This document shows, one piece after another, positions 1 to 64,000 of a stretch of 64,000 bases of DNA. A program made the translations under genes and the position numbers. A model generated the notes under the pieces. The model worked only from the letters and a program-made list of their open reading frames with translations. It was not told where the DNA came from and made no database searches. How positions within the stretch are numbered: the first letter of the stretch is position 1; the number at the start of each line of letters is the position of its first letter. The stretch lies in the IMG/VR virus record IMGVR_UViG_3300024503_000485, positions 155,445 to 219,444 of that record, one strand, 5' to 3'.

Positions 1-3000
1 CATTACATAATGTTGGATCGTTAGAACATAAAGTTTCTTACAAGAACGATAACCTTCCTGCGTATCAAAAATATCTTGAAGAAATTAAACCATACAAAAC
101 TTCTATTAGAGAATATACAAGTCGTTATGTAAATCAAGAATCAACAAATACAGATATTTTAGATTTTGATTTACCTCCCGTATATTCCACACGCGATAAT
201 AAAATTGTTCCAGTGAATAATGGATACAATTTATTTGATCAGTATCCATGGAAGTGGTGGTATGACAACAAAGGATTCTCAGTAGTATCTATTGAAGTTT
301 CATATGCAGGTGCAGATTATACATCTGTTCCTACCGTTCTTATTGAGGGCAACGGAACAGGAGCAAAAGCTAAAGCATATATTTCAAATGGTAAAGTTTC
401 TGGTATCACAATGGTTGATATTGGAGAAGGGTATACTGAAACACCAACAATTACGTTAGTTGGTGGCAACGGTTCGTCTTTATTAAAAGCAAAAGCAATT
501 GCAATTTTAGGTCAAACAAAAGCAAGAACATTTAATCTTGGAATTAAGTTTGACAGAATTTCTAAAGAAGGCATTTATAACGCATTTACGCATTCTCAAA
601 CATTTACTGCATCAGGACGTACTGCGGTTTTTGATTTAGCATTTGCGCCAACAAGAGATAAATCGAAAATTACTATTGTTAAAAACAAACAATTAATATT
701 GAATAATGAATATAGTTTATCATTGTTCAAAACATCTACCGATGATTATAAGATCCTAAAAGGTAGATTGATTTTTGTTGACCCGCCAGCTAAAGATGAT
801 GTTATTACAATAACATATGAAAAGAATGATGAATTGTTAGATGCTGTTAACAGAATTAACAAGTATTATTCACCAACTAGCGGAATGATTGGAAATGAAG
901 TTGGACAATTAATGACCGGTATTGATTTTGGCGGAGTTCAAGTTCAAGGAACAACATTTGATGTAACTGGCGGATGGGACGCTCTTCCGTGGTTTACTGA
1001 TAGCTGGGACAGCGTTGACTCTAACGACGATTATTATGTAATTGTTGACGGTAGTACCTCTGGGATTGAACTACCAGAAGCTCCTGTAGAAAATCAAATA
1101 ATTACAATTTATCTACAAAGAGCAGGAACATCTAAACCGATTAGAATTGACGATCCACACTTTGATCATGCCGGCGACTCGGCATTAGTAACAAATTCTA
1201 ATGCTCTTATGCCAACGTTTGTTGGAGATGGTTCTACAAAAATTGTTTCTATTGAAAATTATTTCCAAACATATGCAGGCGATGTATTAATTTTCCGTCC
1301 TGCAGAAAGCGACGGATCTGTTAATATTACAGATACAAACCTTCTCGATTCTAAGATTAGTGGCGGAACATTAGCATCAATGAGCGGTGCATATTCAACT
1401 GCTACAGGAATGACAGCAGAAGAAATTGTAATTAGCGGTGGCGCATTTAATACGCCAGATCATACACCTGCTCCTGAAGAAAATGTACCGGGACAAATAC
1501 TTGATAGTGTTTCTATTAAGGTGTTCCAAACTACAATCAGTGGTGCTGCAACTATTCAAAATAAAGTTGTTATTTCAGATGGAATTACTTCTCGATATGC
1601 CATTGATTTAACTATAATAGAAGAAGCATCAATATTGGTCTATGTAGATAAAATTTCCTATGTTTCATTTGGAGATAGCACAACCAGTTATAGCATAGAT
1701 TTTACAACCAACGAAATTGTGTTTAATACTCCACCTGCGCTAGGCTCTACAATTGAGATCATTGCAATTGGTCGTGGGGGTATTGCATTATTAGATTTCC
1801 AAGAGTTTGTTGCAGATGGCAATACAAGATTGTTCTTAACAAAAGCAGATTATTCTTTAACACAAAATATTTTAGTAACCGTTGACGGTCATCAAGTCGA
1901 CACAGGATTTACTAATAGTACTATTGTTGCTGAAGATACAGGAACAACTATTGAACCTGGAAAAACAATGGTAGAATTTGGATTAACACCAGATGCAAAT
2001 TCAATTATTAAAATCATTTGTTTGGGTTCAACATCAAATGTTGATAGTTCTGGATTGTCTGTAATTCGTGTTAATAAACAAATTTTAACATATGAGGGAT
2101 CAACACGATCTTTTATGCTAGACAAATTTGTAGATCCATCTAGAAGTTCAGCAATTGCGTCTATGGTTGTTTTGTTAAACAATAAAAAATTAAAAGGCCC
2201 AGATACTTATTATAGAATATACGACGGATCAAATAACGAAGTTGAAGTAGGTGTAGATCCAACATCTGTGGTAACATCAGTTGATGTTAGAGTTTATATT
2301 AATAATATATTACAGCCATTTGTTACGGCATATATCTATGACGGCACTACCGGAACCGTGGTTGTTAATACAGAATATCTAGAATTGCAAGATGTTATTA
2401 GAATAGAAATTATTAATAATGCAGAATATTCTGTTACAGATAACATTTTACAAATTTCTGATTTAGTAACCTTAGTAGACGAAGATCAAATAGAAGTAAC
2501 TTGGTTTAGCGAATATCCAACGTTTGACATTGTTTCTGACGTTCATTCAGGAGGAAAAGTTCAATATCAATTGAATAGAGCCCCATTAGATTCTCATTAT
2601 GTATGGGTTTATAAGAATGGCGAGAGACTAGTTCAAGGAAAAGAATTTGTTGTTTCAACACCAAGGAATGTTGTATATCTGAATATTCCTTCTTTGTTAA
2701 CTGACAAAATTGAAATTATGGAATTTGGTAATAATGTTTATAAAACTCCAAGAGCTTTTGAAATGTATAAAGACATGTTTAACGTAACTCATTATAAGCG
2801 TTATGCTATTAATGATGTTCAGTTATCAAAAGAATTAAATTATTACGATACTACTATTGAAGTTAATGATGCTTCGGCTCTTGACGAACCTAATATGTCT
2901 AAAAATATTCCTGGAGTGGTAACAATCAACAAAGAACGCATCGAGTTCTTAACTAAATCCGGAAACGTGTTAGGACAATTAAGAAGAGGAACGTTAGGAT

Positions 3001-3518
3001 CTTCAATCGGTCAAACTTATCCTGCAGGAACCCCAGTAATCAGTGCAGGTGTTGATGACATTATTCCTTATATTGATTCTCAAGAAAAAGAAGAGTTTGT
3101 TAGCGACGGAAGTACATTGTTGATTGGACCATTATCTTTTGTTCCAACAAAATCAACAAGATCTAGCTTTACCAGAAAAACAATTCCAGAAGATTTTGGA
3201 GCCTGCGATCAAGTAGAAATATTTGTTGCAGGCAAAAGATTAAGAAAAGATCAGTTATCTGTTTATAACGAATCTTTAGGATCAGTAAGTCCATCGGCAG
3301 ATGAAATTTTAGAAGCAGAATTTTCTGTAGACGGAGCAACACCTTATATAAGATTAACTAAGCCAGCAACTGAAGGTACACGAATTTTAATAATTAGAAA
3401 AGTTGGTAGATTATGGTACGAGAGAGCTGAAACTACAGCAAGTAGAGGTATTACGCTGCTTGATAACAATACAGCTATTGCTCGTTTCATTGATCAAAAG
3501 CCAACGGAATTGCCATAA
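1..3518 (+). CDS. C-terminal part of a giant virion structural protein (baseplate wedge/hub-like); 5' end lies outside the window
   Basis: The frame is open from base 3 (LHNVGSLEHKVSYKNDNLPAYQKYLEEIKPYKTSIREY...), so the 213 GTG is not the real start. It has a GxGYT..PTI module, repeated (G/S/A)DG(S/N)T beta modules, and lies upstream of tail-fibre genes. Confidence 0.75.
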   Translation, partial: LHNVGSLEHKVSYKNDNLPAYQKYLEEIKPYKTSIREYTSRYVNQESTNTDILDFDLPPVYSTRDNKIVPVNNGYNLFDQYPWKWWYDNKGFSVVSIEVSYAGADYTSVPTVLIEGNGTGAKAKAYISNGKVSGITMVDIGEGYTETPTITLVGGNGSSLLKAKAIAILGQTKARTFNLGIKFDRISKEGIYNAFTHSQTFTASGRTAVFDLAFAPTRDKSKITIVKNKQLILNNEYSLSLFKTSTDDYKILKGRLIFVDPPAKDDVITITYEKNDELLDAVNRINKYYSPTSGMIGNEVGQLMTGIDFGGVQVQGTTFDVTGGWDALPWFTDSWDSVDSNDDYYVIVDGSTSGIELPEAPVENQIITIYLQRAGTSKPIRIDDPHFDHAGDSALVTNSNALMPTFVGDGSTKIVSIENYFQTYAGDVLIFRPAESDGSVNITDTNLLDSKISGGTLASMSGAYSTATGMTAEEIVISGGAFNTPDHTPAPEENVPGQILDSVSIKVFQTTISGAATIQNKVVISDGITSRYAIDLTIIEEASILVYVDKISYVSFGDSTTSYSIDFTTNEIVFNTPPALGSTIEIIAIGRGGIALLDFQEFVADGNTRLFLTKADYSLTQNILVTVDGHQVDTGFTNSTIVAEDTGTTIEPGKTMVEFGLTPDANSIIKIICLGSTSNVDSSGLSVIRVNKQILTYEGSTRSFMLDKFVDPSRSSAIASMVVLLNNKKLKGPDTYYRIYDGSNNEVEVGVDPTSVVTSVDVRVYINNILQPFVTAYIYDGTTGTVVVNTEYLELQDVIRIEIINNAEYSVTDNILQISDLVTLVDEDQIEVTWFSEYPTFDIVSDVHSGGKVQYQLNRAPLDSHYVWVYKNGERLVQGKEFVVSTPRNVVYLNIPSLLTDKIEIMEFGNNVYKTPRAFEMYKDMFNVTHYKRYAINDVQLSKELNYYDTTIEVNDASALDEPNMSKNIPGVVTINKERIEFLTKSGNVLGQLRRGTLGSSIGQTYPAGTPVISAGVDDIIPYIDSQEKEEFVSDGSTLLIGPLSFVPTKSTRSSFTRKTIPEDFGACDQVEIFVAGKRLRKDQLSVYNESLGSVSPSADEILEAEFSVDGATPYIRLTKPATEGTRILIIRKVGRLWYERAETTASRGITLLDNNTAIARFIDQKPTELP

Positions 3519-3524
3519 TAAATA
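3518..3524 (+). promoter_or_regulatory. T4-like late promoter candidate (ATAAATA)
   Basis: TAAATA core in the short intergenic gap; the same core recurs before many structural genes. Confidence 0.5.
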
Positions 3525-3528
3525 ACAT

Positions 3529-4197
3529 ATGGAGATAAAAGAGTCTAAAATGCCACAAGATCAAAACACAAATAGCAAGGTAACCGAACAAAAACCCAAC
3601 GAAACGGGCGGGTTTCACTTCGAAGGTCATATTAAAATATTTGATCCGCAGACCAAAGAGGTTTTTGTGGATAAGAGAAACGCCATTCACTATGAAAATA
3701 TGTCAGTAGCAATGGTAAACAGCCTTTCAAATCAAGGGCTAGGAACAATATATCAAATGGCTTTTGGAACAGGAGGAACAATTGTTGATCCTACAGGGCT
3801 TATTTCGTATTTGACCCCAAATACCGTTGGTGTTAATTCTAGCTTGTATAATCAAACTTATCAGAAAATTGTTGACCAAAACGCTTCTGAAAACACCGAC
3901 CCTGTTCGAAATAAAATGGAAATTCGACATGTAAGCGGAGCAACATATTCAGATATTGTTGTTAGTTGTTTACTTGATTACGGAGAGCCCGACGGTCAAG
4001 AAGCATTTGATAATAGTCAAGATATGAGCGGAAATTTTGTGTTTGACGAGCTTGGGCTAAAAAGTTATGATCCAAACGGTAACGGAAAACTATTAACTCA
4101 TGTAATTTTCCACCCAGTGCAAAAATCATTGAATAGATTATTGCAAGTTGATTATACAATTCGAGTTCAAAGTTTAACTGGATATAATGAGGTTTAA
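3529..4197 (+). CDS. Baseplate-associated structural protein (putative)
   Basis: 222-aa ORF between the giant structural protein and the fibres; FDELGL and HVIFHPVQKSLNR segments; the start may be ATG 3550. Confidence 0.55.
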   Translation: MEIKESKMPQDQNTNSKVTEQKPNETGGFHFEGHIKIFDPQTKEVFVDKRNAIHYENMSVAMVNSLSNQGLGTIYQMAFGTGGTIVDPTGLISYLTPNTVGVNSSLYNQTYQKIVDQNASENTDPVRNKMEIRHVSGATYSDIVVSCLLDYGEPDGQEAFDNSQDMSGNFVFDELGLKSYDPNGNGKLLTHVIFHPVQKSLNRLLQVDYTIRVQSLTGYNEV

Positions 4198-4199
4198 TC

Positions 4200-6287
4200 A
4201 TGCCGTATAGCGTAAATTACACAGATAAAAATACAAAATCGCCAATTACGGTATATGACAATACTTCAAGTACCGATACAACATTAACATTTCCCGGACG
4301 AAATGTTACAGGCTACGGCCAGATTATTGCAGAAAATTTTCTCCACCTATTAGAAAATTTTGCTAGCCCCACCGAACCAGTTAATCCAGTTGAAGGGCAA
4401 TTGTGGTATGAAAGTGAAACTGGTACACTGATGATCTTTGACAACACCAGTTGGAAAGCAGCAGGCAGTATTCAGAAAAGCCCAACACAACCATCTGTTA
4501 GTGCAGACAAGGTTGGAGAGATCTGGGTCGACACCGTTAAACAACAATTATATGTTTGGTCAGGTGAAACATGGGTGTTGGTTGGTCCTCAATTCAGTAC
4601 AACTAGCGGTTTAAGAACTGGACCAATTGTTGACATTATTGACGACTCGGACAACACAGCTCGTAAAATTATTAAATTTTTAGTAGATGAAACGCCAATT
4701 GCTATTATTAGCGAAGATAGTTTTACTCCTAAAATTAGTATTCCTGGTTTTATCGATATTAAATCAGGAATTAATTTAACAACCGTTGCATCGGGCGACG
4801 GTAATTATGCTCCAAAATTGTACGGAACTGCTCAAGCAGCAGATGCATTGATTGTTAATGATGTAGAAGTTGTTGCTTCAAAGTTTTTAAGATCTGATAT
4901 TACTAATACAACTGAATATGGAATTAACGTTAAAAGTAATAGCGGTATTACATTAGGAGTTGACAGCGGATTTAGAATTTCATCTTCTGCAACATCGGCA
5001 AAAATTTATAATGCCAATCCTGGAAGTAGTATTGATTTACAAGTTAATAGAAACGGTAGTCAATCAACAATTTTAAGAGTTATTGATAATAAGATTGGTA
5101 TTAATATTGAAACTCCTCAGCGTGAACTTGACGTAGGTGGCGATATTGGTGTTAGCGGTGATGTTATTATCACAAGCACAGATCCAAGTACAAATTTTAA
5201 TAACGGATCTTTGAGAACAGCAGGCGGAGCCGCAGTTACAAAAAATTTAATTGTTGGAACAGAATTAGAAGTTGGCGGAACAACTACTATTAAAAATCTT
5301 CTTCCAAAGACAACTGAAACATATAGTTTAGGTGCAGATCCTACAACCGGCGGAAAACGTTGGGATACGGTTTACGCTAAAACTATCAAAGCAGATTTCT
5401 TAAAGGGTGTGTTAGACGGTGACGTTGCAGGTAATGCTAGAACAGCCACTAATTTAAGAACGGTTACTAGTTTTCAAATTAAAGGCGACGTAACATCTCA
5501 GGTTATTAATTTTGACGGTTCTGTTGGCGGAAGTATTAAAGAGTTTACAACAACATTAACTTCAAACATTATTGAAGGAAAAGAATTTCCTTTTCCAAAT
5601 GTATCAAAATCAGACGATTTGGTTTTAGTTTTTAGATCTGGTACAGGTCTAATAAAAGAATCAAGGGATGTATTTGTTGGTGACCTTGGAATTCCAATTG
5701 GCGGAATTTTACCGTACGCAGGCATCGATATTCCAGACGGATTTTTATTATGTGACGGATCAGAGGTTGAAAAATCAAAATATAGTAAACTATACGATGC
5801 TATTGGTAACACATATGGTTTGCCAACTAGGGGTGTAAACACTTTTGTATTGCCGGATCTACGTGGTAGATTCCCCCTAGGTCGAGATAATATGGATAAT
5901 TATGGCACCGTTCCTGAAGAAAACGGCGGCTTCATTGACGCAGGTGGCGGCAACATTGATCGTGTTGCAGGTACAGAAGCAGATACATTAGGTGCCGGTG
6001 CAGGAGATGCTGAAAGCGTATTAGAAGTTAGAAATCTGCCTGAACATGAACATAATTTAAAACCGCCTGGAGTTGATAGACAATTTGCTGTTGTTAGAGT
6101 TGATTCGGCGGTCGTTCCGGGAACTTCTCCTGGTTCAGGACTAGGACCAACAGCAGCTGGTCAAGCTCAGTATCTTAATACATCCGGAGGTATCAAAACA
6201 AGTGCTACTTTAGCAACCCCGTTTAGTATTATGAATCCGTTCTTGACTATTAACTATATCATAAGATCTGGTCCACCAGCATTCTAA
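4200..6287 (+). CDS. Tail fibre / short-fibre protein with C-terminal phage tail-collar domain
   Basis: IPIGGILPYAG..GFLLCDGSEV..LYDAIG..PDLRGRFPLG collar signature; N-terminal GYG..ENF..LLENFA..GQLWY domain shared with the next three genes. Confidence 0.85.
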   Translation: MPYSVNYTDKNTKSPITVYDNTSSTDTTLTFPGRNVTGYGQIIAENFLHLLENFASPTEPVNPVEGQLWYESETGTLMIFDNTSWKAAGSIQKSPTQPSVSADKVGEIWVDTVKQQLYVWSGETWVLVGPQFSTTSGLRTGPIVDIIDDSDNTARKIIKFLVDETPIAIISEDSFTPKISIPGFIDIKSGINLTTVASGDGNYAPKLYGTAQAADALIVNDVEVVASKFLRSDITNTTEYGINVKSNSGITLGVDSGFRISSSATSAKIYNANPGSSIDLQVNRNGSQSTILRVIDNKIGINIETPQRELDVGGDIGVSGDVIITSTDPSTNFNNGSLRTAGGAAVTKNLIVGTELEVGGTTTIKNLLPKTTETYSLGADPTTGGKRWDTVYAKTIKADFLKGVLDGDVAGNARTATNLRTVTSFQIKGDVTSQVINFDGSVGGSIKEFTTTLTSNIIEGKEFPFPNVSKSDDLVLVFRSGTGLIKESRDVFVGDLGIPIGGILPYAGIDIPDGFLLCDGSEVEKSKYSKLYDAIGNTYGLPTRGVNTFVLPDLRGRFPLGRDNMDNYGTVPEENGGFIDAGGGNIDRVAGTEADTLGAGAGDAESVLEVRNLPEHEHNLKPPGVDRQFAVVRVDSAVVPGTSPGSGLGPTAAGQAQYLNTSGGIKTSATLATPFSIMNPFLTINYIIRSGPPAF

Positions 6288-6302
6288 TATTGGAAATAAG
6301 AC

Positions 6303-8132
6303 ATGTCATACACAATAAACAAAACTGATGGAAGTATTTTAGCAACGGTTGCCGACGGTCAAGTCGATCAACTATCTTCTGATATTACATTAATTGGAAA
6401 AAACTACAGCGGATTTGGCGAAGCATTAAACGAAAACTTTGTTAAGATGCTAGAAAATTTTGCTGATACAGGTGAACCAGAAAGACCTATCCGAGGACAA
6501 ATATGGTTTGATGTAAGCGAATTAAAATTAAAAGTTTACAACGGGACTCAATTTCAACCAGTAAGTTCGGCAACAATATCAAACACACAACCTTCAACAT
6601 TAGGTACAGGCGATTTATGGTTTAATGACACTGACAAACAATTATTTTTCTATGATGGAACAAATACAATATTGTTAGGACCGTCATACTCTCAAAGTCA
6701 AGGTCTTAGCGGACTTAAAGTAGCAAGTATACTTGATTCATTAAATCAAACTCGTGTTATAACATATCTATACACCAACGGTGTGTTGTTAGGAATATTT
6801 TCAAAAGATAGTTTTACTCCTAAAATTGCTATTCCGGGGTTTTCCGGAGACATTGGTCCAGGATTTAATGCTGGTACATTAACAAATTTAAAATTTAATG
6901 TTACATCTAGTAACGCCGATAAACTTGGAAACCAACCAGCTTCGAAATATTTAAGACAAGATACTGATAACATTATTGACGGACAATTAACAATTACCTC
7001 AAATAGAGGTTTGTTAGTTGGTGATGCACAGCAAGGACAATTTGTTGTTGTAGATGGTGATGTTGAGTTTCGTAACGATGCAGAAAATAAAAACATTTCT
7101 GTAAAAGTAAAACGAGGTGCTGCGGTTGATAGTGTTTTATCTGTAGACACAATTAATCAAACACTAAACATTTATAAAGATAATCCCGGCAGTGAAACAT
7201 TCATTGGTGGAAATTTAGTAGTTGCTGGCGATTTTACAATTCAAGGCGATACTACAACAATTAATACTTCAACAATTAATGTTGAAGATAAAAATATTGA
7301 ATTAGCAAAAACAGATACTCCAACAGACGCTTATGCAGATGGCGGCGGTATTATTTTAAAAGGCGCTAGCGATCATGAATTTTTATGGACACAGGCAAGC
7401 ACAGCATGGAATAGTACCGAACATATAAATTTAGCCACAGGAAAAGCATTTAAGATTAACGGTGTTGAAGTTATTACAGCAACATCATTAGGTCCTGGAA
7501 TTACTAGTATCCCTGGTGTTACATCTTTTGGTACACAAACTTTATTAACGGTTGGTCCAGAACTTCCGCCTGGTTCAGGTAATCCTCCAACACCTTACCT
7601 ACGCCTTGAAGATAATAGAATTGCAACCGTTCAGACTAATCAGGATCTTGAATTAGCCCCAGACGGAACAGGAAATGTTAGTTTAATTAACTATCCTAGA
7701 ATTACAGGATTGAACGATCCTATCGATCAACAAGATGCAGCAACAAAAGAATATGTTGATAATACAATAGAAACAAGAAGTTTAGTTTTTAGCATGGATA
7801 TTTCAGATGCTATTTCTAATTCTGGTATTGCAGCATACTTAACGTTAGTTGCGCCACCGGCAGATTTTAGAGACGGCACGGTAGCACGAATTTTATGTAC
7901 ATCGTTATCAAACGGTTCATCAAGTTTAAACATTAATACATACTTAAATTCACTTCCAACAACTGAATTTATTACACCAGATGCTCCAAGTTCTTTAGTT
8001 CCAGGCGGAACAGCGTTTGGAGTTACAGGCGTTTCTTTTTCAACAGCAACGGTTCCTGCTCCTGTAGTGTCGGTATTTAGAATTGTAAAAACATTCCAGC
8101 TAGTTGCTGGCAACTGGACGTTTGTATCATAA
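6303..8132 (+). CDS. Tail fibre-like protein (paralog 2)
   Basis: Shared N-terminal GKNYSGFGE..NENF..LENFA..GQIWFD domain; G/T/S-rich; QDAATKEYVD trimeric stalk-like motif. Confidence 0.75.
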   Translation: MSYTINKTDGSILATVADGQVDQLSSDITLIGKNYSGFGEALNENFVKMLENFADTGEPERPIRGQIWFDVSELKLKVYNGTQFQPVSSATISNTQPSTLGTGDLWFNDTDKQLFFYDGTNTILLGPSYSQSQGLSGLKVASILDSLNQTRVITYLYTNGVLLGIFSKDSFTPKIAIPGFSGDIGPGFNAGTLTNLKFNVTSSNADKLGNQPASKYLRQDTDNIIDGQLTITSNRGLLVGDAQQGQFVVVDGDVEFRNDAENKNISVKVKRGAAVDSVLSVDTINQTLNIYKDNPGSETFIGGNLVVAGDFTIQGDTTTINTSTINVEDKNIELAKTDTPTDAYADGGGIILKGASDHEFLWTQASTAWNSTEHINLATGKAFKINGVEVITATSLGPGITSIPGVTSFGTQTLLTVGPELPPGSGNPPTPYLRLEDNRIATVQTNQDLELAPDGTGNVSLINYPRITGLNDPIDQQDAATKEYVDNTIETRSLVFSMDISDAISNSGIAAYLTLVAPPADFRDGTVARILCTSLSNGSSSLNINTYLNSLPTTEFITPDAPSSLVPGGTAFGVTGVSFSTATVPAPVVSVFRIVKTFQLVAGNWTFVS

Positions 8133-8152
8133 TGAATAAGGAGCGAAATTAA

Positions 8153-10276
8153 ATGCCATACGTTATAAACCGATACAACGGTACACAATTAGTTGTCTTA
8201 GAAGACGGCACATTAGATACAACAACTAGTTTAGGTTTACTAGGTAGAAATTACTCCGGCTACGGTGAAGTTCAAAATGAAAACTTTCTATTTTTATTAG
8301 AAAATTTTGCAAATGGTGCTGCACCAATTAGACCTCTTAGCGGGCAATTATGGTACAATAGTACAACCAGCACTTTAAACATTTATGATGGTGCATCGTG
8401 GAAGTCGGCTTCAGCCGCTGATGTAAGCACATCAGAACCTCCAACAGGAACAGGTTCTTTTTGGTTCAATCCAGACACAAATCAACTTTTTGTGTATGAC
8501 GGAGCAGAATGGAAATTAGTTGGCCCAGAAGCTGTTGACGGATTCCCTGGCACCAAAATGGAATCTACAACCTTATATGATACAAGTAATTTGGCCCATG
8601 CTGTAATTTTAATGAAAGTAAACAACATTGTTCAAGGTATTGTATCAAAGACATTTTTTACTATTCGTTCGTCAGATTCTATTTCTGGATTTTCAACTAT
8701 AGTTCCAGGATTAAACATTTCTTCTCTAGTAGTTATTAAAGGAAATGTTGAAGGAAATTCAACAACTGCTTCTAGGTTGCAAACATCAAGAACAATTAAT
8801 GGTGTAGTATTTGATGGCGGATCTGATGTAACAATTAAATCTGCAACCACTAACAAATTAATTAAAGGTACATATCTTACAGGTGCCGATTTTGATGGTA
8901 GCGTAACAAGAACATGGGCCGTTGATGCATCGTCAACTAATGATATTGGAAAAGTTGTTGCTAGAGATAGTTCTGGAAACTTCTCAGCAGGAACAATCAC
9001 AGCTAATTTAATAGGAAATGTGGTAGGTAATGTTAGTGTTGCTACCGGATCAAGCTCATTTAATAGAGTAATTGCTAATGAATTTATTGGTGCATCGTTG
9101 TCTGGAAATGCATTTTCAGCCACACAATTAGAAACAACAAGAAAAATTAACGGCGTTAATTTTAACGGTACATCTGATATTACAATAACATCTGCGGCAA
9201 GCACGTTAACCGGTGATACATTAGCATCAAACGTAGTAACTTCATTTTTAACCAGCGTTGGAACATTAAATTCATTAGAAGTTAGTGATGCCGGTATTAC
9301 ACTTGGCAGCAACACTTTAAAATTATATTATGATGCTGATGTTACATTACCAGTAATCTCAGCAACTAGTTACGGTGAATTAGTTTTTAGAGTTAACGAC
9401 ACAAGCGTTCCGTCAGAATTAGCTGAAGTTTCGTTAGTATCCGGACAGGTTGCCGCTGGACTAGGAGCCGATACCAAAGCAATGCTTGCTCCAAGAGTAA
9501 CTGGCGGTGCAAATTTAGGATCTAGTGCTTATAGATATAATAAAGTATATTCAAATTATATTAATGCACCAATAGTTAATACAGAAACAATTAATACAAC
9601 AGCCGAAACAAACAGCGTAACCGTATCAAGTGACCTTATAATTCAAGGCAATTTAGTTGTAAACGGCATTACAACAACAATTAATTCAACTGATGTTATG
9701 GTCCATGACCTAACATTTACGGTTGCAAAAGACGTAGAAAGTCCTATCAATGCAGACGGTGCAGGATTTATAGTTGGTGGAGCAAATGCTAGATTAGTTT
9801 ATAGCGCCACTGGAGATAAGTGGACTATTAATAAACGTTTAGATGCAGGAACTAACGATATTATTACCACTGGATTATTCCAAGGAACAGCTACTTCTGC
9901 TAGATATGCTGACTTAGCTGAAAATTACATTGCTGATGCGGCATACGAACCTGGTACCGTATTAGAATTTGGTGGTTCTGCAGAAGTTAGAATAGCTGAA
10001 GATGCAACTACTCGTGTAGCAGGAGTTGTATCTACAGATCCTGCTTATTTGATGAATTCTCATTGTACTGGGCAATATGTAGTTGCCCTAGCATTACAGG
10101 GTCGAGTTCCGTGTAAAGTACGAGGCAAAATTTCTAAGGGCGATATGCTAATCAGCGGTGGTAGCGGGTATGCAAGACCGTGTACAACCCCGCAAATTGG
10201 TACTATTATTGGTAAAGCCTTAGAAGATTTTGAAGGGATTGAGGGCATTATTGAAGTTGCTGTGGGCAGGATCTAA
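8153..10276 (+). CDS. Tail fibre protein with C-terminal autocleaving intramolecular chaperone (peptidase G2-like)
   Basis: Shared N-terminal domain; repeated RTINGV.FDG..DITI; C-terminal ARYADLAE..GVVSTDPAYLMN..ALQGRVPCKV; AAGGAG RBS. Confidence 0.8.
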   Translation: MPYVINRYNGTQLVVLEDGTLDTTTSLGLLGRNYSGYGEVQNENFLFLLENFANGAAPIRPLSGQLWYNSTTSTLNIYDGASWKSASAADVSTSEPPTGTGSFWFNPDTNQLFVYDGAEWKLVGPEAVDGFPGTKMESTTLYDTSNLAHAVILMKVNNIVQGIVSKTFFTIRSSDSISGFSTIVPGLNISSLVVIKGNVEGNSTTASRLQTSRTINGVVFDGGSDVTIKSATTNKLIKGTYLTGADFDGSVTRTWAVDASSTNDIGKVVARDSSGNFSAGTITANLIGNVVGNVSVATGSSSFNRVIANEFIGASLSGNAFSATQLETTRKINGVNFNGTSDITITSAASTLTGDTLASNVVTSFLTSVGTLNSLEVSDAGITLGSNTLKLYYDADVTLPVISATSYGELVFRVNDTSVPSELAEVSLVSGQVAAGLGADTKAMLAPRVTGGANLGSSAYRYNKVYSNYINAPIVNTETINTTAETNSVTVSSDLIIQGNLVVNGITTTINSTDVMVHDLTFTVAKDVESPINADGAGFIVGGANARLVYSATGDKWTINKRLDAGTNDIITTGLFQGTATSARYADLAENYIADAAYEPGTVLEFGGSAEVRIAEDATTRVAGVVSTDPAYLMNSHCTGQYVVALALQGRVPCKVRGKISKGDMLISGGSGYARPCTTPQIGTIIGKALEDFEGIEGIIEVAVGRI

Positions 10277-10287
10277 AAAAGGGTTCA

Positions 10288-10295
10288 GATAAATA
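10288..10295 (+). promoter_or_regulatory. T4-like late promoter candidate (GATAAATA)
   Basis: Intergenic, followed by a GGAG RBS and ATG 10319. Confidence 0.6.
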
Positions 10296-10318
10296 ATAAT
10301 AGTTTATGGAGCAGGGTA

Positions 10319-12145
10319 ATGGCATACCAAGTTGATAATTTTAACGGAACGTTTTTAGTATCTGTAGAAGATGGTACGATTGATACAACTACGGATTTAC
10401 GTTTCGTAGGTAAGAACTACGCCGGTTATGGCGAAGTACAAAACGAGAATTTTTTACATCTTTTACAGAATTTTTCTAATACATCGGCTCCGCCCAAGGC
10501 AATCACCGGACAAATTTGGTATGATAGCTCTACTAAAAAGTTAAAATTTTACGACGGCTCTCGATTTAAAGTTGCCAGCGGTGCTGAAGTTAGCGCAAGT
10601 GCTCCAACTGGATTAGCTAAGGGTGATTTTTGGTTTGACGAAAGTGCAAATCAACTATACACATGGAGCGGAACAGAGTATGTTTTAATTGGACCAGCAG
10701 CCGCTCCGGAATTTGGTACTTCAGCAGCAGTAGGTCAAGTAGTACAAGACAACACCGGCGGCCCACAAACTATTGTTAAATTAGTTTCAGGTGGCGACAC
10801 AATTGCTATTGCAAGTAAAACAGATTTTGTTTTAGGATCAGTTAATCCTATTACCGGATTTAGCAGAATTAAAAAGGGTATTACTTTAGTCAACACTGAT
10901 AGTTTAACTGGAGTAACTACTGCATCATCGCAATATTACTTCTGGGGTACAGCAAGTAACTCGTTAAAATTAAACGGAATTGCAGCAGATCAGTTTTTAA
11001 CCAAAGGTGATTTAAGATTTACAGAACAAATTGCTTTTCCTGATGCAGGAATTACCGTAGGCGATAGCGATGACTTACTAGTATTTGTTGAAACACAAGA
11101 TCCTTTTTACAATGAAGTTGGTGGTAATCCGTTAAGAGACGAAGATCAAGTTGTTATTGAACAAGCTATTGCAGGACAACCAATTACTTTTAGAATTCGT
11201 GTAAACGAAACAACTAAATCAAACGTATTAAAAGTTAAATCTAGCGGAGTATATCCAGGCTCAGATGGTAATTTATATCTTGGATCAGCATCAAAACGTT
11301 GGGGACAAATTTATTCTACAGATATTTACGGTGCATTAACTGGTAACGTTACAGGAAATACAACAGGTACACACATCGGTGCAGTATATGCCAGTGACGA
11401 AACTGAAGCCTTTGACCCAGAAACTAAAACATTTTATGGAACATTAGGTACTCCAAGTCAGCGTAGTTTAGTTTACGGAGATTTAGTAGGTGAAGTAACA
11501 GGATCAGCCCAAACTGCAAGTAAATTGGGATCTTATAGTCCAAGTATTTCAACATCTCCTGATACCGTAGTAGTTAGAGATTCCGAAGGAAATATTTACG
11601 GTACAACCTTTCAAGGAACTGCTTTACTTGCAGACCGTTTAAAAATTGATAATTTAGCAGTTGATACAGATGCAACTTATAGAACAGCTAAAACTACAGC
11701 GGTTGCAAATTCAATTGCAGCACGTGATGGTAGCGGAAACTTATCAGCAGTTTTATTTGATGGTACAGCAACCGCAGCTCGATATGCTGACCTAGCAGAA
11801 AAATACTTAACAGATAAAGAATACGAGCCTGGCACGGTTGTTTCTGTTTGCGAACATGGCGACCACGAAGTAGAAGCCTGTCAGTGGGGACAACGTGCTA
11901 TTGGTGTAGTAAGTACAAATCCAGCGTTTATGATGAATAAAGATCTAGAAGGCGGAACATATATTGCTCTTAAAGGTCGCGTTCCAGTTAAAGTAACAGG
12001 CGCAGTTAAAAAAGGACAACGCCTAATAGCAGGAAATGATGGAACAGCAGTAGCTGGAGTCCCACATGCAAATGATGTATTTGCTATTGCATTAGAAACA
12101 AACAACGAAACTTCTGTTAAATTAATAGAAGCGGTTATATTATAA
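10319..12145 (+). CDS. Tail fibre protein with C-terminal autocleaving chaperone (paralog 4)
   Basis: Shared N-terminal domain; C-terminal ARYADLAE..GVVSTNPAFMMN..ALKGRVPVKV. Confidence 0.8.
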   Translation: MAYQVDNFNGTFLVSVEDGTIDTTTDLRFVGKNYAGYGEVQNENFLHLLQNFSNTSAPPKAITGQIWYDSSTKKLKFYDGSRFKVASGAEVSASAPTGLAKGDFWFDESANQLYTWSGTEYVLIGPAAAPEFGTSAAVGQVVQDNTGGPQTIVKLVSGGDTIAIASKTDFVLGSVNPITGFSRIKKGITLVNTDSLTGVTTASSQYYFWGTASNSLKLNGIAADQFLTKGDLRFTEQIAFPDAGITVGDSDDLLVFVETQDPFYNEVGGNPLRDEDQVVIEQAIAGQPITFRIRVNETTKSNVLKVKSSGVYPGSDGNLYLGSASKRWGQIYSTDIYGALTGNVTGNTTGTHIGAVYASDETEAFDPETKTFYGTLGTPSQRSLVYGDLVGEVTGSAQTASKLGSYSPSISTSPDTVVVRDSEGNIYGTTFQGTALLADRLKIDNLAVDTDATYRTAKTTAVANSIAARDGSGNLSAVLFDGTATAARYADLAEKYLTDKEYEPGTVVSVCEHGDHEVEACQWGQRAIGVVSTNPAFMMNKDLEGGTYIALKGRVPVKVTGAVKKGQRLIAGNDGTAVAGVPHANDVFAIALETNNETSVKLIEAVIL

Positions 12146-12154
12146 GGATTAAAA

Positions 12155-13057
12155 ATGGCAGGCGTTGGAACACAGATTCTTGCATCAGATTATAATAATA
12201 TTCGAGACAAGATAATTGAGGTAATGGGTACCGGTGCCGGAACTTACGGGTACGGACAAGTAATTGCTAGCACAGCAGTAGTTCAAGAAAAAGTAACCAA
12301 AGCTCAGTGGGATTATCTTCGATTTGATATTGTTAACGCTAGATTACATCAAACTGGCACACTCCCAACAATTAGAGAAATTCAAACAACTGATCCAATA
12401 CGTTACGATGCTGATCATCCAAATTATCAGTATAATACTATTGCTGAACAAGCAAGAACTGATAGATTTTCAATTGGAGCAGGACAATTTCATACATTAG
12501 CAGCAGGGGATGTTTCTAGATCCTCGGCATGGGCTAATAGCGTGTCGTCAAATGTAGTTGTTGATTTTGGAACGGTTGACCAGTGTAGGTTCTTTTTTAA
12601 TTCTGGCGGAAAAATTCGATTATATTCTTCAAGAACTGGCGGATCCTCTACTGCTCAAAATGCTGCCTGGACTAGCCTACTTAGCGCAGTAGGTTCACGA
12701 GATTTTTCAGTAAGTTCGTCCGGAGTGTCTTTTTATCAATTGACAAATAGTTACCAAACATTCTATACATCTACATCGTCATCACCGTATGCATCAAATA
12801 GATATACAATTGATGTAAAGTGTAATGTTGCTGATAATTCTGGCGGAACAACTAATCAATTAACATTTAGAATTACTTGGCTTGATTCATATACTGATCC
12901 AAGTCCTGGAAATCCTCCTCCACCGGGCGATAGTGTTGACGGAACATTAACATTAACTATCGAAGAAATTAAAGCTTCGGGAACCCTGTTACCTTCTGGT
13001 TCTTTTACAATCACAAGTCCAACAAGTTATTCAATATCTGCAATTGCAGGCTCGTAA
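12155..13057 (+). CDS. Virion structural protein (paralog of 13086-13991)
   Basis: DYNNIR..GYGQ..QWD.LRFD..RFFFNSGGKIR..SSSPY..DSYTDP blocks shared with the next gene; S/T/G-rich. Confidence 0.65.
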   Translation: MAGVGTQILASDYNNIRDKIIEVMGTGAGTYGYGQVIASTAVVQEKVTKAQWDYLRFDIVNARLHQTGTLPTIREIQTTDPIRYDADHPNYQYNTIAEQARTDRFSIGAGQFHTLAAGDVSRSSAWANSVSSNVVVDFGTVDQCRFFFNSGGKIRLYSSRTGGSSTAQNAAWTSLLSAVGSRDFSVSSSGVSFYQLTNSYQTFYTSTSSSPYASNRYTIDVKCNVADNSGGTTNQLTFRITWLDSYTDPSPGNPPPPGDSVDGTLTLTIEEIKASGTLLPSGSFTITSPTSYSISAIAGS

Positions 13058-13085
13058 TTGTTTAAATACCTAACGGAGGAATTTA

Positions 13086-13991
13086 ATGGCGGCCTATGAT
13101 TATATTAGCGTACCGGATTATAACAATATTAGAAATAAAATTTCTGGAGTAATGTCTACCGGGTCAGCCACACTTGGATACGGGCAGGCCTTACAATCTT
13201 CGTTGGTTGCAACTGGCGATGCTGTTACAAAGACACAATGGGATAATTTAAGATTTGATGTAGTTAATGCAATAGTGCATCAATCAGGTTCAGTTCCAAC
13301 AATAACTACAATTAACGAAGGCGAATTACTTAGATATGCAGCTGATCAGCCAAATTATCAATATAGCACATTAGCATCGTTAGCAGAAACAAATCGTTTT
13401 GATTTAGGAACAGGTCAGTATGTTACTGAAGCAGGAACATCAAGATCTAACTCTGTTTCTTTTAGTGGCGAGGTAGCAAGTACCTGTACAATATCATTTA
13501 CAAGTGCTGATCAAGCAAGATATTTTTTTAATTCTGGCGGAAAAATAAGATTTACTTCAGCATTTACTCAAGGTGCTTCTCCTACACAACAAGATAATTC
13601 TTGGAACACTACTTTATCTGCAACATCTGCAAGTCCTGCTGTGTTTGGGGGTAATTCTCCCGCAGTTAATTTTTATACTTTAACCAATTCTTATCAAACA
13701 TTTTATCAACTTTCATCATCATCTCCATATTCATCTAATAGATGGCAAATAGATGTATTATGTAATATTGGTAATAATAATTCAGGCGGCGCAACATCTA
13801 TAACTTTTAGATCTAGATGGATTGACGGATATACTGATCCCGGATTTCCTCCCCCTGGAGATGCAGTTAACGGAACAATGTCCTGGACCATAACCCATGT
13901 TAGAGCGTCCGGAGCTTTATATCCAAATTTAACACCTCAGAGTTTTAATGCTCCTTCTCCTGCTTATGCTGCACCTAGCACCATAGCATAA
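13086..13991 (+). CDS. Virion structural protein (paralog of 12155-13057)
   Basis: Same conserved blocks; GGAGGA RBS; TTAAATA at 13062-13068. Confidence 0.65.
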   Translation: MAAYDYISVPDYNNIRNKISGVMSTGSATLGYGQALQSSLVATGDAVTKTQWDNLRFDVVNAIVHQSGSVPTITTINEGELLRYAADQPNYQYSTLASLAETNRFDLGTGQYVTEAGTSRSNSVSFSGEVASTCTISFTSADQARYFFNSGGKIRFTSAFTQGASPTQQDNSWNTTLSATSASPAVFGGNSPAVNFYTLTNSYQTFYQLSSSSPYSSNRWQIDVLCNIGNNNSGGATSITFRSRWIDGYTDPGFPPPGDAVNGTMSWTITHVRASGALYPNLTPQSFNAPSPAYAAPSTIA

Positions 13992-14014
13992 TTTTTCACC
14001 CCATCTATACCCCA

Positions 14015-14022
14015 CATAAATA
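14015..14022 (+). promoter_or_regulatory. T4-like late promoter candidate (CATAAATA) heading the GT/radical SAM operon
   Basis: Intergenic TAAATA core, GGAG RBS, ATG 14050; downstream ORFs overlap or abut continuously to 26653. Confidence 0.6.
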
Positions 14023-14049
14023 ATATACTCATATTATTAGGGAGTATGT

Positions 14050-14400
14050 ATGGAATCTTTATTAACAAAAGCCTTAGAGTTTTCAAACTATAAGCAATCT
14101 CTAGCCATTCAACGCAAAGCGTTAAAAGAAAAAGTTGATGCAAAATTAACTTTTGGATTCAATGGCGGTATTTTTAAAATTAACAGAGAATTAATTAATT
14201 TTGTTCAATTTTTAATTGATCAAGATAGATCTACAGATGTAGTTCTTATCGACGCAAACGACAATCCTGTTTTAGTTAATGATTTGTCAAAATTCAAAGA
14301 TGAAATTTTTGACAGATACTTTACAGCGACCAACGAATATTATCAAGAATACGAAGTGATTAAAAAAGCTCGTTCTGTAGAAGCATTGGTGGATCTATGA
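14050..14400 (+). CDS. Hypothetical protein
   Basis: 116-aa ORF with GGGAG RBS and ATGA overlap with the next gene. Confidence 0.7.
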   Translation: MESLLTKALEFSNYKQSLAIQRKALKEKVDAKLTFGFNGGIFKINRELINFVQFLIDQDRSTDVVLIDANDNPVLVNDLSKFKDEIFDRYFTATNEYYQEYEVIKKARSVEALVDL

Positions 14401-15257
14401 AAAAAGGCGGCCTAATTTTTGCTCATAATAGCAGAGAAGTTGACTATGCTTTATTGGCAGTGATTTCTGGTGGCCTTGCAAAAAAGAATCTTGAAATTCC
14501 GTTTACTTTAGTAACAGATGATGCTACAATTGAATGGATGAAGACTTCAAATATTTGGGATAAAGCAAATGACGTTTTTGAAAACATTATTTCTACCCCA
14601 CGTCCAGAAACTCTGAACACAAGACGTTTAAATGACGGTAACGAATCGAAAACAATTCCTTTCATTAATGCCGATAGAGCATCGGTATGGGATCTAACAC
14701 CATATGATAGAACACTTCTTCTAGATAGCGATTATTTGATTTTTTCTAACGCCCTGAATAATTATTGGGATATTGATGAAAGTATTTTAATATCAAAATC
14801 TATGAATGATATTAGAGGTGATCGAATTGGTTTCTTAGATAAACATGTATCTGAAACAGGAGTTCATTTGTTTTGGGCTACCGCTGTCATTTTTACAAAA
14901 AACGAGGAAAGCAAAACATTTTTTGAATATGTAAAACATATTCGAAACAACTACGAACAATACGGTGACATTTACAGATTTAATCCTCATCAGTATAGAA
15001 ACGATATTTCTTTCAGCGTTGCAAAACATTTCTTAGAAGGTTTTACAACAGATACTTCAAATGCTTTACCGTCATTATTAACTACAACTGATAAAGATAT
15101 GTTAGCCGATGTTAAGGGAAATAAATTATACTTCCTAATAAATGATCCTTTAAATCAAGAAGCATTTACAGCATGTTCTATTAATAATACCGATGTTCAT
15201 GTAATGAATAAACAAAGCATTGTTAGAAATAAAGATAAATTGTTGGAGTTAATATGA
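14397..15257 (+). CDS. GT-A fold glycosyltransferase (GT8-like)
   Basis: TPYDRTLLLDSDYL DxD motif, WATAVIF, RND, C-terminal HVMNK. Confidence 0.7.
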   Translation: MKKGGLIFAHNSREVDYALLAVISGGLAKKNLEIPFTLVTDDATIEWMKTSNIWDKANDVFENIISTPRPETLNTRRLNDGNESKTIPFINADRASVWDLTPYDRTLLLDSDYLIFSNALNNYWDIDESILISKSMNDIRGDRIGFLDKHVSETGVHLFWATAVIFTKNEESKTFFEYVKHIRNNYEQYGDIYRFNPHQYRNDISFSVAKHFLEGFTTDTSNALPSLLTTTDKDMLADVKGNKLYFLINDPLNQEAFTACSINNTDVHVMNKQSIVRNKDKLLELI

Positions 15258-16093
15258 CATTTGGATATTTAATTGTAGTTGCCAAACACGAAACAATTGA
15301 CTACACAAAATTAGCCTATTCTTTGGCATTAAGTATTAAAAATACACAGAAGTGGGGTTATAATAATGTAGCTTTAGTTACAGATGATGTTTCTGCTGTA
15401 GAACAATTAAAAAGTCCTTGGGTATTTGATAAAGTAATTCCTTGGAACAAAGAAAAGGGATGGGACGGTCGATCATGGATGGATCATTTAACACCTTGGG
15501 ATAACACAATATGTTTAGATGCTGACATGTTGTTTACAAGAGATGTTAGTCATTGGGCAGAATATTTTATTAATAACTCAGAATTGTATGTAGCAAACAA
15601 AGCATTTACATACAGAGGAGAAGTTATTACAGGCGATTTTTATAGAAAAGCATTTGTAAAAAATAATTTGCCTAATTTATATTCTTTCTATACGTTCTTT
15701 AAGAAAGATAGCGAACTAGCAAAAGAATTTTTTACCTTAGCAAGACATATTATAAAAAATCCTAACGAATTTAAAAATACTTTCTTTCCAGATTTTAAAC
15801 CTAAAGTAATTGGAACCGATGAAGCATTTGCATTATCATCTAAAATTTTAGATATTACTGATCAAATTGCATATGATTTAGATTTTCCTAAAATTGTTCA
15901 CATGAAGCCAATGATTCAAAATTGGCCATGGCCGTCAGATAGATACACAGATCATGTAGGATTTTATTTCAATGTAAACAACGAACTTAAGATTGGAAAT
16001 TATAGACAATATGATGTAGTTCATTATGTTGAAAAAGAATTGATTACAGATGAAATTATCAGCATACAGGAAGAGAAATTATGGCAGAAATAA
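15254..16093 (+). CDS. GT-A fold glycosyltransferase (GT8-like), paralog
   Basis: TPWDNTICLDADML DxD motif, GTDEAF, VHMKP, VHYVEK. Confidence 0.7.
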   Translation: MTFGYLIVVAKHETIDYTKLAYSLALSIKNTQKWGYNNVALVTDDVSAVEQLKSPWVFDKVIPWNKEKGWDGRSWMDHLTPWDNTICLDADMLFTRDVSHWAEYFINNSELYVANKAFTYRGEVITGDFYRKAFVKNNLPNLYSFYTFFKKDSELAKEFFTLARHIIKNPNEFKNTFFPDFKPKVIGTDEAFALSSKILDITDQIAYDLDFPKIVHMKPMIQNWPWPSDRYTDHVGFYFNVNNELKIGNYRQYDVVHYVEKELITDEIISIQEEKLWQK

Positions 16094-16677
16094 TAGACTT
16101 TGACGAATGGTTAGCAAATTATAAACCGCCAGAAGTAAAATTTTACGCTGCATTTGATCCTAATACAGGCGATGTAACAGGAGTGTATCCGTCACACGCT
16201 CTAACAGATCAAAAAAATGTTGTAGAAATTGATCAAGAAACAGCACAATTAATTAATGAAGGCGCATTAAAATTAAATTCGTGTTTTGTTGATATTAGCT
16301 CAGGCAAATTTGAAATTGCAGAAATAAGAAGTCTTATAAAGATAGACGATGTGCTCCATAGGATTGTTGATAAAAAATGGTCTGATGTAGAAGACCCCGA
16401 TGTAATTGTTTCCTATGTAGAAGGAACAGACAAATTAGTTTTTGACCTTTCTCCTAAGTATAGAGAATTAAAAAGAAAGATTCACTGGGACGGAAGTACC
16501 GAGCTTTGTTTTTTTATTACAGAATATAACGATCCAAATATTGTTAGATTTATAGTAAAATTTAGTATCAGTGATTTAACAGAAAAACAAATTTCACTAA
16601 CCGGTTTACCTTTAGAAGGTAGATTTAGTGTTTACACAAGAAGATTATTCCCCAAATACGTGATCGAGACAAAATGA
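16081..16677 (+). CDS. Hypothetical protein
   Basis: 198-aa ORF overlapping both neighbours. Confidence 0.65.
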   Translation: MAEIIDFDEWLANYKPPEVKFYAAFDPNTGDVTGVYPSHALTDQKNVVEIDQETAQLINEGALKLNSCFVDISSGKFEIAEIRSLIKIDDVLHRIVDKKWSDVEDPDVIVSYVEGTDKLVFDLSPKYRELKRKIHWDGSTELCFFITEYNDPNIVRFIVKFSISDLTEKQISLTGLPLEGRFSVYTRRLFPKYVIETK

Positions 16678-17585
16678 AAGTTATTGAATTTGATGTTGTA
16701 TTTTTAAGTTATGATGAACCTAATGCAGACTTGCATTATGCGGACCTGTGTAATAAAGTACCTTGGGCAAAACGTATTCACGGTGTTAAAGGTTCAGACC
16801 ATGCACATAAAGCCGCAGCAGAAAGTAGTGACACTGATTGGTTTGTTACCGTCGATGCTGACAATATTGTAGATCCAAGATTTTTTAATCTCGATTTAAA
16901 AATGGATGATCCAAAGATACAGGTCTATGGATGGTGTGGCCGCAACGTTATCAATGGACTACGATATGGTAATGGTGGTTTAAAAATCTGGAAAAAAGAT
17001 TTTGTTCTTAACATGAAAACACATGAAAATTCTGATAGCGATAGAGGACAAGTTGATTTTTGCTGGGAAGATGGATACAAAAACTTTCCTTTAAGTTTTA
17101 GTGATAGCATTATTACAGGAAGTCCATTTCAAGCATGGAGAGCAGGATTCCGTGAAGGTGTTAAAATGACGTTGCTCGACGGAGTCAAAGTTCCTCCGGC
17201 TGAAATACAAGAACGCATTTGGTGGCATAACATTCATAGACTGCGTATGTGGTCTACGGTAGGCGCTCACGAAGAAAACGGTCTATATGCTGTATACGGT
17301 GCTAGACTAGGAACATGGATGGCTAATTGCACAGACTGGAATTATATAGAAGTTAGAGATTTTGAAATTCTTAGAGGAATCTGGAATCAATATGGACGTC
17401 CCTACGAAGAAGTAAACGGTGAAGGATTAGTTGATGCAACAAAGGACCTAGGTGAAAAAATTAAAGTTGGTTTAGGTTTGCACTGGCCTTATTTAGATCC
17501 TAACCAAAGCAAGTACACACTAGATTTATATAATGAAACTATGAATTTAAACGATACTTATTTTAGAATGCCCGAAAATGTATGA
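16674..17585 (+). CDS. GT-A-like glycosyltransferase
   Basis: DVVFLSYDEPNA..RIHGVKG..AH..WFVTVDADN..YGNGGLK..AWRAGFREGVK. Confidence 0.65.
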   Translation: MKVIEFDVVFLSYDEPNADLHYADLCNKVPWAKRIHGVKGSDHAHKAAAESSDTDWFVTVDADNIVDPRFFNLDLKMDDPKIQVYGWCGRNVINGLRYGNGGLKIWKKDFVLNMKTHENSDSDRGQVDFCWEDGYKNFPLSFSDSIITGSPFQAWRAGFREGVKMTLLDGVKVPPAEIQERIWWHNIHRLRMWSTVGAHEENGLYAVYGARLGTWMANCTDWNYIEVRDFEILRGIWNQYGRPYEEVNGEGLVDATKDLGEKIKVGLGLHWPYLDPNQSKYTLDLYNETMNLNDTYFRMPENV

Positions 17586-19845
17586 TATTTTTTATGTTTC
17601 AAAAAATTCCATTAACGACTATAACTGGAACTCAGTCAAGTCAAAATATCCCACAGCTAGAAAATTTGAAAACATAAATTCTTTTGATCAATTAAAAAAA
17701 CAAGCATTTACTAAAATGTTTTGGGTTGTGTGGGACGACCTTACCTTATTAGACAATCTTAATTTAAACACATACAGAGCTACCCAGTGGGACGATATGT
17801 ATGTTCATGTATTTAAAAATAGTGATCATTACGACGGAGTTTGTTTATTTCCTAAGTCAGTTACAATTTCTCAAAGAGAATTTGATAATCGGTTTTTTAC
17901 AGATAAAAAAGAAATAGATATTGTTGCTAGTATTCCACTAGGATATGATAAATTTAATATTACAACTTACGATGATTATCTAAACGCTGTTGAACAATCA
18001 AGTACAGACATGTTTTGGGCAATTTGGCCTGATGTAAATGTCAAAGAAGATTTTAAATTTAATTATAAAGTTCCTAAGCATAATTCTAATATTGTTCATA
18101 TTTTTAAAAATGGAGAATTTTTTGACGGCATTTGCTTATTTCCAAAAAATGTAAAAGTTTCTAAGAGAGAATTTTATCATAGATTTTTTGCAGAAAAAAA
18201 AGAAATAGATATTGTTGCTAGTATTCCAAAACAATACAACATCTATTCTCCTAAAACATTTGATGAGTATAAACAAATTACAGACGATATGTTTTGGATT
18301 GTGTGGCCTGAGGTAAAAATTATTAACAATGAAATTTTTGATTTATATTTTAGCCATCACAATACCTATGACAGAAGAGAAAATCATGTTTTTAAAAATT
18401 TGTGTAATTACGACGAATCTTACCTAAGCGGAATTTTGTTATGCAGCAAATTTAAACCTTTAACACAAGAAGAGTTTGATAAACAATATCCTACTGATAA
18501 AAAAGAATATAATATAATCGCTAGTAAATTTCAATATCCTATATATACAATCACATCTTACGAGCAATATTTAGATATATGTAAAACTGAATCTCAAAAT
18601 ATGTTTTGGTGTGTATGGCCAGAAATTAAAATATTAGATGATAAACTATTTGATTTGTATTTTGATCCAAATAGTGGGGCATTTGATTATGATAGAAAAG
18701 AAAATCATGTTTTTAAAAATTTATGTAACGACAAAGAATCTTTTCTAAACGGTGTAGTATTATTTTCTAAAGAAAAAATCATATCTAAAAAAGAATTTAA
18801 TAGAAGATTTTTAATTGATAAAAAAGAACATAATTTTGTAGCAAGTCGTTATGCGTATCCTGTTTACAATATTGATACTTATGACGATTACAAACAAATT
18901 ATAGACACCGAATCTCAACCTTTATTCTGGGCAATTTGGCCTGAAATAGAAATTATTGATTCTGAAATTTTTAATTTATATTTTGAACCTAATAATGGCG
19001 TATATGATTATGATAGAAATATCAATCATGTATTTCAGCATAAATTTAGAAACGAATTAACATATAACGGATTGATGTTAATGTCTACATCAACGCCAGT
19101 TAGTCCTAAAGAAATTGATTTTAGGTTTTTAATTAATAAAAAACAATATGAACAAGTTGTTTCTAAGCATAAAGACTATGATATAATATTTGTAAGTTAT
19201 AACGAACCTAATGCTGAAGAAAATTATAATAAACTAATTAACAAATTTCCAAGAGCTAAACGAGTACATGGTGTTAAAGGTATTCATCAAGCGCATATAA
19301 AGGCAGCTGAACTTGCCACAACAGACATGTTCTGGGTTGTTGATGCCGATGCACATATAATAGATGATTTTAATTTTAATCATCAGGCAACGCGATACGA
19401 AAAAGATGTTGTTCATGTGTGGAGAAGTAAAAATCCAATAAATGATTTAATATATGGTTATGGTGGAGTAAAACTATTACCAAGAAAATTAACATTAGAT
19501 ATGGATGTAAATACAGCCGACATGACAACATCGATTAGTAAAAAATTTAAAGCAATGCCGGAAGTCAGTAATATATCTGCATTCAATACAGATCCTTTTA
19601 ATACTTGGAAATCGGCATTTAGAGAATGTGTAAAACTTTCTAGTAGAACAATTGCTGGACAAGTTGATGAGGAAACACAAAAGAGATTAGACATATGGTG
19701 TTCTGTAGCAAAAGACAAATTTGCTAATGATGCACTTAGCGGTGCAATTGCAGGACGTAAGTACGGAGAAGAAAATAAAAACAATCCAGAAGCCCTTGCA
19801 AAAATTAATGATTTTGATTGGTTAAAAACACAATATGGAATTTAA
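17578..19845 (+). CDS. Repeat protein: five degenerate GT-like units plus a C-terminal intact GT-A-like domain
   Basis: About 100-aa repeats with FWxxW(D/P)(D/E)..HVFKN..G..LF..EF..R....KKE; the last domain has MFWVVDAD and resembles 16674-17585. Confidence 0.7.
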   Translation: MYDIFYVSKNSINDYNWNSVKSKYPTARKFENINSFDQLKKQAFTKMFWVVWDDLTLLDNLNLNTYRATQWDDMYVHVFKNSDHYDGVCLFPKSVTISQREFDNRFFTDKKEIDIVASIPLGYDKFNITTYDDYLNAVEQSSTDMFWAIWPDVNVKEDFKFNYKVPKHNSNIVHIFKNGEFFDGICLFPKNVKVSKREFYHRFFAEKKEIDIVASIPKQYNIYSPKTFDEYKQITDDMFWIVWPEVKIINNEIFDLYFSHHNTYDRRENHVFKNLCNYDESYLSGILLCSKFKPLTQEEFDKQYPTDKKEYNIIASKFQYPIYTITSYEQYLDICKTESQNMFWCVWPEIKILDDKLFDLYFDPNSGAFDYDRKENHVFKNLCNDKESFLNGVVLFSKEKIISKKEFNRRFLIDKKEHNFVASRYAYPVYNIDTYDDYKQIIDTESQPLFWAIWPEIEIIDSEIFNLYFEPNNGVYDYDRNINHVFQHKFRNELTYNGLMLMSTSTPVSPKEIDFRFLINKKQYEQVVSKHKDYDIIFVSYNEPNAEENYNKLINKFPRAKRVHGVKGIHQAHIKAAELATTDMFWVVDADAHIIDDFNFNHQATRYEKDVVHVWRSKNPINDLIYGYGGVKLLPRKLTLDMDVNTADMTTSISKKFKAMPEVSNISAFNTDPFNTWKSAFRECVKLSSRTIAGQVDEETQKRLDIWCSVAKDKFANDALSGAIAGRKYGEENKNNPEALAKINDFDWLKTQYGI
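17905..18228 (+). repeat. Intragenic direct repeat, 33 nt identical (17905-17937 and 18196-18228)
   Basis: aaaaaagaaatagatattgttgctagtattcca occurs twice, 291 nt (97 codons) apart; a second 24-nt pair lies at 18378-18401 and 18699-18722. Confidence 0.9.
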
Positions 19846-21253
19846 TAGAAATATAAAAGGTAATGAACTTAGAAAGATTGATGGAAAATATCAGTCTCGA
19901 TATCTATTAGATGCAGAATTTGTTCATAAGGAATTAAACGAAGTAAGTCCAAGTTTTTGTTTGGCCAAATGGTTTAATGTTAGTATACACATTCCGTCTG
20001 GAAGAACACATAGTTGTTATCATCCTAGAAGTCATGCAATTCCATTAGATGAAGTAAAGATCGATGTTAGTGCATTGCATAATACAAAATATAAAAAATC
20101 TCAACGTGCATTGATGTTACAGGGTATACGACCTAAAGAATGCGAATTTTGTTGGCAAATTGAAGATAGCGGAAACCAACTAAGCGATCGAGCATATCGA
20201 AGCAAAGATGTATGGGAACCAGGGTTAATTGATGAAGCATTAGAGCTTGGTTACGAGGGAAATGCTAAACCAAGATATGTTGAAGTAAATTTTAATCAAG
20301 CATGTAATTTTAAATGTAGTTATTGTAGCCCTCATCTTAGCACAGCATGGTATGATGAAATTAAAAAAGAAGGCCCGTACCTTTTAACTGACCGTGTGCA
20401 TAATGATATTCTATGGATTCAAAACGAATCACCAATCGACAATAGTCCTGAAAATCCTTATGTAAAAGCATTCTGGGAATGGCTTCCAGAAATTTATCCA
20501 ACCTTACAAACATTCCGCATGACTGGCGGAGAACCGCTTATGGATAAAAATACCTTTAGGATGTTTGAATATGTAAAAAATAATCCTAAAAGTGATCTTC
20601 ATTTAAGTATTACAAGTAATTGCTGTCCTCCAAAAGACCAATGGTCAAAATTTATGTCTAGTTTAAAAGAAATTACAGATGCAGAGGCTGTTGATCATTT
20701 TATGTTATTTTGTAGTTTAGATAGTTGGGGTAAGCAAGCAGAATATATACGTAATGGAATGGATTTTGAAATGTTAAAGGCAAACGTCACTGACTATCTT
20801 GCAAATAGTCAGAAACATTCACTTACTTTTATCATAACATTTAATGCTTTGAGTTATACTCGTATTGTTGAATATTTGCAGAACATTATTAAATTGAGAA
20901 GAAAATTTAGTAAACGTAGACAACTAATTTGGTTTGATATCCCTCCGCTCCATGATCCAGATTTTTTAAATCCCAAAGTAATGCCAGAAATGGTAACAGA
21001 ACTTAAATTGGCATTAAAATATATGTTAGAAAATAAAGAAGGTCGTGGTAATCAGTTTATGGGATTTAGCGACTTTGAAGTGAGTAAAGTTCGAAGATTA
21101 ATTGATTGGATTGAATCAGATACAGGATTTGACAAAGATAAAGCTATGAAAAATTTTTATGAATTTTTCTCAGAACACGATAGAAGACGAAATACAAATT
21201 TTTTAAATACATTTCCTGAACTAACAGATTTTTGGAATAGGTGTAAAGAATAA
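19835..21253 (+). CDS. Radical SAM protein with N-terminal Cys-rich (twitch/SPASM-like) domain
   Basis: CNFKCSYC, TGGEP; N-terminal C..SCYH..CEFC. Confidence 0.9.
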   Translation: MEFNRNIKGNELRKIDGKYQSRYLLDAEFVHKELNEVSPSFCLAKWFNVSIHIPSGRTHSCYHPRSHAIPLDEVKIDVSALHNTKYKKSQRALMLQGIRPKECEFCWQIEDSGNQLSDRAYRSKDVWEPGLIDEALELGYEGNAKPRYVEVNFNQACNFKCSYCSPHLSTAWYDEIKKEGPYLLTDRVHNDILWIQNESPIDNSPENPYVKAFWEWLPEIYPTLQTFRMTGGEPLMDKNTFRMFEYVKNNPKSDLHLSITSNCCPPKDQWSKFMSSLKEITDAEAVDHFMLFCSLDSWGKQAEYIRNGMDFEMLKANVTDYLANSQKHSLTFIITFNALSYTRIVEYLQNIIKLRRKFSKRRQLIWFDIPPLHDPDFLNPKVMPEMVTELKLALKYMLENKEGRGNQFMGFSDFEVSKVRRLIDWIESDTGFDKDKAMKNFYEFFSEHDRRRNTNFLNTFPELTDFWNRCKE

Positions 21254-22620
21254 TGGATGATAGAGTAAATTATATTAAAGGTGTTAGAGATCGTTTAAAC
21301 AAAATAGGTCCAGGTTTTTGTGCAATGAAATGGTTGCATCAAACTTTGTATCTTCACACCGGTGATAACCATAGTTGTTACCATCCTCGTCCTCATCACA
21401 TTCCATTAGATGAAATTAAAATAGATGCAAGTGCTTTACACAATACTAAATGGAAAAAACAACAACGTAAAAAAATGTTAGAAGGTGAAAGACCAGAAGA
21501 ATGTTATTATTGTTGGAATATTGAAGACTTGCCGGGAGAGCATATAAGTGATCGAATGATTCATAGTTCTAGCGATTTTTCAGAACCTTACATAGAAAAA
21601 TTAGCAGAATTACCATGGGACGCTCCGGTAAACCCACGCTATCTAGAAGTAAGTTTTGGTAACGGATGCAACTATCGCTGTGGTTATTGTTGCCCACAGG
21701 CTAGTACTATGTGGATGGAAGAGATCAAGAAACACGGTAATTATGATTTAACTTATAATCAATATGGTATTGAGTTTTTAAAAAATGGAACATATTATGG
21801 GCCTAAAGATGAAAACCCTTACATCGAAGCATTCTGGAAGTGGTGGCCAAGTTTACGTAATGATTTACATACTTTACGTATTACAGGCGGTGAACCATTA
21901 ATGAATCCTGGTGCTATGCAGTTTTTTGATTTACTAGAAGATGAGCCAGCTCCCCATTTAGAGATTACACTTAATAGTAATCTTGGAGTAACTTTTGATC
22001 GAGTTGATCGATTAATAGCTCGAGTAAAAAGTTTAATAGAACAGAAAAAAATTAGAAAGTTTAGTTTCTTTACTAGCATTGATAGCTGGGGAGAACAAGC
22101 AGAATATATGCGTACAGGATTAAAATGTGATCACTGGGAACGCAATATGAAAGAAGTAATTAAAGCCGGTGCAACGGTAAATCTAATGTGTACTTATAAC
22201 GTATTATGTGTAACTAATTTTCAAAAGTTATTACACAAAGTTATCGAATGGAGAAAAGAATACGGCAAGGAAGCTGTATCTTTTGATACACCATATTTAA
22301 AAGAACCGCCACACTGGATGATTAATATTTTGCCTGAAGAATTTATTAAACATCAAGAAGACACTTTAAAATTTATTGAAGATAATATGGATTGGTTTAC
22401 AGGCGTCGAATACGAAAAGTTTAAACGTGTAACAGATTACATGAAAGAAAATCCAGTTAGCGATTTAAAAATTCTTCAAGGAAGAAGAGATTTTTATAGT
22501 TTCTTTTCTGAAAATGATAGAAGATTAGGAACTAATTTATTAGAGGTTTTTCCAGAGTATAGTAACTTTTATAACTTATGTAAAAACATTTACGAAAATT
22601 ATGATAACAGAAACAAATAA
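21253..22620 (+). CDS. Radical SAM protein, close paralog of the preceding gene
   Basis: CNYRCGYC, TGGEP; N-terminal C..SCYH..CYYC; shared IPLDE.KID.SALHNTK and QAEY.R.G. Confidence 0.9.
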   Translation: MDDRVNYIKGVRDRLNKIGPGFCAMKWLHQTLYLHTGDNHSCYHPRPHHIPLDEIKIDASALHNTKWKKQQRKKMLEGERPEECYYCWNIEDLPGEHISDRMIHSSSDFSEPYIEKLAELPWDAPVNPRYLEVSFGNGCNYRCGYCCPQASTMWMEEIKKHGNYDLTYNQYGIEFLKNGTYYGPKDENPYIEAFWKWWPSLRNDLHTLRITGGEPLMNPGAMQFFDLLEDEPAPHLEITLNSNLGVTFDRVDRLIARVKSLIEQKKIRKFSFFTSIDSWGEQAEYMRTGLKCDHWERNMKEVIKAGATVNLMCTYNVLCVTNFQKLLHKVIEWRKEYGKEAVSFDTPYLKEPPHWMINILPEEFIKHQEDTLKFIEDNMDWFTGVEYEKFKRVTDYMKENPVSDLKILQGRRDFYSFFSENDRRLGTNLLEVFPEYSNFYNLCKNIYENYDNRNK

Positions 22621-23824
22621 AAATTCTTGGTGTGTTAATGCGTTCCATGGAATGAGCGCAAATAACAACGGAAGTTCTAAAATGTGTTGTATGATTATTG
22701 AAGAATACAACAGAATGAAAGAATTACAACCAATTTATTTTGTAGACAAAATGTCTATCGAACAAAATTTTAATAATCCTGTAGCAATACAAATTCGAAA
22801 AGATTTAGAAAACGGAATAAGAAATTATGCCTGCAAAAATTGTTGGGAAGAAGAAAATGCTGGACGTAAAAGTAAGCGTCTTCGAGATAATGAAATATAT
22901 TTTAGATCGATAGAAAGGGGAGAAAAACCATTTACCGGTCTTGCTAAGTTTGAATTAAATCTAGGAAATAATTGTAACATAAAGTGTAGAACCTGTGCTC
23001 CTCAGATTAGTTCAACATGGATGAAAGAAGATTACGATCTGCATCATTCAAAAATTTCTTATAAAGAATATGCAGAAATGATGAGAGTGTTTCATCAGAG
23101 CTACGACGACGAAAGTGTTTTCTGGGAAGATTTAAAAAATAATTTAGTCAATATTAGACAATTTGATTTTTATGGCGGCGAACCGTTTTTAAGTAAAAAG
23201 ATGTGGGAAATTCTAAGTATATGTGTTGACAAAGGATATGCTAAAGATATTGAATTGCATTATAATACTAACGGTACAACTTGGCCAGAAGATAAAATTT
23301 CTATGTTTAAACATTTTAAAGGTGTTAATTTATCTTTTAGTATTGACGGTATAGAAGAACAATTTGAATATATGAGATTTCCAGCAAAATGGAATGAAGT
23401 ATTAGAAAATATGAATAAGGCAAAAGAGCTTGCTAATAGTTTAAAAACTCTTAAAATTAGTTGGTGCATTACTTTAAGTACACTGAACATATATGACTTA
23501 CCTAAAACAATAAATTTTTATTACGATCATTTTTCTAGTTTTGGTTTTTATCTAAATTTAGTTCACGGACCCCGACATTATAATATTTCAACTCTCCCAA
23601 CAGATATTAAAGAAAAAATTATTCAACATATTAATGATGTTGTGCCTAAGACGCAGAATCAAGCATGGATGTATCTAGATGGCATTTTAAATTTTATAAA
23701 AAACGGACACTACGAGCCTTCAAGTTTTACTTCTCTAAAGGAAGTAACAAAAAAACACGATCAATATCGAGGACAAGAATTTAATAAAGTTTTTCCTGAC
23801 TATTCAAAAATTATAGGTATGTAA
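22601..23824 (+). CDS. Radical SAM protein with N-terminal Cys-rich domain
   Basis: CNIKCRTC, YGGEP, YNTNGT, SIDG; N-terminal C..MCC..CKNC. Confidence 0.9.
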   Translation: MITETNKNSWCVNAFHGMSANNNGSSKMCCMIIEEYNRMKELQPIYFVDKMSIEQNFNNPVAIQIRKDLENGIRNYACKNCWEEENAGRKSKRLRDNEIYFRSIERGEKPFTGLAKFELNLGNNCNIKCRTCAPQISSTWMKEDYDLHHSKISYKEYAEMMRVFHQSYDDESVFWEDLKNNLVNIRQFDFYGGEPFLSKKMWEILSICVDKGYAKDIELHYNTNGTTWPEDKISMFKHFKGVNLSFSIDGIEEQFEYMRFPAKWNEVLENMNKAKELANSLKTLKISWCITLSTLNIYDLPKTINFYYDHFSSFGFYLNLVHGPRHYNISTLPTDIKEKIIQHINDVVPKTQNQAWMYLDGILNFIKNGHYEPSSFTSLKEVTKKHDQYRGQEFNKVFPDYSKIIGM

Positions 23825-23826
23825 AA

Positions 23827-25092
23827 ATGAGTTTTTGGAATTTTAATGAATTAATACAAGTACATATTGAACTTACAAATCATTGTAATGCTGCTTGTCC
23901 TATGTGCGTAAGATTTTATAATTCTTCAGAGTTAATTAGACCAGATTTAAATTTAAGTCAAATTTCTTTAGAAGATTTTAAAAAATGGTTCCCTCAAGAA
24001 GTATTAGATAGAGTTAAACTTTGGTTATTCTGTGGCGTTCATGGAGATCCGTGTATGGCTAAAGATTTTTATGAAATATGCGAGTACATCATTAATAATA
24101 GTCCTGGGGTCATAGCTGTGCATACAAATGGCGGCATGAGAAATCCTGAATGGTGGGCAAAATTAGGTAATCTTTTTGCAAAAGGAAAAGCATCAAATCA
24201 ATATAGGCTTACTTTTTCCATTGACGGGTTAGAAGATACAAATCACATTTATCGAAGAAACGTTAAATGGGATAAACTTATAGCAAATGCACAAGCATTT
24301 ATTGATGCGGGTGGGAGAGCTCTTTGGGACTTTTTAATTTTTAAACACAACGAGCATCAACTAGATACTGCAAAAAAATTATCTGAGGATATGGGATTTA
24401 CTGAATTTGTTCCTAAAAAAGCATTAGGCGTTGATAATGGAACAGAATTAATATATATGGTAGCTCTTAATAAAGAAGGACAATTAGATTACTATATTGA
24501 AGCTCCTACAAATCCCAAAAATAGAAATTTAGAAAATCCAACAGGAATCCAACCTTTAAAATTTTATCCTTTTTCAAAAGATGATTATAATAAGATGAAA
24601 GAAAATTCAGAATTTAAAAATTCTTATTATAAAAGAACAGAAGAAATTGTTGATATAATAGCAAGTTCTAAATATGACGAACACGACTCGTGTAATATTA
24701 AGTGTAAATCGCATATTGATGATGGGTATAAACGTGGAAAAGAAATTTTTGTCGATAGTGCTGGTAACGTTATGCCTTGTTGTTATATTGGAACACATTT
24801 AAATGGAATTTATTCTGATCCTCCAAGTATGCAACTTGTTCGTAATTTAAATAATTATGGACCAGAAAAACTTAATTTAAATAACCATTCTTTAGAAGAA
24901 ATTTTATCAGCGGAGCATTTAGATAGATTATATGCAGACACATGGGATAAAACAACAAAAGAAGGAAAACTTGTTTATTGTTCTAAAACCTGCGGAACAT
25001 TTTCATCTATAGATAAAATTTTTACACATGAAATTGTTTTAAAAAATAGAAAAAAAAGATATTTAGAATCACAAAAACCAAATGAAAGTTGA
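23827..25092 (+). CDS. Radical SAM protein with C-terminal twitch/SPASM domain
   Basis: CNAACPMC, CGVHGDP, HTNGG, FSIDG; C-terminal IKC..GNVMPCC..CSKTC. Confidence 0.9.
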   Translation: MSFWNFNELIQVHIELTNHCNAACPMCVRFYNSSELIRPDLNLSQISLEDFKKWFPQEVLDRVKLWLFCGVHGDPCMAKDFYEICEYIINNSPGVIAVHTNGGMRNPEWWAKLGNLFAKGKASNQYRLTFSIDGLEDTNHIYRRNVKWDKLIANAQAFIDAGGRALWDFLIFKHNEHQLDTAKKLSEDMGFTEFVPKKALGVDNGTELIYMVALNKEGQLDYYIEAPTNPKNRNLENPTGIQPLKFYPFSKDDYNKMKENSEFKNSYYKRTEEIVDIIASSKYDEHDSCNIKCKSHIDDGYKRGKEIFVDSAGNVMPCCYIGTHLNGIYSDPPSMQLVRNLNNYGPEKLNLNNHSLEEILSAEHLDRLYADTWDKTTKEGKLVYCSKTCGTFSSIDKIFTHEIVLKNRKKRYLESQKPNES

Positions 25093-26653
25093 TGTATTAT
25101 ACTCCGGACAATTAAGATATGCTGAGGCATGTTCTCGACAAAAAGAATTTTTTAAAAATACTGAGTGTCGAAATGTTTTTAGTTTATTAGACATCGTACA
25201 AGATTCTCATGCAAAAATGGCATTACGATCTTCCTACATGTTTGATGCTGACAAAGATTTTCGATATGCTTTAAATTATATTACAGAACAATTGAATCCA
25301 GAGGTCACTGCTGTATATTCAAAATATCAAATTTCTGAATGGTTTCAAAATGCATATGGGGAAATAGATACCTATAAAGTCTATTATATTCAACACTTAT
25401 ATACATTCATCGAAGGATTAAAACAAACTAAAAATGATGTTGTTGTTTCAATAACAACAGATTTAATATTAGAAGGAGATTTAAATTCTTTTCTTATTGG
25501 AGTAGATTTAGAAACTCCTCAGGTTTATTGTCATTATAAAAATTTATTAATTCCGCATGTTATTATTTTAAACAATAAGGCAAGAGAAATAATTCTTAAT
25601 AAAAGCAGTGAGTTTTTATCTACATTTTTTACAACAAATCCTCCAGAAACTTGGTTCAAGGCTGAAACACTTTGGGAAAAACTTTTTGAATATTGTGGAA
25701 TAAAAATTAAAATATTAAAGACAATACATCAATGTAAGGTAAGACCCACAATGGTTATTACAGATTTAAAAAAATCTATTAATCAATTGAGTATTATGTT
25801 TGAAAATTGGAGAAAGTATAAAGATACCGCAAGTAAACAATCTAAATTTAAATTTGATAAAAAATTAATATCAAGGATTGTTGCTTATGGATGTAGTTAT
25901 ACAGCAGGAGATGAATTTTTAGATACTTTATATCGAGCCGATGCGGAAGAAATTAAAAAACGAAACATTAGAGAATGGTTTGATCTTAAAGTTAATTTTG
26001 ATAAAAATTTAATTGCAACCATTAATGAAAAACAAAGAAATATGGCTTGGCCTGCAATCTTAGCAAATAGATTATCGATGTTAATTGATAATAGAGCTAA
26101 AGCAGGAAATTCATTAGCAAATATAGTTTGGCAAATTGAAAAAGATTTTGCCAACGGAGATATTACTGAAAAAGATTTAATAATTGTTGGATTAACATCA
26201 TACGAAAGAAATATATATTTTTCACATAAAGAACCAGTTTCGGTTCTGATGCATATGAGAGAAAATTTTCCAAAACAATTTCAAAAGTATCAAGGACCAA
26301 TTGCGGATTTTAATAATTCTATGTTTATGTATTATTTTTATTACTTGTGTCTTTCACGACTAATACAATTATCATCAAACCATTTAAAAGGAAGATTGTT
26401 AATTGTTCCGTGTATTAACGACGACAATTATAAAAATTTTGATCCTGTGTTAGAAAAATACTTTCAAACAGATATTTTAAATTTTAGAGATGAATGTTTA
26501 AACAGCGAGTATTTTATTACTGATAAAAATCTTTATGATTTTGTTGAACTGCAAGAGGATGATATTCATGCTGGTGGCCATCCAAAACAAATCGTGCATG
26601 AAAGATTTGTTGACCACTTACTAGAGATTTTTCCAACTAAAGAAATTTCTTAG
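25082..26653 (+). CDS. Two-domain protein: GT-like N-terminal region plus C-terminal SGNH/GDSL-like domain
   Basis: N-terminal VLYSGQLR; C-terminal AYGCSYT..WP..NRAKAGNS..GGHP. Confidence 0.55.
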   Translation: MKVDVLYSGQLRYAEACSRQKEFFKNTECRNVFSLLDIVQDSHAKMALRSSYMFDADKDFRYALNYITEQLNPEVTAVYSKYQISEWFQNAYGEIDTYKVYYIQHLYTFIEGLKQTKNDVVVSITTDLILEGDLNSFLIGVDLETPQVYCHYKNLLIPHVIILNNKAREIILNKSSEFLSTFFTTNPPETWFKAETLWEKLFEYCGIKIKILKTIHQCKVRPTMVITDLKKSINQLSIMFENWRKYKDTASKQSKFKFDKKLISRIVAYGCSYTAGDEFLDTLYRADAEEIKKRNIREWFDLKVNFDKNLIATINEKQRNMAWPAILANRLSMLIDNRAKAGNSLANIVWQIEKDFANGDITEKDLIIVGLTSYERNIYFSHKEPVSVLMHMRENFPKQFQKYQGPIADFNNSMFMYYFYYLCLSRLIQLSSNHLKGRLLIVPCINDDNYKNFDPVLEKYFQTDILNFRDECLNSEYFITDKNLYDFVELQEDDIHAGGHPKQIVHERFVDHLLEIFPTKEIS

Positions 26654-26942
26654 TTTCGTCTGAAATGTCTTGTTTAAGACGTTCTACATCAACTTCAAAA
26701 TCTATTTTTTTAATAGTGTCGTGATATTCTTGCATTGTTTCTAATAGCTTATCGGCAACTTCTTCTGCATCAGAAACAGACAATAACTCTGCAACTTCTA
26801 TTTTCCAAACTCTGCCATTATCAAATTCTAATTTAATAGCATTAAGATAAGCGACCGGCATGGTGTTCATATACATATCCTCGAACACCTCCGGCCACTC
26901 TTTGATTAGATGCTTTGGTGGTTTAAAGAGACGCTTAGGCAC
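26637..26942 (-). CDS. Hypothetical protein
   Basis: 101-aa ORF; converges with and overlaps the + strand operon end. Confidence 0.65.
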   Translation of the reverse strand: MPKRLFKPPKHLIKEWPEVFEDMYMNTMPVAYLNAIKLEFDNGRVWKIEVAELLSVSDAEEVADKLLETMQEYHDTIKKIDFEVDVERLKQDISDETKKFL

Positions 26943-27585
26943 TTGCTTCTTCTTTAGCCTTAGTAGTCTTTTTAACTGGTGGATCTAATTCATCTGCTTG
27001 TTTACGTAGTCTTGCAGCTTCTTTATACATAGCATCTGCTTGACTGCGATAACTTTTAGCAAGGTCTTTATCAGTTAATGCTTCTGTAGTTGATGCTTGT
27101 GCTCTTACTGGAGCAGGAACATCTGGATCTACATTAGGAACAGCTTCTGATTTTTGTTGTTTCTTTTTAAAATCTTGATCTCTTGCTGGTGCGCCGGAAA
27201 CAAGATTTGATAATTCGTCAACGGTGCAATTTTTTTGTTCTGCGATAAGAACATTTAATTCAGACAACACAATATTGGTGCTAGACGTTGGAGTCATAAT
27301 AACCATATCAGTTGCAACTTTTTGTAATCTTCCGTCTGCTTGCATAGCTTGAAGCATAGGACGACCATCTGGAAACAATCGAGTATGCATGATTTCGCCA
27401 AACTCATTTACCTCTTGCCCCTGGTCGCTTTCAAGCAATCCCATCAGAGCATCGTGATAGGAATCAGTTAAGTTTGCTGTTCCTACTACAAGAGCTGATC
27501 CTGAATCGCCCGGTATTGTTCTAAATACGGTGATTACTTTCGCTCCAGTATTTTTCATTCTTCCGATGTGCTTGATTTGTCTCAT
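26935..27585 (-). CDS. Hypothetical protein
   Basis: 216-aa ORF, AAGGA RBS. Confidence 0.7.
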   Translation of the reverse strand: MRQIKHIGRMKNTGAKVITVFRTIPGDSGSALVVGTANLTDSYHDALMGLLESDQGQEVNEFGEIMHTRLFPDGRPMLQAMQADGRLQKVATDMVIMTPTSSTNIVLSELNVLIAEQKNCTVDELSNLVSGAPARDQDFKKKQQKSEAVPNVDPDVPAPVRAQASTTEALTDKDLAKSYRSQADAMYKEAARLRKQADELDPPVKKTTKAKEEASA

Positions 27586-27587
27586 GA

Positions 27588-27818
27588 TTATTGTTCCTTT
27601 TTGCTAACAGAATCTAAAAATGTTGAAAGTCTATTATAAACTTTACCAACTGCTTCTAGTTCGTTTGCTTTAAATGCTCCACGTTGGCTAGCAACGTCGA
27701 TAATGCTTTTTAGTGCTGTAAGGTCACTAACGTTTAAATCTGCAGAGTTTGCGGCCGGAGCTTCTGGAGCAGAAGCAGCTGGAGCAGTAGTTTGCAAATC
27801 TTTGTTTTCTTCAGTCAT
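27588..27818 (-). CDS. Hypothetical protein
   Basis: 76-aa ORF, AAGGAG RBS. Confidence 0.7.
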   Translation of the reverse strand: MTEENKDLQTTAPAASAPEAPAANSADLNVSDLTALKSIIDVASQRGAFKANELEAVGKVYNRLSTFLDSVSKKEQ

Positions 27819-27820
27819 TG

Positions 27821-28090
27821 TTATCTCCTTAATTTTGTACAGGCTAATGCAAAGAATGTCATTTCTTTTTCATCTTCAAATCCAACATACGTTGAAGTTT
27901 TTAGATTTCCGTTCTCATCAAAAGACGGTATTTGTTTAATACAATATCTTCCTTTTAATTTAGAACGAATCCAATCATCTAATTCGTTATTATAAACATC
28001 TCTTTCGCTTAATTTCATTTTTAAAAAATGTGGCGGAATCCTAGTAAGTTTTCTAGTGTTCAAAACGTCTAACGGATTAAGATCATTCAT
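27821..28090 (-). CDS. Hypothetical protein
   Basis: 89-aa ORF directly downstream of tandem promoters. Confidence 0.65.
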   Translation of the reverse strand: MNDLNPLDVLNTRKLTRIPPHFLKMKLSERDVYNNELDDWIRSKLKGRYCIKQIPSFDENGNLKTSTYVGFEDEKEMTFFALACTKLRR

Positions 28091-28096
28091 ACGTGA

Positions 28097-28104
28097 TATT
28101 TATA
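28097..28104 (-). promoter_or_regulatory. T4-type late promoter TATAAATA
   Basis: Exact T4 gp55 late consensus, intergenic. Confidence 0.7.
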
Positions 28105-28119
28105 GTAGTAGTTTATAAT

Positions 28120-28148
28120 ATTATACAGAATTGAAATGAAAATTTCAA
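28120..28148 (-). promoter_or_regulatory. Sigma70-type promoter TTGAAA-N17-TATAAT
   Basis: -35 at 28143-28148, -10 at 28120-28125, with TG just upstream of the -10. Confidence 0.7.
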
Positions 28149-28537
28149 TCTGCGTTTAATCGTTTGCTCATAGCTTTTGAATATCCCATTTTCATAACAT
28201 CGCCGGAAAATAGATAAAGTTCAAATGCTGCTTTTTCGGATAACACCGATAACGTATGTTTTTCAAGATACCACGGGGCATGAATAAAGTTATCTAACCA
28301 AACTAGTATTTGGGGTGTTATTTTAATTTCTTTGGGAATTTTTATACTATAGGTCTTTATGTCTGCTTCTTCTTGAATAAATCTAAGACCTTCTTCTGTG
28401 AGGCGTAGTCCGCCTTCGTTTTTTGTGCGCAAGTTGTACCACCAACTTGTTTTTAATTGATCAAATGTGCGGTCGTCTACTTCTTTATTTGCCGCTTTCA
28501 AGAACACCGCAGTATAGGTATTCTTGGTATAAGTCAT
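28145..28537 (-). CDS. Hypothetical protein
   Basis: 130-aa ORF overlapping the upstream gene. Confidence 0.65.
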   Translation of the reverse strand: MTYTKNTYTAVFLKAANKEVDDRTFDQLKTSWWYNLRTKNEGGLRLTEEGLRFIQEEADIKTYSIKIPKEIKITPQILVWLDNFIHAPWYLEKHTLSVLSEKAAFELYLFSGDVMKMGYSKAMSKRLNAD

Positions 28538-28818
28538 TTTATCGGTTCACCTTGTGTTAATTTATATACTGCAAAATCTGTTGTTTTAAAAAGTTTGTTT
28601 AATTTTTTTGCTAGATTGTGTGCATGGCCTGGATTTGAAAAACTAACCTTTTTGTATTTTGGTCCAGGATAGCTAGCCAACAGGCTTCCGCTCTTTAAAT
28701 TAAAAGGCTGGCCTTTGTAGAATACTGCCCATATAGCTTCACTTTCAAGAATCTGTTCAACCTTGTAGTTTTCTTTATTGGCATATTCGAGTATTATCTT
28801 CGGTTTTGGTCTACTCAT
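28534..28818 (-). CDS. Hypothetical protein (basic)
   Basis: 94-aa ORF with AGGAA RBS. Confidence 0.7.
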   Translation of the reverse strand: MSRPKPKIILEYANKENYKVEQILESEAIWAVFYKGQPFNLKSGSLLASYPGPKYKKVSFSNPGHAHNLAKKLNKLFKTTDFAVYKLTQGEPIK

Positions 28819-28856
28819 TATATACGTGTTCCTAATTAACCACGTATATATTTATC
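28819..28856 (-). promoter_or_regulatory. RBS-enclosing hairpin with overlapping late promoter
   Basis: Perfect 10-bp inverted repeat TATATACGTG/CACGTATATA (28819-28828 and 28841-28850); the 12-nt loop holds AGGAA; GATAAATA at 28849-28856. Confidence 0.7.
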
Positions 28857-28860
28857 ACCT

Positions 28861-29109
28861 TTAGAACGTTCCGCCGTCAAACTTTACATCGATTTGAGTG
28901 GTTGATTCTTTAATTTCTTTCAATAAATCGCGAATTTCGGCAACCGTAGAACCTAATTTAGTCGTTATAATAGCTAGTTCTTGTACTAGCTCTTTTCCTT
29001 CTTGAATAGATATACGTATATCTTTCTGTTGACTTTTTTCTGCTACATTTAATCGTTGAATAAGCCTTTCAACACTAGGTAATTTATCTGGTATATTATT
29101 TGCTGACAT
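28861..29109 (-). CDS. Hypothetical coiled-coil protein
   Basis: 82-aa ORF. Confidence 0.6.
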   Translation of the reverse strand: MSANNIPDKLPSVERLIQRLNVAEKSQQKDIRISIQEGKELVQELAIITTKLGSTVAEIRDLLKEIKESTTQIDVKFDGGTF

Positions 29110-29572
29110 TTGATAATACCTGTTTCATTTCCATTTCTGTTTTAAATGGACCTTTAAAATCATATCTTTGTAAAGTAATCATTTTTGGACAAAATGATTT
29201 TACCCAACCTTTATCGAAACGGATGACATAGTATCCGGCACAATATAAACTTTTACTATCTTTACTTTTTGTGAACAACGGTAGTTTACGTTTGATGTCG
29301 AACATAGCATTATGAGGTTCAACACTAGTTGAATAGCCATGAACTTCATTTGGTAATGAACCATTGGCTTCTTTAACAATTTTAGCAACAAAGAAATCTT
29401 TGCCAAATTGTTTCGTCAGGCTTTCTTTATTATCATAAATTTTAATACCTGTTTCATTACTAAGTACAAATCGCTCGTCTTCAATCTTTCGAAGAGTTGC
29501 AAATTTTTCTCCGTCCTTTTCAACAATCCAAAATTTATCTTTAATGATTGGTTTAGCGTGTATCTCTGTCAT
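29096..29572 (-). CDS. Hypothetical protein
   Basis: Start placed at MTEIHAK, which has a GGGAG RBS; the track start at 29659 overlaps the upstream gene. Confidence 0.65.
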   Translation of the reverse strand: MTEIHAKPIIKDKFWIVEKDGEKFATLRKIEDERFVLSNETGIKIYDNKESLTKQFGKDFFVAKIVKEANGSLPNEVHGYSTSVEPHNAMFDIKRKLPLFTKSKDSKSLYCAGYYVIRFDKGWVKSFCPKMITLQRYDFKGPFKTEMEMKQVLSNVSK

Positions 29573-29615
29573 GTGATTCTCCCAACATGTTGCTGACTTG
29601 TTTTCACAAGTATTT

Positions 29616-30626
29616 TCATACTGACAAAACTCTAGTTTCATCATAGTTGTATCTAGCATTTAATGGCTCCGCATAAGATTGTGCCTGCTCTGCAATTTTT
29701 TTCAAATCGTAGAGATGACAAAATTTCATTAATCTAATTCCAACTTGATTAACATTTTTGTTAGCAGTTGTAGCAGTATTAATTGTTTCTACAATAATTT
29801 TTTTAATTTCTTCTGGTTGATAAGACAAATCGATTAGTCGCCGATTTCTCTCATAGTCTTCCAAAACTCTGTGTTCTTTGCCTTCGTGGTCAGTCCATCT
29901 CTGAAGCATGAGATTGTTCCACGCAAATCCTTTGGTTTTACGATCTTCGAACGCTTCAGCAAGACCCACTTTTTTGCTTGTGCCTTTAGTACGCACACCT
30001 GGATACGCTGAGAAGACATTATCACTGGTATCACCACGCATACATTTTTCAAATAGTTGCCATTCTGGATTGGGTGCTGCTTTAGCTTCTTTAGTTTTTT
30101 TGTCAACAATGGGCTTACCTTTGTCATCAAAATACCCCTCATGTGTAATAGTCATTTCCATTACACCGTTATATTGTTTCACATTGGGTGCAATAAGTTG
30201 TGCAAAATCGGTATCTGTAGAAATAATAACATGGTTATCATCTGGATGATTTTGAATCCAGCCTGCAATTAAATCATCTGCTTCTAATTGCGGATGATGC
30301 ATAACGGTGCAATTTGTTTTATCTTTAATGAATTCTTTAAAGGTATCAAATGCTTCCCAAAATAGTGTATCTTCTTCTTGTTCTTTTTCGCTGTGTGCCG
30401 CACGAGCTTCTGCACGATTTCTTTTGTAGGGGGCGTAAAAATCTTTGCGCCAGCTACGACCTTCTAAGCAGAAAATAACGTGACTGCCGTTAAACTGCTG
30501 CCAGGCTTTACGAATTGAATTTAAAGTTATATGAAAAGCCATGCCAAGTTTAATATCAGCATCGCCGTTGATCACATGCCGTGCGCGAAAAAAAGTATTC
30601 GCAGTATCAACTAAAATGTAGGTCAT
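29616..30626 (-). CDS. rnh: 5'-3' exonuclease / flap endonuclease (T4 RNase H-like)
   Basis: ILVDTAN, SWRKDFYAPYKRNR, LEADDLIA, STDTDFAQL, GDTSDNV motifs. Confidence 0.9.
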   Translation of the reverse strand: MTYILVDTANTFFRARHVINGDADIKLGMAFHITLNSIRKAWQQFNGSHVIFCLEGRSWRKDFYAPYKRNRAEARAAHSEKEQEEDTLFWEAFDTFKEFIKDKTNCTVMHHPQLEADDLIAGWIQNHPDDNHVIISTDTDFAQLIAPNVKQYNGVMEMTITHEGYFDDKGKPIVDKKTKEAKAAPNPEWQLFEKCMRGDTSDNVFSAYPGVRTKGTSKKVGLAEAFEDRKTKGFAWNNLMLQRWTDHEGKEHRVLEDYERNRRLIDLSYQPEEIKKIIVETINTATTANKNVNQVGIRLMKFCHLYDLKKIAEQAQSYAEPLNARYNYDETRVLSV

Positions 30627-31060
30627 TTATTATTTCTTTTTACACTCTGTATGTCCAAAGTCCCTGTTTGTAAAGGACCACCGTAATCACCGTCAACAAC
30701 AACATTAGCACATAGTTCACGGAACCAACGATCGACAATTTCTTCGTCCAAATCACCGTCAGCACCATAACCTTCTTGCTTTAATTGTAGCACAAAATGT
30801 TCATTCCAGTCAAGTTCAAAAAAACCGTTACGAACATTGTCTTTGTTTATATGTGTATTTAACACGCCTACCCATGGTTCTTTCTTTCGAGTAGCACGAT
30901 CTTTTGGACTCAATTTAGCCAATTCTTGTTCTTGAGCAATTTCTTTTAGGCTATTTTCGGCTTCTTCTTTTAATTTGTTAGCCTGTTCAAGTGCTAATCT
31001 TGCTTCTTCAATGTTGGCTTCGATTTTATCTAAACCAAATAATTTTTTAATAAATTTCAT
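30623..31060 (-). CDS. Hypothetical protein
   Basis: Start MKFIKK is coupled to the queE stop (TAATG). Confidence 0.65.
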   Translation of the reverse strand: MKFIKKLFGLDKIEANIEEARLALEQANKLKEEAENSLKEIAQEQELAKLSPKDRATRKKEPWVGVLNTHINKDNVRNGFFELDWNEHFVLQLKQEGYGADGDLDEEIVDRWFRELCANVVVDGDYGGPLQTGTLDIQSVKRNNK

Positions 31061-31923
31061 TAAGTTCCCCACTCATTTTTAAATAATGGTACTTGTAGTC
31101 TATCACTATAGCGCAAGCCATTTTTCATCGCTAGTTCAGCGACCCTACGATTATTAAGAGTATAAACAGACTCCACCCCACCAACTGGCATAAGATATAC
31201 GGGTCCTGTAAACCCTTCGGCTCTGTAAATGTCTGCTGTTTCAATTGCTTCTTCTGCATCTTCTTCTGTCGCTACTACAAACTTAAGGTAAGTGTAGCCA
31301 ACCTCCTCATATTCACATACAATGTCTGGACGAATAGCTTCACTGCGTTCTTCACCGGAACAACTTAGTTTAGCACTTACACTAAATGTAATTTCTTTAT
31401 TATATTCTGGATGCGGCATCAACCATTCGATAGAAAGAAATTCTTTAAACTCTGGCGTTAGTTTTTGAGTACCATTAGTTTCAAAGGTAATCTCTTTTAA
31501 ACCAGCCATCTTAGGATGGCGCAACAGATCTGGATAAGCACGTTGCCAACCTAGTAACGGCTCGCCGCCTGTAATGACCAAGTGTTCGTCCTGCCACTGA
31601 TTAAATGGAAGGATTTCGCAGATACGTTCTGCAATACCATCTGTTGTAAGCATAGGACTAAGATCTTTAAAACGAGGATCCCAACTAGCGTAACTATCAC
31701 AGCCTGTGCTAACAAGCGGAAGTTCTTCGTATTTTGTATAAGGTTTTCTTTCGTGCTGGATAGCAATATCTTCAACTTCTGCACTTAGTTCGCCCTTTGG
31801 CATACCAAAGCCTGCACATTTAAAGTTACAACCAAATGTACGTAAGAAAACAGAAGGCACACCCATAAAGCGTCCTTCACCTTGAATGCTATAAAATAGC
31901 TCTGCGATTTTAATTTTGCTCAT
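31060..31923 (-). CDS. queE: 7-carboxy-7-deazaguanine synthase (radical SAM)
   Basis: ELFYSIQGEG..GVPSVFLRTFGCNFKC...GCDS, VITGGEP, FETNGT, SVSAKL, YLMP, RLQV signature. Confidence 0.88.
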   Translation of the reverse strand: MSKIKIAELFYSIQGEGRFMGVPSVFLRTFGCNFKCAGFGMPKGELSAEVEDIAIQHERKPYTKYEELPLVSTGCDSYASWDPRFKDLSPMLTTDGIAERICEILPFNQWQDEHLVITGGEPLLGWQRAYPDLLRHPKMAGLKEITFETNGTQKLTPEFKEFLSIEWLMPHPEYNKEITFSVSAKLSCSGEERSEAIRPDIVCEYEEVGYTYLKFVVATEEDAEEAIETADIYRAEGFTGPVYLMPVGGVESVYTLNNRRVAELAMKNGLRYSDRLQVPLFKNEWGT

Positions 31924-32101
31924 TGTTTATTATACCTTTATATATGAAATTTGTCAAGTCCTCTTTGACCAAACTCCATGTTCCGTCTTTATTATCAATC
32001 CAATTTATAGTATCGCCTTCTTTCCAACCCATCTCATTTAGTAAATCTTGAGGCAATGGTAATATTCCATCTTCGTTAATCGTTAATGTCCAACTTTTCA
32101 A
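31910..32101 (-). CDS. AbrB/MazE-like small DNA-binding protein
   Basis: DGILPLPQDLLNEMGWKEGDTINW pattern; TTG start. Confidence 0.6.
   Translation of the reverse strand: MKSWTLTINEDGILPLPQDLLNEMGWKEGDTINWIDNKDGTWSLVKEDLTNFIYKGIINNEQN
31929..31957 (-). promoter_or_regulatory. Consensus sigma70 promoter TTGACA-N17-TATAAT for queE (probably leaderless mRNA)
   Basis: -35 at 31952-31957, -10 at 31929-31934; only 5 nt separate the -10 from the ATG. Confidence 0.8.
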
Positions 32102-32594
32102 CTTTTACTCCGGATTTTTCAAGAAATTTAATTCCATCATCATTACGATAAGATTCGCGATAGAAAACACTATTAATCCCGCTTTGATAAATGAGTTTGG
32201 CACAATCAAGGCAAGGACTATGAGTAACAAACATAGTAGCATTCGCACCAGACTCAGTACTTTTAGCCAATTTGGCAATTGCATTTGTTTCTGCATGTAA
32301 TACCTCGGGTTTAGTTTTTAATCCAAAATGAACGTTACATCCTGCTTCTTCATTCCATTCTTCGTATGGATATTTAGAAAGAAATTCGTCGGGACTCAGC
32401 CATCCGCCTGCTCCGGTGTCATAATCTCTATATTCGCAGTTATTTTCCCAACCAGCCGGCATACCATTATAGCCAATACTGATAATTCTATCATCTTTGA
32501 CTACAATAGCACCAACATGTAATCTTTGTGCATGACTAAGCTCGGAGAATAATTGAGCGGCCTTCATGTATGCGCTCTTCATTTTTTCTTTCAT
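32076..32594 (-). CDS. dCMP deaminase
   Basis: VGAIVV..SIGYNG, HAETNAI, SPCLDC zinc motifs. Confidence 0.9.
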   Translation of the reverse strand: MKEKMKSAYMKAAQLFSELSHAQRLHVGAIVVKDDRIISIGYNGMPAGWENNCEYRDYDTGAGGWLSPDEFLSKYPYEEWNEEAGCNVHFGLKTKPEVLHAETNAIAKLAKSTESGANATMFVTHSPCLDCAKLIYQSGINSVFYRESYRNDDGIKFLEKSGVKVEKLDIND

Positions 32595-32787
32595 TTCTAT
32601 CCCTTTGTTCTTGCTTCCAATGATCGTATCTTAATTTTCTACACGCATCTCGAACTTCTGCAGGAATATCTGGATGCCATTCGGCCATGCCGCAGTCGTA
32701 TACTCGTTGTCGAGGAAAATCTAATAATACAAGAATTCCAAGGCCAACTATTATTATTAATGCTGCAACAATTTTATCAAATTTCAT
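32536..32787 (-). CDS. Small membrane-anchored protein
   Basis: N-terminal hydrophobic helix; YDCGMAEWHPDIP..C. Confidence 0.55.
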   Translation of the reverse strand: MKFDKIVAALIIIVGLGILVLLDFPRQRVYDCGMAEWHPDIPAEVRDACRKLRYDHWKQEQRDRNERKNEERIHEGRSIILRA

Positions 32788-32978
32788 AAAGCGTGACTTA
32801 CTAAAATTTTACACATTAGAGCATCGTGTTCATTTTTAAAAAAGAATTTCATACATTCTTCGCTTACTTCTGTTGTGTATCGACCGCCGGGTAGTCCAAA
32901 GTGTTCGAGAACACTAGCACAGGTTCCACTCCACCAAACATCACCTTGATTACGCCACGGTATAGTAATAACATTCAT
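32784..32978 (-). CDS. Hypothetical protein
   Basis: 64-aa ORF with ATGA overlaps on both sides. Confidence 0.6.
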   Translation of the reverse strand: MNVITIPWRNQGDVWWSGTCASVLEHFGLPGGRYTTEVSEECMKFFFKNEHDALMCKILVSHAL

Positions 32979-33169
32979 TCTGGTAATGGATTAAATCGTT
33001 GAAGAAAACTTTCAATGTAACAACTCCATTCCTGACATTCTGCTATATTAGGATTGCAGTTATCTAATCGATAATACACCCAAGTATGATCATCGATTTC
33101 GGTTACACTAATAACACGAAATTTTTTTCTATCATTATAGGTACCCCAAAGTGTTCCTGCTTTAACCAT
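32975..33169 (-). CDS. Hypothetical protein
   Basis: 64-aa ORF overlapping its neighbours. Confidence 0.6.
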   Translation of the reverse strand: MVKAGTLWGTYNDRKKFRVISVTEIDDHTWVYYRLDNCNPNIAECQEWSCYIESFLQRFNPLPE

Positions 33170-33749
33170 ATTCTTTGTTCCTTAAAAATTGTGACAGCAA
33201 TTCAAAAATAACTTTATTTCCTTTTTCAGTATAATGATTAATTAAACCTCTTTCCGAACTCCAAAGTCTACTAAAATCAAAATGATTTTTTTCTATTGAT
33301 AGTTTTTTTAAAATTTCAATATGAGATAAACTTATATAAGGAATTGTTATTATACTATTAATTTCTTTTCTTAACAACCGATAAACATCTAATTGATACT
33401 CGTCGTCGTAGTGATATTTGAACCATCCTTGAGCAGTTTTTAAATTACCATCAAACAAAGAAAAATTTTCGTTTATGTCGGTTAAAATTAAATCACAATC
33501 TTTATGAAATCCAGTTTTATGAATTGGATGATTTGGAGTATGTATTCTACTAGGACTGGTATGACTAACAATTATACAATCATACAGGTGTTGGTTAATA
33601 GTTTCAATTTGTTTATATATTTTGTATTCGCCTACGCCAGCTTGAGCTACATTTGTAACTTCGTGTTCTTTAGCCAATAAATCAACCCAACCAATAGAGG
33701 CATTTGGCCACTTAGCGGCAAAACTATCACCGGCAATTAAAATTCTCAT
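33162..33749 (-). CDS. SGNH/GDSL-like hydrolase or acyltransferase
   Basis: LIAGDSF, NVAQAGVG, C-terminal NHY. Confidence 0.7.
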   Translation of the reverse strand: MRILIAGDSFAAKWPNASIGWVDLLAKEHEVTNVAQAGVGEYKIYKQIETINQHLYDCIIVSHTSPSRIHTPNHPIHKTGFHKDCDLILTDINENFSLFDGNLKTAQGWFKYHYDDEYQLDVYRLLRKEINSIITIPYISLSHIEILKKLSIEKNHFDFSRLWSSERGLINHYTEKGNKVIFELLSQFLRNKEYG

Positions 33750-34564
33750 AGTGCTTTCAACCAGGGTAGATATTTAGTAGCAATGAGAGTGTGATAATCT
33801 TTATTATAATGTTCGTTGTCTTCGATAAAATATTTTGTATGGTCAATATTTTTATCTAAAAAGAATTTTTCAACGGTCTTAGGTGCTAATGTTGTAGCTT
33901 TTAATTGTCCGTAGTAGTTATAAACATCGGGAAATTTCAATCTTTCTGTAAAATTAAAAAGATATAATTTAGCATTGTTTTCAAAACAAATTCTATCCCA
34001 GGCAAAGATTTGTAAACCAAAATCTCTTTTTTCTAAAAAAGAGTTTAATTCAAAAAATAATTTAACCTGCATATAAGTATTTTTTCTTAGATCAGGTTCT
34101 AATAATCCTTTCTCAGCAGATAAATTCATACCGGGAAATTTTGAATAATCGTCGTATGTGGGTTTATTGAATAATTGAAGTTTGTCTTTAACTACCGTAT
34201 TGTCAACGTATCTAGAAATTAAAGAATTATCACTATCACATTTTAATTTAAAATGATCTACAGGAATAACATCGTCGGATAATTCATTATCAAATCCTAT
34301 TGTAAAACGATTTAAAGGTGCTACACATAGAAATACTTCATCAATGTCGTTATATTCTTCAAACATCGATTTTAACCAGTCTGTATACACACGATTGTTT
34401 ACACCTGCCATTGCATATATAGCCGCAGGTTTGTTTAGTTCGGACGAATAAATTTCTCCGTAATTATTTTCATTCCAGTAAGAAAAACTTCCTGGACCAA
34501 TTTTTCCAGGAATACTATGGTATCCACAAGTATGACTATCTCCAATAAACAACGATCTTGACAT
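33746..34564 (-). CDS. SGNH/GDSL-like hydrolase or acyltransferase
   Basis: FIGDSHT, YAMAGVNN, DNEHY (DxxH); TAATG-coupled start. Confidence 0.7.
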   Translation of the reverse strand: MSRSLFIGDSHTCGYHSIPGKIGPGSFSYWNENNYGEIYSSELNKPAAIYAMAGVNNRVYTDWLKSMFEEYNDIDEVFLCVAPLNRFTIGFDNELSDDVIPVDHFKLKCDSDNSLISRYVDNTVVKDKLQLFNKPTYDDYSKFPGMNLSAEKGLLEPDLRKNTYMQVKLFFELNSFLEKRDFGLQIFAWDRICFENNAKLYLFNFTERLKFPDVYNYYGQLKATTLAPKTVEKFFLDKNIDHTKYFIEDNEHYNKDYHTLIATKYLPWLKAL

Positions 34565-34956
34565 TACCACTTCCTATAATTACCTCGTTCTGGAATAACG
34601 TGTCTAACCCCACCAGTGGGATCTTCCATATCGCCTGTTCGTCTTGGAATTAAATGTACATGAGGCCACGGAACCGTTTGTCCTGCTGATTGGCCATAGT
34701 TAAGACCAATATTAAACCCATCCCATTCTCCGGTGCCTACACGTTTAATTCCATCTTTAACTGCATCTTCAAAACAATCCATTAGCACATCAATAGTATT
34801 GTATTTAGGCACAAAAAGAAGATGGCCATCAGTAACAGGATACTTATCTCTAAATACTCTAACATGATAGTCTTCCTCTACAAGTTCGGTCCACGGTGCT
34901 TTTGAATCTTCAATAAAATCAGGCTCCGACGGAAATACTTTATGTTCGTGTTTCAT
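34564..34956 (-). CDS. HIT family nucleotide hydrolase
   Basis: DKYPVTDGHLL, GFNIGLN.GQSAGQTVPWPHVHLIPR. Confidence 0.9.
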   Translation of the reverse strand: MKHEHKVFPSEPDFIEDSKAPWTELVEEDYHVRVFRDKYPVTDGHLLFVPKYNTIDVLMDCFEDAVKDGIKRVGTGEWDGFNIGLNYGQSAGQTVPWPHVHLIPRRTGDMEDPTGGVRHVIPERGNYRKW

Positions 34957-35540
34957 TTTGACCACCACTCTTCCCAAGGAAAATCAACCCATACATCCTC
35001 TTCTGCTTTGTTAATTTCCATGCCAACAAAATCCATTTTTACATTACACTTACTAGCAAGATTATCAACTAAAACAGCAAATTTAACATTTTCGTTCCAA
35101 ACTTCGTTCCACGAGTCGTCTCCTGGAAAACAACTAGAGCGCCAATCATCCATAATCCAATTAAAGGTAGCGCCACTATCGTTTATATCGTCTACAATTA
35201 AAATATTTTTGTAAGTAGCCCCGTCTTCTAACAAACCACTAGCTACATCTAAAATACTTCCAATGTCGTTAGCATCGTCAATTATACGATCCTTAGTTGG
35301 AGGACCAAGTGCATCTTCTGCCATCCACATATTGCTTTCTCCACCGCTGCCATCTCTTAAACTAACATTTAAAGTCCACATTGGTACATTAAGATAATGA
35401 CTCAACAATACAGCGGGAATAAGGCCACCGCGAGTTAGGCCAACAATATAATCTGGCTTCCAATATCCTGTTGCAATATTTCTTCCAATTTTTGAAACCA
35501 ACCCTGTCATTTCATGCTGGTTGATTATGAGCTTTTTCAT
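34953..35540 (-). CDS. Type I phosphoribosyltransferase (Gpt/Hpt-like)
   Basis: GLTRGGLIPA, ILIVDDINDSGAT PRPP-binding loop, WVDFPWE. Confidence 0.88.
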   Translation of the reverse strand: MKKLIINQHEMTGLVSKIGRNIATGYWKPDYIVGLTRGGLIPAVLLSHYLNVPMWTLNVSLRDGSGGESNMWMAEDALGPPTKDRIIDDANDIGSILDVASGLLEDGATYKNILIVDDINDSGATFNWIMDDWRSSCFPGDDSWNEVWNENVKFAVLVDNLASKCNVKMDFVGMEINKAEEDVWVDFPWEEWWSK

Positions 35541-35958
35541 ATCTCTCCTTTAGATACTCTTCATGTTGTATCCATTTACCGTTAACATCAAAACCCCAAT
35601 CGCGTTGTTTAGGACCAGGCATAAAAATAGTCCAGCACTCAACACCTGGTTCTAATTCAACACGATGAAAGCTATTAGCACTACAAGTTCTAAAATGACC
35701 AGGACCTCTCCAGAATCTTCCTTCTGGAGTAGTTTCCCAGTAACCACCTTTGAGAATTAGTGTAGCATAAGGCCAAGGATGATCGTGTAAATCGTCCGGA
35801 TCACCTTTTAAGAATTTGTGTAAAAAGATATTAAATGGAAAACGATCTCTATCTTTTAGAAAAAGATAGTAACGTTCTAAATATGGTTCGTTTACTTCTC
35901 GATCCATAACGATACGTTTACGACCCATACCTTCTAAAAGATTAAGAAACCATTTCAT
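35512..35958 (-). CDS. Cupin-fold protein
   Basis: HDHPW..LKGGYWE..HRVEL..WTIF; ATGA-coupled start MKWFLN. Confidence 0.7.
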   Translation of the reverse strand: MKWFLNLLEGMGRKRIVMDREVNEPYLERYYLFLKDRDRFPFNIFLHKFLKGDPDDLHDHPWPYATLILKGGYWETTPEGRFWRGPGHFRTCSANSFHRVELEPGVECWTIFMPGPKQRDWGFDVNGKWIQHEEYLKERYEKAHNQPA

Positions 35959-36170
35959 GTGCGATCCTTTAACCATGCGTCTACTTTTGCTTCTGCTTCT
36001 TCTTGTGTAACAGCATAAGCATAGATCCAAAAACAATCATCTTTACCTTTGATATCAAAAGGAACACTACCGTTAAACAGGATTCCTTCTTCTAACATAC
36101 GTTTTACTTCAAATTTCTTTAAATTTCTTGCACGATTAATTAAATCGTTAGCCATGTCTACTGAATTCAT
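35955..36170 (-). CDS. Hypothetical protein
   Basis: 71-aa ORF with ATGA overlaps. Confidence 0.6.
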   Translation of the reverse strand: MNSVDMANDLINRARNLKKFEVKRMLEEGILFNGSVPFDIKGKDDCFWIYAYAVTQEEAEAKVDAWLKDRT

Positions 36171-36913
36171 CTTGGGGCAAACTCCTGTTGTAGTTTAATG
36201 TTATCAAAGAATTCTTTCTTTGTACCAGGATCATCTTTAAACGCACCTTTGAGTACGGTGGTCTGTGTAAGACTAGAATGTGCCATAATACCACGATTCT
36301 CACAGCATCCGTGTACTGCTTGAATATAAACGCCTAGGTCTCTAGCTTCTGTGGCTTTTTCGATCTCCCGAGCAATGTCATTAGCAAGTTCCTCCTGGAG
36401 AGTACCACGTCGGGCACACCACTGGGCGATTCTTGTGTATTTGCTGAGTCCGATGAGCTTTTGGGCAGCAATAATACCAATATAAGCAACGCCAGTAACG
36501 GGTTGGTGATGATGGCTACACATACTGCGAAGCTCGCTACGAACAACCAACATACCTTCGTAACGGTCCTCCGAGTCATTTGGAAACGCTGTTGCTGATG
36601 GTTTTGGGTCATATCTTCCTGCCATTATTTCGTTAAAATACATCTTAGCAAGGCGACGTGCTGTGCCTTTACTATTAGGATCGTTTTCACGATCAATTAG
36701 CAACCGATCAAGCACTAGTTCAAATGCCTCTGTTGCTTCGTCAATTAGTCGTTCTTTATCGCCTTCGTGTAAAAAGTCGCTGATATTATCGCCAGCCCAA
36801 AAGCGTTTGCCCTCACGTTTCATTTTAAAACGAAGATGATCGCCTAAGTATGCTTCTTCGTAACCACCGTTCCCTGCCATTGCGTCCAGGGCTGTTTCTT
36901 TTTTATCTGTCAA
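36167..36913 (-). CDS. folE: GTP cyclohydrolase I
   Basis: TARRLAKMY, SMCSHHHQP, GLSKYTR, LQEEL, HGCCENRG; TTG start with GGAG RBS. Confidence 0.93.
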   Translation of the reverse strand: MTDKKETALDAMAGNGGYEEAYLGDHLRFKMKREGKRFWAGDNISDFLHEGDKERLIDEATEAFELVLDRLLIDRENDPNSKGTARRLAKMYFNEIMAGRYDPKPSATAFPNDSEDRYEGMLVVRSELRSMCSHHHQPVTGVAYIGIIAAQKLIGLSKYTRIAQWCARRGTLQEELANDIAREIEKATEARDLGVYIQAVHGCCENRGIMAHSSLTQTTVLKGAFKDDPGTKKEFFDNIKLQQEFAPR

Positions 36914-36952
36914 TTAAATTTCTCCGAGTTAATGTCGTGGATGACATATTAG

Positions 36953-38014
36953 TTATTTTAACATATCTAATAGGTTATCGCAACTAAAATAGTTTTCTTT
37001 TAGTTTTGTTACTTGTTTATTTAGGCGAGGTAGATAAGATTTATAATTTTCCATATAGTGAATAACTCGATCTACAACAGCACTTCTGTATTTTTTATAG
37101 CTGTCAAATGATTCTGTCCATTCGCTAGGATATTTGAAATCCTCCATTGACATTTCGCTGTAACTTAAACGATCTGGAACCATAGGTATTGCATCAACAA
37201 TTGCACCTTCATACCAACTAATACCTAGTGTTTCTTGCAGGTTAGCACTAAACACAAGTTTAGCTTCTCCTAAGAAATTATGATATTCGTTTTTGGTTAG
37301 TTGGCGTTCTTGACAAACAACAAATTCATACTGCGGTAACTGCTCTTTAAGATCATTAAAAATGTCAACTTGTTTTTCAGGAGCAATACGATGAGGAAAA
37401 AGGATTAGATCTTTTTTAGCCATTCCTTTATATTGCAATAAAGTATCTTCCATATACTCCATTGGCCAACCAGTACGAGTCATTTTATAATAATTTTCTG
37501 GTCCGTACATACCGCCAAACAAATTCTTATTAAACATTTCGATATGAAATTGAGTAGCAAAGTAGTTGTGGTCGAACGCATGAAAGAAACTTTTCTCAGC
37601 GTGTCTAACCCAGGGAGCATCGCCGATGAGTCTGCCTAGAAAGTCTTGAGGATCGTATGACCCAGCATGCCATAAGCCATGTGTGGTTACTGGAATGTTC
37701 AATAACTCACTCATGTACTTTAAATTTATGATACCAGGATGCCAAGCATCAGTAAACAAAAAGTGATCGCCGGGATGAACGGCTCCGTTACAAAATAAAC
37801 GCCCCATCTGCTCAACTTGGCTAGACTTATAGATATTAGTCCCGCCAAAATTAAGAAAGGCGCCAGGAGTAGTGGCACTAGGAATGTCCGTAGGACCAGA
37901 TATAATTTGAACATTGTGACCTGCCTTTCGAAGAAGTGAAGGTAAATGGGTTTTCCACTCGCCTGTATAGCGAGTTTCTACTGCTTCAAGGTCAACGAGG
38001 AAAACCCTTGCCAT
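36953..38014 (-). CDS. GT-B (GT4-like, retaining) glycosyltransferase within the 7-deazaguanine cluster
   Basis: FPHRIAPEK and FSANLQETLGISWYEG (E-x7-E) motifs; start reassigned to MARVFLV. Confidence 0.75.
   Translation of the reverse strand: MARVFLVDLEAVETRYTGEWKTHLPSLLRKAGHNVQIISGPTDIPSATTPGAFLNFGGTNIYKSSQVEQMGRLFCNGAVHPGDHFLFTDAWHPGIINLKYMSELLNIPVTTHGLWHAGSYDPQDFLGRLIGDAPWVRHAEKSFFHAFDHNYFATQFHIEMFNKNLFGGMYGPENYYKMTRTGWPMEYMEDTLLQYKGMAKKDLILFPHRIAPEKQVDIFNDLKEQLPQYEFVVCQERQLTKNEYHNFLGEAKLVFSANLQETLGISWYEGAIVDAIPMVPDRLSYSEMSMEDFKYPSEWTESFDSYKKYRSAVVDRVIHYMENYKSYLPRLNKQVTKLKENYFSCDNLLDMLK
36955..36983 (-). promoter_or_regulatory. Sigma70-type promoter TTGCGA-N17-TAAAAT upstream of folE
   Basis: Correct spacing; lies in the 3' end of the GT gene. 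Confidence 0.5.
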
Positions 38015-38015
38015 A

Positions 38016-38276
38016 TTAACGACCCCTGCGATCGTAATTTCGATTGTCGTAGTTACGACCTTCGAATCTTGGTTTATTTCCTTGGTAAGGTCGACGTGGT
38101 CGCTTACTTGCCAAGTATGCACCATAATTAGGTGCATCTTTACGATACAACTCCGCTGGATCAAAATTGCGAAGTTCGAAGCGACACCAGTCGTAGTATG
38201 CTTCTAGATCATCCCAAACTTTTACAACGTCCGGGCGGTTTTCAAAATAGGAATAATCCTTATAATTACGAGCCAT
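38016..38276 (-). CDS. Hypothetical protein with Arg-rich C-terminus
   Basis: 86-aa ORF, AAGGA RBS. Confidence 0.65.
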   Translation of the reverse strand: MARNYKDYSYFENRPDVVKVWDDLEAYYDWCRFELRNFDPAELYRKDAPNYGAYLASKRPRRPYQGNKPRFEGRNYDNRNYDRRGR

Positions 38277-38288
38277 TATAGCTTTCCT

Positions 38289-38678
38289 TTAGTACTTGAT
38301 GAAACTACCATTTTCTCCGTCTTCGGAGACCTCAATCCAAACCTCACGGTCGGGATACTTTTTGCTAATCATGTCATATAAATCATCTGACATCATTTCG
38401 CAACTTTTAAAATCTAAACTCAGTGTAGCATCTGCGTAGAGATTTTGCAACCAACGTTTAAATTGAATAAACTCAATATCGCGGTCATTGTGAGTAACAC
38501 CAATCCATACCTTAAAATGGAAGATATGTCGATGTGGATAGCCTAGGAAACTTACATCATATTCATCACCTGTTGCTAGGTTAGGATCTGTAAGTGCTGC
38601 GGGATATTTGTGCATACCTTCTTTTTGAAAGGTAACCCAAATCATTTTGTTAGGACGAATGTCTTGTTTGATAATCAT
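38289..38678 (-). CDS. QueD-like T-fold protein, DpdL-type (LxxxHRHxF)
   Basis: FLGYPHRHIFHF, DRDIEF, SCEM, VSEDGENG; lacks the canonical QueD CxxxHGH; ATGA-coupled start MIIKQ. Confidence 0.75.
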   Translation of the reverse strand: MIIKQDIRPNKMIWVTFQKEGMHKYPAALTDPNLATGDEYDVSFLGYPHRHIFHFKVWIGVTHNDRDIEFIQFKRWLQNLYADATLSLDFKSCEMMSDDLYDMISKKYPDREVWIEVSEDGENGSFIKY

Positions 38679-38890
38679 ATTTGCATCAAGCCGTCGCACA
38701 GCTCTTTAATTTCATCTCTGGTCATATTAAAGTTATAGATACTTGAAGTATCAACTTTACCTTGTTTATTTAGGCTTTCTTGCACAAAGTCTAAACTAAT
38801 AAGACCTTTTGGAGCAATACATTCGTTTGCTACAACCTTTAAACGAAAGCCGGGATTTTCATGTACAACAAATTCTTTTTTAACTCTCAT
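38675..38890 (-). CDS. Hypothetical protein
   Basis: 71-aa ORF with ATGA overlaps. Confidence 0.6.
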   Translation of the reverse strand: MRVKKEFVVHENPGFRLKVVANECIAPKGLISLDFVQESLNKQGKVDTSSIYNFNMTRDEIKELCDGLMQI

Positions 38891-39267
38891 CTTTGCAAAG
38901 CCTCCATCATAATAATTTTTGCTAAACGATCACCTAAATCTTCTGCTTCTGTAATAACATGCATAGTATTTTGATTACGATCTCTATTACGATCATAACT
39001 ACGAGTTTCTACAACGTATCCACCACTTGCTTTATAAATCTGTAGTCGCATACCTTCGGAAGATAGTTTATCTTCTTCAACATAGATACCACGATCTGCT
39101 TCGATATCGTCTTGATGGTCCATTAACCAGTTGCGAAAACGTTGTTTTAAAGTTAGTTTCATTTCTTTCTTTCTTGCCTTTTTAATTTTATTCAATCCGT
39201 AACCAGGTGTTCTTGCGATTGACTTTTGGCCAATGGCGTAGCCTGCTGATACTTGTCCAGTACTCAT
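38887..39267 (-). CDS. Hypothetical protein
   Basis: 126-aa ORF with ATGA overlaps. Confidence 0.6.
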   Translation of the reverse strand: MSTGQVSAGYAIGQKSIARTPGYGLNKIKKARKKEMKLTLKQRFRNWLMDHQDDIEADRGIYVEEDKLSSEGMRLQIYKASGGYVVETRSYDRNRDRNQNTMHVITEAEDLGDRLAKIIMMEALQR

Positions 39268-39797
39268 TTAATAATTTCATCCTTGCCATATTGATCCCAA
39301 TCTGTGAAGCGATCTCTTCCCAGAAGGTCCTGTAGGTTATGACACCATACCCCAGGATTAGTTGCTGAAAAATCTTTGTCGTCGATTTTAAGAGTGGCGT
39401 TATAACCTAGTTGATTAATATAAGGTAATTTTACACTGATCTGCGGAATAAATCTACGTTTTTCGGTAAGACCGCTTTCAAGCAATCCTTCCGTTTCGCT
39501 GACATCAAAATCAAGAGTACACCAGAAACCGTCTTCGGCGTCTAAGCATACATAGATCATATCTTCCCAAGGACGCCAGGTTTCAACATCATTGACGCCG
39601 TTAGTTTTAAAACTTTGGTTAGCACCAAAATAGATATGTTTGCAGTCGTTATTACGAGCAAGTTCCATAATAACATATGGATCATGAACGCCTACAACAA
39701 AAAGAGTTTTCATTCCAAAGGCAGGAGTCTTTTCAATTTCGACTCCTGTAAAGAAGGTGATGTTGTTTTCAACACCAGTGGAGTAATCACGTTTCAT
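39264..39797 (-). CDS. Hypothetical enzyme-like protein of the deazaguanine cluster
   Basis: 177 aa, globular; GVEIEKTP, HIYFGANQSF, KIDD..NPGVWCH. Confidence 0.65.
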   Translation of the reverse strand: MKRDYSTGVENNITFFTGVEIEKTPAFGMKTLFVVGVHDPYVIMELARNNDCKHIYFGANQSFKTNGVNDVETWRPWEDMIYVCLDAEDGFWCTLDFDVSETEGLLESGLTEKRRFIPQISVKLPYINQLGYNATLKIDDKDFSATNPGVWCHNLQDLLGRDRFTDWDQYGKDEIIK

Positions 39798-39952
39798 TTT
39801 TTAAAAAGATTTTTAATTGACGTAAGTAAATTATAATATCTTGCTTTGTAATTGTCAACAAGAATTTGGTTAACCACAGATTGATGAGGACATCTTCCTT
39901 GATTCCAAGTACAATTTGGTTGAACGTCTTCTTTACAATATGTACATTTCAT
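39794..39952 (-). CDS. Small Cys-rich (possible zinc-binding) protein, 52 aa, not in the ORF track
   Basis: MKCTYCKEDVQPNCTWNQGRCPHQSVVNQILVDNYKARYYNLLTSIKNLFKK; ATGA overlaps at both ends. Confidence 0.65.
   Translation of the reverse strand: MKCTYCKEDVQPNCTWNQGRCPHQSVVNQILVDNYKARYYNLLTSIKNLFKK
39830..39858 (-). promoter_or_regulatory. Consensus sigma70 promoter TTGACA-N17-TATAAT
   Basis: -35 at 39853-39858, -10 at 39830-39835; perfect match. Confidence 0.8.
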
Positions 39953-40131
39953 TCTTCTAGACCTGCTTGTTTAGCCTGCAATAAAACAATTTCATCTTTT
40001 AAAAATAATCTTTGTTTTTTTAATTCTTCTAGTCTTAAGTCTTCAAATAGCCCATTTTTTTCTAGCGTGTCGATTTGTTTATTCAACACTCGATGTGCTT
40101 CTTCTAAATGTTTAATTCTATTTTCGTACAT
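39949..40131 (-). CDS. DUF465/YdcH-like small coiled-coil protein
   Basis: HLEEAHRVLNKQI..LKKQRLFLKDEI; AAGGAG RBS. Confidence 0.65.
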   Translation of the reverse strand: MYENRIKHLEEAHRVLNKQIDTLEKNGLFEDLRLEELKKQRLFLKDEIVLLQAKQAGLEE

Positions 40132-40140
40132 AAAAACTCC

Positions 40141-41691
40141 TTATTCAACTTTAAGATTATCTAATGCTTCGTCTTCTCTATCATCAGTCCAAGAAGTTTC
40201 ATCTTCTGATTCTTCATAGAACAATGTATCTGCAATGTTAGTAACACCGCCACGTAGTCGAGCACCTTCTAAGTTCTGTAAGAAACCAAGTCGTTCAGCT
40301 TCTGCAATCATAGTAAATGCTTCATCTTTAGTTTTAAGAGCAAACAATTCTTCAACAAACTGATTAAAGTACAAAATATTACGAGGTACCCATTCCGAAC
40401 GTTCATCGCTCTTATCGTTGTCTTTTACTTTACGCCAGTGTCTCCAATCTGGTTTGTAACTAGCGTATTCAATATCTGCAAGATTGTTTGCACGTTGAAC
40501 AGCACGAATATGACATTCAACATTATGACCCATCATTAGAGCATAAGCAAAACTATCCCAACTAGTTTTACCTTCCTTGCCAATCTTGTTTAACATTCCT
40601 GGAGCATAGTGGCAGATATCCGCGACCGTAAGTCTCCTACCAAAATCGGACTCGAAAGGAAAAGGTATATCGTGCCGTCCGGCAAGACCCTTATTGTCCG
40701 GGGCTTTATCCATGATAACACTGAATCGCTTATTGGTATGTTGGGCGTTAGTATATACCAATCCGTGAGCTGTTGCGATGAAAGGTGAAGCGCAGTCAAA
40801 GGAAATTGTGAAGTTTTCATTTACGTGTTTTCTAATTTGACGTTGAATGCTTGTTAAGTAACAAGCCCAATCCAGCTGTGCGGTACCCAAGAAGTGCATC
40901 CAATCCTTGCCTTCTAGCATACCATCAAAACGCATAGTGATTAGTCTGCGTAGTGTAATAGGCATTTTGCACATATTAGCACCACCCATAGCCCAACCTT
41001 CTGCGGCTTTGTCTCCATACTTGTTTGTATCGGAATATTCTTTTACACCCTGGTACCACGCTTCTGCGTTTTCCCAGTTGCTACCTTGTAAAACATTTAA
41101 TAGCTTAGTGCCGCCTTCTTTGGCACCTAAACGATTTTGAATAAAGTATTCGTTATTAAAACGAGTCTTTTCTAAACAATCTTCAAACGATTTTAATCCT
41201 GTCTTTGGGCTGTGAATGTGATCACAAGCCCATGTCGGAACGTCTAGCATCATTGACCAATCAGCAGTTACGTCTAACCAAGTTAAAATCTTTTCGCGAG
41301 TTTTATTTGCTTCAGTACCTTCAAAGTTTTGCCAGTCAAACTTAATAACACCTTTACCGATCTGATAACCGCCTGAATCTCCTAAGATCATTGTCTTTGA
41401 ACGATCACGCTGTTGAATCATAGATTCTTGCGTCATAGACTTAGTAATGTCTAATTGAGCATGACCCGCTGAATACAAGGCAAATTTATAATAAAAATAT
41501 CCTTGTTCGGGATTTAAAAAATTCATACCTTCAATACCGCGATCAAAGTCTTTAGGAATGCGGTCATCTGGAATAAATTTTTCTAAACGTTGTTTTGCAA
41601 CGTATGTAGAATAGAAAGAACTAATAGCTGGTAAGTATACCGCATAGTCCTTTTGTAGTGGTGTTAAATCAACTGGTGGTTGTTTCTTCAT
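40141..41691 (-). CDS. dpdA: TGT-fold guanine transglycosylase, DpdA-type (DNA 7-deazaguanine insertion)
   Basis: GDSGGYQ, MLDVP, VLQG, GWAMGG, HFLG, SFDC catalytic/substrate motifs in order; no CxCxxC zinc site of tRNA Tgt; clustered with folE and queE. Confidence 0.8.
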   Translation of the reverse strand: MKKQPPVDLTPLQKDYAVYLPAISSFYSTYVAKQRLEKFIPDDRIPKDFDRGIEGMNFLNPEQGYFYYKFALYSAGHAQLDITKSMTQESMIQQRDRSKTMILGDSGGYQIGKGVIKFDWQNFEGTEANKTREKILTWLDVTADWSMMLDVPTWACDHIHSPKTGLKSFEDCLEKTRFNNEYFIQNRLGAKEGGTKLLNVLQGSNWENAEAWYQGVKEYSDTNKYGDKAAEGWAMGGANMCKMPITLRRLITMRFDGMLEGKDWMHFLGTAQLDWACYLTSIQRQIRKHVNENFTISFDCASPFIATAHGLVYTNAQHTNKRFSVIMDKAPDNKGLAGRHDIPFPFESDFGRRLTVADICHYAPGMLNKIGKEGKTSWDSFAYALMMGHNVECHIRAVQRANNLADIEYASYKPDWRHWRKVKDNDKSDERSEWVPRNILYFNQFVEELFALKTKDEAFTMIAEAERLGFLQNLEGARLRGGVTNIADTLFYEESEDETSWTDDREDEALDNLKVE

Positions 41692-42040
41692 TTTCTCTCG
41701 CTAGTATTGATGTAAGTTCTAATCTTGTCTTTGCCTGTTCTAGTTGGTCTAATGCTATACGGACTGCTTTATTAGTTGTGGCCAACTTGTACCATTCTTC
41801 TTCCTGCTTCATACGTTTAATAGCCCAGTCAATGGCCTTTTCTGCTTCATTATTTAGGCCTACGTTTGCAGATCCTGCATAAATTTTCATCCAAGAATTG
41901 CCATCAAACACTTCCATATCGGAACCGTTTAATCTCAACATGCCTTGTGAAGGATTATTATGATTCATTGACACATAGGGAAGCGAACTTCCCCCTGCGG
42001 CATACATATGTTTGCTGGAACTATTAACGTTATTAATCAT
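41669..42040 (-). CDS. Hypothetical protein
   Basis: 123-aa ORF overlapping its neighbours. Confidence 0.6.
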   Translation of the reverse strand: MINNVNSSSKHMYAAGGSSLPYVSMNHNNPSQGMLRLNGSDMEVFDGNSWMKIYAGSANVGLNNEAEKAIDWAIKRMKQEEEWYKLATTNKAVRIALDQLEQAKTRLELTSILARENEETTTS

Positions 42041-42777
42041 TAGGCCGCCTGTGCTGGAATAATGTATTTGTATGTTGCCAAACCGCTGTCTAGAGTAATC
42101 TGGATAGCACCTTCGTTACTCAAACTCATCTTAGTGTTGTTAACATCGGCAATCTTAAGAATGCTCAAGATTGGTAGCACTGGCCAAGTCCAACCGCGAT
42201 CCAGTTTACCCGCAACGTTTTGTGCAAAAATAAACTCACCGCCGTGTGTGCTTGCATCACCAAAGATAAACTTTAAGTTACCGCCATCTGTCTTTGCTAA
42301 GAATGTTGGGTGTTCGTTGTTAGCACCTGCTTGGAAGTTGAAACGCTGTACTGCGGCAACACTTGGTTCTAGTTCAACATCCCACTTAACACCACGAAAC
42401 TTAACGGTTTTCATCTTTTCGTTAATAATTTCTTGATTCATAAAGCGATAATCATTACGGAAGTCACCGTCTTTATTTTCAAAGTGAATTCCTACCGGAA
42501 TAGTTTCACCATTTCTTTCAGCAGTTGTAATAGTGATTTTAGCATCATCTTTATATTCTGAACCGTCTAATAGGTATTTGAGTTTATTAAGTTGAGGCAT
42601 GCCAAAAACACCAACCATATCTGGGTATGGATTAGAAGTTTCTGCTTCCATAATAACAGAACGATCGTCTGCCATTGAATTAATTGTAGTCTTTTCTTCT
42701 GTACCTGTTACTTTAACGGTAGTTAAAAAACCTAGATTTTGCGTATGTGATACGATGTCTTGTAAAATATCTTTCAT
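42040..42777 (-). CDS. DNA polymerase sliding clamp (gp45-like, putative)
   Basis: 245 aa, alternating beta/alpha pattern, directly downstream of the polymerase; clamp loader present in the window. Confidence 0.55.
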   Translation of the reverse strand: MKDILQDIVSHTQNLGFLTTVKVTGTEEKTTINSMADDRSVIMEAETSNPYPDMVGVFGMPQLNKLKYLLDGSEYKDDAKITITTAERNGETIPVGIHFENKDGDFRNDYRFMNQEIINEKMKTVKFRGVKWDVELEPSVAAVQRFNFQAGANNEHPTFLAKTDGGNLKFIFGDASTHGGEFIFAQNVAGKLDRGWTWPVLPILSILKIADVNNTKMSLSNEGAIQITLDSGLATYKYIIPAQAA

Positions 42778-42802
42778 TTAGAGAGTCTCCATGTATATTA
42801 AG

Positions 42803-42831
42803 ATTATATTTAGATTTTGAGAAAAAATCAA
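42803..42831 (-). promoter_or_regulatory. Sigma70-type promoter TTGATT-N17-TATAAT with overlapping CTAAATA late-type motif
   Basis: Intergenic; -35 at 42826-42831, -10 at 42803-42808; GGAG RBS follows. Confidence 0.7.
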
Positions 42832-42839
42832 CCCTGAAA

Positions 42840-45509
42840 TCATTCAAAATCAAACAATTTGTTAAATGTATTGTCACTTCTAGTTTGACTGATGTCCCAT
42901 TCTAGTACTCCAATTAAGTTTTCTAGTTTTTCATCAATCACGGTAGTTTCCATAGTTGCATCATCGAATGGTAAATCTTTAAACCATTGTGGCAAACGTA
43001 GTTCGTCTACTGGATAAGCTACTGAGGTATATGCCATCGGATTATCTTTGATTTTACAAACAATGACTTTTGCGCCATCAACGATGTTCATTGAGTATTT
43101 GTCGTCAAACATTCTCTTGAGAGTATTCCAATTAAGACTAGCACGAACGTGTCCGGGCATATTAGCCTTACCTTGTTTCTTTTCTTTGGCAGCATATTCT
43201 GTAATGTTGTTGGCTCGCTTAGGTGAACCCTTCTCCCAACCAGGTCGAGTCTTAAACTCTGTTCTAAAATCTGTGATGTATTCTAGAACTTCTTCTTTAC
43301 TATGACCAGTTAAGACCATTTCAAGAACTTTGCTTAGGAAGTCTTGGATAACAACCGGGGTATCTGACCGCTTGAGGTCAAGCCCCATAGCTTTAATCTT
43401 GCCTGGCTTTCCTTCGACATCTGTACGTTTTCCTTCTTTGTCGTAGTAGAGGACGGCATATCGTTTCTTTGTAATGAATAGTCCTTTGGAAGCAACAATC
43501 TCGCGACCTGCTTTGATGACCTCTCCTCGATTTTTTGGGCAGTGGAAGACATCGGACATAAATTTTGCAAAGGTTCCATTTACTTCTTCTCCTATGGTAT
43601 CATAAAGTTCAATTACATTTTCACGAGACCACGGTATGGTCCCTTTCTCAATGTCCTTCTTCAGCGTAGTGTATGCTGAGAAGTAACAAGAGTCTGTGTC
43701 ACCGTAGATAATAGCTTTACCTACATGGTTAAATTCGCCTGTGATAATTTCGTTTACTTTACTTGCCATATGTTTGGCAATTTGTCTACCAGTAAGAGTT
43801 GTGGATTGACCAATTCTGTTATCAAAGAATCTACATCCAGGATTAAGAATAGCACCGTATAATGAGTTTAAGTTAATCTTTTTAACTAATTGACGTTTGT
43901 CCCAGTATTCTTCTTCAATCTTATTACCTGCTTGAATACATTCTTTTAGTTTGGCCTGCATTTCTTTACGTTCTGAATACCATCTCTTAAGCAGTCCTGG
44001 AATAATACCTTCTTTTTCGTAGGTAAAGATAGTTCCATTTGCAGAGATCATCCACGGTTGATTACTTTCAAAAATTAAATCGTAAATTTGTGCTCCGCTA
44101 AGAGTATCACTACCGCCGCCTTCCCAGTCAATGGTAATTTCACGACCTACTTCTTTTTCCATTACAGAAGTATATTCTAAAGAACCAAAAATACCTTCCC
44201 ATGCTGCCGCAAATGATTTGCCTTTAGCCATCTCTGCTTCAATGTATGCTTTAGTTCCATCTGGACGTAGTTGACCAACAATGGTCTCTGGTCCCATGTT
44301 CAAAGCCCTAATAGCAGAAGGATAAAGACTATTAATATCAAGAGAACCAATCCACTCATGTATACCTTTCTTAGGATATGCAACATAAGCACCAGCGGCC
44401 TGTGTGTCTGCTCCAGCTTCTCGTTGTACACGGTTAGGAACAATCATGCCTCGTCTGTGTGCTTCATTAATAATTGCTTGTTCTGTAACAGCAACAGCAC
44501 CCATAGTTGTTTGAATAAGAACCGTATTTTCATGTGCAATGGTGTTAGCAAGATCGATAAATTTTAATTTTTTATCTAACTTATCTAACAATGCACAATC
44601 TTGTCGGTTATACTCAATAAACTTTCGAAAATCGTTATTGTAAAGTTGATCAAGTGTTCCTTCGTAAACGGTCTTAGACTCGCCTACTTCCATTTCCCCG
44701 ATCGCGTCCAGTCTGTATGTATGTCTTTCTTCGTATGTGTACTTTCTGTATAGTTCCAACGAGTCAACGTGAACACGCCCAACCAAGTCATAGGTAACAG
44801 CAGTTTTGCCAAACTTTTCATATTCTCTCTTTTTTGGATATTGATTCCATAAACAGAATCGACGAGTATCTTCTTTGCTTAGGACTTTGATTACACGATT
44901 AACGGTATATGGAATATCAAAACCTTCCGAGTTCCAACCACTTAATACATCTGCTTCTTCAATAAGGGTTAAAAATGTATCTAACATGTCTGCTTCATTT
45001 TCAAAGAGCATAGTGTTAGGAAATTCTGCAACAGCCTTCTCAGCTTCTTCCATATTCATAGTTTTTGGAGGAATAGCCAAACAGACCATAGTTTCCATCC
45101 ATTGTAGATGAACGGCAATGGCAGTAATTGGCATGAATGCATCGTCGGGTGATGCATAGCCACGCTCTGGGTCAAAGTCTACCTCAATATCAAAAAATGC
45201 TACATTTAATTTTGGAGCATCAATATTTAGATAATGATCTTCTAAACAGCGATAGATTGGGTTAATGTCAGATTCGTAAAGTTTTTTGTTTGAATGAATT
45301 GCAAGTTCTTTGCGAAGTTCTTTTACATTCTTGCAACTTACACGACTTAGGGGCTCGCCCTTGATTGATTGAAATTTACCTTTTGGATCAAGGTAATAAA
45401 AAAGGTGTTTGGCGGCATAATCTTTATAGTGCCTTTGACCTTTGTCATCACGTTCAACGACACGAATTGTGTCGTTTTCGCGATCATAGAATGCGTCAAC
45501 GTAGCTCAT
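42840..45509 (-). CDS. Family B DNA polymerase (gp43-like)
   Basis: FDIEVD, GWNSEGFD and YNRQD exonuclease motifs; SLDINSLYPS, KKINLNSLYG, YGDTDS, KKRY; start MSYVDA after AAGGAG. Confidence 0.97.
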   Translation of the reverse strand: MSYVDAFYDRENDTIRVVERDDKGQRHYKDYAAKHLFYYLDPKGKFQSIKGEPLSRVSCKNVKELRKELAIHSNKKLYESDINPIYRCLEDHYLNIDAPKLNVAFFDIEVDFDPERGYASPDDAFMPITAIAVHLQWMETMVCLAIPPKTMNMEEAEKAVAEFPNTMLFENEADMLDTFLTLIEEADVLSGWNSEGFDIPYTVNRVIKVLSKEDTRRFCLWNQYPKKREYEKFGKTAVTYDLVGRVHVDSLELYRKYTYEERHTYRLDAIGEMEVGESKTVYEGTLDQLYNNDFRKFIEYNRQDCALLDKLDKKLKFIDLANTIAHENTVLIQTTMGAVAVTEQAIINEAHRRGMIVPNRVQREAGADTQAAGAYVAYPKKGIHEWIGSLDINSLYPSAIRALNMGPETIVGQLRPDGTKAYIEAEMAKGKSFAAAWEGIFGSLEYTSVMEKEVGREITIDWEGGGSDTLSGAQIYDLIFESNQPWMISANGTIFTYEKEGIIPGLLKRWYSERKEMQAKLKECIQAGNKIEEEYWDKRQLVKKINLNSLYGAILNPGCRFFDNRIGQSTTLTGRQIAKHMASKVNEIITGEFNHVGKAIIYGDTDSCYFSAYTTLKKDIEKGTIPWSRENVIELYDTIGEEVNGTFAKFMSDVFHCPKNRGEVIKAGREIVASKGLFITKKRYAVLYYDKEGKRTDVEGKPGKIKAMGLDLKRSDTPVVIQDFLSKVLEMVLTGHSKEEVLEYITDFRTEFKTRPGWEKGSPKRANNITEYAAKEKKQGKANMPGHVRASLNWNTLKRMFDDKYSMNIVDGAKVIVCKIKDNPMAYTSVAYPVDELRLPQWFKDLPFDDATMETTVIDEKLENLIGVLEWDISQTRSDNTFNKLFDFE

Positions 45510-45518
45510 TTTTTCTCC

Positions 45519-45538
45519 TTGCAATTTTTGGCTTGCAA
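45519..45538 (-). promoter_or_regulatory. Hairpin abutting the polymerase Shine-Dalgarno (possible autogenous operator)
   Basis: TTGCAA-GCCAAAAA-TTGCAA immediately 5' of GGAG. Confidence 0.5.
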
Positions 45539-45585
45539 ATACCTAAAGTGCGGATTCTGGCCACGCCTACCATCTAAACTTATAT

Positions 45586-45876
45586 TTAATTACTTAGCAT
45601 TCTAATTAAACCTATGCTATCTATAGTGGTTAGCAAGATGTAATTAGCCAGCATACCAAATGATTTCCTAGTCCAAGCAGCCCAAGCGTACATAGCACAA
45701 CCAGTGATCCAAATAGGATAAAGTACCAAGAGAGGTGGGTTAGGGACCGTAAGGGCCATTGTGATACTACACCCAATACTAATAGCCCAAGCAAGAAGCT
45801 CGACAATAAAGCGGCTACGGTAACTCCTAAAATCATCTTTGATCCACTCTATGGTTGAATTAAAGTATTCTATCAT
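45586..45876 (-). CDS. Small multi-pass membrane protein
   Basis: Three hydrophobic segments. Confidence 0.6.
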   Translation of the reverse strand: MIEYFNSTIEWIKDDFRSYRSRFIVELLAWAISIGCSITMALTVPNPPLLVLYPIWITGCAMYAWAAWTRKSFGMLANYILLTTIDSIGLIRMLSN

Positions 45877-46133
45877 TCTGGTAAACGTTTAGTAACGCCA
45901 AGGATCATTTCAACTTCGTCCCATTCAGTTTCGTGATCTTTCCAATTATCTTTATGTGCAATCTTGATTGCTTTATTGATCCAGCTTGGTTTGATTTGCA
46001 GCTCTTCTGCTACGGCTTTAACGGTTTCTTTTAGGCCTTCTTGGAGATCTTCAATTTCACGAAGTACATTTCCGCCTTCATTGATAAGTCTCTCAAGTTT
46101 GGCTTTTTCTTCTGCACCATACATTTTTGCCAT
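45873..46133 (-). CDS. Small helical dsDNA-binding protein (T4 DsbA/GapR-like, putative)
   Basis: AKLERLINE..EIEDLQEGLKETVKAVAEE..INKAIKIAHK; start MAKMYG after AGGAG. Confidence 0.55.
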   Translation of the reverse strand: MAKMYGAEEKAKLERLINEGGNVLREIEDLQEGLKETVKAVAEELQIKPSWINKAIKIAHKDNWKDHETEWDEVEMILGVTKRLPE

Positions 46134-46158
46134 AGTATTCTCCTGTGTATAAAAGTAT

Positions 46159-46187
46159 ATTATATAGCCAACAAAAAAGCCAGTCAA
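46159..46187 (-). promoter_or_regulatory. Sigma70 promoter TTGACT-N17-TATAAT (replication operon)
   Basis: -35 at 46182-46187 lies inside the terminator hairpin; -10 at 46159-46164. Confidence 0.75.
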
Positions 46188-46207
46188 CTCAGGACTGGCT
46201 TTTGTTT
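46173..46207 (-). terminator. Rho-independent terminator (potentially bidirectional)
   Basis: AAAAGCCAGTC/GACTGGCTTTT stem, 7-nt loop, T-runs on both strands. Confidence 0.8.
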
Positions 46208-46221
46208 ACCTTTTGGTAAAA

Positions 46222-47019
46222 TTACTTTTGTGCTTCGGATAACACATCATACATTTCAAATACACCGCCCATTCTTTCATATACTAGCCCGGCATATAGA
46301 TCTGCTTTCATTCCTTCACCTAGTTTAGATTTAGCAACACGCTCAGCCCAGGCAAATAATTCTTTGTCTTTTGGATCAATTTGTTGTTGACCGCCGCTTT
46401 CTTGTACTAGTTTTACCATGTCTTTGAAAGATAGTTTTGTTTCAACTGATTCTGCAACTACTTTCTTAGAAGTTTTTACAGATTCGTTTTTCTTACCAAA
46501 GTATTTTGCTTGTTTAGCACTCATACCTTTCTTGCCATCTTTCTTGTCGCCGCCTTTCTTTTTATCTTTAGCAGCTTTCTTCATTGGTTCTTTTTTGTCA
46601 CCGTCACCGTCGATGTCTGCAAAATCTGGCTTACCCTTTGCAGCTTCAACCATCTTACTAAATTTAGACTTGAACTCAGGATCAATAGACTCGTCTTTCT
46701 TTTTCTTATCTTCTTTTTCAGCTTGTTTTCCACTATAGCGATCACCCGCTGTATGTTTCAAACCAGTTTTAGTTTTTTCTGCTGTACCGCCACTAGCTGT
46801 TTTTTTCTTGTCGCCTACTTTAGCATCGGCATCAAAAACTTCATCCATCTTTTCATCAGCTTTTTTCTTAGCTTCTGCAATATATGATGAAGTACCTGCT
46901 AGCACACGTAATTGTGCATCTTCGTTAAGCTGAACAGCTTTTGGTAATTCTGGAGCTTTTGGTAGATCAACTTGATCGTTTAAGCTATGAATTTTAGTAA
47001 GTAATGATTTGAAGTCCAT
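46222..47019 (-). CDS. Lys/Glu-rich prohead core or internal head protein (putative)
   Basis: Many hydrophobic-x-E sites (LNE, IAE, VAE, VQE, LSE); KPDFADIDGDGDKKEPMKKA; GATAAATA at 47058-47065. Confidence 0.55.
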   Translation of the reverse strand: MDFKSLLTKIHSLNDQVDLPKAPELPKAVQLNEDAQLRVLAGTSSYIAEAKKKADEKMDEVFDADAKVGDKKKTASGGTAEKTKTGLKHTAGDRYSGKQAEKEDKKKKDESIDPEFKSKFSKMVEAAKGKPDFADIDGDGDKKEPMKKAAKDKKKGGDKKDGKKGMSAKQAKYFGKKNESVKTSKKVVAESVETKLSFKDMVKLVQESGGQQQIDPKDKELFAWAERVAKSKLGEGMKADLYAGLVYERMGGVFEMYDVLSEAQK

Positions 47020-47060
47020 GTTTGAGTCCTTGTATCCTGTATAAAGATCCTATAATATAT

Positions 47061-47318
47061 TTATCTTTTTATGGCAGAGCCGCCACCGAAGATATTAGTT
47101 TTCATATCTAGGGCATTTTTAGCTGTACCGTCCTTATTTTTTGCTTGTTTTACTTTAGGAACTGCTGGTGCTTTTGTACCAGATTTGCCTGGGCTACCTG
47201 TGTAGCTTTTATTTCCACGATCTTTTCCTATAGCAATATGAGGGCTAACAACCGTGCCGATATTAGCCGATGATGTTGCTCCTGCTGTAGCTGATTCTAA
47301 AATATCACGTATTTTCAT
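47061..47318 (-). CDS. Small basic internal-head protein candidate
   Basis: N-terminus MKIRDILE-S; AATAAATA at 47326-47333. Confidence 0.55.
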   Translation of the reverse strand: MKIRDILESATAGATSSANIGTVVSPHIAIGKDRGNKSYTGSPGKSGTKAPAVPKVKQAKNKDGTAKNALDMKTNIFGGGSAIKR

Positions 47319-47324
47319 AATATA

Positions 47325-47525
47325 TTATTTATTCTTTCCGCTTTTCATATTTGCACACCAGTGATACATTTTAGATTTCTCACCCGATGCATTTTTTGCA
47401 CGTTTGCGTAGATCAGTAACTGAACCAGAACAACTAGCCCCTGAACGTTTTACTCTTCCGGGGCGGCTTTTTCCTTTAACTTTTCCGTCAGCAAAGTTTT
47501 CTATAACAAACTCTTTAGCTCTCAT
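47325..47525 (-). CDS. Small basic internal-head protein candidate
   Basis: N-terminus MRAKEFVIE-N, resembling the T4 IPIII capsid-targeting leader. Confidence 0.6.
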   Translation of the reverse strand: MRAKEFVIENFADGKVKGKSRPGRVKRSGASCSGSVTDLRKRAKNASGEKSKMYHWCANMKSGKNK

Positions 47526-48691
47526 CTCATTGCTACCTGGAAAGCCTGATGCTTTTCTTTTCTAGAGTCTAAATGTTTAAGCCCGGGATTGATAGTTTTA
47601 GTAACCGCTTTAGTATCTTTAAAACTATCAATTTTTGGTGCTACTCTATTTTTCCAATACCAAACTGCTACTTTAGCAGCAATTTCTGGTTTTTCTACAA
47701 GTTCGGGTTTTTGCTCTAACGGCAATCCTAATGCTTGGCCTGCTTTCTTATAATTGTCTCGACCTGTCAGCTGTATGTATCCGCGACCTTTATATTTTGC
47801 TCCGTCTCCAACATTTTTATTACCCAATGCTTTTGCTTTTTTAGGAGCATATTTAGGATCATATTTTCGAAAGTCTAATGATCCGCCTATTTCTTTCATG
47901 TGTTTAAAATCTAAAGTTTCGTGAGCGCATTGTGCTAAAAACGCTGTAAGCTCGTGACCTACTATACCTGCTTTTTCAGCAGCCTTTTTTAAGTAGACTT
48001 CGTGGGGATTACCGGTTACGCTTTTTGCAATATCTTTTTTAGATACCTGTTGAATAACATCCGGTTTAGAATGTTTAGCATTAGCATCACTAGGAGCACC
48101 GAATGCCATTGCAGTTCCTAGTGCCCCGGCTGCTGCCCAGTCCTTCCATCCCTCGTCAACTTCTCCCTTAGCAGCAGTTTTTAATGCAGAAAAGACTTTA
48201 GATAAACTATCTTCGTCTGCTTGATACTTAATAGCAATACCGCCCGCTTGTTGCCAAGCACGAATGTTTACACCGTAATCGTCAATAAGAATATTAGGAG
48301 TACCGTCAGCATTTTTTGCATATTTGTATTTTTCGTGTTCGAATATAATTTTGTCAGCAGGAACATGAATATGTTTTTTCAGCCATTCACGTTTACCTCT
48401 AATGCTTCCTTCTTTATCAAAGTTTAATGGGCTGCTTAAAATATTATAACCACCTGCATAATCAACTACTATGCTTAAAAGTTTATTAGCAGTAGAAAAT
48501 GCCGGAAGGTCACGAAATAATTCATAGGCATTAGAGTCTTTAAAAAATGTTTCCCATTGATCTTTTGTCATTTTATTGTAGTGCTCTACATCATGTAAAC
48601 CTCCTACATGATTAAAAAGATCAGCAAGGACTCCGTCCATATCAACATAGACTTTCATTCCTTTGGGTAAACTAAACTCTTCTGCTCTCAT
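47522..48691 (-). CDS. Fusion: HAD 5'(3')-nucleotidase (NT5C-like) plus GH19 lysozyme/chitinase
   Basis: VYVDMDGVLAD, ILSSP, K, LIDD; then VDE-GWKDWAAAGALG linker; then FLAQCAHET, YKGRGYIQLTGRDNY, TINPG. Confidence 0.85.
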   Translation of the reverse strand: MRAEEFSLPKGMKVYVDMDGVLADLFNHVGGLHDVEHYNKMTKDQWETFFKDSNAYELFRDLPAFSTANKLLSIVVDYAGGYNILSSPLNFDKEGSIRGKREWLKKHIHVPADKIIFEHEKYKYAKNADGTPNILIDDYGVNIRAWQQAGGIAIKYQADEDSLSKVFSALKTAAKGEVDEGWKDWAAAGALGTAMAFGAPSDANAKHSKPDVIQQVSKKDIAKSVTGNPHEVYLKKAAEKAGIVGHELTAFLAQCAHETLDFKHMKEIGGSLDFRKYDPKYAPKKAKALGNKNVGDGAKYKGRGYIQLTGRDNYKKAGQALGLPLEQKPELVEKPEIAAKVAVWYWKNRVAPKIDSFKDTKAVTKTINPGLKHLDSRKEKHQAFQVAMR

Positions 48692-48762
48692 ACTGGACTA
48701 TATGGATTTAGAGGACGATCCCATTCGCCTTCTTGTGGTGGATAAACAGGATACTCGTTCAT
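48688..48762 (-). CDS. 24-aa Pro/Tyr-rich peptide, not in the ORF track
   Basis: [24 protein letters not shown]; exactly fills the gap with ATGA overlaps at both ends. Confidence 0.6.
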
Positions 48763-49082
48763 ACTGCAAAACTACTTCCACAACCGCAGGTTGTTACTGC
48801 ATTAGGATTTTTGATAGTAAAACTTGATCCCATTAATTCTTCTTTATAATCTATCTCTGCACCGTGTAGATATTGCATACTCATTGCGTCAACTAATACT
48901 TTCCATGCACCGCAATCAAATTCAAAGTCATCTTCGTTTTGTTCGTCGTCAAAGGTAAAGCCGTAACTAAATCCACTACATCCGCCACCTTGTACAAAGG
49001 TACGAAGTTTTAAATTAGGGTTTCCCTCTTCAGAAAGCAAATCTTGAATTTTTATTTTTGCTGATGGTGATATTGTAATCAT
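48759..49082 (-). CDS. erpA: A-type Fe-S cluster carrier (ErpA/IscA/HesB family)
   Basis: [43 protein letters not shown]. Confidence 0.9.
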
Positions 49083-49083
49083 T

Positions 49084-49287
49084 TTATTTTCCTACAGGTT
49101 TTTCTCCGGTTAGATAAGGAAGACTGAACCATAATTGAAACCATTCCGGAGTACCTGGTTTAATATTATGTTGTTTCATAAGTTCGCCTTTTTCGTTTCC
49201 AGTAATACTTATGTTGCTGCCGTCGTAAGGTTGATAACCTTTAAATTCGGTAATACCTGCAAGACGTTTTAGTTCAGATAAATCCAT
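49084..49287 (-). CDS. Small internal-head protein candidate
   Basis: Start [14 protein letters not shown] is coupled by TAATG; [13 protein letters not shown]. Confidence 0.6.
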
Positions 49288-49913
49288 TATGCTGTGGCTG
49301 GTTCGCCTGTACGAGAAACTTCCCATTTCTTGCCAGTCTGTTCAGTTTTCTTACGGCACATGTCTTGCAATCTACGAAGCTGAGCCATTTCTCTGTGATC
49401 GTCTGCGTATGTTCCTTGACCAGGAAACACTTTCCATTTTTTACCGTTGATATAGATAGCAAAGTTATTTGGTGGTTCGGTGTTGCCCTCGTCCCAATCA
49501 TCTTCTCTATTTCTACGTCCAAATCCGCTTACGCTACTATCGTAATCTCTTTGATAAGCATCACGTCCAAAACCTGATTCTTTCATAGGATCCTTTCCTG
49601 CCTGTACTTTTTTATACCATGAAATTAATTCAGCATCACTAGCAAGTTCAAGATAGTTTATTTCCCAGTCCATCTTTTTAGCTAAGAATTGAATAATTTG
49701 TTGTCTTTTAGATCTATCTAATAAACCTTCTGTTACTTCTGCTGGTTTTTTATGTTTTTCATATCCTTGTTTTTGTGCCTTCTTCATATCTTTATGAGCA
49801 CCGGCACCTGAGATAACACTTTGTGCAGCATGAGCTACAGGGTTTCTAGGTTTGACATTATACACTTTTGCTCTTCGGCTTTTCTTATGTTCTAATATAT
49901 CAGATATTTTCAT
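49287..49913 (-). CDS. Modular internal-head protein candidate
   Basis: MKISDILE leader; internal VTE-G and MKE-S junctions separate short modules. Confidence 0.6.
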   Translation of the reverse strand: MKISDILEHKKSRRAKVYNVKPRNPVAHAAQSVISGAGAHKDMKKAQKQGYEKHKKPAEVTEGLLDRSKRQQIIQFLAKKMDWEINYLELASDAELISWYKKVQAGKDPMKESGFGRDAYQRDYDSSVSGFGRRNREDDWDEGNTEPPNNFAIYINGKKWKVFPGQGTYADDHREMAQLRRLQDMCRKKTEQTGKKWEVSRTGEPATA

Positions 49914-52900
49914 GATGATCTCTTTTGTTTAGGACCCTTACGAGTTTTCCATTTTTTATCAGTGGAACACCAATAGCGTCCATATCCTTCTTTTACTTCT
50001 TTCTTTTTAGGATAACCGTGTTTTATTTCTAGTTGATAACCCTGTAATCCTTGTTTATCTAAAACCTTACTAATAAATTCTTCGGCTTCTTTCGCAGAAG
50101 AAAATTTATCACCTAAATTATATTTCCTCATTTCGCCATCGATCATTACATAGGCAATAGTAATAGGTTTGACTGGTTCTTCTGCCGCCTGTGCCGGACT
50201 TGCTAATAAATTAGCAGCAGCTAAAGCTGCGCCTGCCGTTTTACTTTTCCAACCTTCTTCAACGCTATCAATCATTGGATCAATACCGCGACTTCGGATT
50301 CCACCTTTTCTTCTTACTTTAGCAAGTTCTTCTAAGGCATGACGAATTTGTTCTACATTCATTTTAAGTTCGTCAAATTGTTTGGCCATGTTTTGCCATT
50401 CGTATGGACTAGCATTGTCTACTCTGCTAGCAAGATCTTTAATTTGTCCAGCTGCTCTCATCATTCTATATTTTAACTTCGCTGGGTTGGCTTTGTCATG
50501 GCTATGAATCATAGGATTCATTGGTTCGGAAGGATCCATTTCAATCGGTGCTTCAGATATGCTTTCTTGAATACCCATGCCCTTGCGTGTGAAATCCATT
50601 AATTTCATAATCCAATCTTTCCCTAATTTTTGAACATCAAAACCTTGAGACCATAATGCAAATTGCTGTTCTGGAGTAGCATTAGGATCTTTTAAAATGT
50701 TACGTAATTTAGTAAAACTCATTCCAGTTCCGCCAGTTTCGGCAGCTCTTGGTGTAACTTCTACATCAAATTTAACATGTTCAAATCCTGGATATTTAGG
50801 ATTCTTCATCCTTTTAGATAAATGCTCCATCCATTTTTTAAATCCTTCATATCGATCTTCGCCAACCATAACAATGATATGATCGTATGGAGGAGGATTA
50901 CTTGATGTTACTAATTCTTTTTCAATTTTTTTCATAACTAATCCACCTTCTTGGATCAGCTGGAACATGGCCTTCTTTTCTGGATATAATTTTTGCCATG
51001 TTTGTAATTTAACAGAAGCTGGAATAGGATCGTCTGGTCCCACGGCACTACTAATATAAACATAAGGATCAGCATTTAACTGAGACGCTTTGTTTAAAAC
51101 AAAATCTACAAGTTGTTGATGTCCAATGTGCCCAACAAAACTTCCTGCGGTAACGACAGCAGTTTTGCCCGATCTTCCATCGCCTGTTGCTCCAGGAGGT
51201 CTTGCAGATTTAATTGCTGCGTTTTTTGCAGAAATAATATCTTTTTGTTCTTGACTAGTAATTTTAACAGGACCATTCTTTGTGTTAAGAATAATGCCTT
51301 CATAATCTTTGCCTAACTTATCCTTTCCTATAATATCTGGATGTTGGATGATAAATTTTGCTAGATATTCTTTGACAGGCTGCAATGCTTCGGTAGCTTC
51401 TTTTTTAAGATCTCTTTTACCGCTATTAACTAACGATCGTAATGTTTCAAGATTTTCAATGGGAGGCAATGCCCCAGTTACATCTAAACTGCCGTTAGTA
51501 GTTAACGAGTTGTCAATGAACATTGTTGTTCCAATGCGACCAATTTTTCTCAATGCAGAGATGTATTTGTCGCTATTTGGATGTTGTTCGCCAGTTGAGC
51601 TTTTTTCAGCAAACAATGGCACAAGTGCTAGAGTAACACCTTCGGGCAACTTGTCATAATGTATGCCAACAAATTTTAATTTACCATCTTCTGTTTCAGT
51701 AGCAAATGGTAGATATAAAACTTCACAATGAATTTTTACATCATTGAGAGCGGTATTACCTAATTTTTGATCAACGTTAGCAATGACATGCATCATCTCG
51801 TCGTATAGATCATCAAATAACTTAGCCCTAGCTTTTACATCTGGAGCGGCTTGTCTTTCTTCAGCATGTTTGCTGAATGTACCAGGTTCAAACTTAGGAC
51901 CACTACGACTAGTTTCCATATATGGTTTGCCAGATTTATCTTTACCAAACCTAGCACCAAACCCGTCTACTTTAACGGTCATTGGAACATTGTGTAATTC
52001 AAATTTTCCTGTTGCTGAATTTTTTAATTCGTCTAATAAATTTAAAAAATCAGAATCCTTCATTTTTTCTAAATGAACAATTCCTTTTCTTTTACTTTGT
52101 ACTACTTCGGCTTCGTTAATACTTTCGGATACTTTGTAACTTGCTTTATAATCTTGACGCATTTGTTCAAGATTTTTATGAGGTGTAACGTTTAAAGTTT
52201 TTAATGCATAGTTAAGTGCTGTATTTTTTTCTAAGATATCTCTTTCAGGATCGCCTTTATATAATCCTTGTGCGCCAGGAGCATATAGCTTATCAATAAA
52301 TGCATCAATGACTTTTTCCTTTTCATCCTGAGGAACAACAAGATTCATAATTTCTAATAATCCTGTAAAACTCCATGTCTTAGGAAGAAGTTTTTGTATT
52401 TCTGTTTCTTTAACTCTTTTACCAAATATGTTTTGGAAAATTTTTCCAATATTCTTTTCGTAACCACTTGCTGGCAACGCCCTCATAACAGGAAGACCGT
52501 CAATTTCTAAAGGCTGTCCGGCATCGTCTAATACTGGTTCATATTTAGGACGAAGGCCTCCGCCTTCTTTGCTACTAACAGCAAAAGAAAACATATTGTC
52601 TGTTGTTGGAACATCTTGTTCAACTCTAGCTTTACCTCGGCCAACCATTTTTCTTAATAAAAAATCTTGGCTTGTTAATCGTGTAAATGATTGAATTAGA
52701 TACTTGTGAAATACACCTTTGATACCTTGGCTTAAATCTTCCCAGCTACTGCTATGACTAAATCCTGCCCAATCAGTGGGTTCGTCTTTTTCATAATCTA
52801 CAAATTCAAGATCAATCTGTACCTTAATAGGAGGATCAGTTAACTCCCACATTGTACTATATTGTTCGTTGCCTTTACTAAATCCAATTAATTTTCCATT

Positions 52901-53311
52901 GCCAACAACTTTACCTGTTGAGGATTGTAAAAATTGAACAAGTTCTCCTGCATATTCTTTATTAATTTGTGTATCTATATCGCCAACTTTAGGTTTAATA
53001 CGTTCAAACTCGTCGTCGGGTAAGTCAGTATTAAAAAAATGTAAACTAGATCCGCTTAAGAATTTTTTACTTGCTAAAACTTTTTTATTCCAAAGTTCGT
53101 GACCAACTGATGCAGTAAAACTAGAATTAATTCCGTTTAATAATTTGTCTAATATTGGAACAATATAAGAACGCTTGTGAACTTTAAGATCAATTTGCTG
53201 AGCTTGATGGTCACCGGTATCTCCTTGCCAGCCAGGGCTTTGAGTCGAAAGGTTTCCACCTTCTATAAGAGGTAAATTATTTCTCTTGTAGAATAATTCT
53301 AAAAGTTTCAT
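49910..53311 (-). CDS. 1133-aa multidomain protein: Pol-beta-type nucleotidyltransferase, ligase-like KxDG domain, HxGH cytidyltransferase-like domain and small C-terminal modules
   Basis: GSS..GDID..QID; TVKVDG..EGIIL..PVK; GSFVGHIGH; junctions at LIE-G, INE-A, ISE-A, VEE-G, VKE-G. Confidence 0.7.
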   Translation of the reverse strand: MKLLELFYKRNNLPLIEGGNLSTQSPGWQGDTGDHQAQQIDLKVHKRSYIVPILDKLLNGINSSFTASVGHELWNKKVLASKKFLSGSSLHFFNTDLPDDEFERIKPKVGDIDTQINKEYAGELVQFLQSSTGKVVGNGKLIGFSKGNEQYSTMWELTDPPIKVQIDLEFVDYEKDEPTDWAGFSHSSSWEDLSQGIKGVFHKYLIQSFTRLTSQDFLLRKMVGRGKARVEQDVPTTDNMFSFAVSSKEGGGLRPKYEPVLDDAGQPLEIDGLPVMRALPASGYEKNIGKIFQNIFGKRVKETEIQKLLPKTWSFTGLLEIMNLVVPQDEKEKVIDAFIDKLYAPGAQGLYKGDPERDILEKNTALNYALKTLNVTPHKNLEQMRQDYKASYKVSESINEAEVVQSKRKGIVHLEKMKDSDFLNLLDELKNSATGKFELHNVPMTVKVDGFGARFGKDKSGKPYMETSRSGPKFEPGTFSKHAEERQAAPDVKARAKLFDDLYDEMMHVIANVDQKLGNTALNDVKIHCEVLYLPFATETEDGKLKFVGIHYDKLPEGVTLALVPLFAEKSSTGEQHPNSDKYISALRKIGRIGTTMFIDNSLTTNGSLDVTGALPPIENLETLRSLVNSGKRDLKKEATEALQPVKEYLAKFIIQHPDIIGKDKLGKDYEGIILNTKNGPVKITSQEQKDIISAKNAAIKSARPPGATGDGRSGKTAVVTAGSFVGHIGHQQLVDFVLNKASQLNADPYVYISSAVGPDDPIPASVKLQTWQKLYPEKKAMFQLIQEGGLVMKKIEKELVTSSNPPPYDHIIVMVGEDRYEGFKKWMEHLSKRMKNPKYPGFEHVKFDVEVTPRAAETGGTGMSFTKLRNILKDPNATPEQQFALWSQGFDVQKLGKDWIMKLMDFTRKGMGIQESISEAPIEMDPSEPMNPMIHSHDKANPAKLKYRMMRAAGQIKDLASRVDNASPYEWQNMAKQFDELKMNVEQIRHALEELAKVRRKGGIRSRGIDPMIDSVEEGWKSKTAGAALAAANLLASPAQAAEEPVKPITIAYVMIDGEMRKYNLGDKFSSAKEAEEFISKVLDKQGLQGYQLEIKHGYPKKKEVKEGYGRYWCSTDKKWKTRKGPKQKRSS

Positions 53312-53658
53312 TAGTCTTCCTGTTTATAGTCGCCGTTCTCGATATGCTTTTCTTGTTCAGTAGCAATCATTTTTGCTAGTTCAACAATTTTGCTTTCAGG
53401 AAACTTTTCATTGGCATCTTCAATATCAAACATTTCACAATAATTTTCTAAACAACTTCTTAAAGGTTTAATGTAAATTGTGAAAGCCTTTGGATGTCCT
53501 GCATGTTTTTCGTGGCGCTTTACCGCAGGAAAGAAATATTTTGTTAATAATTCTGTATTATTATCAATATAAAATTTTAAATCGTCAATCCAATCAATGT
53601 CAGCTTGCTCGTCATCTTTTGGAGCTCCTATAGCCGACCACATTTCTTTTAATAACAT
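53311..53658 (-). CDS. Hypothetical protein (MLLKE leader)
   Basis: 115-aa ORF coupled by TAATG overlaps. Confidence 0.6.
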   Translation of the reverse strand: MLLKEMWSAIGAPKDDEQADIDWIDDLKFYIDNNTELLTKYFFPAVKRHEKHAGHPKAFTIYIKPLRSCLENYCEMFDIEDANEKFPESKIVELAKMIATEQEKHIENGDYKQED

Positions 53659-54059
53659 TATTTCTGCTCCGGTGGATTATATTCTACATGCTCTGCGGCA
53701 GAATTTAAATGATCATTGGCAAGGGTAATATAACTACTAACCCATCCTGGTAATTCATCACCTTCTCGGATACTATTAAAAAGAATCTTGGCGTTTTTTG
53801 CAATTTGAACTAATTCTGCTTTAGCCATGCTTGCTTCGTGATCTGTGGATTCTCTTATCCCTTTAGATCTAGCTTCTTTTTCTAAGTCTAATTTACGTTG
53901 CTGTACTGCTTTTGCAAGATCAGGCTCTTTCATAACAACAGGATCAGTTTCAAGATCGTGTAGGGCCTTCTTTTTAGCTTCGTAATCACCCTTAGGGTCT
54001 GCTGAATTTAATTCTGTTTCAAATAAAGAAACTTCAAGTTTAGTGATAATATCTTTCAT
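53658..54059 (-). CDS. Internal-head protein candidate
   Basis: Likely start MKDIITKLEVSLFE; IRE-S junction before DHEASMAKAEL..LPGWVSSYITLA; GATAAATA at 54085-54092. Confidence 0.55.
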   Translation of the reverse strand: MKDIITKLEVSLFETELNSADPKGDYEAKKKALHDLETDPVVMKEPDLAKAVQQRKLDLEKEARSKGIRESTDHEASMAKAELVQIAKNAKILFNSIREGDELPGWVSSYITLANDHLNSAAEHVEYNPPEQK

Positions 54060-54084
54060 AGTATGGTTCCGTAAGGACATACTA

Positions 54085-54092
54085 TATTTATC
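54085..54092 (-). promoter_or_regulatory. Late promoter candidate (GATAAATA) heading the 54059-46222 cluster
   Basis: Intergenic TAAATA core. Confidence 0.6.
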
Positions 54093-54104
54093 TTATTTTA
54101 AATG

Positions 54105-54473
54105 TTAGAAGTTATAGTGAATTGACTGGATAGTACCGTCTTCTAATACGTGACCGGCACGAATCCAGACGAAATTACCAGTAAAATTAACGCTTTGAGA
54201 CACTACAGGGTTATCTGGATTTGTAATTAGCGTACTATCGTCGCCTAATGTAGTTCCATCAATGTCAAACCAATCTGATTCGCTAGGATCTAATGCTAAA
54301 GACCCTTGCAATTTAATAGTTCCAACAAACGAATCAACTCTATAAACTGCTGTATGCAGCGAATTATTTAGGCTATGATACCCAGCACCGATACCCTTTT
54401 CAGTATATGTAAAATCTGGAGTTGCCGATTCAGTTGAATAATTTTCTAGTAAAACAATGATTTCAGTGGACAT
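54105..54473 (-). CDS. Hypothetical beta-rich (probably virion) protein
   Basis: FVGTIKLQGSL..WFDI..NFTGNFVWIRA; GCTAAATA just upstream. Confidence 0.55.
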   Translation of the reverse strand: MSTEIIVLLENYSTESATPDFTYTEKGIGAGYHSLNNSLHTAVYRVDSFVGTIKLQGSLALDPSESDWFDIDGTTLGDDSTLITNPDNPVVSQSVNFTGNFVWIRAGHVLEDGTIQSIHYNF

Positions 54474-54476
54474 CTC

Positions 54477-55163
54477 TTATTTAGCTAAAATTTGATAGTC
54501 GTAAACCCTACCCACAACTTCACCATTTCGCAATTGCATCATGAATAGAGTTTTTTCGTCCTCTACAAGTACGTATCGACGGTCCCAATTATAATCGGTC
54601 TTTATAAACCAACTTTTAACTGCGGTTGACATTCGTATCTTTTCCCCTTGAGTTTCAATCCAAGAAACAAAACTTTCTTTTGCTTCTTTATTTCCTTTTA
54701 ACTTATGGGGAAGAAGATATACTTTGTAGTTATATCTATTATGAGGTAATTTTTTAGCAAAAATCGAATTTGAATTTGTTTGTTCTTGTTCTTGCCCAGG
54801 AAATGGTTCAAATACATGTCTTACATAATCTTTAAATTCTAAAGCAAGATTTTTACAAAATGTAGCATCGTTAGTGTATATGTCGATATATCTACTTTCA
54901 ATTCTTTTAGTAAATTCAACATTTTTATTTTTTTCTAAAAATGTAACTAGTTCTAAGATTTGATCTTTGTTACTAAATGCTTGTTTTCTGCTGTCAAAAT
55001 AATAATGTCGATCTTGTTCTTCTGGGTTTAAACAGAATTCTCTAATCTCATCATATGTTTTTGTGCGTAACAAAGATACCCCCTTGATCAAGACGGTAAC
55101 TTTGTATAACCACTTATTGTAAAACTTTTGACCTGTATACTTTACATCATACGGTTTCTTCAT
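54477..55163 (-). CDS. Hypothetical protein
   Basis: 228-aa ORF, GGAGG RBS. Confidence 0.65.
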   Translation of the reverse strand: MKKPYDVKYTGQKFYNKWLYKVTVLIKGVSLLRTKTYDEIREFCLNPEEQDRHYYFDSRKQAFSNKDQILELVTFLEKNKNVEFTKRIESRYIDIYTNDATFCKNLALEFKDYVRHVFEPFPGQEQEQTNSNSIFAKKLPHNRYNYKVYLLPHKLKGNKEAKESFVSWIETQGEKIRMSTAVKSWFIKTDYNWDRRYVLVEDEKTLFMMQLRNGEVVGRVYDYQILAK

Positions 55164-57459
55164 TGGATTCCTCCAAGTTTAACCCTCGCTTCAATGCCTT
55201 TTTCTGTTCTTTGGTTAAAATAGGACTAATTTCAAATTTTAGATCGTCATTCTCAATGCTAACATCAACTCGTCCGCCGTTTTGTAATTCTCCAAATAGG
55301 ACTTTACGGCTCAAAGGAGATTTGAGTTTATTATCAATTAAACGAGCCAACGGTCTTGCGCCCATCTTTTTATCGTAACCTCTTTCAGCTAACCATTTAA
55401 CTGATTCGGAATCAACAACAATCTCAATGCCTTTATCTTTAAGTTGATCGTTAAGTTCTTTAACAAACTTTTTAACAATTTGACCAACGGTAACCATTGA
55501 AAGATTTGAAAACTTAATAATAGCATCTAAACGATTACGGAACTCCGGAGCAAAGAATTTCTTAACTGCCTTGTCGTCCTCGTCGTCCTTGCTTAAGTCA
55601 CCAAAACCTATGGTATTTTTTTCGTTGTCTGCTGCCCCTAAATTACTGGTCATAATTAAAATAGTGTTGCGACCGTCTGCTTGTTTTCCATTACTTCCAG
55701 TTACAAATCCGTTATCCATAAATTGTAACAAGATGTTTGACACATCGGGATGTGCTTTTTCAATTTCATCTAAAAGCAATACAGCATTTGGGTGTTCTTG
55801 TAGTTTGGTAATCAACTGACCTGCGTTATCTTCGTATCCAACATAACCAGGAGGTGCACCAATTAATCGAGCAACGCTATGTTTTTCTTGATATTCACTC
55901 ATATCAAAACGAATTAATTGCATACCCATTTTATCTGCTAACGCTCTTGCAGTTTCTGTTTTACCTGTACCAGTTGGACCTAAAAATAGAAAACTGCCAA
56001 TGGGTTTATTAGGATTTTTCATACCTGCTTGAGAAACAAAAATCTTATCAAGAAGATTATCAACTGCTGTATCTTGTCCATAAACAGATGCCTTCATGGA
56101 ACCTTCTAGGTCAGATAAGTTCTTACTTTCTTTTTGTGCTACCATTTCTAGCGGCATATTAACCATTTTACTAAGTTCGTATGTAACCTGTTCAATATCT
56201 ACCAGTTGTTCAATGCCTTCCATGCCGTCTTCGTCTTTTACTTTATAACGAGCACAAGCACAATCGATAATGTCAATTGCTTTGTCTGGTAATTTTTTAT
56301 CAGACATATACTTCATAGAAAGTTTAACTGATTGCTCAATTGCACCGTCAGTAATTTTAACGTTGTGATGTTTTTCGTAGTATTTCTTAATACCTTTAAT
56401 AATTTTAACTGCAAGTTCTGGCGTTGGCTCGTCAACCGTAACACGTTGGAATCGACGCATTAGAGCACGATCTTTTTCAAAATGTTTACGATAATCTTCC
56501 CACGTAGTTGATGCTACAAGTTTAATAACACCTTTAGTAAGGATTGGCTTCAACATATTGGCCATATCATTTGAACTTTGATTAGCAGCACCGGCACCTT
56601 GCATCATGTGTGCTTCGTCAATGAATAAAATAATCTTGCCTTTCTTTTCTAAAGCACCTAACACAGCTTTTACACGTTCTTCAAAATCTCCACGATACTT
56701 ACTACCAGCTAGCAATGCTGAAATATCTAAACTATAGACCTGATGGTCTTGAATAAACTTAGGTACTTTCTTTTCAAAGATCTTGCGAGCAAGACCTTCT
56801 ACAATAGCAGTCTTACCGACTCCGGGTTCACCTACCAGTAAAACATTACATTTGTTTCTGCGAGCAAGAACAAGTTGTACCTTTTCAAGCTCGTCGTCTC
56901 TACCAATAACAGGATCAATTTTACGTTGTTTTGCTTGTAGGCTTAGGTTAGTACAAAAAGTATTAATAATTCGTTCCATCTGACTAGGGTTTGTAACTGC
57001 GGTTTCTTGGCTTGATTCTTCTTCATTATTAACCATTTCTTGGAAATAATTAATAAATTTTTCTTTTGTTAAGCCGCCTTTGTTTAAAAAATAAAATGCA
57101 AAACTATTTTTTTCATTTAAGATGCTAACAATAACATCTGCAACTTCAATACGTTGACGCCCACTAAACAAAACTTGAGTAAAACATCTATTGAGCACAC
57201 GTTCTACAGCATGAGTTTTTCTTGGTTTTTCGCATTCTGGATTTTTAATATCGCTAAGATTATTTTTAATATAATGATCTAGATTTGTTTTAATAAAATT
57301 AGCATCAGCACCGAAGTCGGTGATCATCTTAAATGAATCAGCATCATCCATTATACCAAGAAGCAAATGTTCAATGGTAATATATTCGTGATCAAGGCTT
57401 TTTGCCATATTCATCGAATTTTCAAAAATTTGTTGTAGACTTTGACTTGGTTCAATCAT
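55147..57459 (-). CDS. clpA: ClpA-like AAA+ unfoldase
   Basis: Clp N-domain (HEYITIEHLL), DPVIGRDDE, GEPGVGKT, FIDEAH, GPTGTGKT, LLDEIEKAH, IGF loop, GARPL; no ClpB middle domain. Confidence 0.92.
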   Translation of the reverse strand: MIEPSQSLQQIFENSMNMAKSLDHEYITIEHLLLGIMDDADSFKMITDFGADANFIKTNLDHYIKNNLSDIKNPECEKPRKTHAVERVLNRCFTQVLFSGRQRIEVADVIVSILNEKNSFAFYFLNKGGLTKEKFINYFQEMVNNEEESSQETAVTNPSQMERIINTFCTNLSLQAKQRKIDPVIGRDDELEKVQLVLARRNKCNVLLVGEPGVGKTAIVEGLARKIFEKKVPKFIQDHQVYSLDISALLAGSKYRGDFEERVKAVLGALEKKGKIILFIDEAHMMQGAGAANQSSNDMANMLKPILTKGVIKLVASTTWEDYRKHFEKDRALMRRFQRVTVDEPTPELAVKIIKGIKKYYEKHHNVKITDGAIEQSVKLSMKYMSDKKLPDKAIDIIDCACARYKVKDEDGMEGIEQLVDIEQVTYELSKMVNMPLEMVAQKESKNLSDLEGSMKASVYGQDTAVDNLLDKIFVSQAGMKNPNKPIGSFLFLGPTGTGKTETARALADKMGMQLIRFDMSEYQEKHSVARLIGAPPGYVGYEDNAGQLITKLQEHPNAVLLLDEIEKAHPDVSNILLQFMDNGFVTGSNGKQADGRNTILIMTSNLGAADNEKNTIGFGDLSKDDEDDKAVKKFFAPEFRNRLDAIIKFSNLSMVTVGQIVKKFVKELNDQLKDKGIEIVVDSESVKWLAERGYDKKMGARPLARLIDNKLKSPLSRKVLFGELQNGGRVDVSIENDDLKFEISPILTKEQKKALKRGLNLEESNEETV

Positions 57460-58304
57460 TATTCGACTCCGTCTCTTAGTTGTTGTACTTTATGTATTTG
57501 ATTAGCTGATAGGTTACGTGGAATATTGACATTAATTTTAATTAATAACGGCCCACGTATTTTTGAACGCATATTTGGCAAACCTTCTCCTTTGCAACTT
57601 AGTATTGTATTTGATTGTGTTCCTGCTGGAACACTGACACTAATATTTTTTCCTGAGATAGTAGGAACATCTATTGTTGTTCCTAATATAGCATCCCAGA
57701 CAGAAATATTATGTTCAAAGATTAAAGAATCGCCTTCTCTAATAAATGTTGGATGTTTTCGAATATAAAGATTAACAATCAAATCTCCTGCCGGGACATC
57801 TCGTAGGGTTGTGTCGCCCATACCTTCATATCGAATTTGTTGGCCGTGATCTACGCCTGCAGGAATTGAAATATTAATTAATTTTCTTTGCCCGCCGGGT
57901 ATAGTAATTTCAGCATTTAAATCTTTGCCTTTTAAAACTTCTTCTAAGGAAAGTTCTACGTTAATGTTAACAGATCTATTTCTTCGCATTGGCCTACGTC
58001 CAAATCCAAACTGCGAAAAAATATCGTCCATGCCCGGCATGCCGCCACCGAAGTGAAATTCAAATGGGCCTTGGTTGTAAAATCCGCCGCCCATTCCTGG
58101 TTGTGCATTAGGATCTCCGCCCATATCAATAATCCGTTTTTTATCAGGATCGCTTAATGCTTCGTAGGCAGTAGATATTTCTTTAAATTTATTTTGGTCA
58201 CCTCCACGATCGGGATGATGCTTCATCGCAAGTTTGCGATAAGCCTTTTTAATCTCGTCGTCAGATGCACCTCTTTGTAAACCTAGTGTTGAGTAATAAT
58301 CCAT
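57459..58304 (-). CDS. dnaJ: DnaJ-family co-chaperone (class B/CbpA-like, no zinc finger)
   Basis: MDYYSTLG..KKAYRKLAMKHHPDRGG, G/F-rich linker, C-terminal domain; start reassigned to MDYY. Confidence 0.9.
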   Translation of the reverse strand: MDYYSTLGLQRGASDDEIKKAYRKLAMKHHPDRGGDQNKFKEISTAYEALSDPDKKRIIDMGGDPNAQPGMGGGFYNQGPFEFHFGGGMPGMDDIFSQFGFGRRPMRRNRSVNINVELSLEEVLKGKDLNAEITIPGGQRKLINISIPAGVDHGQQIRYEGMGDTTLRDVPAGDLIVNLYIRKHPTFIREGDSLIFEHNISVWDAILGTTIDVPTISGKNISVSVPAGTQSNTILSCKGEGLPNMRSKIRGPLLIKINVNIPRNLSANQIHKVQQLRDGVE

Positions 58305-58310
58305 AATACT

Positions 58311-58339
58311 ATTATACAATAAAAAAAGGACCACGTCAA
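58311..58339 (-). promoter_or_regulatory. Sigma70 promoter TTGACG-N17-TATAAT (dnaJ-clpA; probably leaderless)
   Basis: -35 at 58334-58339 lies in the terminator loop; -10 at 58311-58316; 6 nt to the ATG. Confidence 0.75.
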
Positions 58340-58350
58340 GTAGTCCTTTT
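58320..58350 (-). terminator. Rho-independent terminator after the lysis cassette
   Basis: GGACTAC-TTGAC-GTGGTCC hairpin followed by a T-run on the - strand. Confidence 0.7.
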
Positions 58351-58377
58351 ATTTAATTAAGATTTACTGAGCTCAAA

Positions 58378-58584
58378 TTATTTTTTATCTGGCTTTGTTC
58401 CTTCAACCTTAGTTCCTTCTTTCTTTTCGTGTTTTTTCATAGTTTTGCATTTTTCAACTTCTTTACCTGTTTTGGCATCAGTAGTTTTAATACAAACCTT
58501 TTCTGCTTTTGCAGGAGCATCGGCTGCAAATGCAGGGGAAGAAACTGCTAATGCAAGACCTGCTACAAAAATAATGTGTTTCAT
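58378..58584 (-). CDS. Small secreted Lys-rich protein
   Basis: Sec signal MKHIIFVAGLALAVSSPAFA; two Cys; AAGGAG RBS. Confidence 0.7.
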   Translation of the reverse strand: MKHIIFVAGLALAVSSPAFAADAPAKAEKVCIKTTDAKTGKEVEKCKTMKKHEKKEGTKVEGTKPDKK

Positions 58585-58593
58585 ACTATCTCC

Positions 58594-59115
58594 TTAAATT
58601 TCTGGTTGATCAGGTTGAACCGGCATTGGTTTACCTGTACTGCTCATCATCGGTGCAGCTGGTGCCCCAAATGTTGCTGGCTTAGATACGCCTCCAAAGC
58701 TGCTTCCGCTAAAGCTACTTGGGGAGCTTGGTGCTCCGAAACCTGGCGTAGTCGCTGCTGGGAAACTGCTTGGTGCTGCCGTAGCAGGGCCAAATGTTGA
58801 AGGGTTACTTGTTGCCATTGGTTGTGCGCCACCATTGTTTGCTCCATTTAGTTTTTCTTGTGTGCGACCAAATGCCGCGATACCTAATACTGCACCCATT
58901 GCGATATGGAATAAACCAGCACCTTGTAAGGTTAATGGATTCCATTGTGTAATAGGACTATGTGTTAGAGTTTGTAACAAACTCCATAAGATTGGAAATA
59001 CAACCATGTCCATCATGCAGACAACCATATACATCCAACCCATCATTGGACGCCATTTAGCATTCATCCAATCTTCTTTTTTCTTTTCACTTTCGCTCTT
59101 TACTTCTTCAGTCAT
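58594..59115 (-). CDS. Holin-like membrane protein
   Basis: WRPMMGWMY, two hydrophobic helices, FGRTQEK, Pro/Ser-rich tail; in the lysis cassette. Confidence 0.6.
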   Translation of the reverse strand: MTEEVKSESEKKKEDWMNAKWRPMMGWMYMVVCMMDMVVFPILWSLLQTLTHSPITQWNPLTLQGAGLFHIAMGAVLGIAAFGRTQEKLNGANNGGAQPMATSNPSTFGPATAAPSSFPAATTPGFGAPSSPSSFSGSSFGGVSKPATFGAPAAPMMSSTGKPMPVQPDQPEI

Positions 59116-59134
59116 TGTCCGCTCCTAATTTATT

Positions 59135-59698
59135 TTAGAACCAAAGGAATAAACCATTTAGGCTCAATAATACTCCGGCGCCCGCTACTACAAAGCTGCC
59201 CCAGAACATTGCCATGCTAACTGCAAGAATACTTGCAGATAATACAACAATAGCTAATTGATACGCTGTTGAAGCATAACCAATCCATGGGCTAGACTTT
59301 TTAGCAATTTCACGCTCGTGTTCCATGGCCTTTGCTTTAACAGCAAGTTCTTTCTTGTCTTCATCCATGCGTTCTTTTTCAGCCATGAACGCTGCTTTAA
59401 GTTTTGGATCAGCGGTTGTCTTAGCGGCAATCTCGTAGCTAACTCCACGACCTGCTTTGGCTTGATATTGTGCCCATGTATTGTTAGCACCTAGTGTATT
59501 GTTTAATACCGTGCTAGATAATTTGCCACTATACCATGCGTTAACCGCTAATAATAATGCAAATACAGAAATAACCATACCTGCTTTGTCTTTTAGTTTT
59601 GCTTCACGCTCGCTGCGTGATCCCACTGGAGGCTTTGGTGCGTCCGGATCTTTGGGTTGCTTGTTAACTAAATTTAACACTGAATCAATTAATGCCAT
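59135..59698 (-). CDS. DUF4337-like membrane protein
   Basis: TM helix, NNTWAQYQAK, coiled coil, QLAIVVLSA and a further TM. Confidence 0.6.
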   Translation of the reverse strand: MALIDSVLNLVNKQPKDPDAPKPPVGSRSEREAKLKDKAGMVISVFALLLAVNAWYSGKLSSTVLNNTLGANNTWAQYQAKAGRGVSYEIAAKTTADPKLKAAFMAEKERMDEDKKELAVKAKAMEHEREIAKKSSPWIGYASTAYQLAIVVLSASILAVSMAMFWGSFVVAGAGVLLSLNGLFLWF

Positions 59699-59722
59699 TC
59701 ATCGCTCCTTTAAATACTAACT

Positions 59723-59989
59723 TTATTTAAGTGTTTCCCAAATTTTTTGTTGCCCTTTGTACCATGAAATCCAATTATCAACCTGTGCTTTGCAATCGTA
59801 ATATTCCTTGTAGTTGTCTGCTACAACTTCAACAATGGCGCTAAGTTTGTCATTTTTAGGATCTACGGTTTTTAGATCGGGACAAGCTTCTAATAATTCT
59901 TTAGGAACCTCGGGCCATTTAGGAATTACAGGAGCAGTTGAACATCCTGCTAATAAAGTTACTGCTAATAAAAGTGCTAATTTTTTCAT
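59723..59989 (-). CDS. Outer-membrane spanin (lipoprotein)
   Basis: Lipobox LLAG-C, Pro-rich, CPDL..NY..YYDC; overlaps the i-spanin gene. Confidence 0.8.
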   Translation of the reverse strand: MKKLALLLAVTLLAGCSTAPVIPKWPEVPKELLEACPDLKTVDPKNDKLSAIVEVVADNYKEYYDCKAQVDNWISWYKGQQKIWETLK

Positions 59990-60450
59990 TTTTTAGCCTC
60001 TGGATTAGTTGCAGCTTTATTAACTAACTCGTTTACTCGAGGGTCTATTTTGCATTCTGCATTGATAATTTTTTCAACTTCTTGAATTTGTGTTTTAACC
60101 GTATTGTAGTATTCAACACGAACTTTTTGTTTCTTTTTCTTTTCTTCACTTAATTGTTTATTAAGGTCTGAACTAGCACGTTCTGCCTGTGCAACTTTAT
60201 CTTCTGCTTCTTTTACCTTAGCTCTCCATTCTGCTTCAGTATCGTAGCCACCTTTAAAATAAACCCCAGCAACTAATAATACAACACTGACAATTTGTAA
60301 AAGTAAATGATACGGTGCTAGTGCAGGGAACCAACGTACAATTCTATGTAATAAAAAGAAACTTAAAAATGTACCAATGGCACCTGCTAGTAATACTAGG
60401 TGTACAGCATAAATTAGTACAGCATCCGGTACCCACGCTAGCATCCACAT
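59986..60450 (-). CDS. Inner-membrane spanin
   Basis: N-terminal TM helices, coiled coil, C-terminal Cys; between endolysin and lipoprotein. Confidence 0.75.
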   Translation of the reverse strand: MWMLAWVPDAVLIYAVHLVLLAGAIGTFLSFFLLHRIVRWFPALAPYHLLLQIVSVVLLVAGVYFKGGYDTEAEWRAKVKEAEDKVAQAERASSDLNKQLSEEKKKKQKVRVEYYNTVKTQIQEVEKIINAECKIDPRVNELVNKAATNPEAKK

Positions 60451-60453
60451 AAG

Positions 60454-61089
60454 TTATGCTCCAAAAACGTGTAATGCGTGATTATAATGTTTGATACGAT
60501 CTTCTAAACCAATAGTACCACCGTTGATACGCTTGGTTAATGTTAGGATGTCACCTTTGTCTGCCCATTGATTTAGGTTGTTTGTTTCCCAGAACCAGCA
60601 AGCTGATTGCACAGCACCTTCGAATGTCTGTAGGTATTCTGCCGCTTCCTCTACAGGAATATCTAAACTGGCAGCAAACCAGGTATAATTTTCTTTACCT
60701 GTTAATTGAATTAGTCCGCGACCGCAGTAACGATAACCGTCGCCAGAGTCTTCTGGACCGTTACCCATACGATTTGCATAAATGCGATTTGCTATAGCTT
60801 CTTGCTTGTTAGGTAAACTAGCATAGTGATTAGCTGTTGCATCGTCTGTAAAATACTTAGGAAAAATCTTACGTAGACTAGGTGCTTTATAATTTAAGTT
60901 TTCTTTTAATACACGAAATCCACCTGATTCGTGTGCGCATTGTGCCATAAAAGCTGCTACACGTTGGGGGGTGTTAATTTCATAATCTGGTAAAATTTCA
61001 TTTAATGCTTCGTACCAATGATCAATATATGGATTACCTTTGATGATATCTGCTACTTGATCTCTAGTAAAGTTAAATGTGAAGCTCAT
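60454..61089 (-). CDS. Endolysin, glycoside hydrolase family 19
   Basis: AAFMAQCAHESGGF..ENLNY..YANRMGNG..GRGLIQLTGKENY..TKRINGG. Confidence 0.92.
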   Translation of the reverse strand: MSFTFNFTRDQVADIIKGNPYIDHWYEALNEILPDYEINTPQRVAAFMAQCAHESGGFRVLKENLNYKAPSLRKIFPKYFTDDATANHYASLPNKQEAIANRIYANRMGNGPEDSGDGYRYCGRGLIQLTGKENYTWFAASLDIPVEEAAEYLQTFEGAVQSACWFWETNNLNQWADKGDILTLTKRINGGTIGLEDRIKHYNHALHVFGA

Positions 61090-61829
61090 TGTTCGATCCT
61101 TTTCAATAACATAGAACGATTACCGTTGTTAAAAATAAAATTTTCTCCAACCTTATTAATGCTGTAATCGCCTAAAACTTTTGTAAGCCAGAAAATTTCA
61201 CTAGTTGCTTTTTCGTCAACAACATATGCACCTTCTGTTGCTTCTAAAATAGATTCTGGAGTATCGTCTTTAATAATTTCTAGTTGTACCTTAACATCAA
61301 ACGGTTTGTGAATTGTTATCACGTTGTTGTTTAGAGTTAAGTTATCCATTAATGTTTTTGTAAAAAAACGCTTTACATCTTCAGTTCTAACCTGGCCCAT
61401 GTGTTCTTCGTAGGCACGTGAATCACCGGGAATAATTTTTCTCAATGTTTCTTCGTTAACTTCGTGAACATCGGAACTTCTGTGATATTTAAATTTAAAA
61501 TCATCTACGCCGGTTAATTTTTTAACTCCGTAACATAATTCTTTAATTTGTTCTGCTAGCTTAGGGCTTCGGTTTAATTCTACAAATACTGAATATTCAC
61601 CTTTTTCGTTTTCGCCTGAACTAACGTCAGCGTCTAAAACAAAATGATAACCCTTTTCAATGAATTCCATTAGGTCACGTGCAGGAGATCGATCTTTGAC
61701 CTGAAAGCTAACAACACAAACATCTTTGTCCTCTCCCATCTTAGATTTGTATGTGTCAACTTCAAAAAGTGAATATACTAAATCTTTAAGGTCGTTGGTT
61801 CTTAAACCTTCGTTAAGTTGCTTATGCAT
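61086..61829 (-). CDS. Hypothetical late protein
   Basis: 247 aa; N-terminal LNE-G. Confidence 0.65.
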   Translation of the reverse strand: MHKQLNEGLRTNDLKDLVYSLFEVDTYKSKMGEDKDVCVVSFQVKDRSPARDLMEFIEKGYHFVLDADVSSGENEKGEYSVFVELNRSPKLAEQIKELCYGVKKLTGVDDFKFKYHRSSDVHEVNEETLRKIIPGDSRAYEEHMGQVRTEDVKRFFTKTLMDNLTLNNNVITIHKPFDVKVQLEIIKDDTPESILEATEGAYVVDEKATSEIFWLTKVLGDYSINKVGENFIFNNGNRSMLLKRIEQ

Positions 61830-62340
61830 TTGTCATATCCTGTACAGCTTCTTCGCTGGCATCTGGCGCTGCTGCTGCTGCACCATATTGATTAACAACA
61901 TCTTCTATTTTGTTGCTATCTAAATTTCTATGGCCTCGATCTACGTCAGCCATTAATTTTTTAGGCATAGTAATACGAACTAACCAGACATCTTCGTGAT
62001 CAATTTTGCCTTTCTTTGTACCAGGGCGAATATCATCTGGTTTTTTAATTTTTCTTACTTTAGCAAGTCGTGTTTCACCAAACTCAACTTTACAACCGTA
62101 TTCTATTAAACGTAGACCGCCCTTAGGTTCAGGCATTTGTTTTTTAGGCCACATAAAAGTGCATTCTACAAAGTAACGACTTTCATTAGGACCAGCAACA
62201 AGCTCTCCGTCAATCCAGTTATCGAAAACATAGATATCTAGCTCATCAACAACACGCTCAAAATCTTTAAGTAATTTTAAGCTATTATTGCTGCCGTAAA
62301 TGTTTTCGATGTTATTAATAATATCTTTTAAATCGACCAT
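61822..62340 (-). CDS. Hypothetical late protein
   Basis: 172 aa; GGGAG RBS; GATAAATA at 62355-62362. Confidence 0.7.
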   Translation of the reverse strand: MVDLKDIINNIENIYGSNNSLKLLKDFERVVDELDIYVFDNWIDGELVAGPNESRYFVECTFMWPKKQMPEPKGGLRLIEYGCKVEFGETRLAKVRKIKKPDDIRPGTKKGKIDHEDVWLVRITMPKKLMADVDRGHRNLDSNKIEDVVNQYGAAAAAPDASEEAVQDMTNA

Positions 62341-62415
62341 AATATCTCCCTTTGTATTTATCGCGAAAATTTAATCATTACATATATCTTTTTGTCGCAG
62401 ATGTTAAATATCTTT

Positions 62416-62458
62416 GTGTTCGGCCGACGGACACTACGGTAGGGTCCGTGCCTAACAC
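62416..62458 (+). promoter_or_regulatory. GC-rich structured 5' leader upstream of phoH
   Basis: GTGTT/AACAC, GGC/GCC and ACGGAC/GTCCGT helices capped by a C-UACG-G loop; between GTTAAATA (62403-62410) and the AGGAGG RBS. Confidence 0.55.
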
Positions 62459-62481
62459 CTAAAAAGGAGGGCTAACCTTAT

Positions 62482-63222
62482 ATGAAGCGAAAAAGAGCGC
62501 AAGTTCAGCAAAAAGAGCAGTATGACCCACGTTTTCAAAGCAACGTAATAAATATTGATCATAGATTAAACGAGAAGCGTAAGCGAGTTCAAATCTATCC
62601 CAAGAATTTAAGTCAAGAGACTTATCTACTAAAACTTAACGATCCCAACAAAATGATAATTTTTGCCATCGGGCCTGCGGGCACGGGTAAAACCATGCTG
62701 GGCGTTCAGTGGGCAATTGATCAGTTAAAGTACGGTTCTGCAGACAAGATCATTATTACTCGACCTGCTGTAAGTGTTGACGAGCAACACGGATTCTTGC
62801 CCGGGGATCTAAATCAAAAAATGGAACCCTGGACCAAGCCTATTTTTGATGTTTTCGCTGAAAACTTTAATGCTAGAGAAATTGAAAACTTTGTACGTGA
62901 GGGGGTGATTGAAACTAGTCCTCTAGCATATATGCGCGGCAGAACTTTTAAAAATGCGGTCATCATAGCAGATGAAATGCAAAACGCCACACCGTCACAG
63001 ATGAAAATGCTGTTGACTAGATTAGGACAAGGAAGCAAAATGGTTGTAACTGGGGACTTACAACAAGCAGACCGTCCATCAAACAACGGCTTATTAGAGT
63101 TTTTAAAGTTATATAACGACTTTAAAAATCATAGATATGTGGACATTGTTCACTTTGACATACAAGATGTAGAACGCCACGAGGCGGTAAAGGAGATACT
63201 ATCGATCTACGGTGACTCTTGA
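62482..63222 (+). CDS. phoH: PhoH-family ATPase
   Basis: GPAGTGKT, TRPAV, GFLPGDL, YMRGRTF, DEMQN, LTRLG, GDLQQ. Confidence 0.95.
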   Translation: MKRKRAQVQQKEQYDPRFQSNVINIDHRLNEKRKRVQIYPKNLSQETYLLKLNDPNKMIIFAIGPAGTGKTMLGVQWAIDQLKYGSADKIIITRPAVSVDEQHGFLPGDLNQKMEPWTKPIFDVFAENFNAREIENFVREGVIETSPLAYMRGRTFKNAVIIADEMQNATPSQMKMLLTRLGQGSKMVVTGDLQQADRPSNNGLLEFLKLYNDFKNHRYVDIVHFDIQDVERHEAVKEILSIYGDS

Positions 63223-63461
63223 TCATTAGGAAGATGGGGGGTCAATTGATCCCCTATCGTTCTTTTATAAAATTCTAGCATGTCCTCATAACCGGCCTCT
63301 GGATTGAGACCATTTTTGATACACTTTCTTTCTTTAAAGTCTAAGATGACTTTAGCGGTTTGAATGTGTCTCATTTTTAATGCATTTTTAAATTCTGTAA
63401 TTTCGTCATGCCTACCATTTGGTTTTAGATAGTAGGTAACAATCATATATCGGCTGCTCAT
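63207..63461 (-). CDS. Hypothetical protein
   Basis: 84-aa ORF, ATGA-coupled to the clamp loader stop. Confidence 0.6.
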   Translation of the reverse strand: MSSRYMIVTYYLKPNGRHDEITEFKNALKMRHIQTAKVILDFKERKCIKNGLNPEAGYEDMLEFYKRTIGDQLTPHLPNDQESP

Positions 63462-64000
63462 AGTCTACCCAATTTAATTAATGTCGCTGAAAGATTAATT
63501 TCTGGATCGATAATTAATGCATGATCAACTAACCCTTGTTTAATAATCAAGATTGCTTTATCTTGATTTTCTTCTGATCCAAAGATTTCGACGTTATTAT
63601 ACAACCATGTATATACTTCTTCCATTTCTTCTGCACGTAGTTTTCCACATAACATTTTACGTGCTTCATTAATTTTTCCAGCCTTAAACAAGGTAACCAT
63701 ATCAAACTTCCAGTCTGCTTCGCCTTGATCGCCTTTGTTAGGAGCAGCTAGTTTGCCTTCATTAACATTTTGTTGTACTAGATTAATACACTTACGAAGG
63801 TCTGGATAAGTTACCTTTACGTAATTATCCAAGGTGTCAAGATCAAAGTCCACACCTTCATCGACGAGGATAGTAGCCACACGAGCAGTAAACTCTGTAA
63901 TATCAGTACGTTCGACGTGGAAGCCTTGACACCGCGAATGTATAGCAGGAATAATACGATTGGGATAGTTACAAGTAAGAATGAAGCGAGCTGTTGCATG
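63458..64000 (-). CDS. Clamp loader AAA+ subunit (gp44/RFC-like), 5'-truncated by the window edge
   Basis: Frame open from 64000: RFILTCNYPNRIIPAIHSRCQ (SRC motif), YPDLRKCIN, DPEINL. Confidence 0.9.
   Translation of the reverse strand, partial: HATARFILTCNYPNRIIPAIHSRCQGFHVERTDITEFTARVATILVDEGVDFDLDTLDNYVKVTYPDLRKCINLVQQNVNEGKLAAPNKGDQGEADWKFDMVTLFKAGKINEARKMLCGKLRAEEMEEVYTWLYNNVEIFGSEENQDKAILIIKQGLVDHALIIDPEINLSATLIKLGRL

What the first reader, a model, noticed from the sequence alone, without database searches (positions are those of the whole stretch)
17578..19845. Array of five pseudo-glycosyltransferase repeats ahead of one intact catalytic domain
Seen: the strand reading MFWVVDAD in the final domain reads MFWVVWDD, MFWAIWPD, MFWIVWPE, MFWCVWPE and LFWAIWPE in five upstream units of about 100 aa, so the first Asp of DxD is replaced by Trp each time. 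Identical 33-nt and 24-nt DNA blocks between units point to recent duplication or conversion. Inference: the inactive repeats could bind sugar or acceptor, or act as a molecular ruler for glycan length, with variable copy number.
Basis: partly seen in the sequence, partly recalled or inferred. Interest (0 to 1): 0.62.

Follow-up and report, generated by a model that had tools for sequence, protein, structure and literature searches.

The report
Dead glycosyltransferase repeats before live one
A river jumbo phage encodes a sugar-transferring enzyme whose active domain is preceded by five inactivated, shortened copies of itself; related phages carry from none to at least fifteen such copies, which suggests an adjustable arm built from dead enzyme domains, although its role is untested.

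Summary
Gene 17578..19845 (+) encodes 755 aa: five units of about 100 aa (MFWVVWDD, MFWAIWPD, MFWIVWPE, MFWCVWPE, LFWAIWPE), then a C-terminal domain with MFWVVDAD. The 33-nt and 24-nt identical blocks exist.

Profile comparison shows the units are homologous to the catalytic domain (u1 E 2e-23; internal units E 1.7e-9). AlphaFold2 models are confident (pLDDT 90-92). The C domain matches GT-A glycosyltransferases at Z 10-11.4. In an unbiased search, each unit alone matches only GT-A/NDP-sugar-transferase folds, at a modest Z up to 6.5.

The units lack the first Asp of DxD, the GG loop and the helical C-terminal part. Units 2-5 also lack the first beta-alpha element. They are almost certainly catalytically dead, yet they evolve under purifying selection.

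Copy number varies from 0 to at least 15 among relatives. Syntenic orthologous loci carry 1 or 5 units. Copy number changed at least 37 times on the catalytic-domain tree.

"Recent duplication" is not supported for this gene: units share 50-64% nt identity and are positional orthologues in relatives. It does occur in long arrays elsewhere.

The function of the array (spacer arm versus acceptor binding) and the acceptor remain inferred. The family is unannotated and, in its repeat-bearing form, seen only in phages.

The parts
17578..19845 (+). Whole gene, 755 aa: five degenerate GT-A units followed by one catalytic GT-A domain. The protein is soluble (no TM segment). The start overlaps the stop of the upstream paralogue, and the end overlaps the start of the first radical SAM gene.
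17578..17940 (+). Unit 1 (aa 1-121), motif MFWVVWDD (W52 at 17731-17733). It is a copy of the whole N-terminal GT-A core including beta1-alpha1. It forms an ancient clade present in nearly all phage members.
   Evidence: hhalign E 2e-23 vs C domain; secondary-structure order identical to the C-domain core; u1 clade in the unit tree
17941..18228 (+). Unit 2 (aa 122-217), MFWAIWPD (W150 at 18025-18027). Internal unit lacking beta1-alpha1.
18229..18531 (+). Unit 3 (aa 218-318), MFWIVWPE (W243 at 18304-18306).
18532..18852 (+). Unit 4 (aa 319-425), MFWCVWPE (W347 at 18616-18618). Modelled together with unit 5; it aligns on its own to GT-A enzymes.
   Evidence: model pLDDT 92.4, pTM 0.82; pdb_via_wide Z up to 6.5 over model residues 1-108
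18853..19170 (+). Unit 5 (aa 426-531), LFWAIWPE (W454 at 18937-18939).
   Evidence: pdb_via_wide Z about 6 over model residues 109-213
19171..19587 (+). Catalytic GT-A core (aa 532-670). It carries YDIIFVSYNEPNA (beta1), DxD = D589-A590-D591 (19342-19350), the HVWRSKNP motif and the YGYGGVK loop.
   Evidence: Z 10-11.4, rmsd about 3 A, about 136 residues aligned to B4GALNT1, WrtF, SunS/ThuS, A64R, A197 and IspD; weak Pfam GT2 hit; invariant residues in A1 and A2
19588..19845 (+). C-terminal helical subdomain (aa 671-755) with the invariant W677, F681-R682-E683 and R703-L704. No unit has it.
17905..17937 (+). 33-nt block, copy 1 (codons for KKEIDIVASIP at the end of unit 1).
   Evidence: identical in the orthologous gene on L009
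18196..18228 (+). 33-nt block, copy 2 (end of unit 2). The mosaic edge against contig L009 lies here: the first difference is at 18195.
18378..18401 (+). 24-nt block, copy 1 (codons for ENHVFKNL in unit 3).
18699..18722 (+). 24-nt block, copy 2 (unit 4).
16674..17585 (+). Upstream paralogue (303 aa) of the catalytic domain, with an intact DAD motif. It is conserved next to the C-domain gene in RsoM2USA and in Bdellovibrionota genomes.
14397..16093 (+). Two distantly paralogous genes (286 and 279 aa) with aligned DSD/DAD motifs. They are probably GT8-like GT-A enzymes (a lead only).
   Evidence: syntenic in L005, L006, L009 and RsoM2USA
19835..25092 (+). Four tandem radical SAM genes. Three reach the NF033640 N_Twi_rSAM cut-off; the fourth is weaker.

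Best explanation
Shown or strongly supported. The gene encodes a soluble GT-A (GT2-like, DxD-type) glycosyltransferase of an uncultured riverine jumbo myophage. Its DNA polymerase is closest to those of Phosso, Atu_ph07 and Rak2-like phages. The catalytic domain (aa 532-755) is preceded by five degenerate copies of its own GT-A core. Unit 1 copies the whole N-terminal core. Units 2-5 are shorter and lack the first beta-alpha element, which in GT-A enzymes binds the nucleotide. All five units have Trp in place of the first Asp of DxD. All lack the YGxGG loop, the DMTTSIS segment and the helical FRE subdomain, so they should be catalytically dead. They are not decaying: dN/dS is about 0.1-0.3, like the catalytic domain. 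They are predicted to fold as compact mini GT-A domains with a fixed interface between neighbours. The family evolved from 0 units (bacteria, RsoM2USA) to 1 unit (the commonest phage form) to arrays of 4-15 or more. Copy number changed many times, and some lineages show recent tandem duplications. Inferred. The array is a non-catalytic arm or scaffold between a conserved N-terminal unit and the catalytic domain. It would set the enzyme's reach or register on a long or repetitive acceptor. The enzyme would act in a late-operon glycan pathway with three other GT-like proteins and four radical SAM enzymes, encoded directly after the tail-fibre genes. The acceptor is most likely a virion fibre or capsid protein, or a host envelope glycan. 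In-frame copy-number change probably arises by unequal recombination at the conserved DNA blocks that end each unit.
For: Anatomy and homology. Fold: full-length model pLDDT 89.7. The C domain matches GT-A enzymes at Z 10-11.4. All Foldseek hits are GT-A glycosyltransferases. The u4+u5 model has pLDDT 92.4 and pTM 0.82. Its top 50 hits among 48,161 chains are all GT-A/NDP-sugar-transferase folds, one unit per hit. Missing catalytic parts: alignments; DxD-column statistics (C domain DGD/DAD in nearly all; u1 WDD; internal units WPE/WPN/WPD or P/F). Selection. Copy number: 4-10 units in long homologues; 1 unit in most short ones; 0 units in RsoM2USA and Bdellovibrionota; up to 15 units in cluster representatives; syntenic loci with 1 versus 5 units; at least 37 changes on the C-domain tree against 95 for shuffled labels. 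Independent expansions and recent duplication. Units occur only N-terminal to this C domain. Glycan context: neighbouring GT-like genes and radical SAM genes; nucleotide-sugar genes next to the 10-unit homologue. The gene is present in metatranscriptome libraries.
Against: No activity, donor, acceptor or binding partner is known. The Pfam GT2 hit is below its cut-off (19.7 vs 23.3 bits). The units' structural matches are modest (Z up to 6.5), and Foldseek alone gave no E below 1e-3. IspD-type nucleotidyltransferases score about as well as glycosyltransferases for the C domain. The spacer reading rests on architecture and predicted rigidity only. I had no model coordinates and could not measure length or surface conservation. 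Conserved polar residues in the units (His of HVF, KKE, Glu of EF) could equally line a binding site. Unit 1 keeps two acidic residues (WDD). The structures are predictions.
Confidence: 0.55

Rival explanations
1. The units are acceptor- or glycan-binding modules (lectin-like, descended from a sugar-handling fold). More copies give higher avidity or processivity on a repetitive polymer. Copy number would tune binding strength rather than distance.
For: The units descend from a carbohydrate-active domain. Polar residues are conserved in all units: H of HVF, FKN, KKE and E of EF. The units are under purifying selection. They are never separated from the catalytic domain.
Against: The former donor cleft is altered by a bulky Trp/Pro/Phe, and in units 2-5 its nucleotide-binding beta-alpha is deleted. 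Most invariant residues are aromatic, Gly or Leu core positions or lie at unit junctions. No binding data exist.
Confidence: 0.25
2. The array is an oligomerisation or assembly scaffold. It could let the enzyme dock on the paralogue g303, on the other GT-like proteins or on the virion, so the units act as protein-protein interfaces of a multi-enzyme complex.
For: Conserved operon with a paralogue and two other GT-like genes. Pseudo-GT partners of active GTs are known in other systems (own knowledge; CHSY3-CHPF appears among the structural hits).
Against: The partner genes stay constant while unit number ranges from 0 to 15. Forms with 0 units coexist with the same paralogue. No complex prediction was run.
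Confidence: 0.1
3. Some units, above all unit 1 with WDD and in some relatives an intact SYxEPxA motif, still bind nucleotide or metal and act as regulatory or second catalytic sites.
For: Unit 1 keeps two acidic residues at the DxD position in 73% of members. Some short forms keep the N-terminal YQEPSADANY-type motif in unit 1 (P0204, P0229).
Against: Unit 1 lacks the YGxGG loop, the DMTTSIS segment and the whole FRE helical subdomain, which are invariant in the catalytic domain. In this window unit 1 reads VSKNSINDYNW instead of SYNEPNA.
Confidence: 0.07
4. The units are neutral leftovers of slippage or duplication with no function, or an assembly artefact.
For: Natural forms with 0 units exist, so catalysis does not need the units.
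Against: dN/dS is 0.08-0.27 in units 3-5. Positional orthology is kept across proteins 56-76% identical. Thousands of homologues keep open frames. DNA unitigs from two runs tile the gene without differences. Models are high-confidence.
Confidence: 0.03

Closest known systems
Two-domain GT-A enzymes such as E. coli K4 chondroitin polymerase K4CP (PDB 2z86/2z87), the top Foldseek hit
   Same: Tandem GT-A domains in one polypeptide. Best Foldseek matches to the full-length model (E 8e-6). The domains carry DxD motifs.
   Different: K4CP has two active domains with different donors (own knowledge). Here only the last domain keeps DxD, and up to 15 truncated dead copies precede it. Sequence identity is about 9%.
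Pseudo-GT partners of active GTs: CHPF in the human CHSY3-CHPF complex (PDB 9q8z); Cosmc/C1GALT1C1 (own knowledge)
   Same: A GT-A-derived module that has lost catalytic residues and accompanies an active GT-A. 9q8z appears among the structural hits for both the C domain and a unit.
   Different: Those are single full-size domains or separate proteins. Here the dead modules are cut to about 100 aa, fused in cis and amplified in tandem with variable number.
Small viral GT-A enzymes: PBCV-1 A64R (2p72/2p73), STIV A197 (2c0n), Mimivirus R699 collagen glucosyltransferase (9dyt; PMC12279948)
   Same: Virus-encoded GT-A fold with DxD. Z 9.2-10.1 to the C domain. A64R glycosylates the major capsid protein, according to its PDB title.
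   Different: No repeat array, no detectable sequence similarity, and a different C-terminal subdomain.
GT-A enzymes with non-catalytic C-terminal tandem domains, such as S. aureus TarS (5tz8) and L. monocytogenes RmlT (8bz4)
   Same: A GT-A catalytic domain joined to repeated non-catalytic modules thought to position or oligomerise the enzyme (own knowledge). Both are structural hits.
   Different: Their accessory domains are unrelated folds placed C-terminally and fixed in number. Here the accessory modules derive from the catalytic fold itself, sit N-terminally and vary in number.
Host-recognition clusters of aquatic T4-like myophages (pelagimyophages), with tail fibres, glycosyltransferases and radical SAM cassettes (PMC7029224)
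   Same: The same kind of neighbourhood: tail-fibre genes followed by several GTs (GT8 dominant) and variable radical SAM cassettes in a mosaic region.
   Different: That paper describes neither this protein family nor any repeat array. The present phage is a jumbo phage of another lineage.
Ralstonia phage RsoM2USA gp348 and gp350 (MG752970), the only hit among 50,697 deposited phage genomes
   Same: gp348 is 45% identical to the C domain and gp350 is 41% identical to the paralogue g303. The surrounding gene order is the same.
   Different: gp348 is the catalytic domain alone (233 aa, no units). Both are annotated as hypothetical protein.

Membership tests
GT-A fold glycosyltransferase (GT2-like): C-terminal domain | Rossmann-like alpha/beta/alpha GT-A fold | tested here: met
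   Predicted model only. Z 10-11.4, rmsd about 3 A, about 136 residues aligned to B4GALNT1, WrtF, SunS/ThuS, A64R and A197. All Foldseek hits are GT-A enzymes.
GT-A fold glycosyltransferase (GT2-like): C-terminal domain | DxD metal/diphosphate motif at the end of the central strand | tested here: met
   D589-A590-D591. D589 and D591 are invariant in A1 and A2. DGD or DAD occurs in nearly all family members.
GT-A fold glycosyltransferase (GT2-like): C-terminal domain | Score above the Pfam Glycos_transf_2 (PF00535) gathering cut-off | tested here: not met
   19.7 bits against a cut-off of 23.3 (E 9e-4). Only 8 of 35 members hit PF00535 and 6 hit PF13641, all below the cut-off. This is a remote relative, not a Pfam GT2 member.
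GT-A fold glycosyltransferase (GT2-like): C-terminal domain | Transfer of a sugar from a nucleotide-sugar donor | not testable with these tools
   Needs an enzyme assay. IspD-type nucleotidyltransferases share the fold and score similarly. The N-terminal SYNEPNA motif and DxD favour a glycosyltransferase (sequence plus own knowledge).
GT-A fold: repeat units 1-5 | GT-A-like fold | tested here: inconclusive
   The units are homologous to the C-domain core. In pdb_via_wide, all top 50 of 48,161 chains are GT-A/NDP-sugar-transferase folds, with each unit aligned separately over about 100 residues. But the best Z is 6.5 and Foldseek gave no E below 1e-3. Units 2-5 lack beta1-alpha1.
GT-A fold: repeat units 1-5 | DxD motif and catalytic apparatus | tested here: not met
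   The first Asp is Trp in all five units. Across the family it is W, P or F. No unit has the YGxGG loop, the DMTTSIS segment or the FRE helical subdomain.
Tandem-repeat protein with variable copy number | Head-to-tail homologous units whose number differs between orthologues | tested here: met
   Units follow one another without linkers. Counts range from 0 to 15. Syntenic loci carry 1 versus 5 units.
Concerted evolution or recent duplication of the units in this gene | Units within the protein more alike than orthologous units in relatives | tested here: not met
   Units are 28-50% identical at aa level and 50-64% at nt level. In the unit tree they group by position across relatives. The feature is met in other members: P0007, P0087, P0103, P0110 and P0117.

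The most novel reading that the evidence does not exclude
Phages have turned dead copies of an enzyme's own catalytic fold into a rigid arm whose length can evolve. Unequal recombination at the conserved roughly 30-nt block that ends every unit adds or removes units in frame. That would set how far from an anchoring point the live glycosyltransferase places sugar on a virion fibre or envelope polymer. Unit number would then be a heritable dial for glycan position or length, and so for host range or defence evasion.
Probability: 0.15. Interest if true: 0.8.

Novelty: new variant of a known kind. Interest (0 to 1): 0.58.

Why it matters
Multi-domain glycosyltransferases and single pseudo-GT partners are known. 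A tandem array of 1 to 15 or more truncated, inactivated copies of the enzyme's own GT-A core, conserved under selection and variable between orthologues, has no description in the libraries and papers I could search: Pfam, PHROGs, NCBIfam, PDB, BFVD names and full-text papers.

It would be a clear natural case of pseudoenzyme domains reused as building blocks. It offers a ready-made truncation series, because nature supplies 0-, 1-, 4-, 5-, 6- and 10-unit forms, to test how accessory length affects a glycosyltransferase.

The family has thousands of sequences in aquatic metagenomes. It belongs to a conserved but wholly unannotated glycan module (four GT-like genes with radical SAM enzymes) next to the tail-fibre genes of jumbo phages. 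Knowing its product would bear on phage virion glycosylation or host-surface modification.

Tried and rejected
- PHROGs and NCBIfam gave nothing for this protein or its four upstream neighbours. Pfam at E up to 10 gave nothing for the neighbours.
- A PDB search by sequence profile gave only a chance hit at E 0.42.
- blastn of the locus against 50,697 phage genomes found no match.
- I asked whether RsoM2USA_349 (473 aa, just upstream of the catalytic-domain gene) is a split-off repeat array. It is not: there is no significant match to the units. Its FWNWWPELYPTLDTFRITGGEPLL stretch is close to the AFWEWLPEIYPTLQTFRMTGGEPLM stretch of the window's first radical SAM protein, read by eye.
- I checked the 'moraphage' paper (PMC12619734) as a possible description of this lineage. 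It mentions four GT orthogroups only in general terms, with no radical SAM, RsoM2USA or Atu_ph07.
- Recent duplication or conversion as the cause of the 33/24-nt blocks in this gene was rejected.
- I looked for copy-number polymorphism within the population using contigs of four runs. The joints listed have short sides (21-41 nt), come from contigs with several differences, and fit co-occurring relatives. They give no evidence for or against, because contigs drop rare variants.
- Foldseek with the two-unit model alone found no hit below E 1e-3. The exhaustive aligner was needed.
- Complex prediction was not run, because I make no specific binding claim.
- I had no access to model coordinates. 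Arm length, burial of the Trp and surface conservation could not be measured.
Full report
**1. What is there**

The window is the last 64 kb of a 219,444-bp IMG/VR virus record that CheckV rates 62% complete. The region carries tail-fibre-like genes, including a Collar domain at 4200-6287, and a family B DNA polymerase. That polymerase is closest (44-51% identity) to those of Sinorhizobium phage Phosso, Agrobacterium phage Atu_ph07 and Rak2-like E. coli jumbo phages. Near-identical DNA occurs in riverine metagenomes.

The finding is one ORF, 17578..19845 on the + strand, 755 aa. It overlaps its neighbours at both ends and has no predicted membrane segment.

**2.

The exact 33-nt blocks (17905/18196) and 24-nt blocks (18378/18699) exist. 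At DNA level there are five repeat copies spaced 291-321 nt.

Homology is statistically secure:
- The C domain as a query hits unit 1 (E 1.3e-10) and unit 2 (E 3.1e-8).
- An HMM built from the five units also detects the catalytic domain in every homologue.
- Profile-profile comparison gives u1 vs C domain 99.6% (E 2e-23, 97 columns), internal units vs C domain 96.3% (E 1.7e-9) and internal units vs u1 99.9% (E 3e-31).
- In these alignments the Trp occupies the column of the first Asp of DxD.

**3. Structure**

The full-length AlphaFold2 model, built from 36 five-unit homologues, has mean pLDDT 89.7 and pTM 0.64.

The catalytic domain:
- Residues 531-670 align to solved GT-A enzymes at Z 10-11.4, rmsd about 3 A, about 136 residues. 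The matches include B4GALNT1, WrtF fucosyltransferase, SunS/ThuS, PBCV-1 A64R, STIV A197 and TarP.
- IspD-type cytidylyltransferases, which belong to the same fold class, score similarly.
- Every significant Foldseek hit is a GT-A glycosyltransferase.
- Recurrent weak Pfam hits are to GT2 families only, all below cut-off.
- An N-terminal SYNEPNA strand, an invariant DxD, a YGYGGVK loop, a DMTTSIS segment and a helical subdomain with an invariant FRE complete a conserved active-site-like set.

The units:
- Unit 1 has the same order of secondary-structure elements as the catalytic core.
- Units 2-5 have the same order minus the first strand and helix.
- A separate model of units 4+5 has pLDDT 92.4 and pTM 0.82.
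- In an exhaustive comparison with 48,161 solved chains, its top 50 matches are all GT-A or NDP-sugar-transferase folds. Each unit aligns on its own over about 100 residues, with best Z 6.5.
- That Z is modest, and Foldseek alone found nothing significant. The fold assignment for the units therefore rests on the homology plus this one-sided hit list.

**4. The units are dead but maintained**

All five units lack the first Asp of DxD, the GG loop, the DMTTSIS segment and the helical subdomain. Units 2-5 also lack the element that binds the nucleotide in GT-A enzymes (sequence and models; the role of that element is from own knowledge).

Across the family the DxD column varies as follows:
- Unit 1: W in about 95% of members (WDD in 73%).
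- Internal units: W, P or F (WPE in 47%).
- Catalytic domain: DGD or DAD in nearly all.

Against the nearest available orthologous gene (L009), dN/dS is 0.08, 0.12 and 0.27 for units 3-5, compared with 0.16 and 0.32 for the two parts of the catalytic domain. dS is saturated, so these values are rough.

Contigs from metatranscriptome libraries cover parts of the gene without differences. This is consistent with transcription but does not exclude DNA carry-over.

**5. Copy number varies**

- The word-index search found more than 2,381 long homologues. Among the best 120, the number of dead units is 4 (14 proteins), 5 (79), 6 (20), 7 (1), 8 (2), 9 (2) or 10 (3).
- The catalytic domain alone retrieves more than 5,300 proteins. 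Most of the best 120 are about 350 aa, meaning unit 1 plus the catalytic domain.
- Ralstonia phage RsoM2USA gp348, the only hit among deposited phages, is the catalytic domain alone. So are the homologues in Bdellovibrionota genomes.
- A profile of 24 units searched against 1.84 billion cluster representatives finds only 163 clusters, with up to 15 detected units. Every complete protein that has units ends in this catalytic domain.
- Two syntenic contigs with the same neighbouring genes carry a 1-unit (343 aa) and a 5-unit (740 aa) orthologue.
- On a tree of 212 catalytic domains, unit number changes at least 37 times, against about 95 for shuffled labels.

**6. How the arrays evolve**

In a tree of 163 units, the catalytic domains form one clade and unit 1 forms another, ancient clade. 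The internal units of this protein group by position with those of relatives 56-76% identical. So this array is old and stable.

Within this gene the units share only 50-64% nt identity. Identical codons at identical residues are frequent in all pairs because of the A+T-rich codon bias. The u1 block is identical in the relative's gene. The 33/24-nt blocks therefore do not indicate recent duplication here.

Long arrays in other lineages cluster within each protein. P0007 has a 230-nt exact repeat and units up to 90% identical at nt level. This means independent and partly recent tandem expansions.

The window and contig L009 are 100% identical from 13262 to 18194 and only 57-84% identical afterwards. 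The edge lies at the second 33-nt block. The same variant is a separate unitig in the riverine DNA runs. This is either a recombination junction at the conserved unit-end block or an assembly chimera. If real, it shows that these blocks can serve as crossover points, which would also explain in-frame gain and loss of units (inference).

**7. Context and likely role**

The gene order is conserved in relatives and in RsoM2USA: tail fibres, a 116-aa gene, g286, g279, g198, g303 and then this gene.
- g303 is a paralogue of the catalytic domain with an intact DAD.
- g286 and g279 are distant paralogues with aligned DSD/DAD motifs and a GT8-like lead.
- Four radical SAM genes follow.
- The pair of g303-like and C-domain genes occurs in Bdellovibrionota genomes. 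It sits next to GT2 genes in L026 and next to an N-twitch radical SAM gene in L018.
- The 10-unit homologue lies beside DegT aminotransferase, UDP-glucose dehydrogenase, epimerase and acetyltransferase genes.

All of this points to synthesis of a modified glycan. The acceptor is unknown. The position after the fibre genes suggests virion proteins or the host envelope, as proposed in general for such clusters in aquatic myophages (PMC7029224).

I infer that the dead units form an arm or scaffold between the conserved unit 1 and the catalytic domain, for three reasons. Only the internal units vary in number. The predicted interface between units is fixed. The old donor cleft is plugged rather than kept. 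A multivalent acceptor-binding role is the main rival, and nothing here separates the two.

**8. Novelty**

The protein has no significant Pfam hit, PHROG or NCBIfam family. The two clear BFVD matches are 'Uncharacterized protein', and the nearest Atlas clusters are all viral and unnamed. Full-text searches found no description.

Note that 'pseudo-glycosyltransferase' is already used for VldE-type enzymes, so I avoid that term here.

I rate this a new variant of a known kind: a multi-domain GT-A enzyme with pseudo-GT modules, unusual for its self-derived, truncated modules amplified in tandem.

Noticed in passing
window 13262-27200 vs L009; edge at 18195: The window and an ENA contig are 100% identical for 4.9 kb up to 18194, then only 57-84% identical. 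The edge sits at the second 33-nt block. The variant is a separate unitig (depth about 11) in the same riverine DNA runs. This is either a recombination mosaic or an assembly chimera.
   Followed up: partly
window 19471-19812 (aa 632-745 of the gene): P0003, a 98%-identical homologue from another contig, is identical to the window protein up to aa 631. All 15 of its differences lie in aa 632-745. This is a second mosaic edge inside the gene.
   Followed up: no
window 19835-25092: Four tandem radical SAM genes. Three reach the NF033640 'N-terminal twitch' cut-off. Their number differs between related contigs, and one sits between the two GT paralogues in RsoM2USA.
   Followed up: partly
L018:5039-8203 and L026:5998-7649: Bdellovibrionota genomes, including a 2.9-Mb chromosome, carry the g303-like gene next to a unit-less C-domain gene. 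In L018 an N-twitch radical SAM gene is adjacent; in L026 GT2 genes are adjacent. The module is therefore cellular as well as viral.
   Followed up: partly
window 14397-16093: Two adjacent genes (286 and 279 aa) are distant paralogues (23% identity, E 1e-6) with aligned DSD/DAD motifs. Atlas features place g286 near GT8/Mannosyl_trans3 clusters. Neither gene has a Pfam hit.
   Followed up: partly
L010:1-8928: The 10-unit homologue P0007 lies beside three radical SAM/SPASM genes and beside DegT aminotransferase, UDP-glucose dehydrogenase, NAD-epimerase and hexapeptide acetyltransferase genes. This is a nucleotide-sugar pathway.
   Followed up: no
P0102, P0114, P0262, P0264 (N-terminal about 145 aa): Some long-array members have an extra N-terminal segment of about 145 aa before unit 1, with unit-like motifs (FVWIVD, HIFPY, VKLVP). 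It may be a further, more degenerate unit.
   Followed up: no
L011-L017, L023 (genome-contig hits): Several homologues 56-65% identical sit on contigs binned into MAGs of unrelated phyla (Sphingobacteriaceae, Crocinitomicaceae, Neomarinimicrobiota, Rickettsiales, Bifidobacterium). These are probably phage contigs swept into bins, and so are not evidence for a host.
   Followed up: no
window about 26650: Gene orientation and GC skew switch sign here. The + strand block of fibres, GT-like genes and radical SAM genes ends, and a long - strand block that includes the DNA polymerase begins.
   Followed up: no
window 17788-17790 (aa 71): The collection's own copy of this protein (P0002, from a 40-kb contig) differs from the window translation by a single residue, W71C.
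   Followed up: no

What the first reader, a model, noticed from the sequence alone, without database searches (positions are those of the whole stretch)
31060..41691. 7-deazaguanine DNA-modification cluster lacking QueC but carrying a GT4 glycosyltransferase: candidate new hypermodified base
Seen: a co-oriented, tightly overlapping gene run holds a DpdA-type transglycosylase, a QueD-like T-fold protein, a GT-B glycosyltransferase (E-x7-E), FolE and QueE. No QueC, QueF or Gat-QueC/ArcS is present in the window. Established: FolE-QueD-QueE make CDG, QueC converts CDG to preQ0, and phage DpdA exchanges DNA guanine for a 7-deazaguanine as protection against restriction. Inference: the pathway may stop at CDG or its decarboxylated form, and the GT immediately upstream of folE may add a sugar. 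That would be a guanine counterpart of T4 glucosyl-hmC. I know of no characterised glycosylated 7-deazaguanine in phage DNA.
Basis: partly seen in the sequence, partly recalled or inferred. Interest (0 to 1): 0.88.

Follow-up and report, generated by a model that had tools for sequence, protein, structure and literature searches.

The report
Glycosyltransferase wired into 7-deazaguanine DNA-modification cluster
A large freshwater phage carries the known gene set that replaces DNA guanine with 7-deazaguanine, plus a sugar-transferring enzyme found almost only beside such genes in phages and bacteria, which points to an undescribed sugar-bearing DNA base.

Summary
The gene run is real. FolE, QueE, a TGT-fold DpdA-family transglycosylase and a GT-B/GT4-like glycosyltransferase (GT) with an E-x7-E motif are all confirmed. 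The "QueD-like" protein is DpdL, the QueD paralogue with the LxxxHRHxF motif. DpdL marks the published QueC-less route to 2'-deoxy-7-deazaguanine (dDG; Hutinet/Cui 2023). So the missing QueC is already explained. The new part is the GT. In 121 of 131 loci that carry it, DpdL lies within about 3 kb, and the other 10 are cut at the contig edge. The GT sits next to three different DpdA subfamilies. It occurs in the cultured phages PA5oct, ACP17, Phosso, BUDD and BCSR5. In alphaproteobacterial chromosomes it forms minimal DpdA–(DpdL)–GT modules. A distant homologue in Xanthomonas phage PhiXhv-12 lies between Gat-QueC and sugar-tailoring genes. PA5oct DNA has a modified G of unknown structure. phiST makes plain dDG without this GT. 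No report of a glycosylated 7-deazaguanine in DNA was found. Caveats: the acceptor atom is unknown, no true QueD is in the window, and a divergent QueC-family gene lies about 7 kb beyond the window end. Verdict: a known system with a strongly linked, uncharacterised tailoring enzyme.

The parts
40141..41691 (-). DpdA-family DNA guanine transglycosylase (516 aa), a long DpdA3-related branch
   Evidence: The DSGGYQ motif is invariant (D105 S106 G107 G108 Q110). hhalign against phiST/ACP17/BUDD/BCSR5 DpdA3 gives 95.1%, E 3e-8. The top PDB hits of the AF2 model are TGTs: 1p0d 2e-8, 7ovo, 8omr. It is 41.6% identical to the PA5oct-like gene that lies next to the GT.
39264..39797 (-). Conserved 177-aa protein of unknown function that travels with the module
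   Evidence: It was found by HMM in the window clade, in loci L096-L119, in ACP17 and in several MAG contigs, always between DpdA and DpdL/GT. No family or PDB match.
38887..39267 (-). Conserved 126-aa protein of unknown function
   Evidence: It co-occurs with the 177-aa protein across the window clade. No family hit.
38289..38699 (-). DpdL, the QueD paralogue proposed as 7-carboxy-7-deazaguanine decarboxylase. The true start is probably internal; gene callers give 129 aa.
   Evidence: The motif LGYPHRHIF equals LxxxHRHxF (definition in PMC10516641). tblastn identity to other DpdL: Phosso 72%, ACP17 55%, PA5oct 56%, phiST DpdL 33% with E 7e-8. Also phrog_17812.
36953..38014 (-). GT-B, GT4-like glycosyltransferase (353 aa), dedicated to 7-deazaguanine modules
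   Evidence: AF2 pLDDT 96. PDB neighbours are BshA, MshA, PglA and glycogen synthase. E261-x7-E269, R209 and K214 are conserved. 40 of 62 homologues hit PF00534. DpdL is within about 3 kb in 121 of 131 GT loci.
36167..36913 (-). FolE, GTP cyclohydrolase I
   Evidence: PF01227, 1e-38.
35512..35958 (-). Small 3-His cupin in the 'cysteine dioxygenase' phrog; role unknown
   Evidence: phrog_4786, 4e-39. Cupin structural neighbours. HDH...H motif. Conserved in the window clade only.
34953..35540 (-). Purine-type phosphoribosyltransferase
   Evidence: PF00156, 1.5e-10. Weak XPRT/HGPRT NCBIfam hits. Present in many GT loci, including PA5oct-like phages.
34564..34956 (-). HIT-family nucleotide hydrolase/transferase
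   Evidence: PF01230, 8e-10. HVHLIPR motif. Conserved in the window clade.
33162..34570 (-). Two conserved proteins (195 and 274 aa) with an N-terminal GDS motif; possibly SGNH-type hydrolases
   Evidence: Motifs only: FIGDSH...DxxH and IAGDSF. No significant family or PDB hit. Membership of the module is uncertain.
31060..31923 (-). QueE-like radical-SAM 7-carboxy-7-deazaguanine synthase
   Evidence: phrog_2076, 1e-52. TIGR QueE models 1e-12 to 1e-10, below their cut-offs.

Best explanation
The window is the replication and nucleotide-metabolism region of a roughly 219-kb freshwater phage that is distantly related to the Pseudomonas jumbo phage PA5oct. It carries a DpdL-type 7-deazaguanine DNA-modification module.

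Proposed pathway:
1. FolE, with a QueD encoded elsewhere or supplied by the host, and QueE make 7-carboxy-7-deazaguanine from GTP.
2. DpdL is proposed to decarboxylate it to 7-deazaguanine.
3. A DpdA-family transglycosylase swaps this base for guanine in phage DNA. This is the published dDG pathway.
4. On top of this, a GT4-like glycosyltransferase acts as a dedicated extra component of the module. It most likely uses an NDP-sugar to add a sugar to the 7-deazaguanine, either after insertion into DNA or on the precursor. The result would be a bulkier base that shields DNA from restriction. A HexNAc donor is possible, because PIG-L-type deacetylases sit beside the GT in two other lineages.

The purine PRTase may recycle the guanine that DpdA releases back to GMP and GTP. 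Alternatively it may make 7-deazapurine nucleotides.

Shown: the gene identities and folds, and the near-obligate genomic linkage of the GT to DpdL and DpdA. Inferred: the decarboxylation, the sugar transfer, the acceptor, and the PRTase role.
For: Gene identities.

Published pathway: the QueC-less DpdA3+DpdL route gives dDG in phiST (PMC10516641) and in Vibrio phage VP1.

Linkage of the GT:
- DpdL is within about 3 kb in 121 of 131 GT loci. The 10 exceptions are truncated at the contig edge.
- This holds across GT clades that are only about 30-45% identical.
- The GT is adjacent to a DpdA gene in PA5oct-like phages, ACP17, BUDD and BCSR5.
- It is adjacent to a 9g-type DpdA1 in loci L121-L133.
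- It is adjacent to a window-type DpdA in alphaproteobacterial chromosomes.
- A distant homologue lies between Gat-QueC, a PIG-L deacetylase and a Gfo/Idh/MocA oxidoreductase in PhiXhv-12.

Catalytic and donor-binding residues are conserved.

PA5oct, which has the same DpdA|GT|DpdL arrangement, has a modified G of unknown structure and is attacked by nucleases that sense hypermodified DNA (PMC12191111).

Expressing only dpdL and dpdA of ACP17, which also has the GT, gave no dDG.
Against: No chemistry was measured.

- dDG has no hydroxyl or amine at C7, so the acceptor is unclear. It would need C-glycosylation, another atom, or a different intermediate.
- phiST, RHph_I1_18, Ahp1 and Bakedbeans have DpdL without the GT. 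phiST makes plain dDG, so the GT is not needed for dDG.
- The closest structural relatives of the GT (BshA, MshA, AmGGT) act on small molecules, not DNA.
- The GTs are acidic, with pI 5.4-6.0.
- No true QueD is in the window.
- A divergent QueC-family gene lies about 7 kb past the window end, so the end product could differ from dDG.
Confidence: 0.5

Rival explanations
1. The DNA base is plain dDG, as in phiST. The GT glycosylates a small-molecule intermediate or by-product rather than DNA. The target could be a pterin, or a free 7-deazapurine base or nucleotide. This would parallel pteridine glycosyltransferases, or the BshA/MshA plus deacetylase logic of low-molecular-weight thiol synthesis.
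For: - The top structural relatives are small-molecule GT4 enzymes: BshA, MshA and AmGGT.
- PIG-L/BshB-like deacetylases sit next to the GT in BCSR5 and PhiXhv-12.
- FolE and T-fold enzymes handle pterins.
- The GTs are acidic.
Against: - The most constant neighbour of the GT is the DNA transglycosylase. This includes minimal bacterial DpdA-GT modules with no FolE or QueE.
- PA5oct DNA behaves as hypermodified.
Confidence: 0.2
2. The GT is an accessory factor that helps DpdA work, for example by driving exchange to completion or acting as a scaffold. In this case no novel base remains in the mature DNA.
For: - The GT and DpdA genes are adjacent or overlapping in many lineages.
- ACP17 dpdA and dpdL alone gave no dDG in E. 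coli.
Against: Residues typical of an active NDP-sugar transferase are invariant or nearly so: E261, E269, R209, K214 and H116. A pure scaffold would not need them.
Confidence: 0.1
3. The GT has nothing to do with 7-deazaguanine. It might glycosylate hmC-type bases, phage proteins or the host envelope, and it lies in the cluster by chance of early-gene organisation.
For: Phage genomes often carry GT4 genes for other purposes, and BFVD holds many unrelated viral GT4 proteins. A dCMP deaminase lies in the same run.
Against: - Near-100% linkage to DpdL and DpdA across unrelated genome backbones and in bacterial islands.
- No dCMP or dUMP hydroxymethylase was found in the window.
- The model shows no resemblance to T4 AGT or BGT among the top PDB hits.
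Confidence: 0.05
4. The end product is an amide-type derivative rather than dDG. It would be dADG-like, or a sugar-amide made via the divergent QueC-family PP-loop protein encoded beyond the window. The GT would supply or modify the sugar part.
For: - A QueC-family gene is in the same genome (PF06508, 28.2 bits against a cut-off of 22; SGGLDS and CxxCxxC motifs).
- PAPS-reductase-like PP-loop genes lie inside the BUDD and BCSR5 clusters.
- Campylobacter phages with DpdA3 make dADG using a QueC variant.
Against: - The QueC-like gene lies among baseplate-like genes, not in the cluster.
- It has no homologue in PA5oct-like phages, ACP17, Phosso, BUDD or BCSR5.
- It shows no detectable similarity to the BCSR5 PP-loop protein.
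Confidence: 0.1

Closest known systems
dDG pathway of Cellulophaga phage phiST and Vibrio phage VP1 (FolE-QueD-QueE-DpdL-DpdA3; Cui/Hutinet et al. 2023, PMC10516641)
   Same: FolE, QueE, a DpdL with the LxxxHRHxF motif and a DpdA3-related transglycosylase. No canonical QueC in the cluster. The cluster lies next to the DNA polymerase.
   Different: phiST has no GT of this family, no PRTase and no HIT. Here the DpdA is twice as long (516 against 259 aa) and is linked to DpdA3 only at profile level. QueD is not in the window.
Pseudomonas jumbo phage PA5oct and its relatives (Wroclawvirus)
   Same: Syntenic module: PolB-clamp-DpdA-GT-DpdL-...-PRTase-QueE-...-RNase H. Identities to the window proteins are 42-56%. 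Its DNA has a modified G (PMC12191111).
   Different: The chemical identity of the PA5oct base is not known. PA5oct has an SDR 'epimerase' fragment where the window has a cupin. FolE and QueD lie elsewhere in its genome.
T4 glucosyl-hydroxymethylcytosine (alpha/beta-glucosyltransferases)
   Same: A nucleotide-sugar-dependent GT-B enzyme encoded beside base-modification genes. Presumed anti-restriction role.
   Different: A different GT family: GT4-like, against GT63/GT72, which are not among the top PDB matches. The base is a purine, not a pyrimidine. No hydroxymethyl acceptor is evident.
Glycosylated queuosine in eukaryotic tRNA (mannosyl-Q and galactosyl-Q; QTMAN is a GT4 enzyme) - from own knowledge
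   Same: A GT4-type enzyme puts a sugar on a 7-deazaguanine derivative in a nucleic acid. A QTMAN cluster appears among the structural neighbours (TM 0.74).
   Different: There the acceptor is the cyclopentenediol of queuosine in tRNA. No PF12038 hit was found, and generic GT4 enzymes are closer (TM 0.80). No specific relationship is shown.
Bacterial Dpd system (dpdA-K; dPreQ0/dADG modification with restriction)
   Same: A DpdA-family enzyme modifies DNA with a 7-deazaguanine. In Magnetospirillum the GT-DpdL-DpdA-QueD block sits beside a nuclease-domain protein and a HEPN protein in the chromosome.
   Different: No DpdB or DpdC was recognised. The DpdA subfamily is different, and a GT and DpdL are present.
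BshA/BshB and MshA/MshB (GT4 GlcNAc transferase plus PIG-L deacetylase)
   Same: These are the best structural matches to the GT. A PIG-L-family deacetylase lies next to the GT homologue in PhiXhv-12 and, weakly, in BCSR5.
   Different: Those pathways make small thiols. No deacetylase was recognised in the window itself.

Membership tests
DpdL (proposed CDG decarboxylase, QueD paralogue) | Signature LxxxHRHxF replacing the QueD motif CxxxHGH | tested here: met
   The window protein has L-GYP-H-R-H-I-F. True QueDs in the same alignment have C...HG[HY]. The definition is in PMC10516641.
DpdL (proposed CDG decarboxylase, QueD paralogue) | Sequence homology to phiST CGPG_00067/gp040 and ACP17 DpdL | tested here: met
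   tblastn: ACP17 55.5% (6e-36), phiST 32.8% (7e-8). The HMM built from 7 DpdL sequences recovers all of them.
DpdL (proposed CDG decarboxylase, QueD paralogue) | Context: DpdA, FolE and QueE present, QueC absent | tested here: met
   Met for the cluster and the window. Caveat: a divergent QueC-family gene lies about 7 kb beyond the window.
DpdL (proposed CDG decarboxylase, QueD paralogue) | Decarboxylation of CDG to 7-deazaguanine | not testable with these tools
   This activity is also unproven in the literature; heterologous expression failed.
DpdA / tRNA-guanine transglycosylase superfamily | TGT TIM-barrel fold | tested here: met
   The AF2 model has pLDDT 82.9. The only PDB hits with E<1e-3 are TGTs: 1p0d 2.2e-8, 7ovo 3.1e-6, 8omr 1.3e-4. 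TM scores are modest (0.38-0.54).
DpdA / tRNA-guanine transglycosylase superfamily | Conserved D-S-G-G-x-Q active-site motif | tested here: met
   D105, S106, G107, G108 and Q110 are invariant in 18 homologues. They align to the DSGG of the DpdA3 set.
DpdA3 subfamily (Hutinet 2023) | Sequence relationship to phiST CGPG_00065 and the ACP17 DpdA | tested here: inconclusive
   hhalign gives 95.1%, E 3e-8 over 238 columns with shallow profiles. No pairwise tblastn hit. The DpdA3 HMM misses the window protein but hits the PA5oct-like homologue. It is either a divergent branch or a sister subfamily.
DpdA / tRNA-guanine transglycosylase superfamily | Exchange of guanine in DNA for a 7-deazaguanine | not testable with these tools
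   Needs biochemistry or LC-MS.
GT-B retaining glycosyltransferases of the GT4 type | Two Rossmann-like domains (GT-B fold) | tested here: met
   AF2 pLDDT 96, pTM 0.93. 177 PDB hits with E<=1e-3, led by glycogen synthase, BshA, BA1558 (GT4), PglA and MshA.
GT-B retaining glycosyltransferases of the GT4 type | E-x7-E motif and basic residues for the donor diphosphate in the C-terminal domain | tested here: met
   E269 is invariant. E261, R209 and K214 are conserved in at least 90% of 62 homologues.
GT-B retaining glycosyltransferases of the GT4 type | Match to Pfam Glycos_transf_1 (PF00534) | tested here: inconclusive
   The window protein itself has no hit. 40 of 62 family members hit it, best E 1.3e-8. 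The profile matches PDB entry 8xsg, a glucosyltransferase, at 3.5e-6.
T4-type DNA glucosyltransferases acting on hydroxymethyl-pyrimidines | Structural kinship with T4 AGT/BGT, and a co-encoded pyrimidine hydroxymethylase | tested here: not met
   Neither enzyme is among the top 50 PDB matches. No thymidylate-synthase-like hydroxymethylase was found among the window ORFs scanned.
Canonical preQ0 pathway (FolE-QueD-QueE-QueC) | QueC (PF06508) and QueD (PF01242) in the cluster | tested here: not met
   No QueC or QueD in the window by Pfam, HMM or phmmer. Only a divergent QueC-family gene lies outside it.

The most novel reading that the evidence does not exclude
This GT family makes a glycosylated 7-deazaguanine, a DNA base not yet described. 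It could be a C- or N-linked hexose or hexosamine on dDG or a related derivative. The base would be present in a very abundant group of freshwater and marine phages and in cultured phages (PA5oct, Paride, ACP17, Phosso, BUDD, BCSR5). The same DpdA-(DpdL)-GT module would also serve as a self-DNA modification (and perhaps restriction) island in alphaproteobacterial chromosomes.
Probability: 0.45. Interest if true: 0.9.

Novelty: new variant of a known kind. Interest (0 to 1): 0.74.

Why it matters
[quoted passage not shown] A sugar-bearing purine would be a new chemical class of natural DNA base.

- It would be the purine counterpart of glucosyl-hmC.
- It bears on how phages evade restriction, CRISPR, DNA glycosylases and modification-dependent nucleases.
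- It could supply new DNA-modifying enzymes as tools.

The result is directly testable:
- Several cultured phages carry the module.
- One of them, PA5oct, already has an unexplained modified G.
- A published attempt to rebuild dDG from ACP17 dpdA and dpdL failed, and the GT lies between those two genes.

The family is large: 1,111 representative clusters at 50% identity. Whatever it makes is common in nature.

Tried and rejected
- Single-sequence searches of the DpdA, the GT and DpdL against Pfam, NCBIfam and PDB sequences gave nothing. Profiles and structure prediction were needed.
- Megablast of the cluster against isolated phages found no match.
- The search for related loci with a very diverse GT alignment failed because it had no conserved stretch. 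P0215 gave no viral loci.
- I tried to find the genome's QueD by searching viral contigs with a related QueD. The search was swamped by more than 600 close relatives from another clade, and the window's contig was not among the 80 kept. About 146 kb of the roughly 219-kb genome therefore remains unread.
- A specific link to tRNA-queuosine mannosyltransferase was rejected. It is only a generic GT4 neighbour.
- A link to T4 glucosyltransferases was rejected.
- The 177-, 274- and 195-aa conserved proteins could not be assigned. The weak AEP-primase resemblance of the 177-aa protein is at chance level.
- The window cupin and the PA5oct 'epimerase' protein at the same position are not homologous. 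The latter is an SDR fragment.
- pI values do not discriminate DNA-binding from small-molecule GTs.
- Laying contigs from RNA libraries shows that the cluster sequence is present in river metatranscriptome libraries. This does not prove transcription.
- The QueC-like protein beyond the window has no detectable similarity to the PP-loop protein in the BCSR5 cluster (BUDD not compared) and no homologue in the other GT-carrying isolates.

Full report
**What is in the window**

All genes of the finding lie on the minus strand, in a run from RNase H (29616-30626) to the family-B DNA polymerase (42840-45524). Most junctions overlap by 1-29 nt, and the largest gap is 39 nt.
- FolE (36167-36913) is unambiguous: PF01227, 1e-38.
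- QueE (31060-31923) matches the phage QueE family phrog_2076 at 1e-52. It matches several TIGRFAM QueE models only weakly.
- The run also holds a dCMP deaminase, a HIT protein, a purine-type phosphoribosyltransferase and a small cupin.

The window has no close DNA relative among isolated phages. The cluster DNA is near-identical (share of sampled words 0.86-0.92) in many river metagenome runs. The GT locus lies in a 219,444-bp IMG/VR contig. Assuming colinearity, the window is the last 64 kb of that contig. The exact DpdA protein occurs on 31 contigs of up to 223 kb.

**The transglycosylase**

The 516-aa protein (40141-41691) has no hit in Pfam, PHROGs, NCBIfam or PDB sequences. Three lines of evidence place it in the TGT/DpdA superfamily:
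- It carries an invariant D-S-G-G-Y-Q motif.
- Its family profile aligns to a profile of DpdA3-type proteins (phiST gp042, ACP17, BUDD, BCSR5) with 95.1% probability and E 3e-8 over 238 columns.
- Its AlphaFold model (pLDDT 82.9) finds tRNA-guanine transglycosylases as the only PDB matches with E<1e-3.

I file it as DpdA3-related. Strict DpdA3 membership is inconclusive.

**The "QueD-like" gene is DpdL**

The 136-aa ORF (38289-38699) carries LGYPHRHIF. This is the LxxxHRHxF signature that Cui, Hutinet et al. use to separate DpdL from QueD, whose motif is CxxxHGH. The protein is homologous to the DpdL of phiST and ACP17.

That paper shows that phages with DpdA3, FolE, QueD, QueE and DpdL but no QueC carry 2'-deoxy-7-deazaguanine. 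phiST has it in place of all G. Vibrio phage VP1 is a second case.

No true QueD is in the window. My QueD HMM finds QueD in many related loci but not here. In PA5oct, QueD is likewise far from QueE.

No QueC, Gat-QueC, QueF or ArcS is detectable in the window. However, a contig identical to window 52,482-64,000 extends the genome by 9 kb.
- About 7 kb past the window end it encodes a 197-aa divergent QueC-family protein. It has an SGGLDS PP-loop and a C-terminal CGRCDTC. PF06508 scores 28.2 bits against a cut-off of 22.
- The gene lies among baseplate-like genes.
- It has no homologue in the other phages that carry the GT.

I treat it as a caveat, not as part of the module.

**The glycosyltransferase**

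The real gene is 36953-38014 (353 aa), according to gene callers and homologues.
- Its AlphaFold model is excellent: pLDDT 96, pTM 0.93.
- It is a GT-B fold closest to retaining GT4/GT5 enzymes: glycogen synthase, BshA, BA1558, PglA and MshA.
- In a 62-sequence family alignment E269 is invariant. E261 (which gives E-x7-E), R209, K214 and H116 are nearly so.
- 40 of 62 members hit PF00534.
- The profile matches a solved glucosyltransferase, 8xsg/AmGGT.
- It shows no special likeness to T4 glucosyltransferases or to the queuosine mannosyltransferase.
- The family is large: 1,111 representatives at 50% identity with E<=1e-3.

Cultured phages:
- PA5oct-like phages: DpdA-like, GT and DpdL are consecutive genes, followed by PRTase and QueE, between PolB/clamp and RNase H as in the window.
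- ACP17: QueD-FolE-[177-aa homologue]-DpdA3-GT-DpdL-QueE.
- BUDD: FolE-...-GT-DpdA3-DpdL-QueE.
- BCSR5: QueD-DpdL-...-GT-DpdA3-...-QueE-FolE.
- Phosso: DpdL-GT-...-FolE-...-QueE.

Metagenomic loci: I collected further loci using representatives of several GT clades. I scanned all of them with HMMs built from the isolates.
- 121 of 131 GT loci have DpdL within about 3 kb.
- In the other 10 the GT starts within 282 nt of the contig edge.
- In one clade (L121-L133) the gene right after the GT is a 9g-type DpdA1.

So the GT sits beside three different DpdA subfamilies.

Cellular genomes: the GT is next to a window-type DpdA in Methylobacterium, Magnetospirillum, Pelagibacterium, Ochrobactrum and others. 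FolE and QueE are usually absent there, and DpdL sometimes is.
- In Magnetospirillum aberrantis the block GT-DpdL-DpdA-QueD follows a CoiA-nuclease-domain protein and a HEPN protein.
- In Pelagibacterium the block is DpdA-[YhhQ/Vut_1-like, sub-threshold]-GT, next to a resolvase.

A more distant homologue (HMM 1e-34) in Xanthomonas phage PhiXhv-12 lies between Gat-QueC, a PIG-L deacetylase and a Gfo/Idh/MocA oxidoreductase.

The converse does not hold. phiST, RHph_I1_18, Ahp1 and Bakedbeans have DpdL without the GT.

**Interpretation**

The GT is a dedicated but optional component of 7-deazaguanine DNA-modification modules.

Points in favour of a sugar on the base:
- The catalytic residues are intact.
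- Sugar-tailoring neighbours occur in other lineages: PIG-L deacetylases, an SDR fragment in PA5oct-like phages, and an oxidoreductase.
- The GT is adjacent to the DNA transglycosylase even in minimal modules.
[quoted passage not shown] It is attacked by END nucleases that sense hypermodified bases. Its base has not been identified.
- Expression of ACP17 dpdL and dpdA without the intervening GT gave no dDG.

Points against:
- Nothing was measured.
- dDG offers no obvious acceptor. The electron-rich pyrrole carbon would need C-glycosylation, or the true acceptor is another intermediate.
- The nearest structural relatives act on small molecules.

I therefore give about 0.5 to a glycosylated 7-deazaguanine in DNA, about 0.2 to a small-molecule acceptor, and about 0.1 to a helper role.

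The PRTase may recycle the guanine released by DpdA into GMP and GTP. Alternatively it may make 7-deazapurine nucleotides, as PRTases do in tubercidin and toyocamycin biosynthesis (own knowledge). The roles of the HIT protein, the cupin, and the 177-, 126-, 195- and 274-aa proteins are unassigned.

**Novelty**

Literature searches found no glycosylated 7-deazaguanine in DNA, and no follow-up on DpdL, DpdA3 or the PA5oct base. Hutinet 2023 does not mention a glycosyltransferase. The core pathway is already known. The GT link is a new variant that can be tested at once in cultured phages.

Noticed in passing
L253:18563-19156 (+), about 7 kb beyond the window end (about window coordinate 71,044-71,637 if extended): A 197-aa divergent QueC-family PP-loop protein (SGGLDS, C-terminal CGRCDTC; PF06508 28.2 bits). 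It lies in the same genome beside baseplate-like genes and is preceded by an overlapping 156-aa unknown ORF. It is not conserved in the other phages that carry the GT.
   Followed up: partly
L246:6330-12059 (Magnetospirillum aberrantis SpK chromosome contig); also L233-L249: A chromosomal block: CoiA-nuclease-domain protein, GT, DpdL, window-type DpdA and QueD, next to a HEPN protein. It looks like a Dpd-like DNA modification (and perhaps restriction) island in alphaproteobacteria, not a prophage.
   Followed up: partly
L228:3036-9029 (Pelagibacterium mangrovi): A minimal module beside a serine recombinase: DpdA, a YhhQ/Vut_1-like membrane protein (sub-threshold) and the GT. It has no DpdL, FolE or QueE.
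   Followed up: partly
L218:3328-11755 (Xanthomonas phage PhiXhv-12; the same in PhiXhv-15/16, Ep026, Ep032): The gene annotated 'GlmS' is really Gat-QueC (PF06508, 2e-49). It is followed by a PIG-L deacetylase, a distant homologue of the GT and a Gfo/Idh/MocA oxidoreductase, with a GNAT protein upstream. This is an unrecognised 7-deazaguanine-plus-sugar cluster in these jumbo phages.
   Followed up: partly
L215:9212-10363 (Vibrio phage Bakedbeans gp176): DpdL is fused to the C-terminus of an unassigned ~270-aa N-terminal domain. No GT or QueE was detected within 10 kb.
   Followed up: no
window 55147-58334 (-): The phage encodes a ClpB-like double-AAA+ chaperone (770 aa) directly followed by a full DnaJ (291 aa).
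   Followed up: no
window 47522-48691 (-): A 389-aa protein combines a 5'-nucleotidase (NT5C) domain with a glycoside hydrolase family 19 domain, according to the precomputed Pfam hits. A second weak GH19-like ORF is at 60454-61089.
   Followed up: no
L253:12042-12856 (-), about 0.5-1.3 kb beyond the window end: A cytidylyltransferase-like protein (PF01467, 1e-17) lies next to a MazG-like PRA-PH pyrophosphatase (2e-7). phiST has a MazG next to DpdL. PAC2 and BUDD also carry CTP_transf-like genes near their clusters. This is a possible link to nucleotide or NDP-sugar supply.
   Followed up: no
window 33162-34570 (-): Two adjacent conserved proteins start with GDS-type motifs (FIGDSH with a distal DxxH; IAGDSF). 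This suggests SGNH hydrolases, but no database match is significant.
   Followed up: partly
window 35700-41691: Contigs assembled from three river metatranscriptome libraries reproduce the cluster with no differences. DNA carry-over cannot be excluded, so transcription is not shown.
   Followed up: partly
L001:5605-10831 (Pseudomonas phage PAC2): The PolB gene of the PA5oct-like relative is split by a Hef-like homing endonuclease gene. The window PolB is intact.
   Followed up: no

Follow-up and report, generated by a model that had tools for sequence, protein, structure and literature searches.

Is the run of five enzyme genes between folE and queE of this jumbo phage a single pathway toward an elaborate DNA modification, as a preliminary description had proposed, or a collection of genes with separate roles? 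The window analyzed here comprises 64,000 nucleotides (positions 155,445 to 219,444 of IMG/VR record IMGVR_UViG_3300024503_000485) and is part of an uncultured relative of the Pseudomonas jumbo phage PA5oct. The 219 kb of sequence covered belong to a record that is about 62% complete. The five overlapping genes occupy 33162-35958 on the minus strand and encode a cupin, a phosphoribosyltransferase (PRT), a HIT protein and two SGNH-fold proteins (SGNH-1 and SGNH-2); the limits first given for them are exact, and family models and predicted structures bear out their identities. They are bounded by folE and queE, and the surrounding module further includes genes for a DpdL homologue, a glycosyltransferase of GT4-like type and a divergent protein resembling TGT/DpdA.

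Organization of the Gene Array

The features of the locus, in window coordinates, are:

40141-41691, minus strand: p516, divergent TGT/DpdA-like protein (motifs, ESM features)
38289-38699, minus strand: DpdL homologue (proposed CDG decarboxylase), not QueD (motif LGYPHRHIF)
36953-38014, minus strand: gt353, GT4-like glycosyltransferase (family members match PF00534/PF13692)
36167-36913, minus strand: FolE, GTP cyclohydrolase I (PF01227 at 1.1e-38)
35955-36170, minus strand: o71, small ORF of 71 aa between folE and the cupin gene
35512-35958, minus strand: cupin, CDO-like 3-His (148 aa; phrog_4786)
34953-35540, minus strand: PRT, type I purine phosphoribosyltransferase, Gpt/XPRT-like (195 aa; PF00156)
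34564-34956, minus strand: HIT-superfamily protein, FHIT/Ap4A-phosphorylase-like branch (130 aa; PF01230)
33746-34564, minus strand: SGNH-1, putative SGNH-fold esterase/acyltransferase (272 aa; predicted structure)
33162-33749, minus strand: SGNH-2, SGNH-fold protein, His-rich (195 aa; predicted structure)
32076-32594, minus strand: dCMP deaminase, optional tenant of the slot (PF00383 at 2e-21; phrog_174 at 7.8e-52)
31060-31923, minus strand: QueE, CDG synthase, at the downstream end of the slot (phrog_2076 at 1.2e-52; weak Radical_SAM match)

The module runs in the order DNA polymerase, TGT/DpdA-like p516, DpdL, GT4-like transferase, FolE, the slot with the five genes, QueE and FEN. ATGA overlaps are found at three junctions (o71/cupin, PRT/HIT and SGNH-1/SGNH-2), the HIT/SGNH-1 junction reads TAATG, and the cupin and PRT genes overlap by 29 nt, with AAGGAG preceding the PRT start. 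Start and stop overlaps continue throughout a 24-gene array from 29.6 to 42.0 kb in which every gap is at most 39 nt, so the coupling does not single out the five genes. A consensus promoter at 39858-39830 is a possible driver of this array. The overlaps by which the genes had been called coupled downstream of folE are thus real, but they are shared with the whole array, and o71 intervenes. This small ORF matches no family model in Pfam, PHROG or NCBIfam and has homologues in 11 of 20 variants of the slot. The placement between folE and queE likewise holds, with five further ORFs (three small ones, the dCMP deaminase and an AbrB-like gene) lying between SGNH-2 and queE.

FolE, the enzyme for the first step of 7-deazaguanine synthesis, and QueE, both expected of a Dpd-type DNA-modification system, are present. 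QueD, QueC, MazG and RNR were not found in the 219 kb of the roughly 62%-complete record and may lie in its missing part. The motif of the DpdL homologue fits LxxxHRHxF, the motif of DpdL (PMC10516641), and the protein is 33% identical to phiST CGPG_00067 (7e-16). Within the gt353 family, 6 of 13 members match PF00534 (best 4e-6) and 2 of 13 match PF13692; the family adjoins DpdL in Phosso, PA5oct, ACP17, BUDD and BUCT-ZZ01 and lies within 3 kb of it in BCSR5.

The p516 protein, with no sequence match in Pfam or PDB, carries the invariant motifs GDSGGYQ, LNVLQG, HFLGT and FDCASP, which we take to be TGT-like. Its ESM features fall with TGT-like clusters (0.94) and DpdA (0.89), and it is 42% identical to EST35_0316 of PA5oct. 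From motifs and language-model features, p516 is a putative DpdA.

Variability of the Slot Among Relatives

We surveyed 20 dereplicated gt353-to-queE intervals from relatives. The PRT gene is present in all 20, a count that is partly a matter of construction as the PRT served as query for most loci, followed by the genes for the cupin (19), FolE (18) and HIT (16). Both SGNH genes occur in 8 intervals, always paired, and the dCMP deaminase gene (dcd) in 3. The folE gene is found on either side of cupin-PRT, and other tenants include glutathione peroxidase (GSHPx), HhH-GPD-like, WYL_2 and MazG-like genes, a homing endonuclease and a second PRT copy. The glycosyltransferase, DpdL and QueE are constant across the variants, unlike the SGNH pair, HIT and dcd. 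Relatives with the full five-gene array all belong to one lineage, and part of their synteny reflects common descent, not independent events. Conservation of gene neighborhood, which had been suggested as a check on a joint role, is seen for the PRT; for HIT, the SGNH pair and the dCMP deaminase, presence differs even between closely related phages. The five-gene stretch is a hypervariable accessory slot inside a replication and 7-deazaguanine module.

Identity and Distribution of the Phosphoribosyltransferase

The PRT matches PF00156 with 41 bits (cut-off 26.3; 1.5e-10), or 38.4 bits in a whole-genome scan. Against XPRT PRK09177 and HGPRT TIGR01203 it scores 30.6 and 29.2 bits, below the NCBIfam equivalog thresholds of 138 and 150, and its closest PDB match is the purine PRT 1vdm (5.8e-8). 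These matches class the protein as a relative of XPRT/HGPRT outside the curated equivalogs. Its PRPP motif, ILIVDDINDSGAT, with a hydrophobic run, two acidic residues and D-[ST]-G-x-T, fits the loop of type I PRTs. Across 13 aligned phage PRTs, none departs from G38, G39, D117, D118, G123 or T125, and 90% retain D121. W-x-x-FPWE at the C terminus is also conserved, and an insertion at about residues 95-108 varies. The PRT belongs to the same fold family as the E. coli Gpt family (PRK09177) and the P. horikoshii enzyme 1VDM, and like them it has a VDDxxDSGxT PRPP loop and an aromatic FPWE segment at the C terminus. It differs from the Gpt family by its own loop motif, (L/T)RDG...ESN, and by the variable insertion, and its scores lie far below the equivalog cut-offs.

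Similarity to the PRT is detectable in 8 isolate-phage records that fall into three groups, with FolE and a QueE-like gene confirmed in one record per group. The gene order is QueE-PRT-hyp-QueD-FolE in BUCT-ZZ01 and RNR-RNR-dNMP kinase-FolE-PRT in the Brevundimonas phage MaInes, and in the phiST group the PRT and the DpdL cluster occur in the same genome. Two MAG contigs read QueE-PRT-QueD-FolE (L093) and QueE-PRT-FolE (L116), and PA5oct has a diverged PRT directly upstream of QueE. The PRT tree requires at least two origins. A PF00156 gene was not found in ACP17, Phosso, BUDD, Ahp1, D479, MA9V-3 or CP220, nor a PRT in the five control phages searched. Because ACP17, Phosso, BUDD and CP220 lack it, the PRT is optional. 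The subfamily also has cellular members, in Sphingomonadales and Flavobacteriaceae, whose genes are not adjacent to deazaguanine genes, and in one locus (L045) a PRT with 52% identity directly adjoins a bona fide GMP reductase (GuaC; 556 bits vs a cut-off of 397). Among the five genes, the PRT alone is repeatedly tied to the 7-deazaguanine pathway in unrelated phages. Its original assignment to that pathway is upheld by its recurrence with FolE/QueE in PA5oct, BUCT-ZZ01, MaInes and phiST-like contigs.

The Cupin and HIT Proteins

The cupin matches phrog_4786, annotated as 'cysteine dioxygenase', at 3.8e-39 and has no match in Pfam or NCBIfam. In a single-sequence phmmer search of the PDB, its HDHPW...FHRV stretch aligned with the TM1459 cupin (Cupin_2; E 0.014), the profile search being not significant; the ESM features fall with CDO_I clusters at 0.78-0.82, a lead only. 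Residues H47, H58, D59, H60, E75, H98, R99 and E101 are invariant across 14-16 sequences including those of MiCath, Nazgul and Rey. H58, H60 and H98 correspond to the conserved metal-binding histidines of the two cupin motifs, kept even in three unrelated phages, and the invariant HDHPW...HR.E signature is common to the window cupin and the phrog_4786 cupins of Mycobacterium, Gordonia and Burkholderia phages. The protein is probably a metal-dependent oxygenase, and the sugar-isomerase role raised for it earlier is unlikely given the conserved 3-His metal site. Its gene stands almost always directly upstream of the PRT gene. In one locus (L036) this pair lies outside a deazaguanine cluster, and the cupin family is widespread among phages without FolE.

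The HIT protein matches PF01230 with 39.7 bits (cut-off 21.5; 8e-10), and its PDB matches are 3o0m (7.6e-9), the Ap4A phosphorylase 3wo5 (2.3e-6) and FHIT (7.6e-5), pointing to a nucleotide-handling enzyme of the FHIT/Ap4A-phosphorylase type. All 14 aligned sequences agree at H45, N82, N86, Q93, H99 and H101 and in GDxEDPxGGVRxxIPxKGNY at the C terminus. At the site of the triad consensus H-x-H-x-H-x-x, whose middle His is the nucleophile, they read W/Y-P-H-V-H-L-I, with the first His replaced and the second and third (H99 and H101) invariant. Compared with FHIT/Ap4A-phosphorylase proteins, the window HIT retains the His nucleophile and the residues for nucleotide binding but lacks the first triad His and has a conserved C-terminal GGVR...GNY extension. 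HIT relatives of other phages occur in NAD-salvage settings.

The SGNH Pair

Neither SGNH-1 nor SGNH-2 matches any family model in Pfam, PHROG or NCBIfam. Their AlphaFold models (pLDDT 92.5 and 85.1) returned, among the Foldseek matches listed, SGNH/GDSL hydrolases only, and the structure matches of the pair include PatB, OatA and acetylxylan esterases. In VIA-align comparisons, SGNH-1 superimposes on TesA with Z 14.3 and rmsd 2.9 A over 164 of 176 TesA residues, and SGNH-2 on EstL5 with Z 14.9 and rmsd 3.5 A over 153 residues; the top-scoring VIA-align matches listed are likewise SGNH/GDSL proteins. Both adopt the flavodoxin-like SGNH fold and, as in SGNH/GDSL hydrolases, have a GDS serine in block I and a histidine in block V. 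S10, G54, D249 and H252 do not vary among 45 SGNH-1 sequences, at least 90% of which have N85, and by this alignment SGNH-1 keeps the full Ser-Gly-Asn-His/Asp catalytic set. It differs from those hydrolases by a beta-rich insertion of about 75-100 aa at about residues 87-160. SGNH-2 departs from them by its missing Asn and Asp (block III reads SHTSPSR, and there is no Asp three residues before the His) and by its many conserved histidines; the invariant residues are S9, G38, H63, H74, C85 and H172. Its fold is kept, and its chemistry may differ.

SGNH-2 is accompanied by SGNH-1 in all eight variants that carry it, and the two are not recent paralogues. Metagenomes yielded more than 150 homologues of SGNH-1, all of them devoid of Pfam domains. 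No homologue of either protein was found in 50,697 isolate phage records, including phages with the glycosyltransferase and DpdL; both are known solely from one uncultured phage lineage. The pair forms a mobile two-gene cassette for a putative esterase or acyltransferase.

Comparison with Known Systems

The DpdL-type dDG clusters of phiST and Acidovorax phage ACP17 (Hutinet et al., NAR 2023, PMC10516641) have FolE, QueE and DpdL in common with the window, and QueC was not found. A TGT-superfamily protein is the putative inserting enzyme there, as the TGT-like p516 would be here, but this 516-aa protein has no detectable sequence similarity to phiST DpdA3 (hhalign probability 4.7). A PRT from the same subfamily is likewise present in the Cellulophaga phage phiST group. 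In contrast to phiST and ACP17, the window has the slot with cupin, PRT, HIT and SGNH pair between FolE and QueE, and QueD was not found in the 219 kb. PRT, PRPP, HIT and cupin are not mentioned in PMC10516641.

PA5oct (Wroclawvirus) displays the same frame in EST35_0316-0325, with DNA polymerase, the p516 homologue, glycosyltransferase, DpdL, PRT, QueE, a p149 homologue and RNase H/FEN. Its slot, however, holds only two small ORFs and the PRT, which is short (144 aa) and strongly diverged; cupin, HIT and SGNH homologues were not found by tblastn, and the annotated stretch from DpdL to QueE has no FolE. PA5oct DNA resists several restriction enzymes, suggesting modified G (PMC12191111).

Role of the Phosphoribosyltransferase and Its Neighbors

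For the PRT, we favor guanine recycling over a TubE-like activation of a deaza base. The best matches to XPRT, HGPRT and a purine PRT, the cellular members of the subfamily, the GMP reductase neighbor in L045 and the presence of a TGT-like protein that would use a free base and release guanine all point this way. Against it, TubE is an example of a purine-type PRT with specificity for 7-carboxy-7-deazaguanine (PMC6112128), and the dNMP kinase and ribonucleotide reductase beside the PRT in MaInes and phiST also suit a nucleotide-level route.

On that rival account, which we regard as rather unlikely, a TubE/ToyH-like PRT would join a 7-deaza base (CDG or 7-deazaguanine) to PRPP, and the nucleotide would be phosphorylated, reduced and incorporated by the polymerase in a pre-replicative manner, or be put to another nucleotide-level use, with HIT processing or policing the pool. 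TubE, a 194-aa purine-type PRT from a FolE/QueD/QueE cluster, joins 7-carboxy-7-deazaguanine to PRPP (PMC6112128). Like the gene of the window PRT, those of the type I enzymes TubE and ToyH (tubercidin, toyocamycin) lie together with genes for GTP cyclohydrolase I and CDG synthase, and phage PRTs are likewise embedded in FolE/QueE clusters. A dNMP kinase homologue is present in the genome at C1:75979-76392, and the PRT-bearing phiST group has all G replaced by dDG (PMC10516641). The TubE/ToyH clusters, however, belong to actinomycete secondary metabolism and have no DNA transglycosylase, whereas a TGT/DpdA-like protein, which would work with free base, is present here. The phage PRT falls among cellular enzymes without deazaguanine neighbors, and one close copy lies directly beside a canonical GMP reductase. 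The absence of a PRT from CP220 (100% dADG), MA9V-3, ACP17, Phosso and BUDD, and the failure to find a dGTP-removing enzyme in the 219 kb, also argue against this route, and PMC10516641 makes the case that every known instance is post-replicative. Of the two roles first offered for the PRT, guanine salvage fits better than an obligatory pre-replicative route, the PRT being absent from CP220, whose DNA is fully modified, and from several phages with DpdL.

It is unlikely, too, that the slot is merely a landing pad for morons, with all five genes including the PRT serving general purposes (purine salvage, redox or thiol chemistry, lipid or polysaccharide deacylation, counter-defense) and having no tie to 7-deazaguanine. 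The glutathione peroxidase, WYL, MazG-like, HhH-GPD-like and homing-endonuclease tenants would fit such a pad, as would the cupin-PRT pair away from deazaguanine genes in L036, the PRT-GuaC pair in L045 and the cupin and HIT relatives in unrelated contexts of other phages. Yet all eight PRT-similar isolate records come from phages with FolE and QueE (one record per group checked), a PRT came to lie beside FolE/QueE on at least two occasions, and the five control phages lack any PRT.

The original proposal of a joint, more elaborate modification, taken here to mean that the five enzymes and the neighboring glycosyltransferase build a hypermodified, e.g., glycosylated and O-acylated, 7-deazaguanine, is very unlikely: the conserved GT4-like gene beside DpdL and DpdA in many lineages, the glycosylation of the 2-amino group of a 7-deazapurine by HuiG (PMC7439116), the common action of SGNH enzymes on O-acetyl sugars and the tight packing of all genes in one array speak for it, but the SGNH pair, HIT and dcd vary while glycosyltransferase, DpdL and QueE stay constant, the cupin family occurs in phages without FolE, HIT relatives sit in NAD-salvage settings, isolate phages with glycosyltransferase and DpdL have no SGNH homologue, and the coupling is generic to the array. 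The best hint of extra chemistry is the GT4-like glycosyltransferase at 36953-38014, outside the five genes.

We place about half of our confidence in guanine recycling within a variable slot: in this PA5oct-like jumbo phage the five genes would be slot tenants, the PRT alone being specifically linked to the pathway through recycling of DpdA-released guanine. The DpdA-type transglycosylase would free guanine from DNA during base exchange, the PRT would convert guanine and PRPP to GMP and PPi, and conversion of GMP to GTP would refill the pool consumed by FolE. The PRT would at the same time clear guanine, a competitor of the 7-deaza base for re-insertion. The cupin travels with the PRT as a pair. 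Host Gpt/Hpt can do this job as well, which may be why the PRT gene is optional.

Gene organization around the five enzyme genes

The window, 64 kb long, closes an IMG/VR virus record of 219 kb whose completeness is estimated at 62%. Every gene in and around the cupin, phosphoribosyltransferase (PRT), HIT, SGNH-1 and SGNH-2 genes lies on the minus strand, and positions 33162-35958 correspond exactly to these five ORFs (genes called with genetic code table 11 only). We refer to the interval between the GT4-like glycosyltransferase gene and queE, folE included, as the slot.

Genes of the slot and its surroundings, in order of transcription
40141-41691, minus: p516, 516 aa, TGT/DpdA-like by motifs and ESM features
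39264-39797, minus: o177, 177-aa ORF, no family match
38289-38699, minus: DpdL homologue, 136 aa, motif LGYPHRHIF
36953-38014, minus: GT4-like glycosyltransferase (gt353), 353 aa, by Pfam matches of family members
36167-36913, minus: folE, with a 71-aa ORF between it and the cupin gene
35512-35958, minus: cupin, phrog_4786 match
34953-35540, minus: PRT, PF00156 match
34564-34956, minus: HIT, PF01230 match
33746-34564, minus: SGNH-1, by predicted fold
33162-33749, minus: SGNH-2, by predicted fold
between SGNH-2 and queE, minus: three small ORFs, the dCMP deaminase and the AbrB-like ORF
32076-32594, minus: dCMP deaminase, found in 3 of 20 slot variants
31910-32101, minus: AbrB/MazE-like ORF, 63 aa, overlapping the end of the dCMP deaminase gene by 26 nt
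31060-31923, minus: queE, downstream end of the slot

The five genes had been described as translationally coupled, and their junctions do overlap (ATGA, TAATG, and 29 nt at cupin/PRT, with AAGGAG preceding the PRT start). The same packing, however, extends throughout a 24-gene array spanning 42.0 to 29.6 kb, in which no gap exceeds 39 nt and the majority of genes overlap by 4 nt, and is thus not special to the five. Standing together in such a packed phage operon says little about whether genes share a function. Strong promoter-like sites are limited to perfect sigma-70 consensus matches (12/12, 17-nt spacers) at 39858-39830, upstream of o177, and at 31957-31929, upstream of queE and inside the AbrB-like ORF, both on the minus strand; we regard them as putative promoters, and no convincing terminator was seen between them. 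Around position 26000 of the window, GC skew and AT skew flip sign and the coding strand turns from plus to minus. A search of the window for tRNA genes returned none, nor did isolate phages yield any megablast match to the region.

A hypervariable accessory slot

Comparison with relatives allows the contents of the slot to be followed across the lineage. Scanning IMG/VR with the PRT provided 49 loci (44-100% identity), to which look-ups of SGNH homologues added more, and dereplication left 20 distinct intervals between the glycosyltransferase gene and queE. The PRT is present in all 20, partly by construction, followed by the cupin (19), FolE (18, on either side of cupin-PRT), HIT (16), the SGNH pair (8, never apart) and the dCMP deaminase (3). 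Freed of this selection bias, 3 of 13 variants selected by the PRT have SGNH genes, and every variant selected by SGNH has the PRT. Further tenants include HhH-GPD-like and homing endonuclease genes, together with the following, located in the slots of relatives.

Alternative slot tenants in relatives
L122:5163-5645: glutathione peroxidase
L122:4285-4632: WYL_2
L123:8887-9135: MazG-like
L059:5295-5813: second PRT copy (paralogue)

These presence and absence counts, along with the alternative tenants, identify the interval as a hypervariable accessory slot. The preliminary description took the five genes together as suggesting a more elaborate modification and named free reassortment as an outcome that would speak against this; HIT, the deaminase and the two SGNH genes do reassort freely across the 20 variants. 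For most of the five, their place in the variable slot can be taken by other genes.

Identity of the HIT, cupin and SGNH proteins

The HIT protein exceeds the PF01230 threshold; among solved structures, it comes closest to a mycobacterial HIT protein, Ap4A phosphorylase and FHIT. No variation is seen at the nucleophilic His and its neighbor, and a C-terminal segment, GDxEDPxGGVRxxIPxKGNY, is conserved; another residue stands in place of the first His of the triad. Relatives in Gordonia phages adjoin nicotinamide-riboside genes. As with the SGNH pair, the protein can be placed by enzyme class and conservation only.

The cupin matches phrog_4786 ("cysteine dioxygenase") at 3.8e-39 and no model in Pfam or NCBIfam. 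Its HDHPW and FHRV motifs align weakly to the corresponding segments of the cupin TM1459, H58, H60 and H98 are invariant even in members from Pseudomonas, Burkholderia and Mycobacterium phages, and ESM features fall in CDO_I clusters (0.78-0.82, a lead only). Searched as a profile against the PDB, the cupin had no significant match; the CDC25 rows (E 0.03) are spurious. The protein is probably a 3-His metal-dependent oxygenase, which makes the sugar isomerase considered earlier unlikely. The family is known from 103 phage records, its settings there being unrelated to deazaguanine. We reject a specific link to that pathway, as Nazgul and Rey lack FolE and the cupin and deazaguanine genes of MiCath lie 25 kb apart.

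Neither SGNH protein matches a family model, and tblastn against 50,697 isolate phage records found no homologue of either, but hundreds of homologues exist in metagenomes. Structure models built from those alignments (pLDDT 92.5 for SGNH-1 and 85.1 for SGNH-2) match SGNH/GDSL hydrolases in the best-scoring rows listed, with TesA for SGNH-1 (Z 14.3, rmsd 2.9 A, 164 residues) and EstL5 for SGNH-2 (Z 14.9, rmsd 3.5 A, 153 residues). SGNH-1 retains Ser10, Gly54, Asn85, Asp249 and His252; SGNH-2 retains Ser9, Gly38 and His172, lacks the Asn and Asp, and has many conserved His residues. Recent paralogy of the two was rejected (hhalign E 0.09), and a predicted heterodimer scored 0.00, which is evidence neither way. 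The pair can be placed by enzyme class and conservation only, and the cassette appears to be undescribed.

The deazaguanine module and its glycosyltransferase

The small T-fold gene at 38289-38699 might be mistaken for QueD but has the motif LGYPHRHIF, which fits the DpdL signature LxxxHRHxF (PMC10516641); the product is a DpdL homologue, 33% identical to phiST DpdL (7e-16). In the 219-kb record, about 62% complete, neither QueC nor QueD nor a Pfam-level TGT was found, and tblastn of the record for QueD, MazG, RNR, ThyA and other helpers returned a dNMP kinase-like gene only. With QueD and QueC not found in the 219 kb, the CPH4 synthase would come either from the absent 38% of the record or from the host.

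The protein p516 carries invariant motifs (GDSGGYQ, LNVLQG, HFLGT and FDCASP) that we take to resemble TGT signature motifs, and its ESM features fall in TGT-like (0.94) and DpdA (0.89) clusters. It gave no significant BLASTP match to phiST DpdA3 (hhalign probability 4.7), its profile had no match in the PDB, and 11 family members matched nothing in Pfam, TGT/DpdA models included, so that its TGT/DpdA-like assignment comes from motifs and ESM features alone. With moderate confidence, we consider it a divergent DpdA-like transglycosylase of a subfamily that appears to be common to PA5oct, Phosso and a Vibrio jumbo phage. The ORF o177, which matches no family, ranks with the most strongly conserved genes of the module, reaching up to 89% identity where the PRT shows 53-67%.

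Assignment of gt353 relies on Pfam matches of its family members (Glycos_transf_1 in 6 of 13); against the PDB, the family profile found WlaC alone (E 0.24). In many unrelated phages, the GT4-like gene adjoins DpdL and usually also the DpdA-like gene. It stands by DpdL in PA5oct, ACP17, Phosso, BUDD/X1 and BUCT-ZZ01, and within 3 kb of it in BCSR5.

Further loci of the GT4-like gene
L063:7004-8065
L065:6969-7997
L064:8363-9454
L066:5455-6612
L002:12909-14075

The frame of PA5oct is that of the window, with DNA polymerase, p516, glycosyltransferase and DpdL, then QueE, a p149-like gene and FEN. The DNA of this phage is resistant to several restriction enzymes, and modification of its G is suspected (PMC12191111). 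While 7-deazaguanine DNA modification, DpdL and DpdA variants are already known, a constant glycosyltransferase beside DpdL appears to be undescribed, a glycosyltransferase having been looked for in the 2019 paper PMC6884629 only.

Recurrence of the PRT beside deazaguanine genes

The PRT exceeds the PF00156 threshold, matches XPRT and HGPRT models weakly and has the P. horikoshii purine PRT 1vdm as its best PDB match. Its PRPP loop reads ILIVDDINDSGAT; among 13 phage PRTs, D117, D118, G123 and T125 are invariant and D121 is kept in 90%.

Conservation of the neighborhood across lineages, proposed as a check on the whole set, was found for the PRT and not for the cupin, HIT or SGNH pair. All eight isolate-phage records with a tblastn-similar PRT come from phages with FolE and QueE-like genes (one record per group checked). 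Synechococcus phage BUCT-ZZ01 has the order QueE-PRT-hypothetical-QueD-FolE, with DpdL and a glycosyltransferase homologue nearby; the phiST group has a PRT; Brevundimonas phages show RNR-RNR-dNMP kinase-FolE-PRT; and a diverged PRT (PF00156, 6e-10) lies directly upstream of QueE in PA5oct. Two MAG-binned contigs add the orders QueE-PRT-QueD-FolE-DpdA3-like and a phiST-like QueE-PRT-FolE. A quick tree, its inner polytomy unresolved, unites the window lineage, BUCT-ZZ01 and phiST with the MAG-binned contig L093 in one well-supported clade that also holds cellular PRTs (Sphingomonadales, Flavobacteriaceae and Actinomarina). Brevundimonas phage MaInes, the MAG-binned contig L116 and PA5oct fall outside this clade, which calls for at least two origins. 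The PRT is nevertheless optional in deazaguanine phages. None was found in the DpdL phages Phosso, ACP17, BUDD, Ahp1, D479 and MA9V-3, nor in CP220, in which G is fully replaced by dADG (PMC10516641).

The contig L036 carries a cupin-PRT pair (L036:7538-9573) away from any deazaguanine gene, flanked by tail-like genes (a CHAP/PAAR protein and an Ig-domain protein) and a HODM_asu-like gene. Given this pair and the 19 of 20 slot variants with both genes, cupin and PRT may work together, a pairing that appears to be undescribed. Nor did we find the recurrent PRT described; it is unmentioned in PMC6884629 (2019, Nature Communications), PMC10516641 (2023, NAR) and the other literature searched.

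Possible role of the PRT

Enzymes of the TGT family insert a free base in place of guanine in a polymer and set the guanine free. A DpdA-like exchange would therefore supply the substrate of a guanine PRT, which would make GMP and hence GTP, the substrate of FolE; the PRT gene often stands beside FolE. Judged from sequence and gene context, we give guanine recycling roughly an even chance of being the role of the PRT. We favor it because the PRT lies closest to the XPRT, HGPRT and purine PRT families, and because cellular members of the subfamily are not found beside deazaguanine genes. The contig L045 argues in the same direction. There (L045:8001-9527), a PRT with 52% identity directly adjoins a canonical GMP reductase (556 bits, cut-off 397), and neither FolE nor QueE occurs within 8 kb. 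The result is a plain guanine-to-GMP-to-IMP arrangement that looks like a phage purine-interconversion pair. This viral contig also carries Hsp70 and an Rv2179c-like exoribonuclease. Finally, many deazaguanine phages do without the PRT, as would follow if host Gpt or Hpt can take its place.

Activation of the deaza base itself by the PRT seems unlikely, even though it has a precedent in TubE of tubercidin biosynthesis, a purine-type PRT specific for 7-carboxy-7-deazaguanine (PMC6112128), and the PRT lies beside dNMP kinase and RNR in MaInes and phiST. More improbable still is a scheme in which either the PRT, HIT and phage dNMP kinase would make 7-deazaguanine nucleotides, with part or all of the modification entering DNA at replication, or the GT4-like enzyme and SGNH pair would add an (acylated) sugar to the inserted base, giving a DNA base not yet described; replication-time entry, if true, would go against the prevailing view, which holds all 7-deazaguanine DNA modifications to be post-replicative.

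The proposed guanine recycling by the PRT and the adjacent glycosyltransferase bear on two open problems, namely how some phages replace every guanine and why DpdL and DpdA failed to reconstitute dDG in E. coli, where an "other unknown enzyme" was invoked (Hutinet et al., PMC10516641). The glycosyltransferase, a constant neighbor of DpdL and DpdA, is a concrete candidate for this missing factor, or alternatively for further decoration of the base. Repeated recruitment of a PRT beside FolE and QueE points to a simple, testable accessory principle, by which removal and recycling of the released guanine would drive the exchange onward while supplying the precursor pool.
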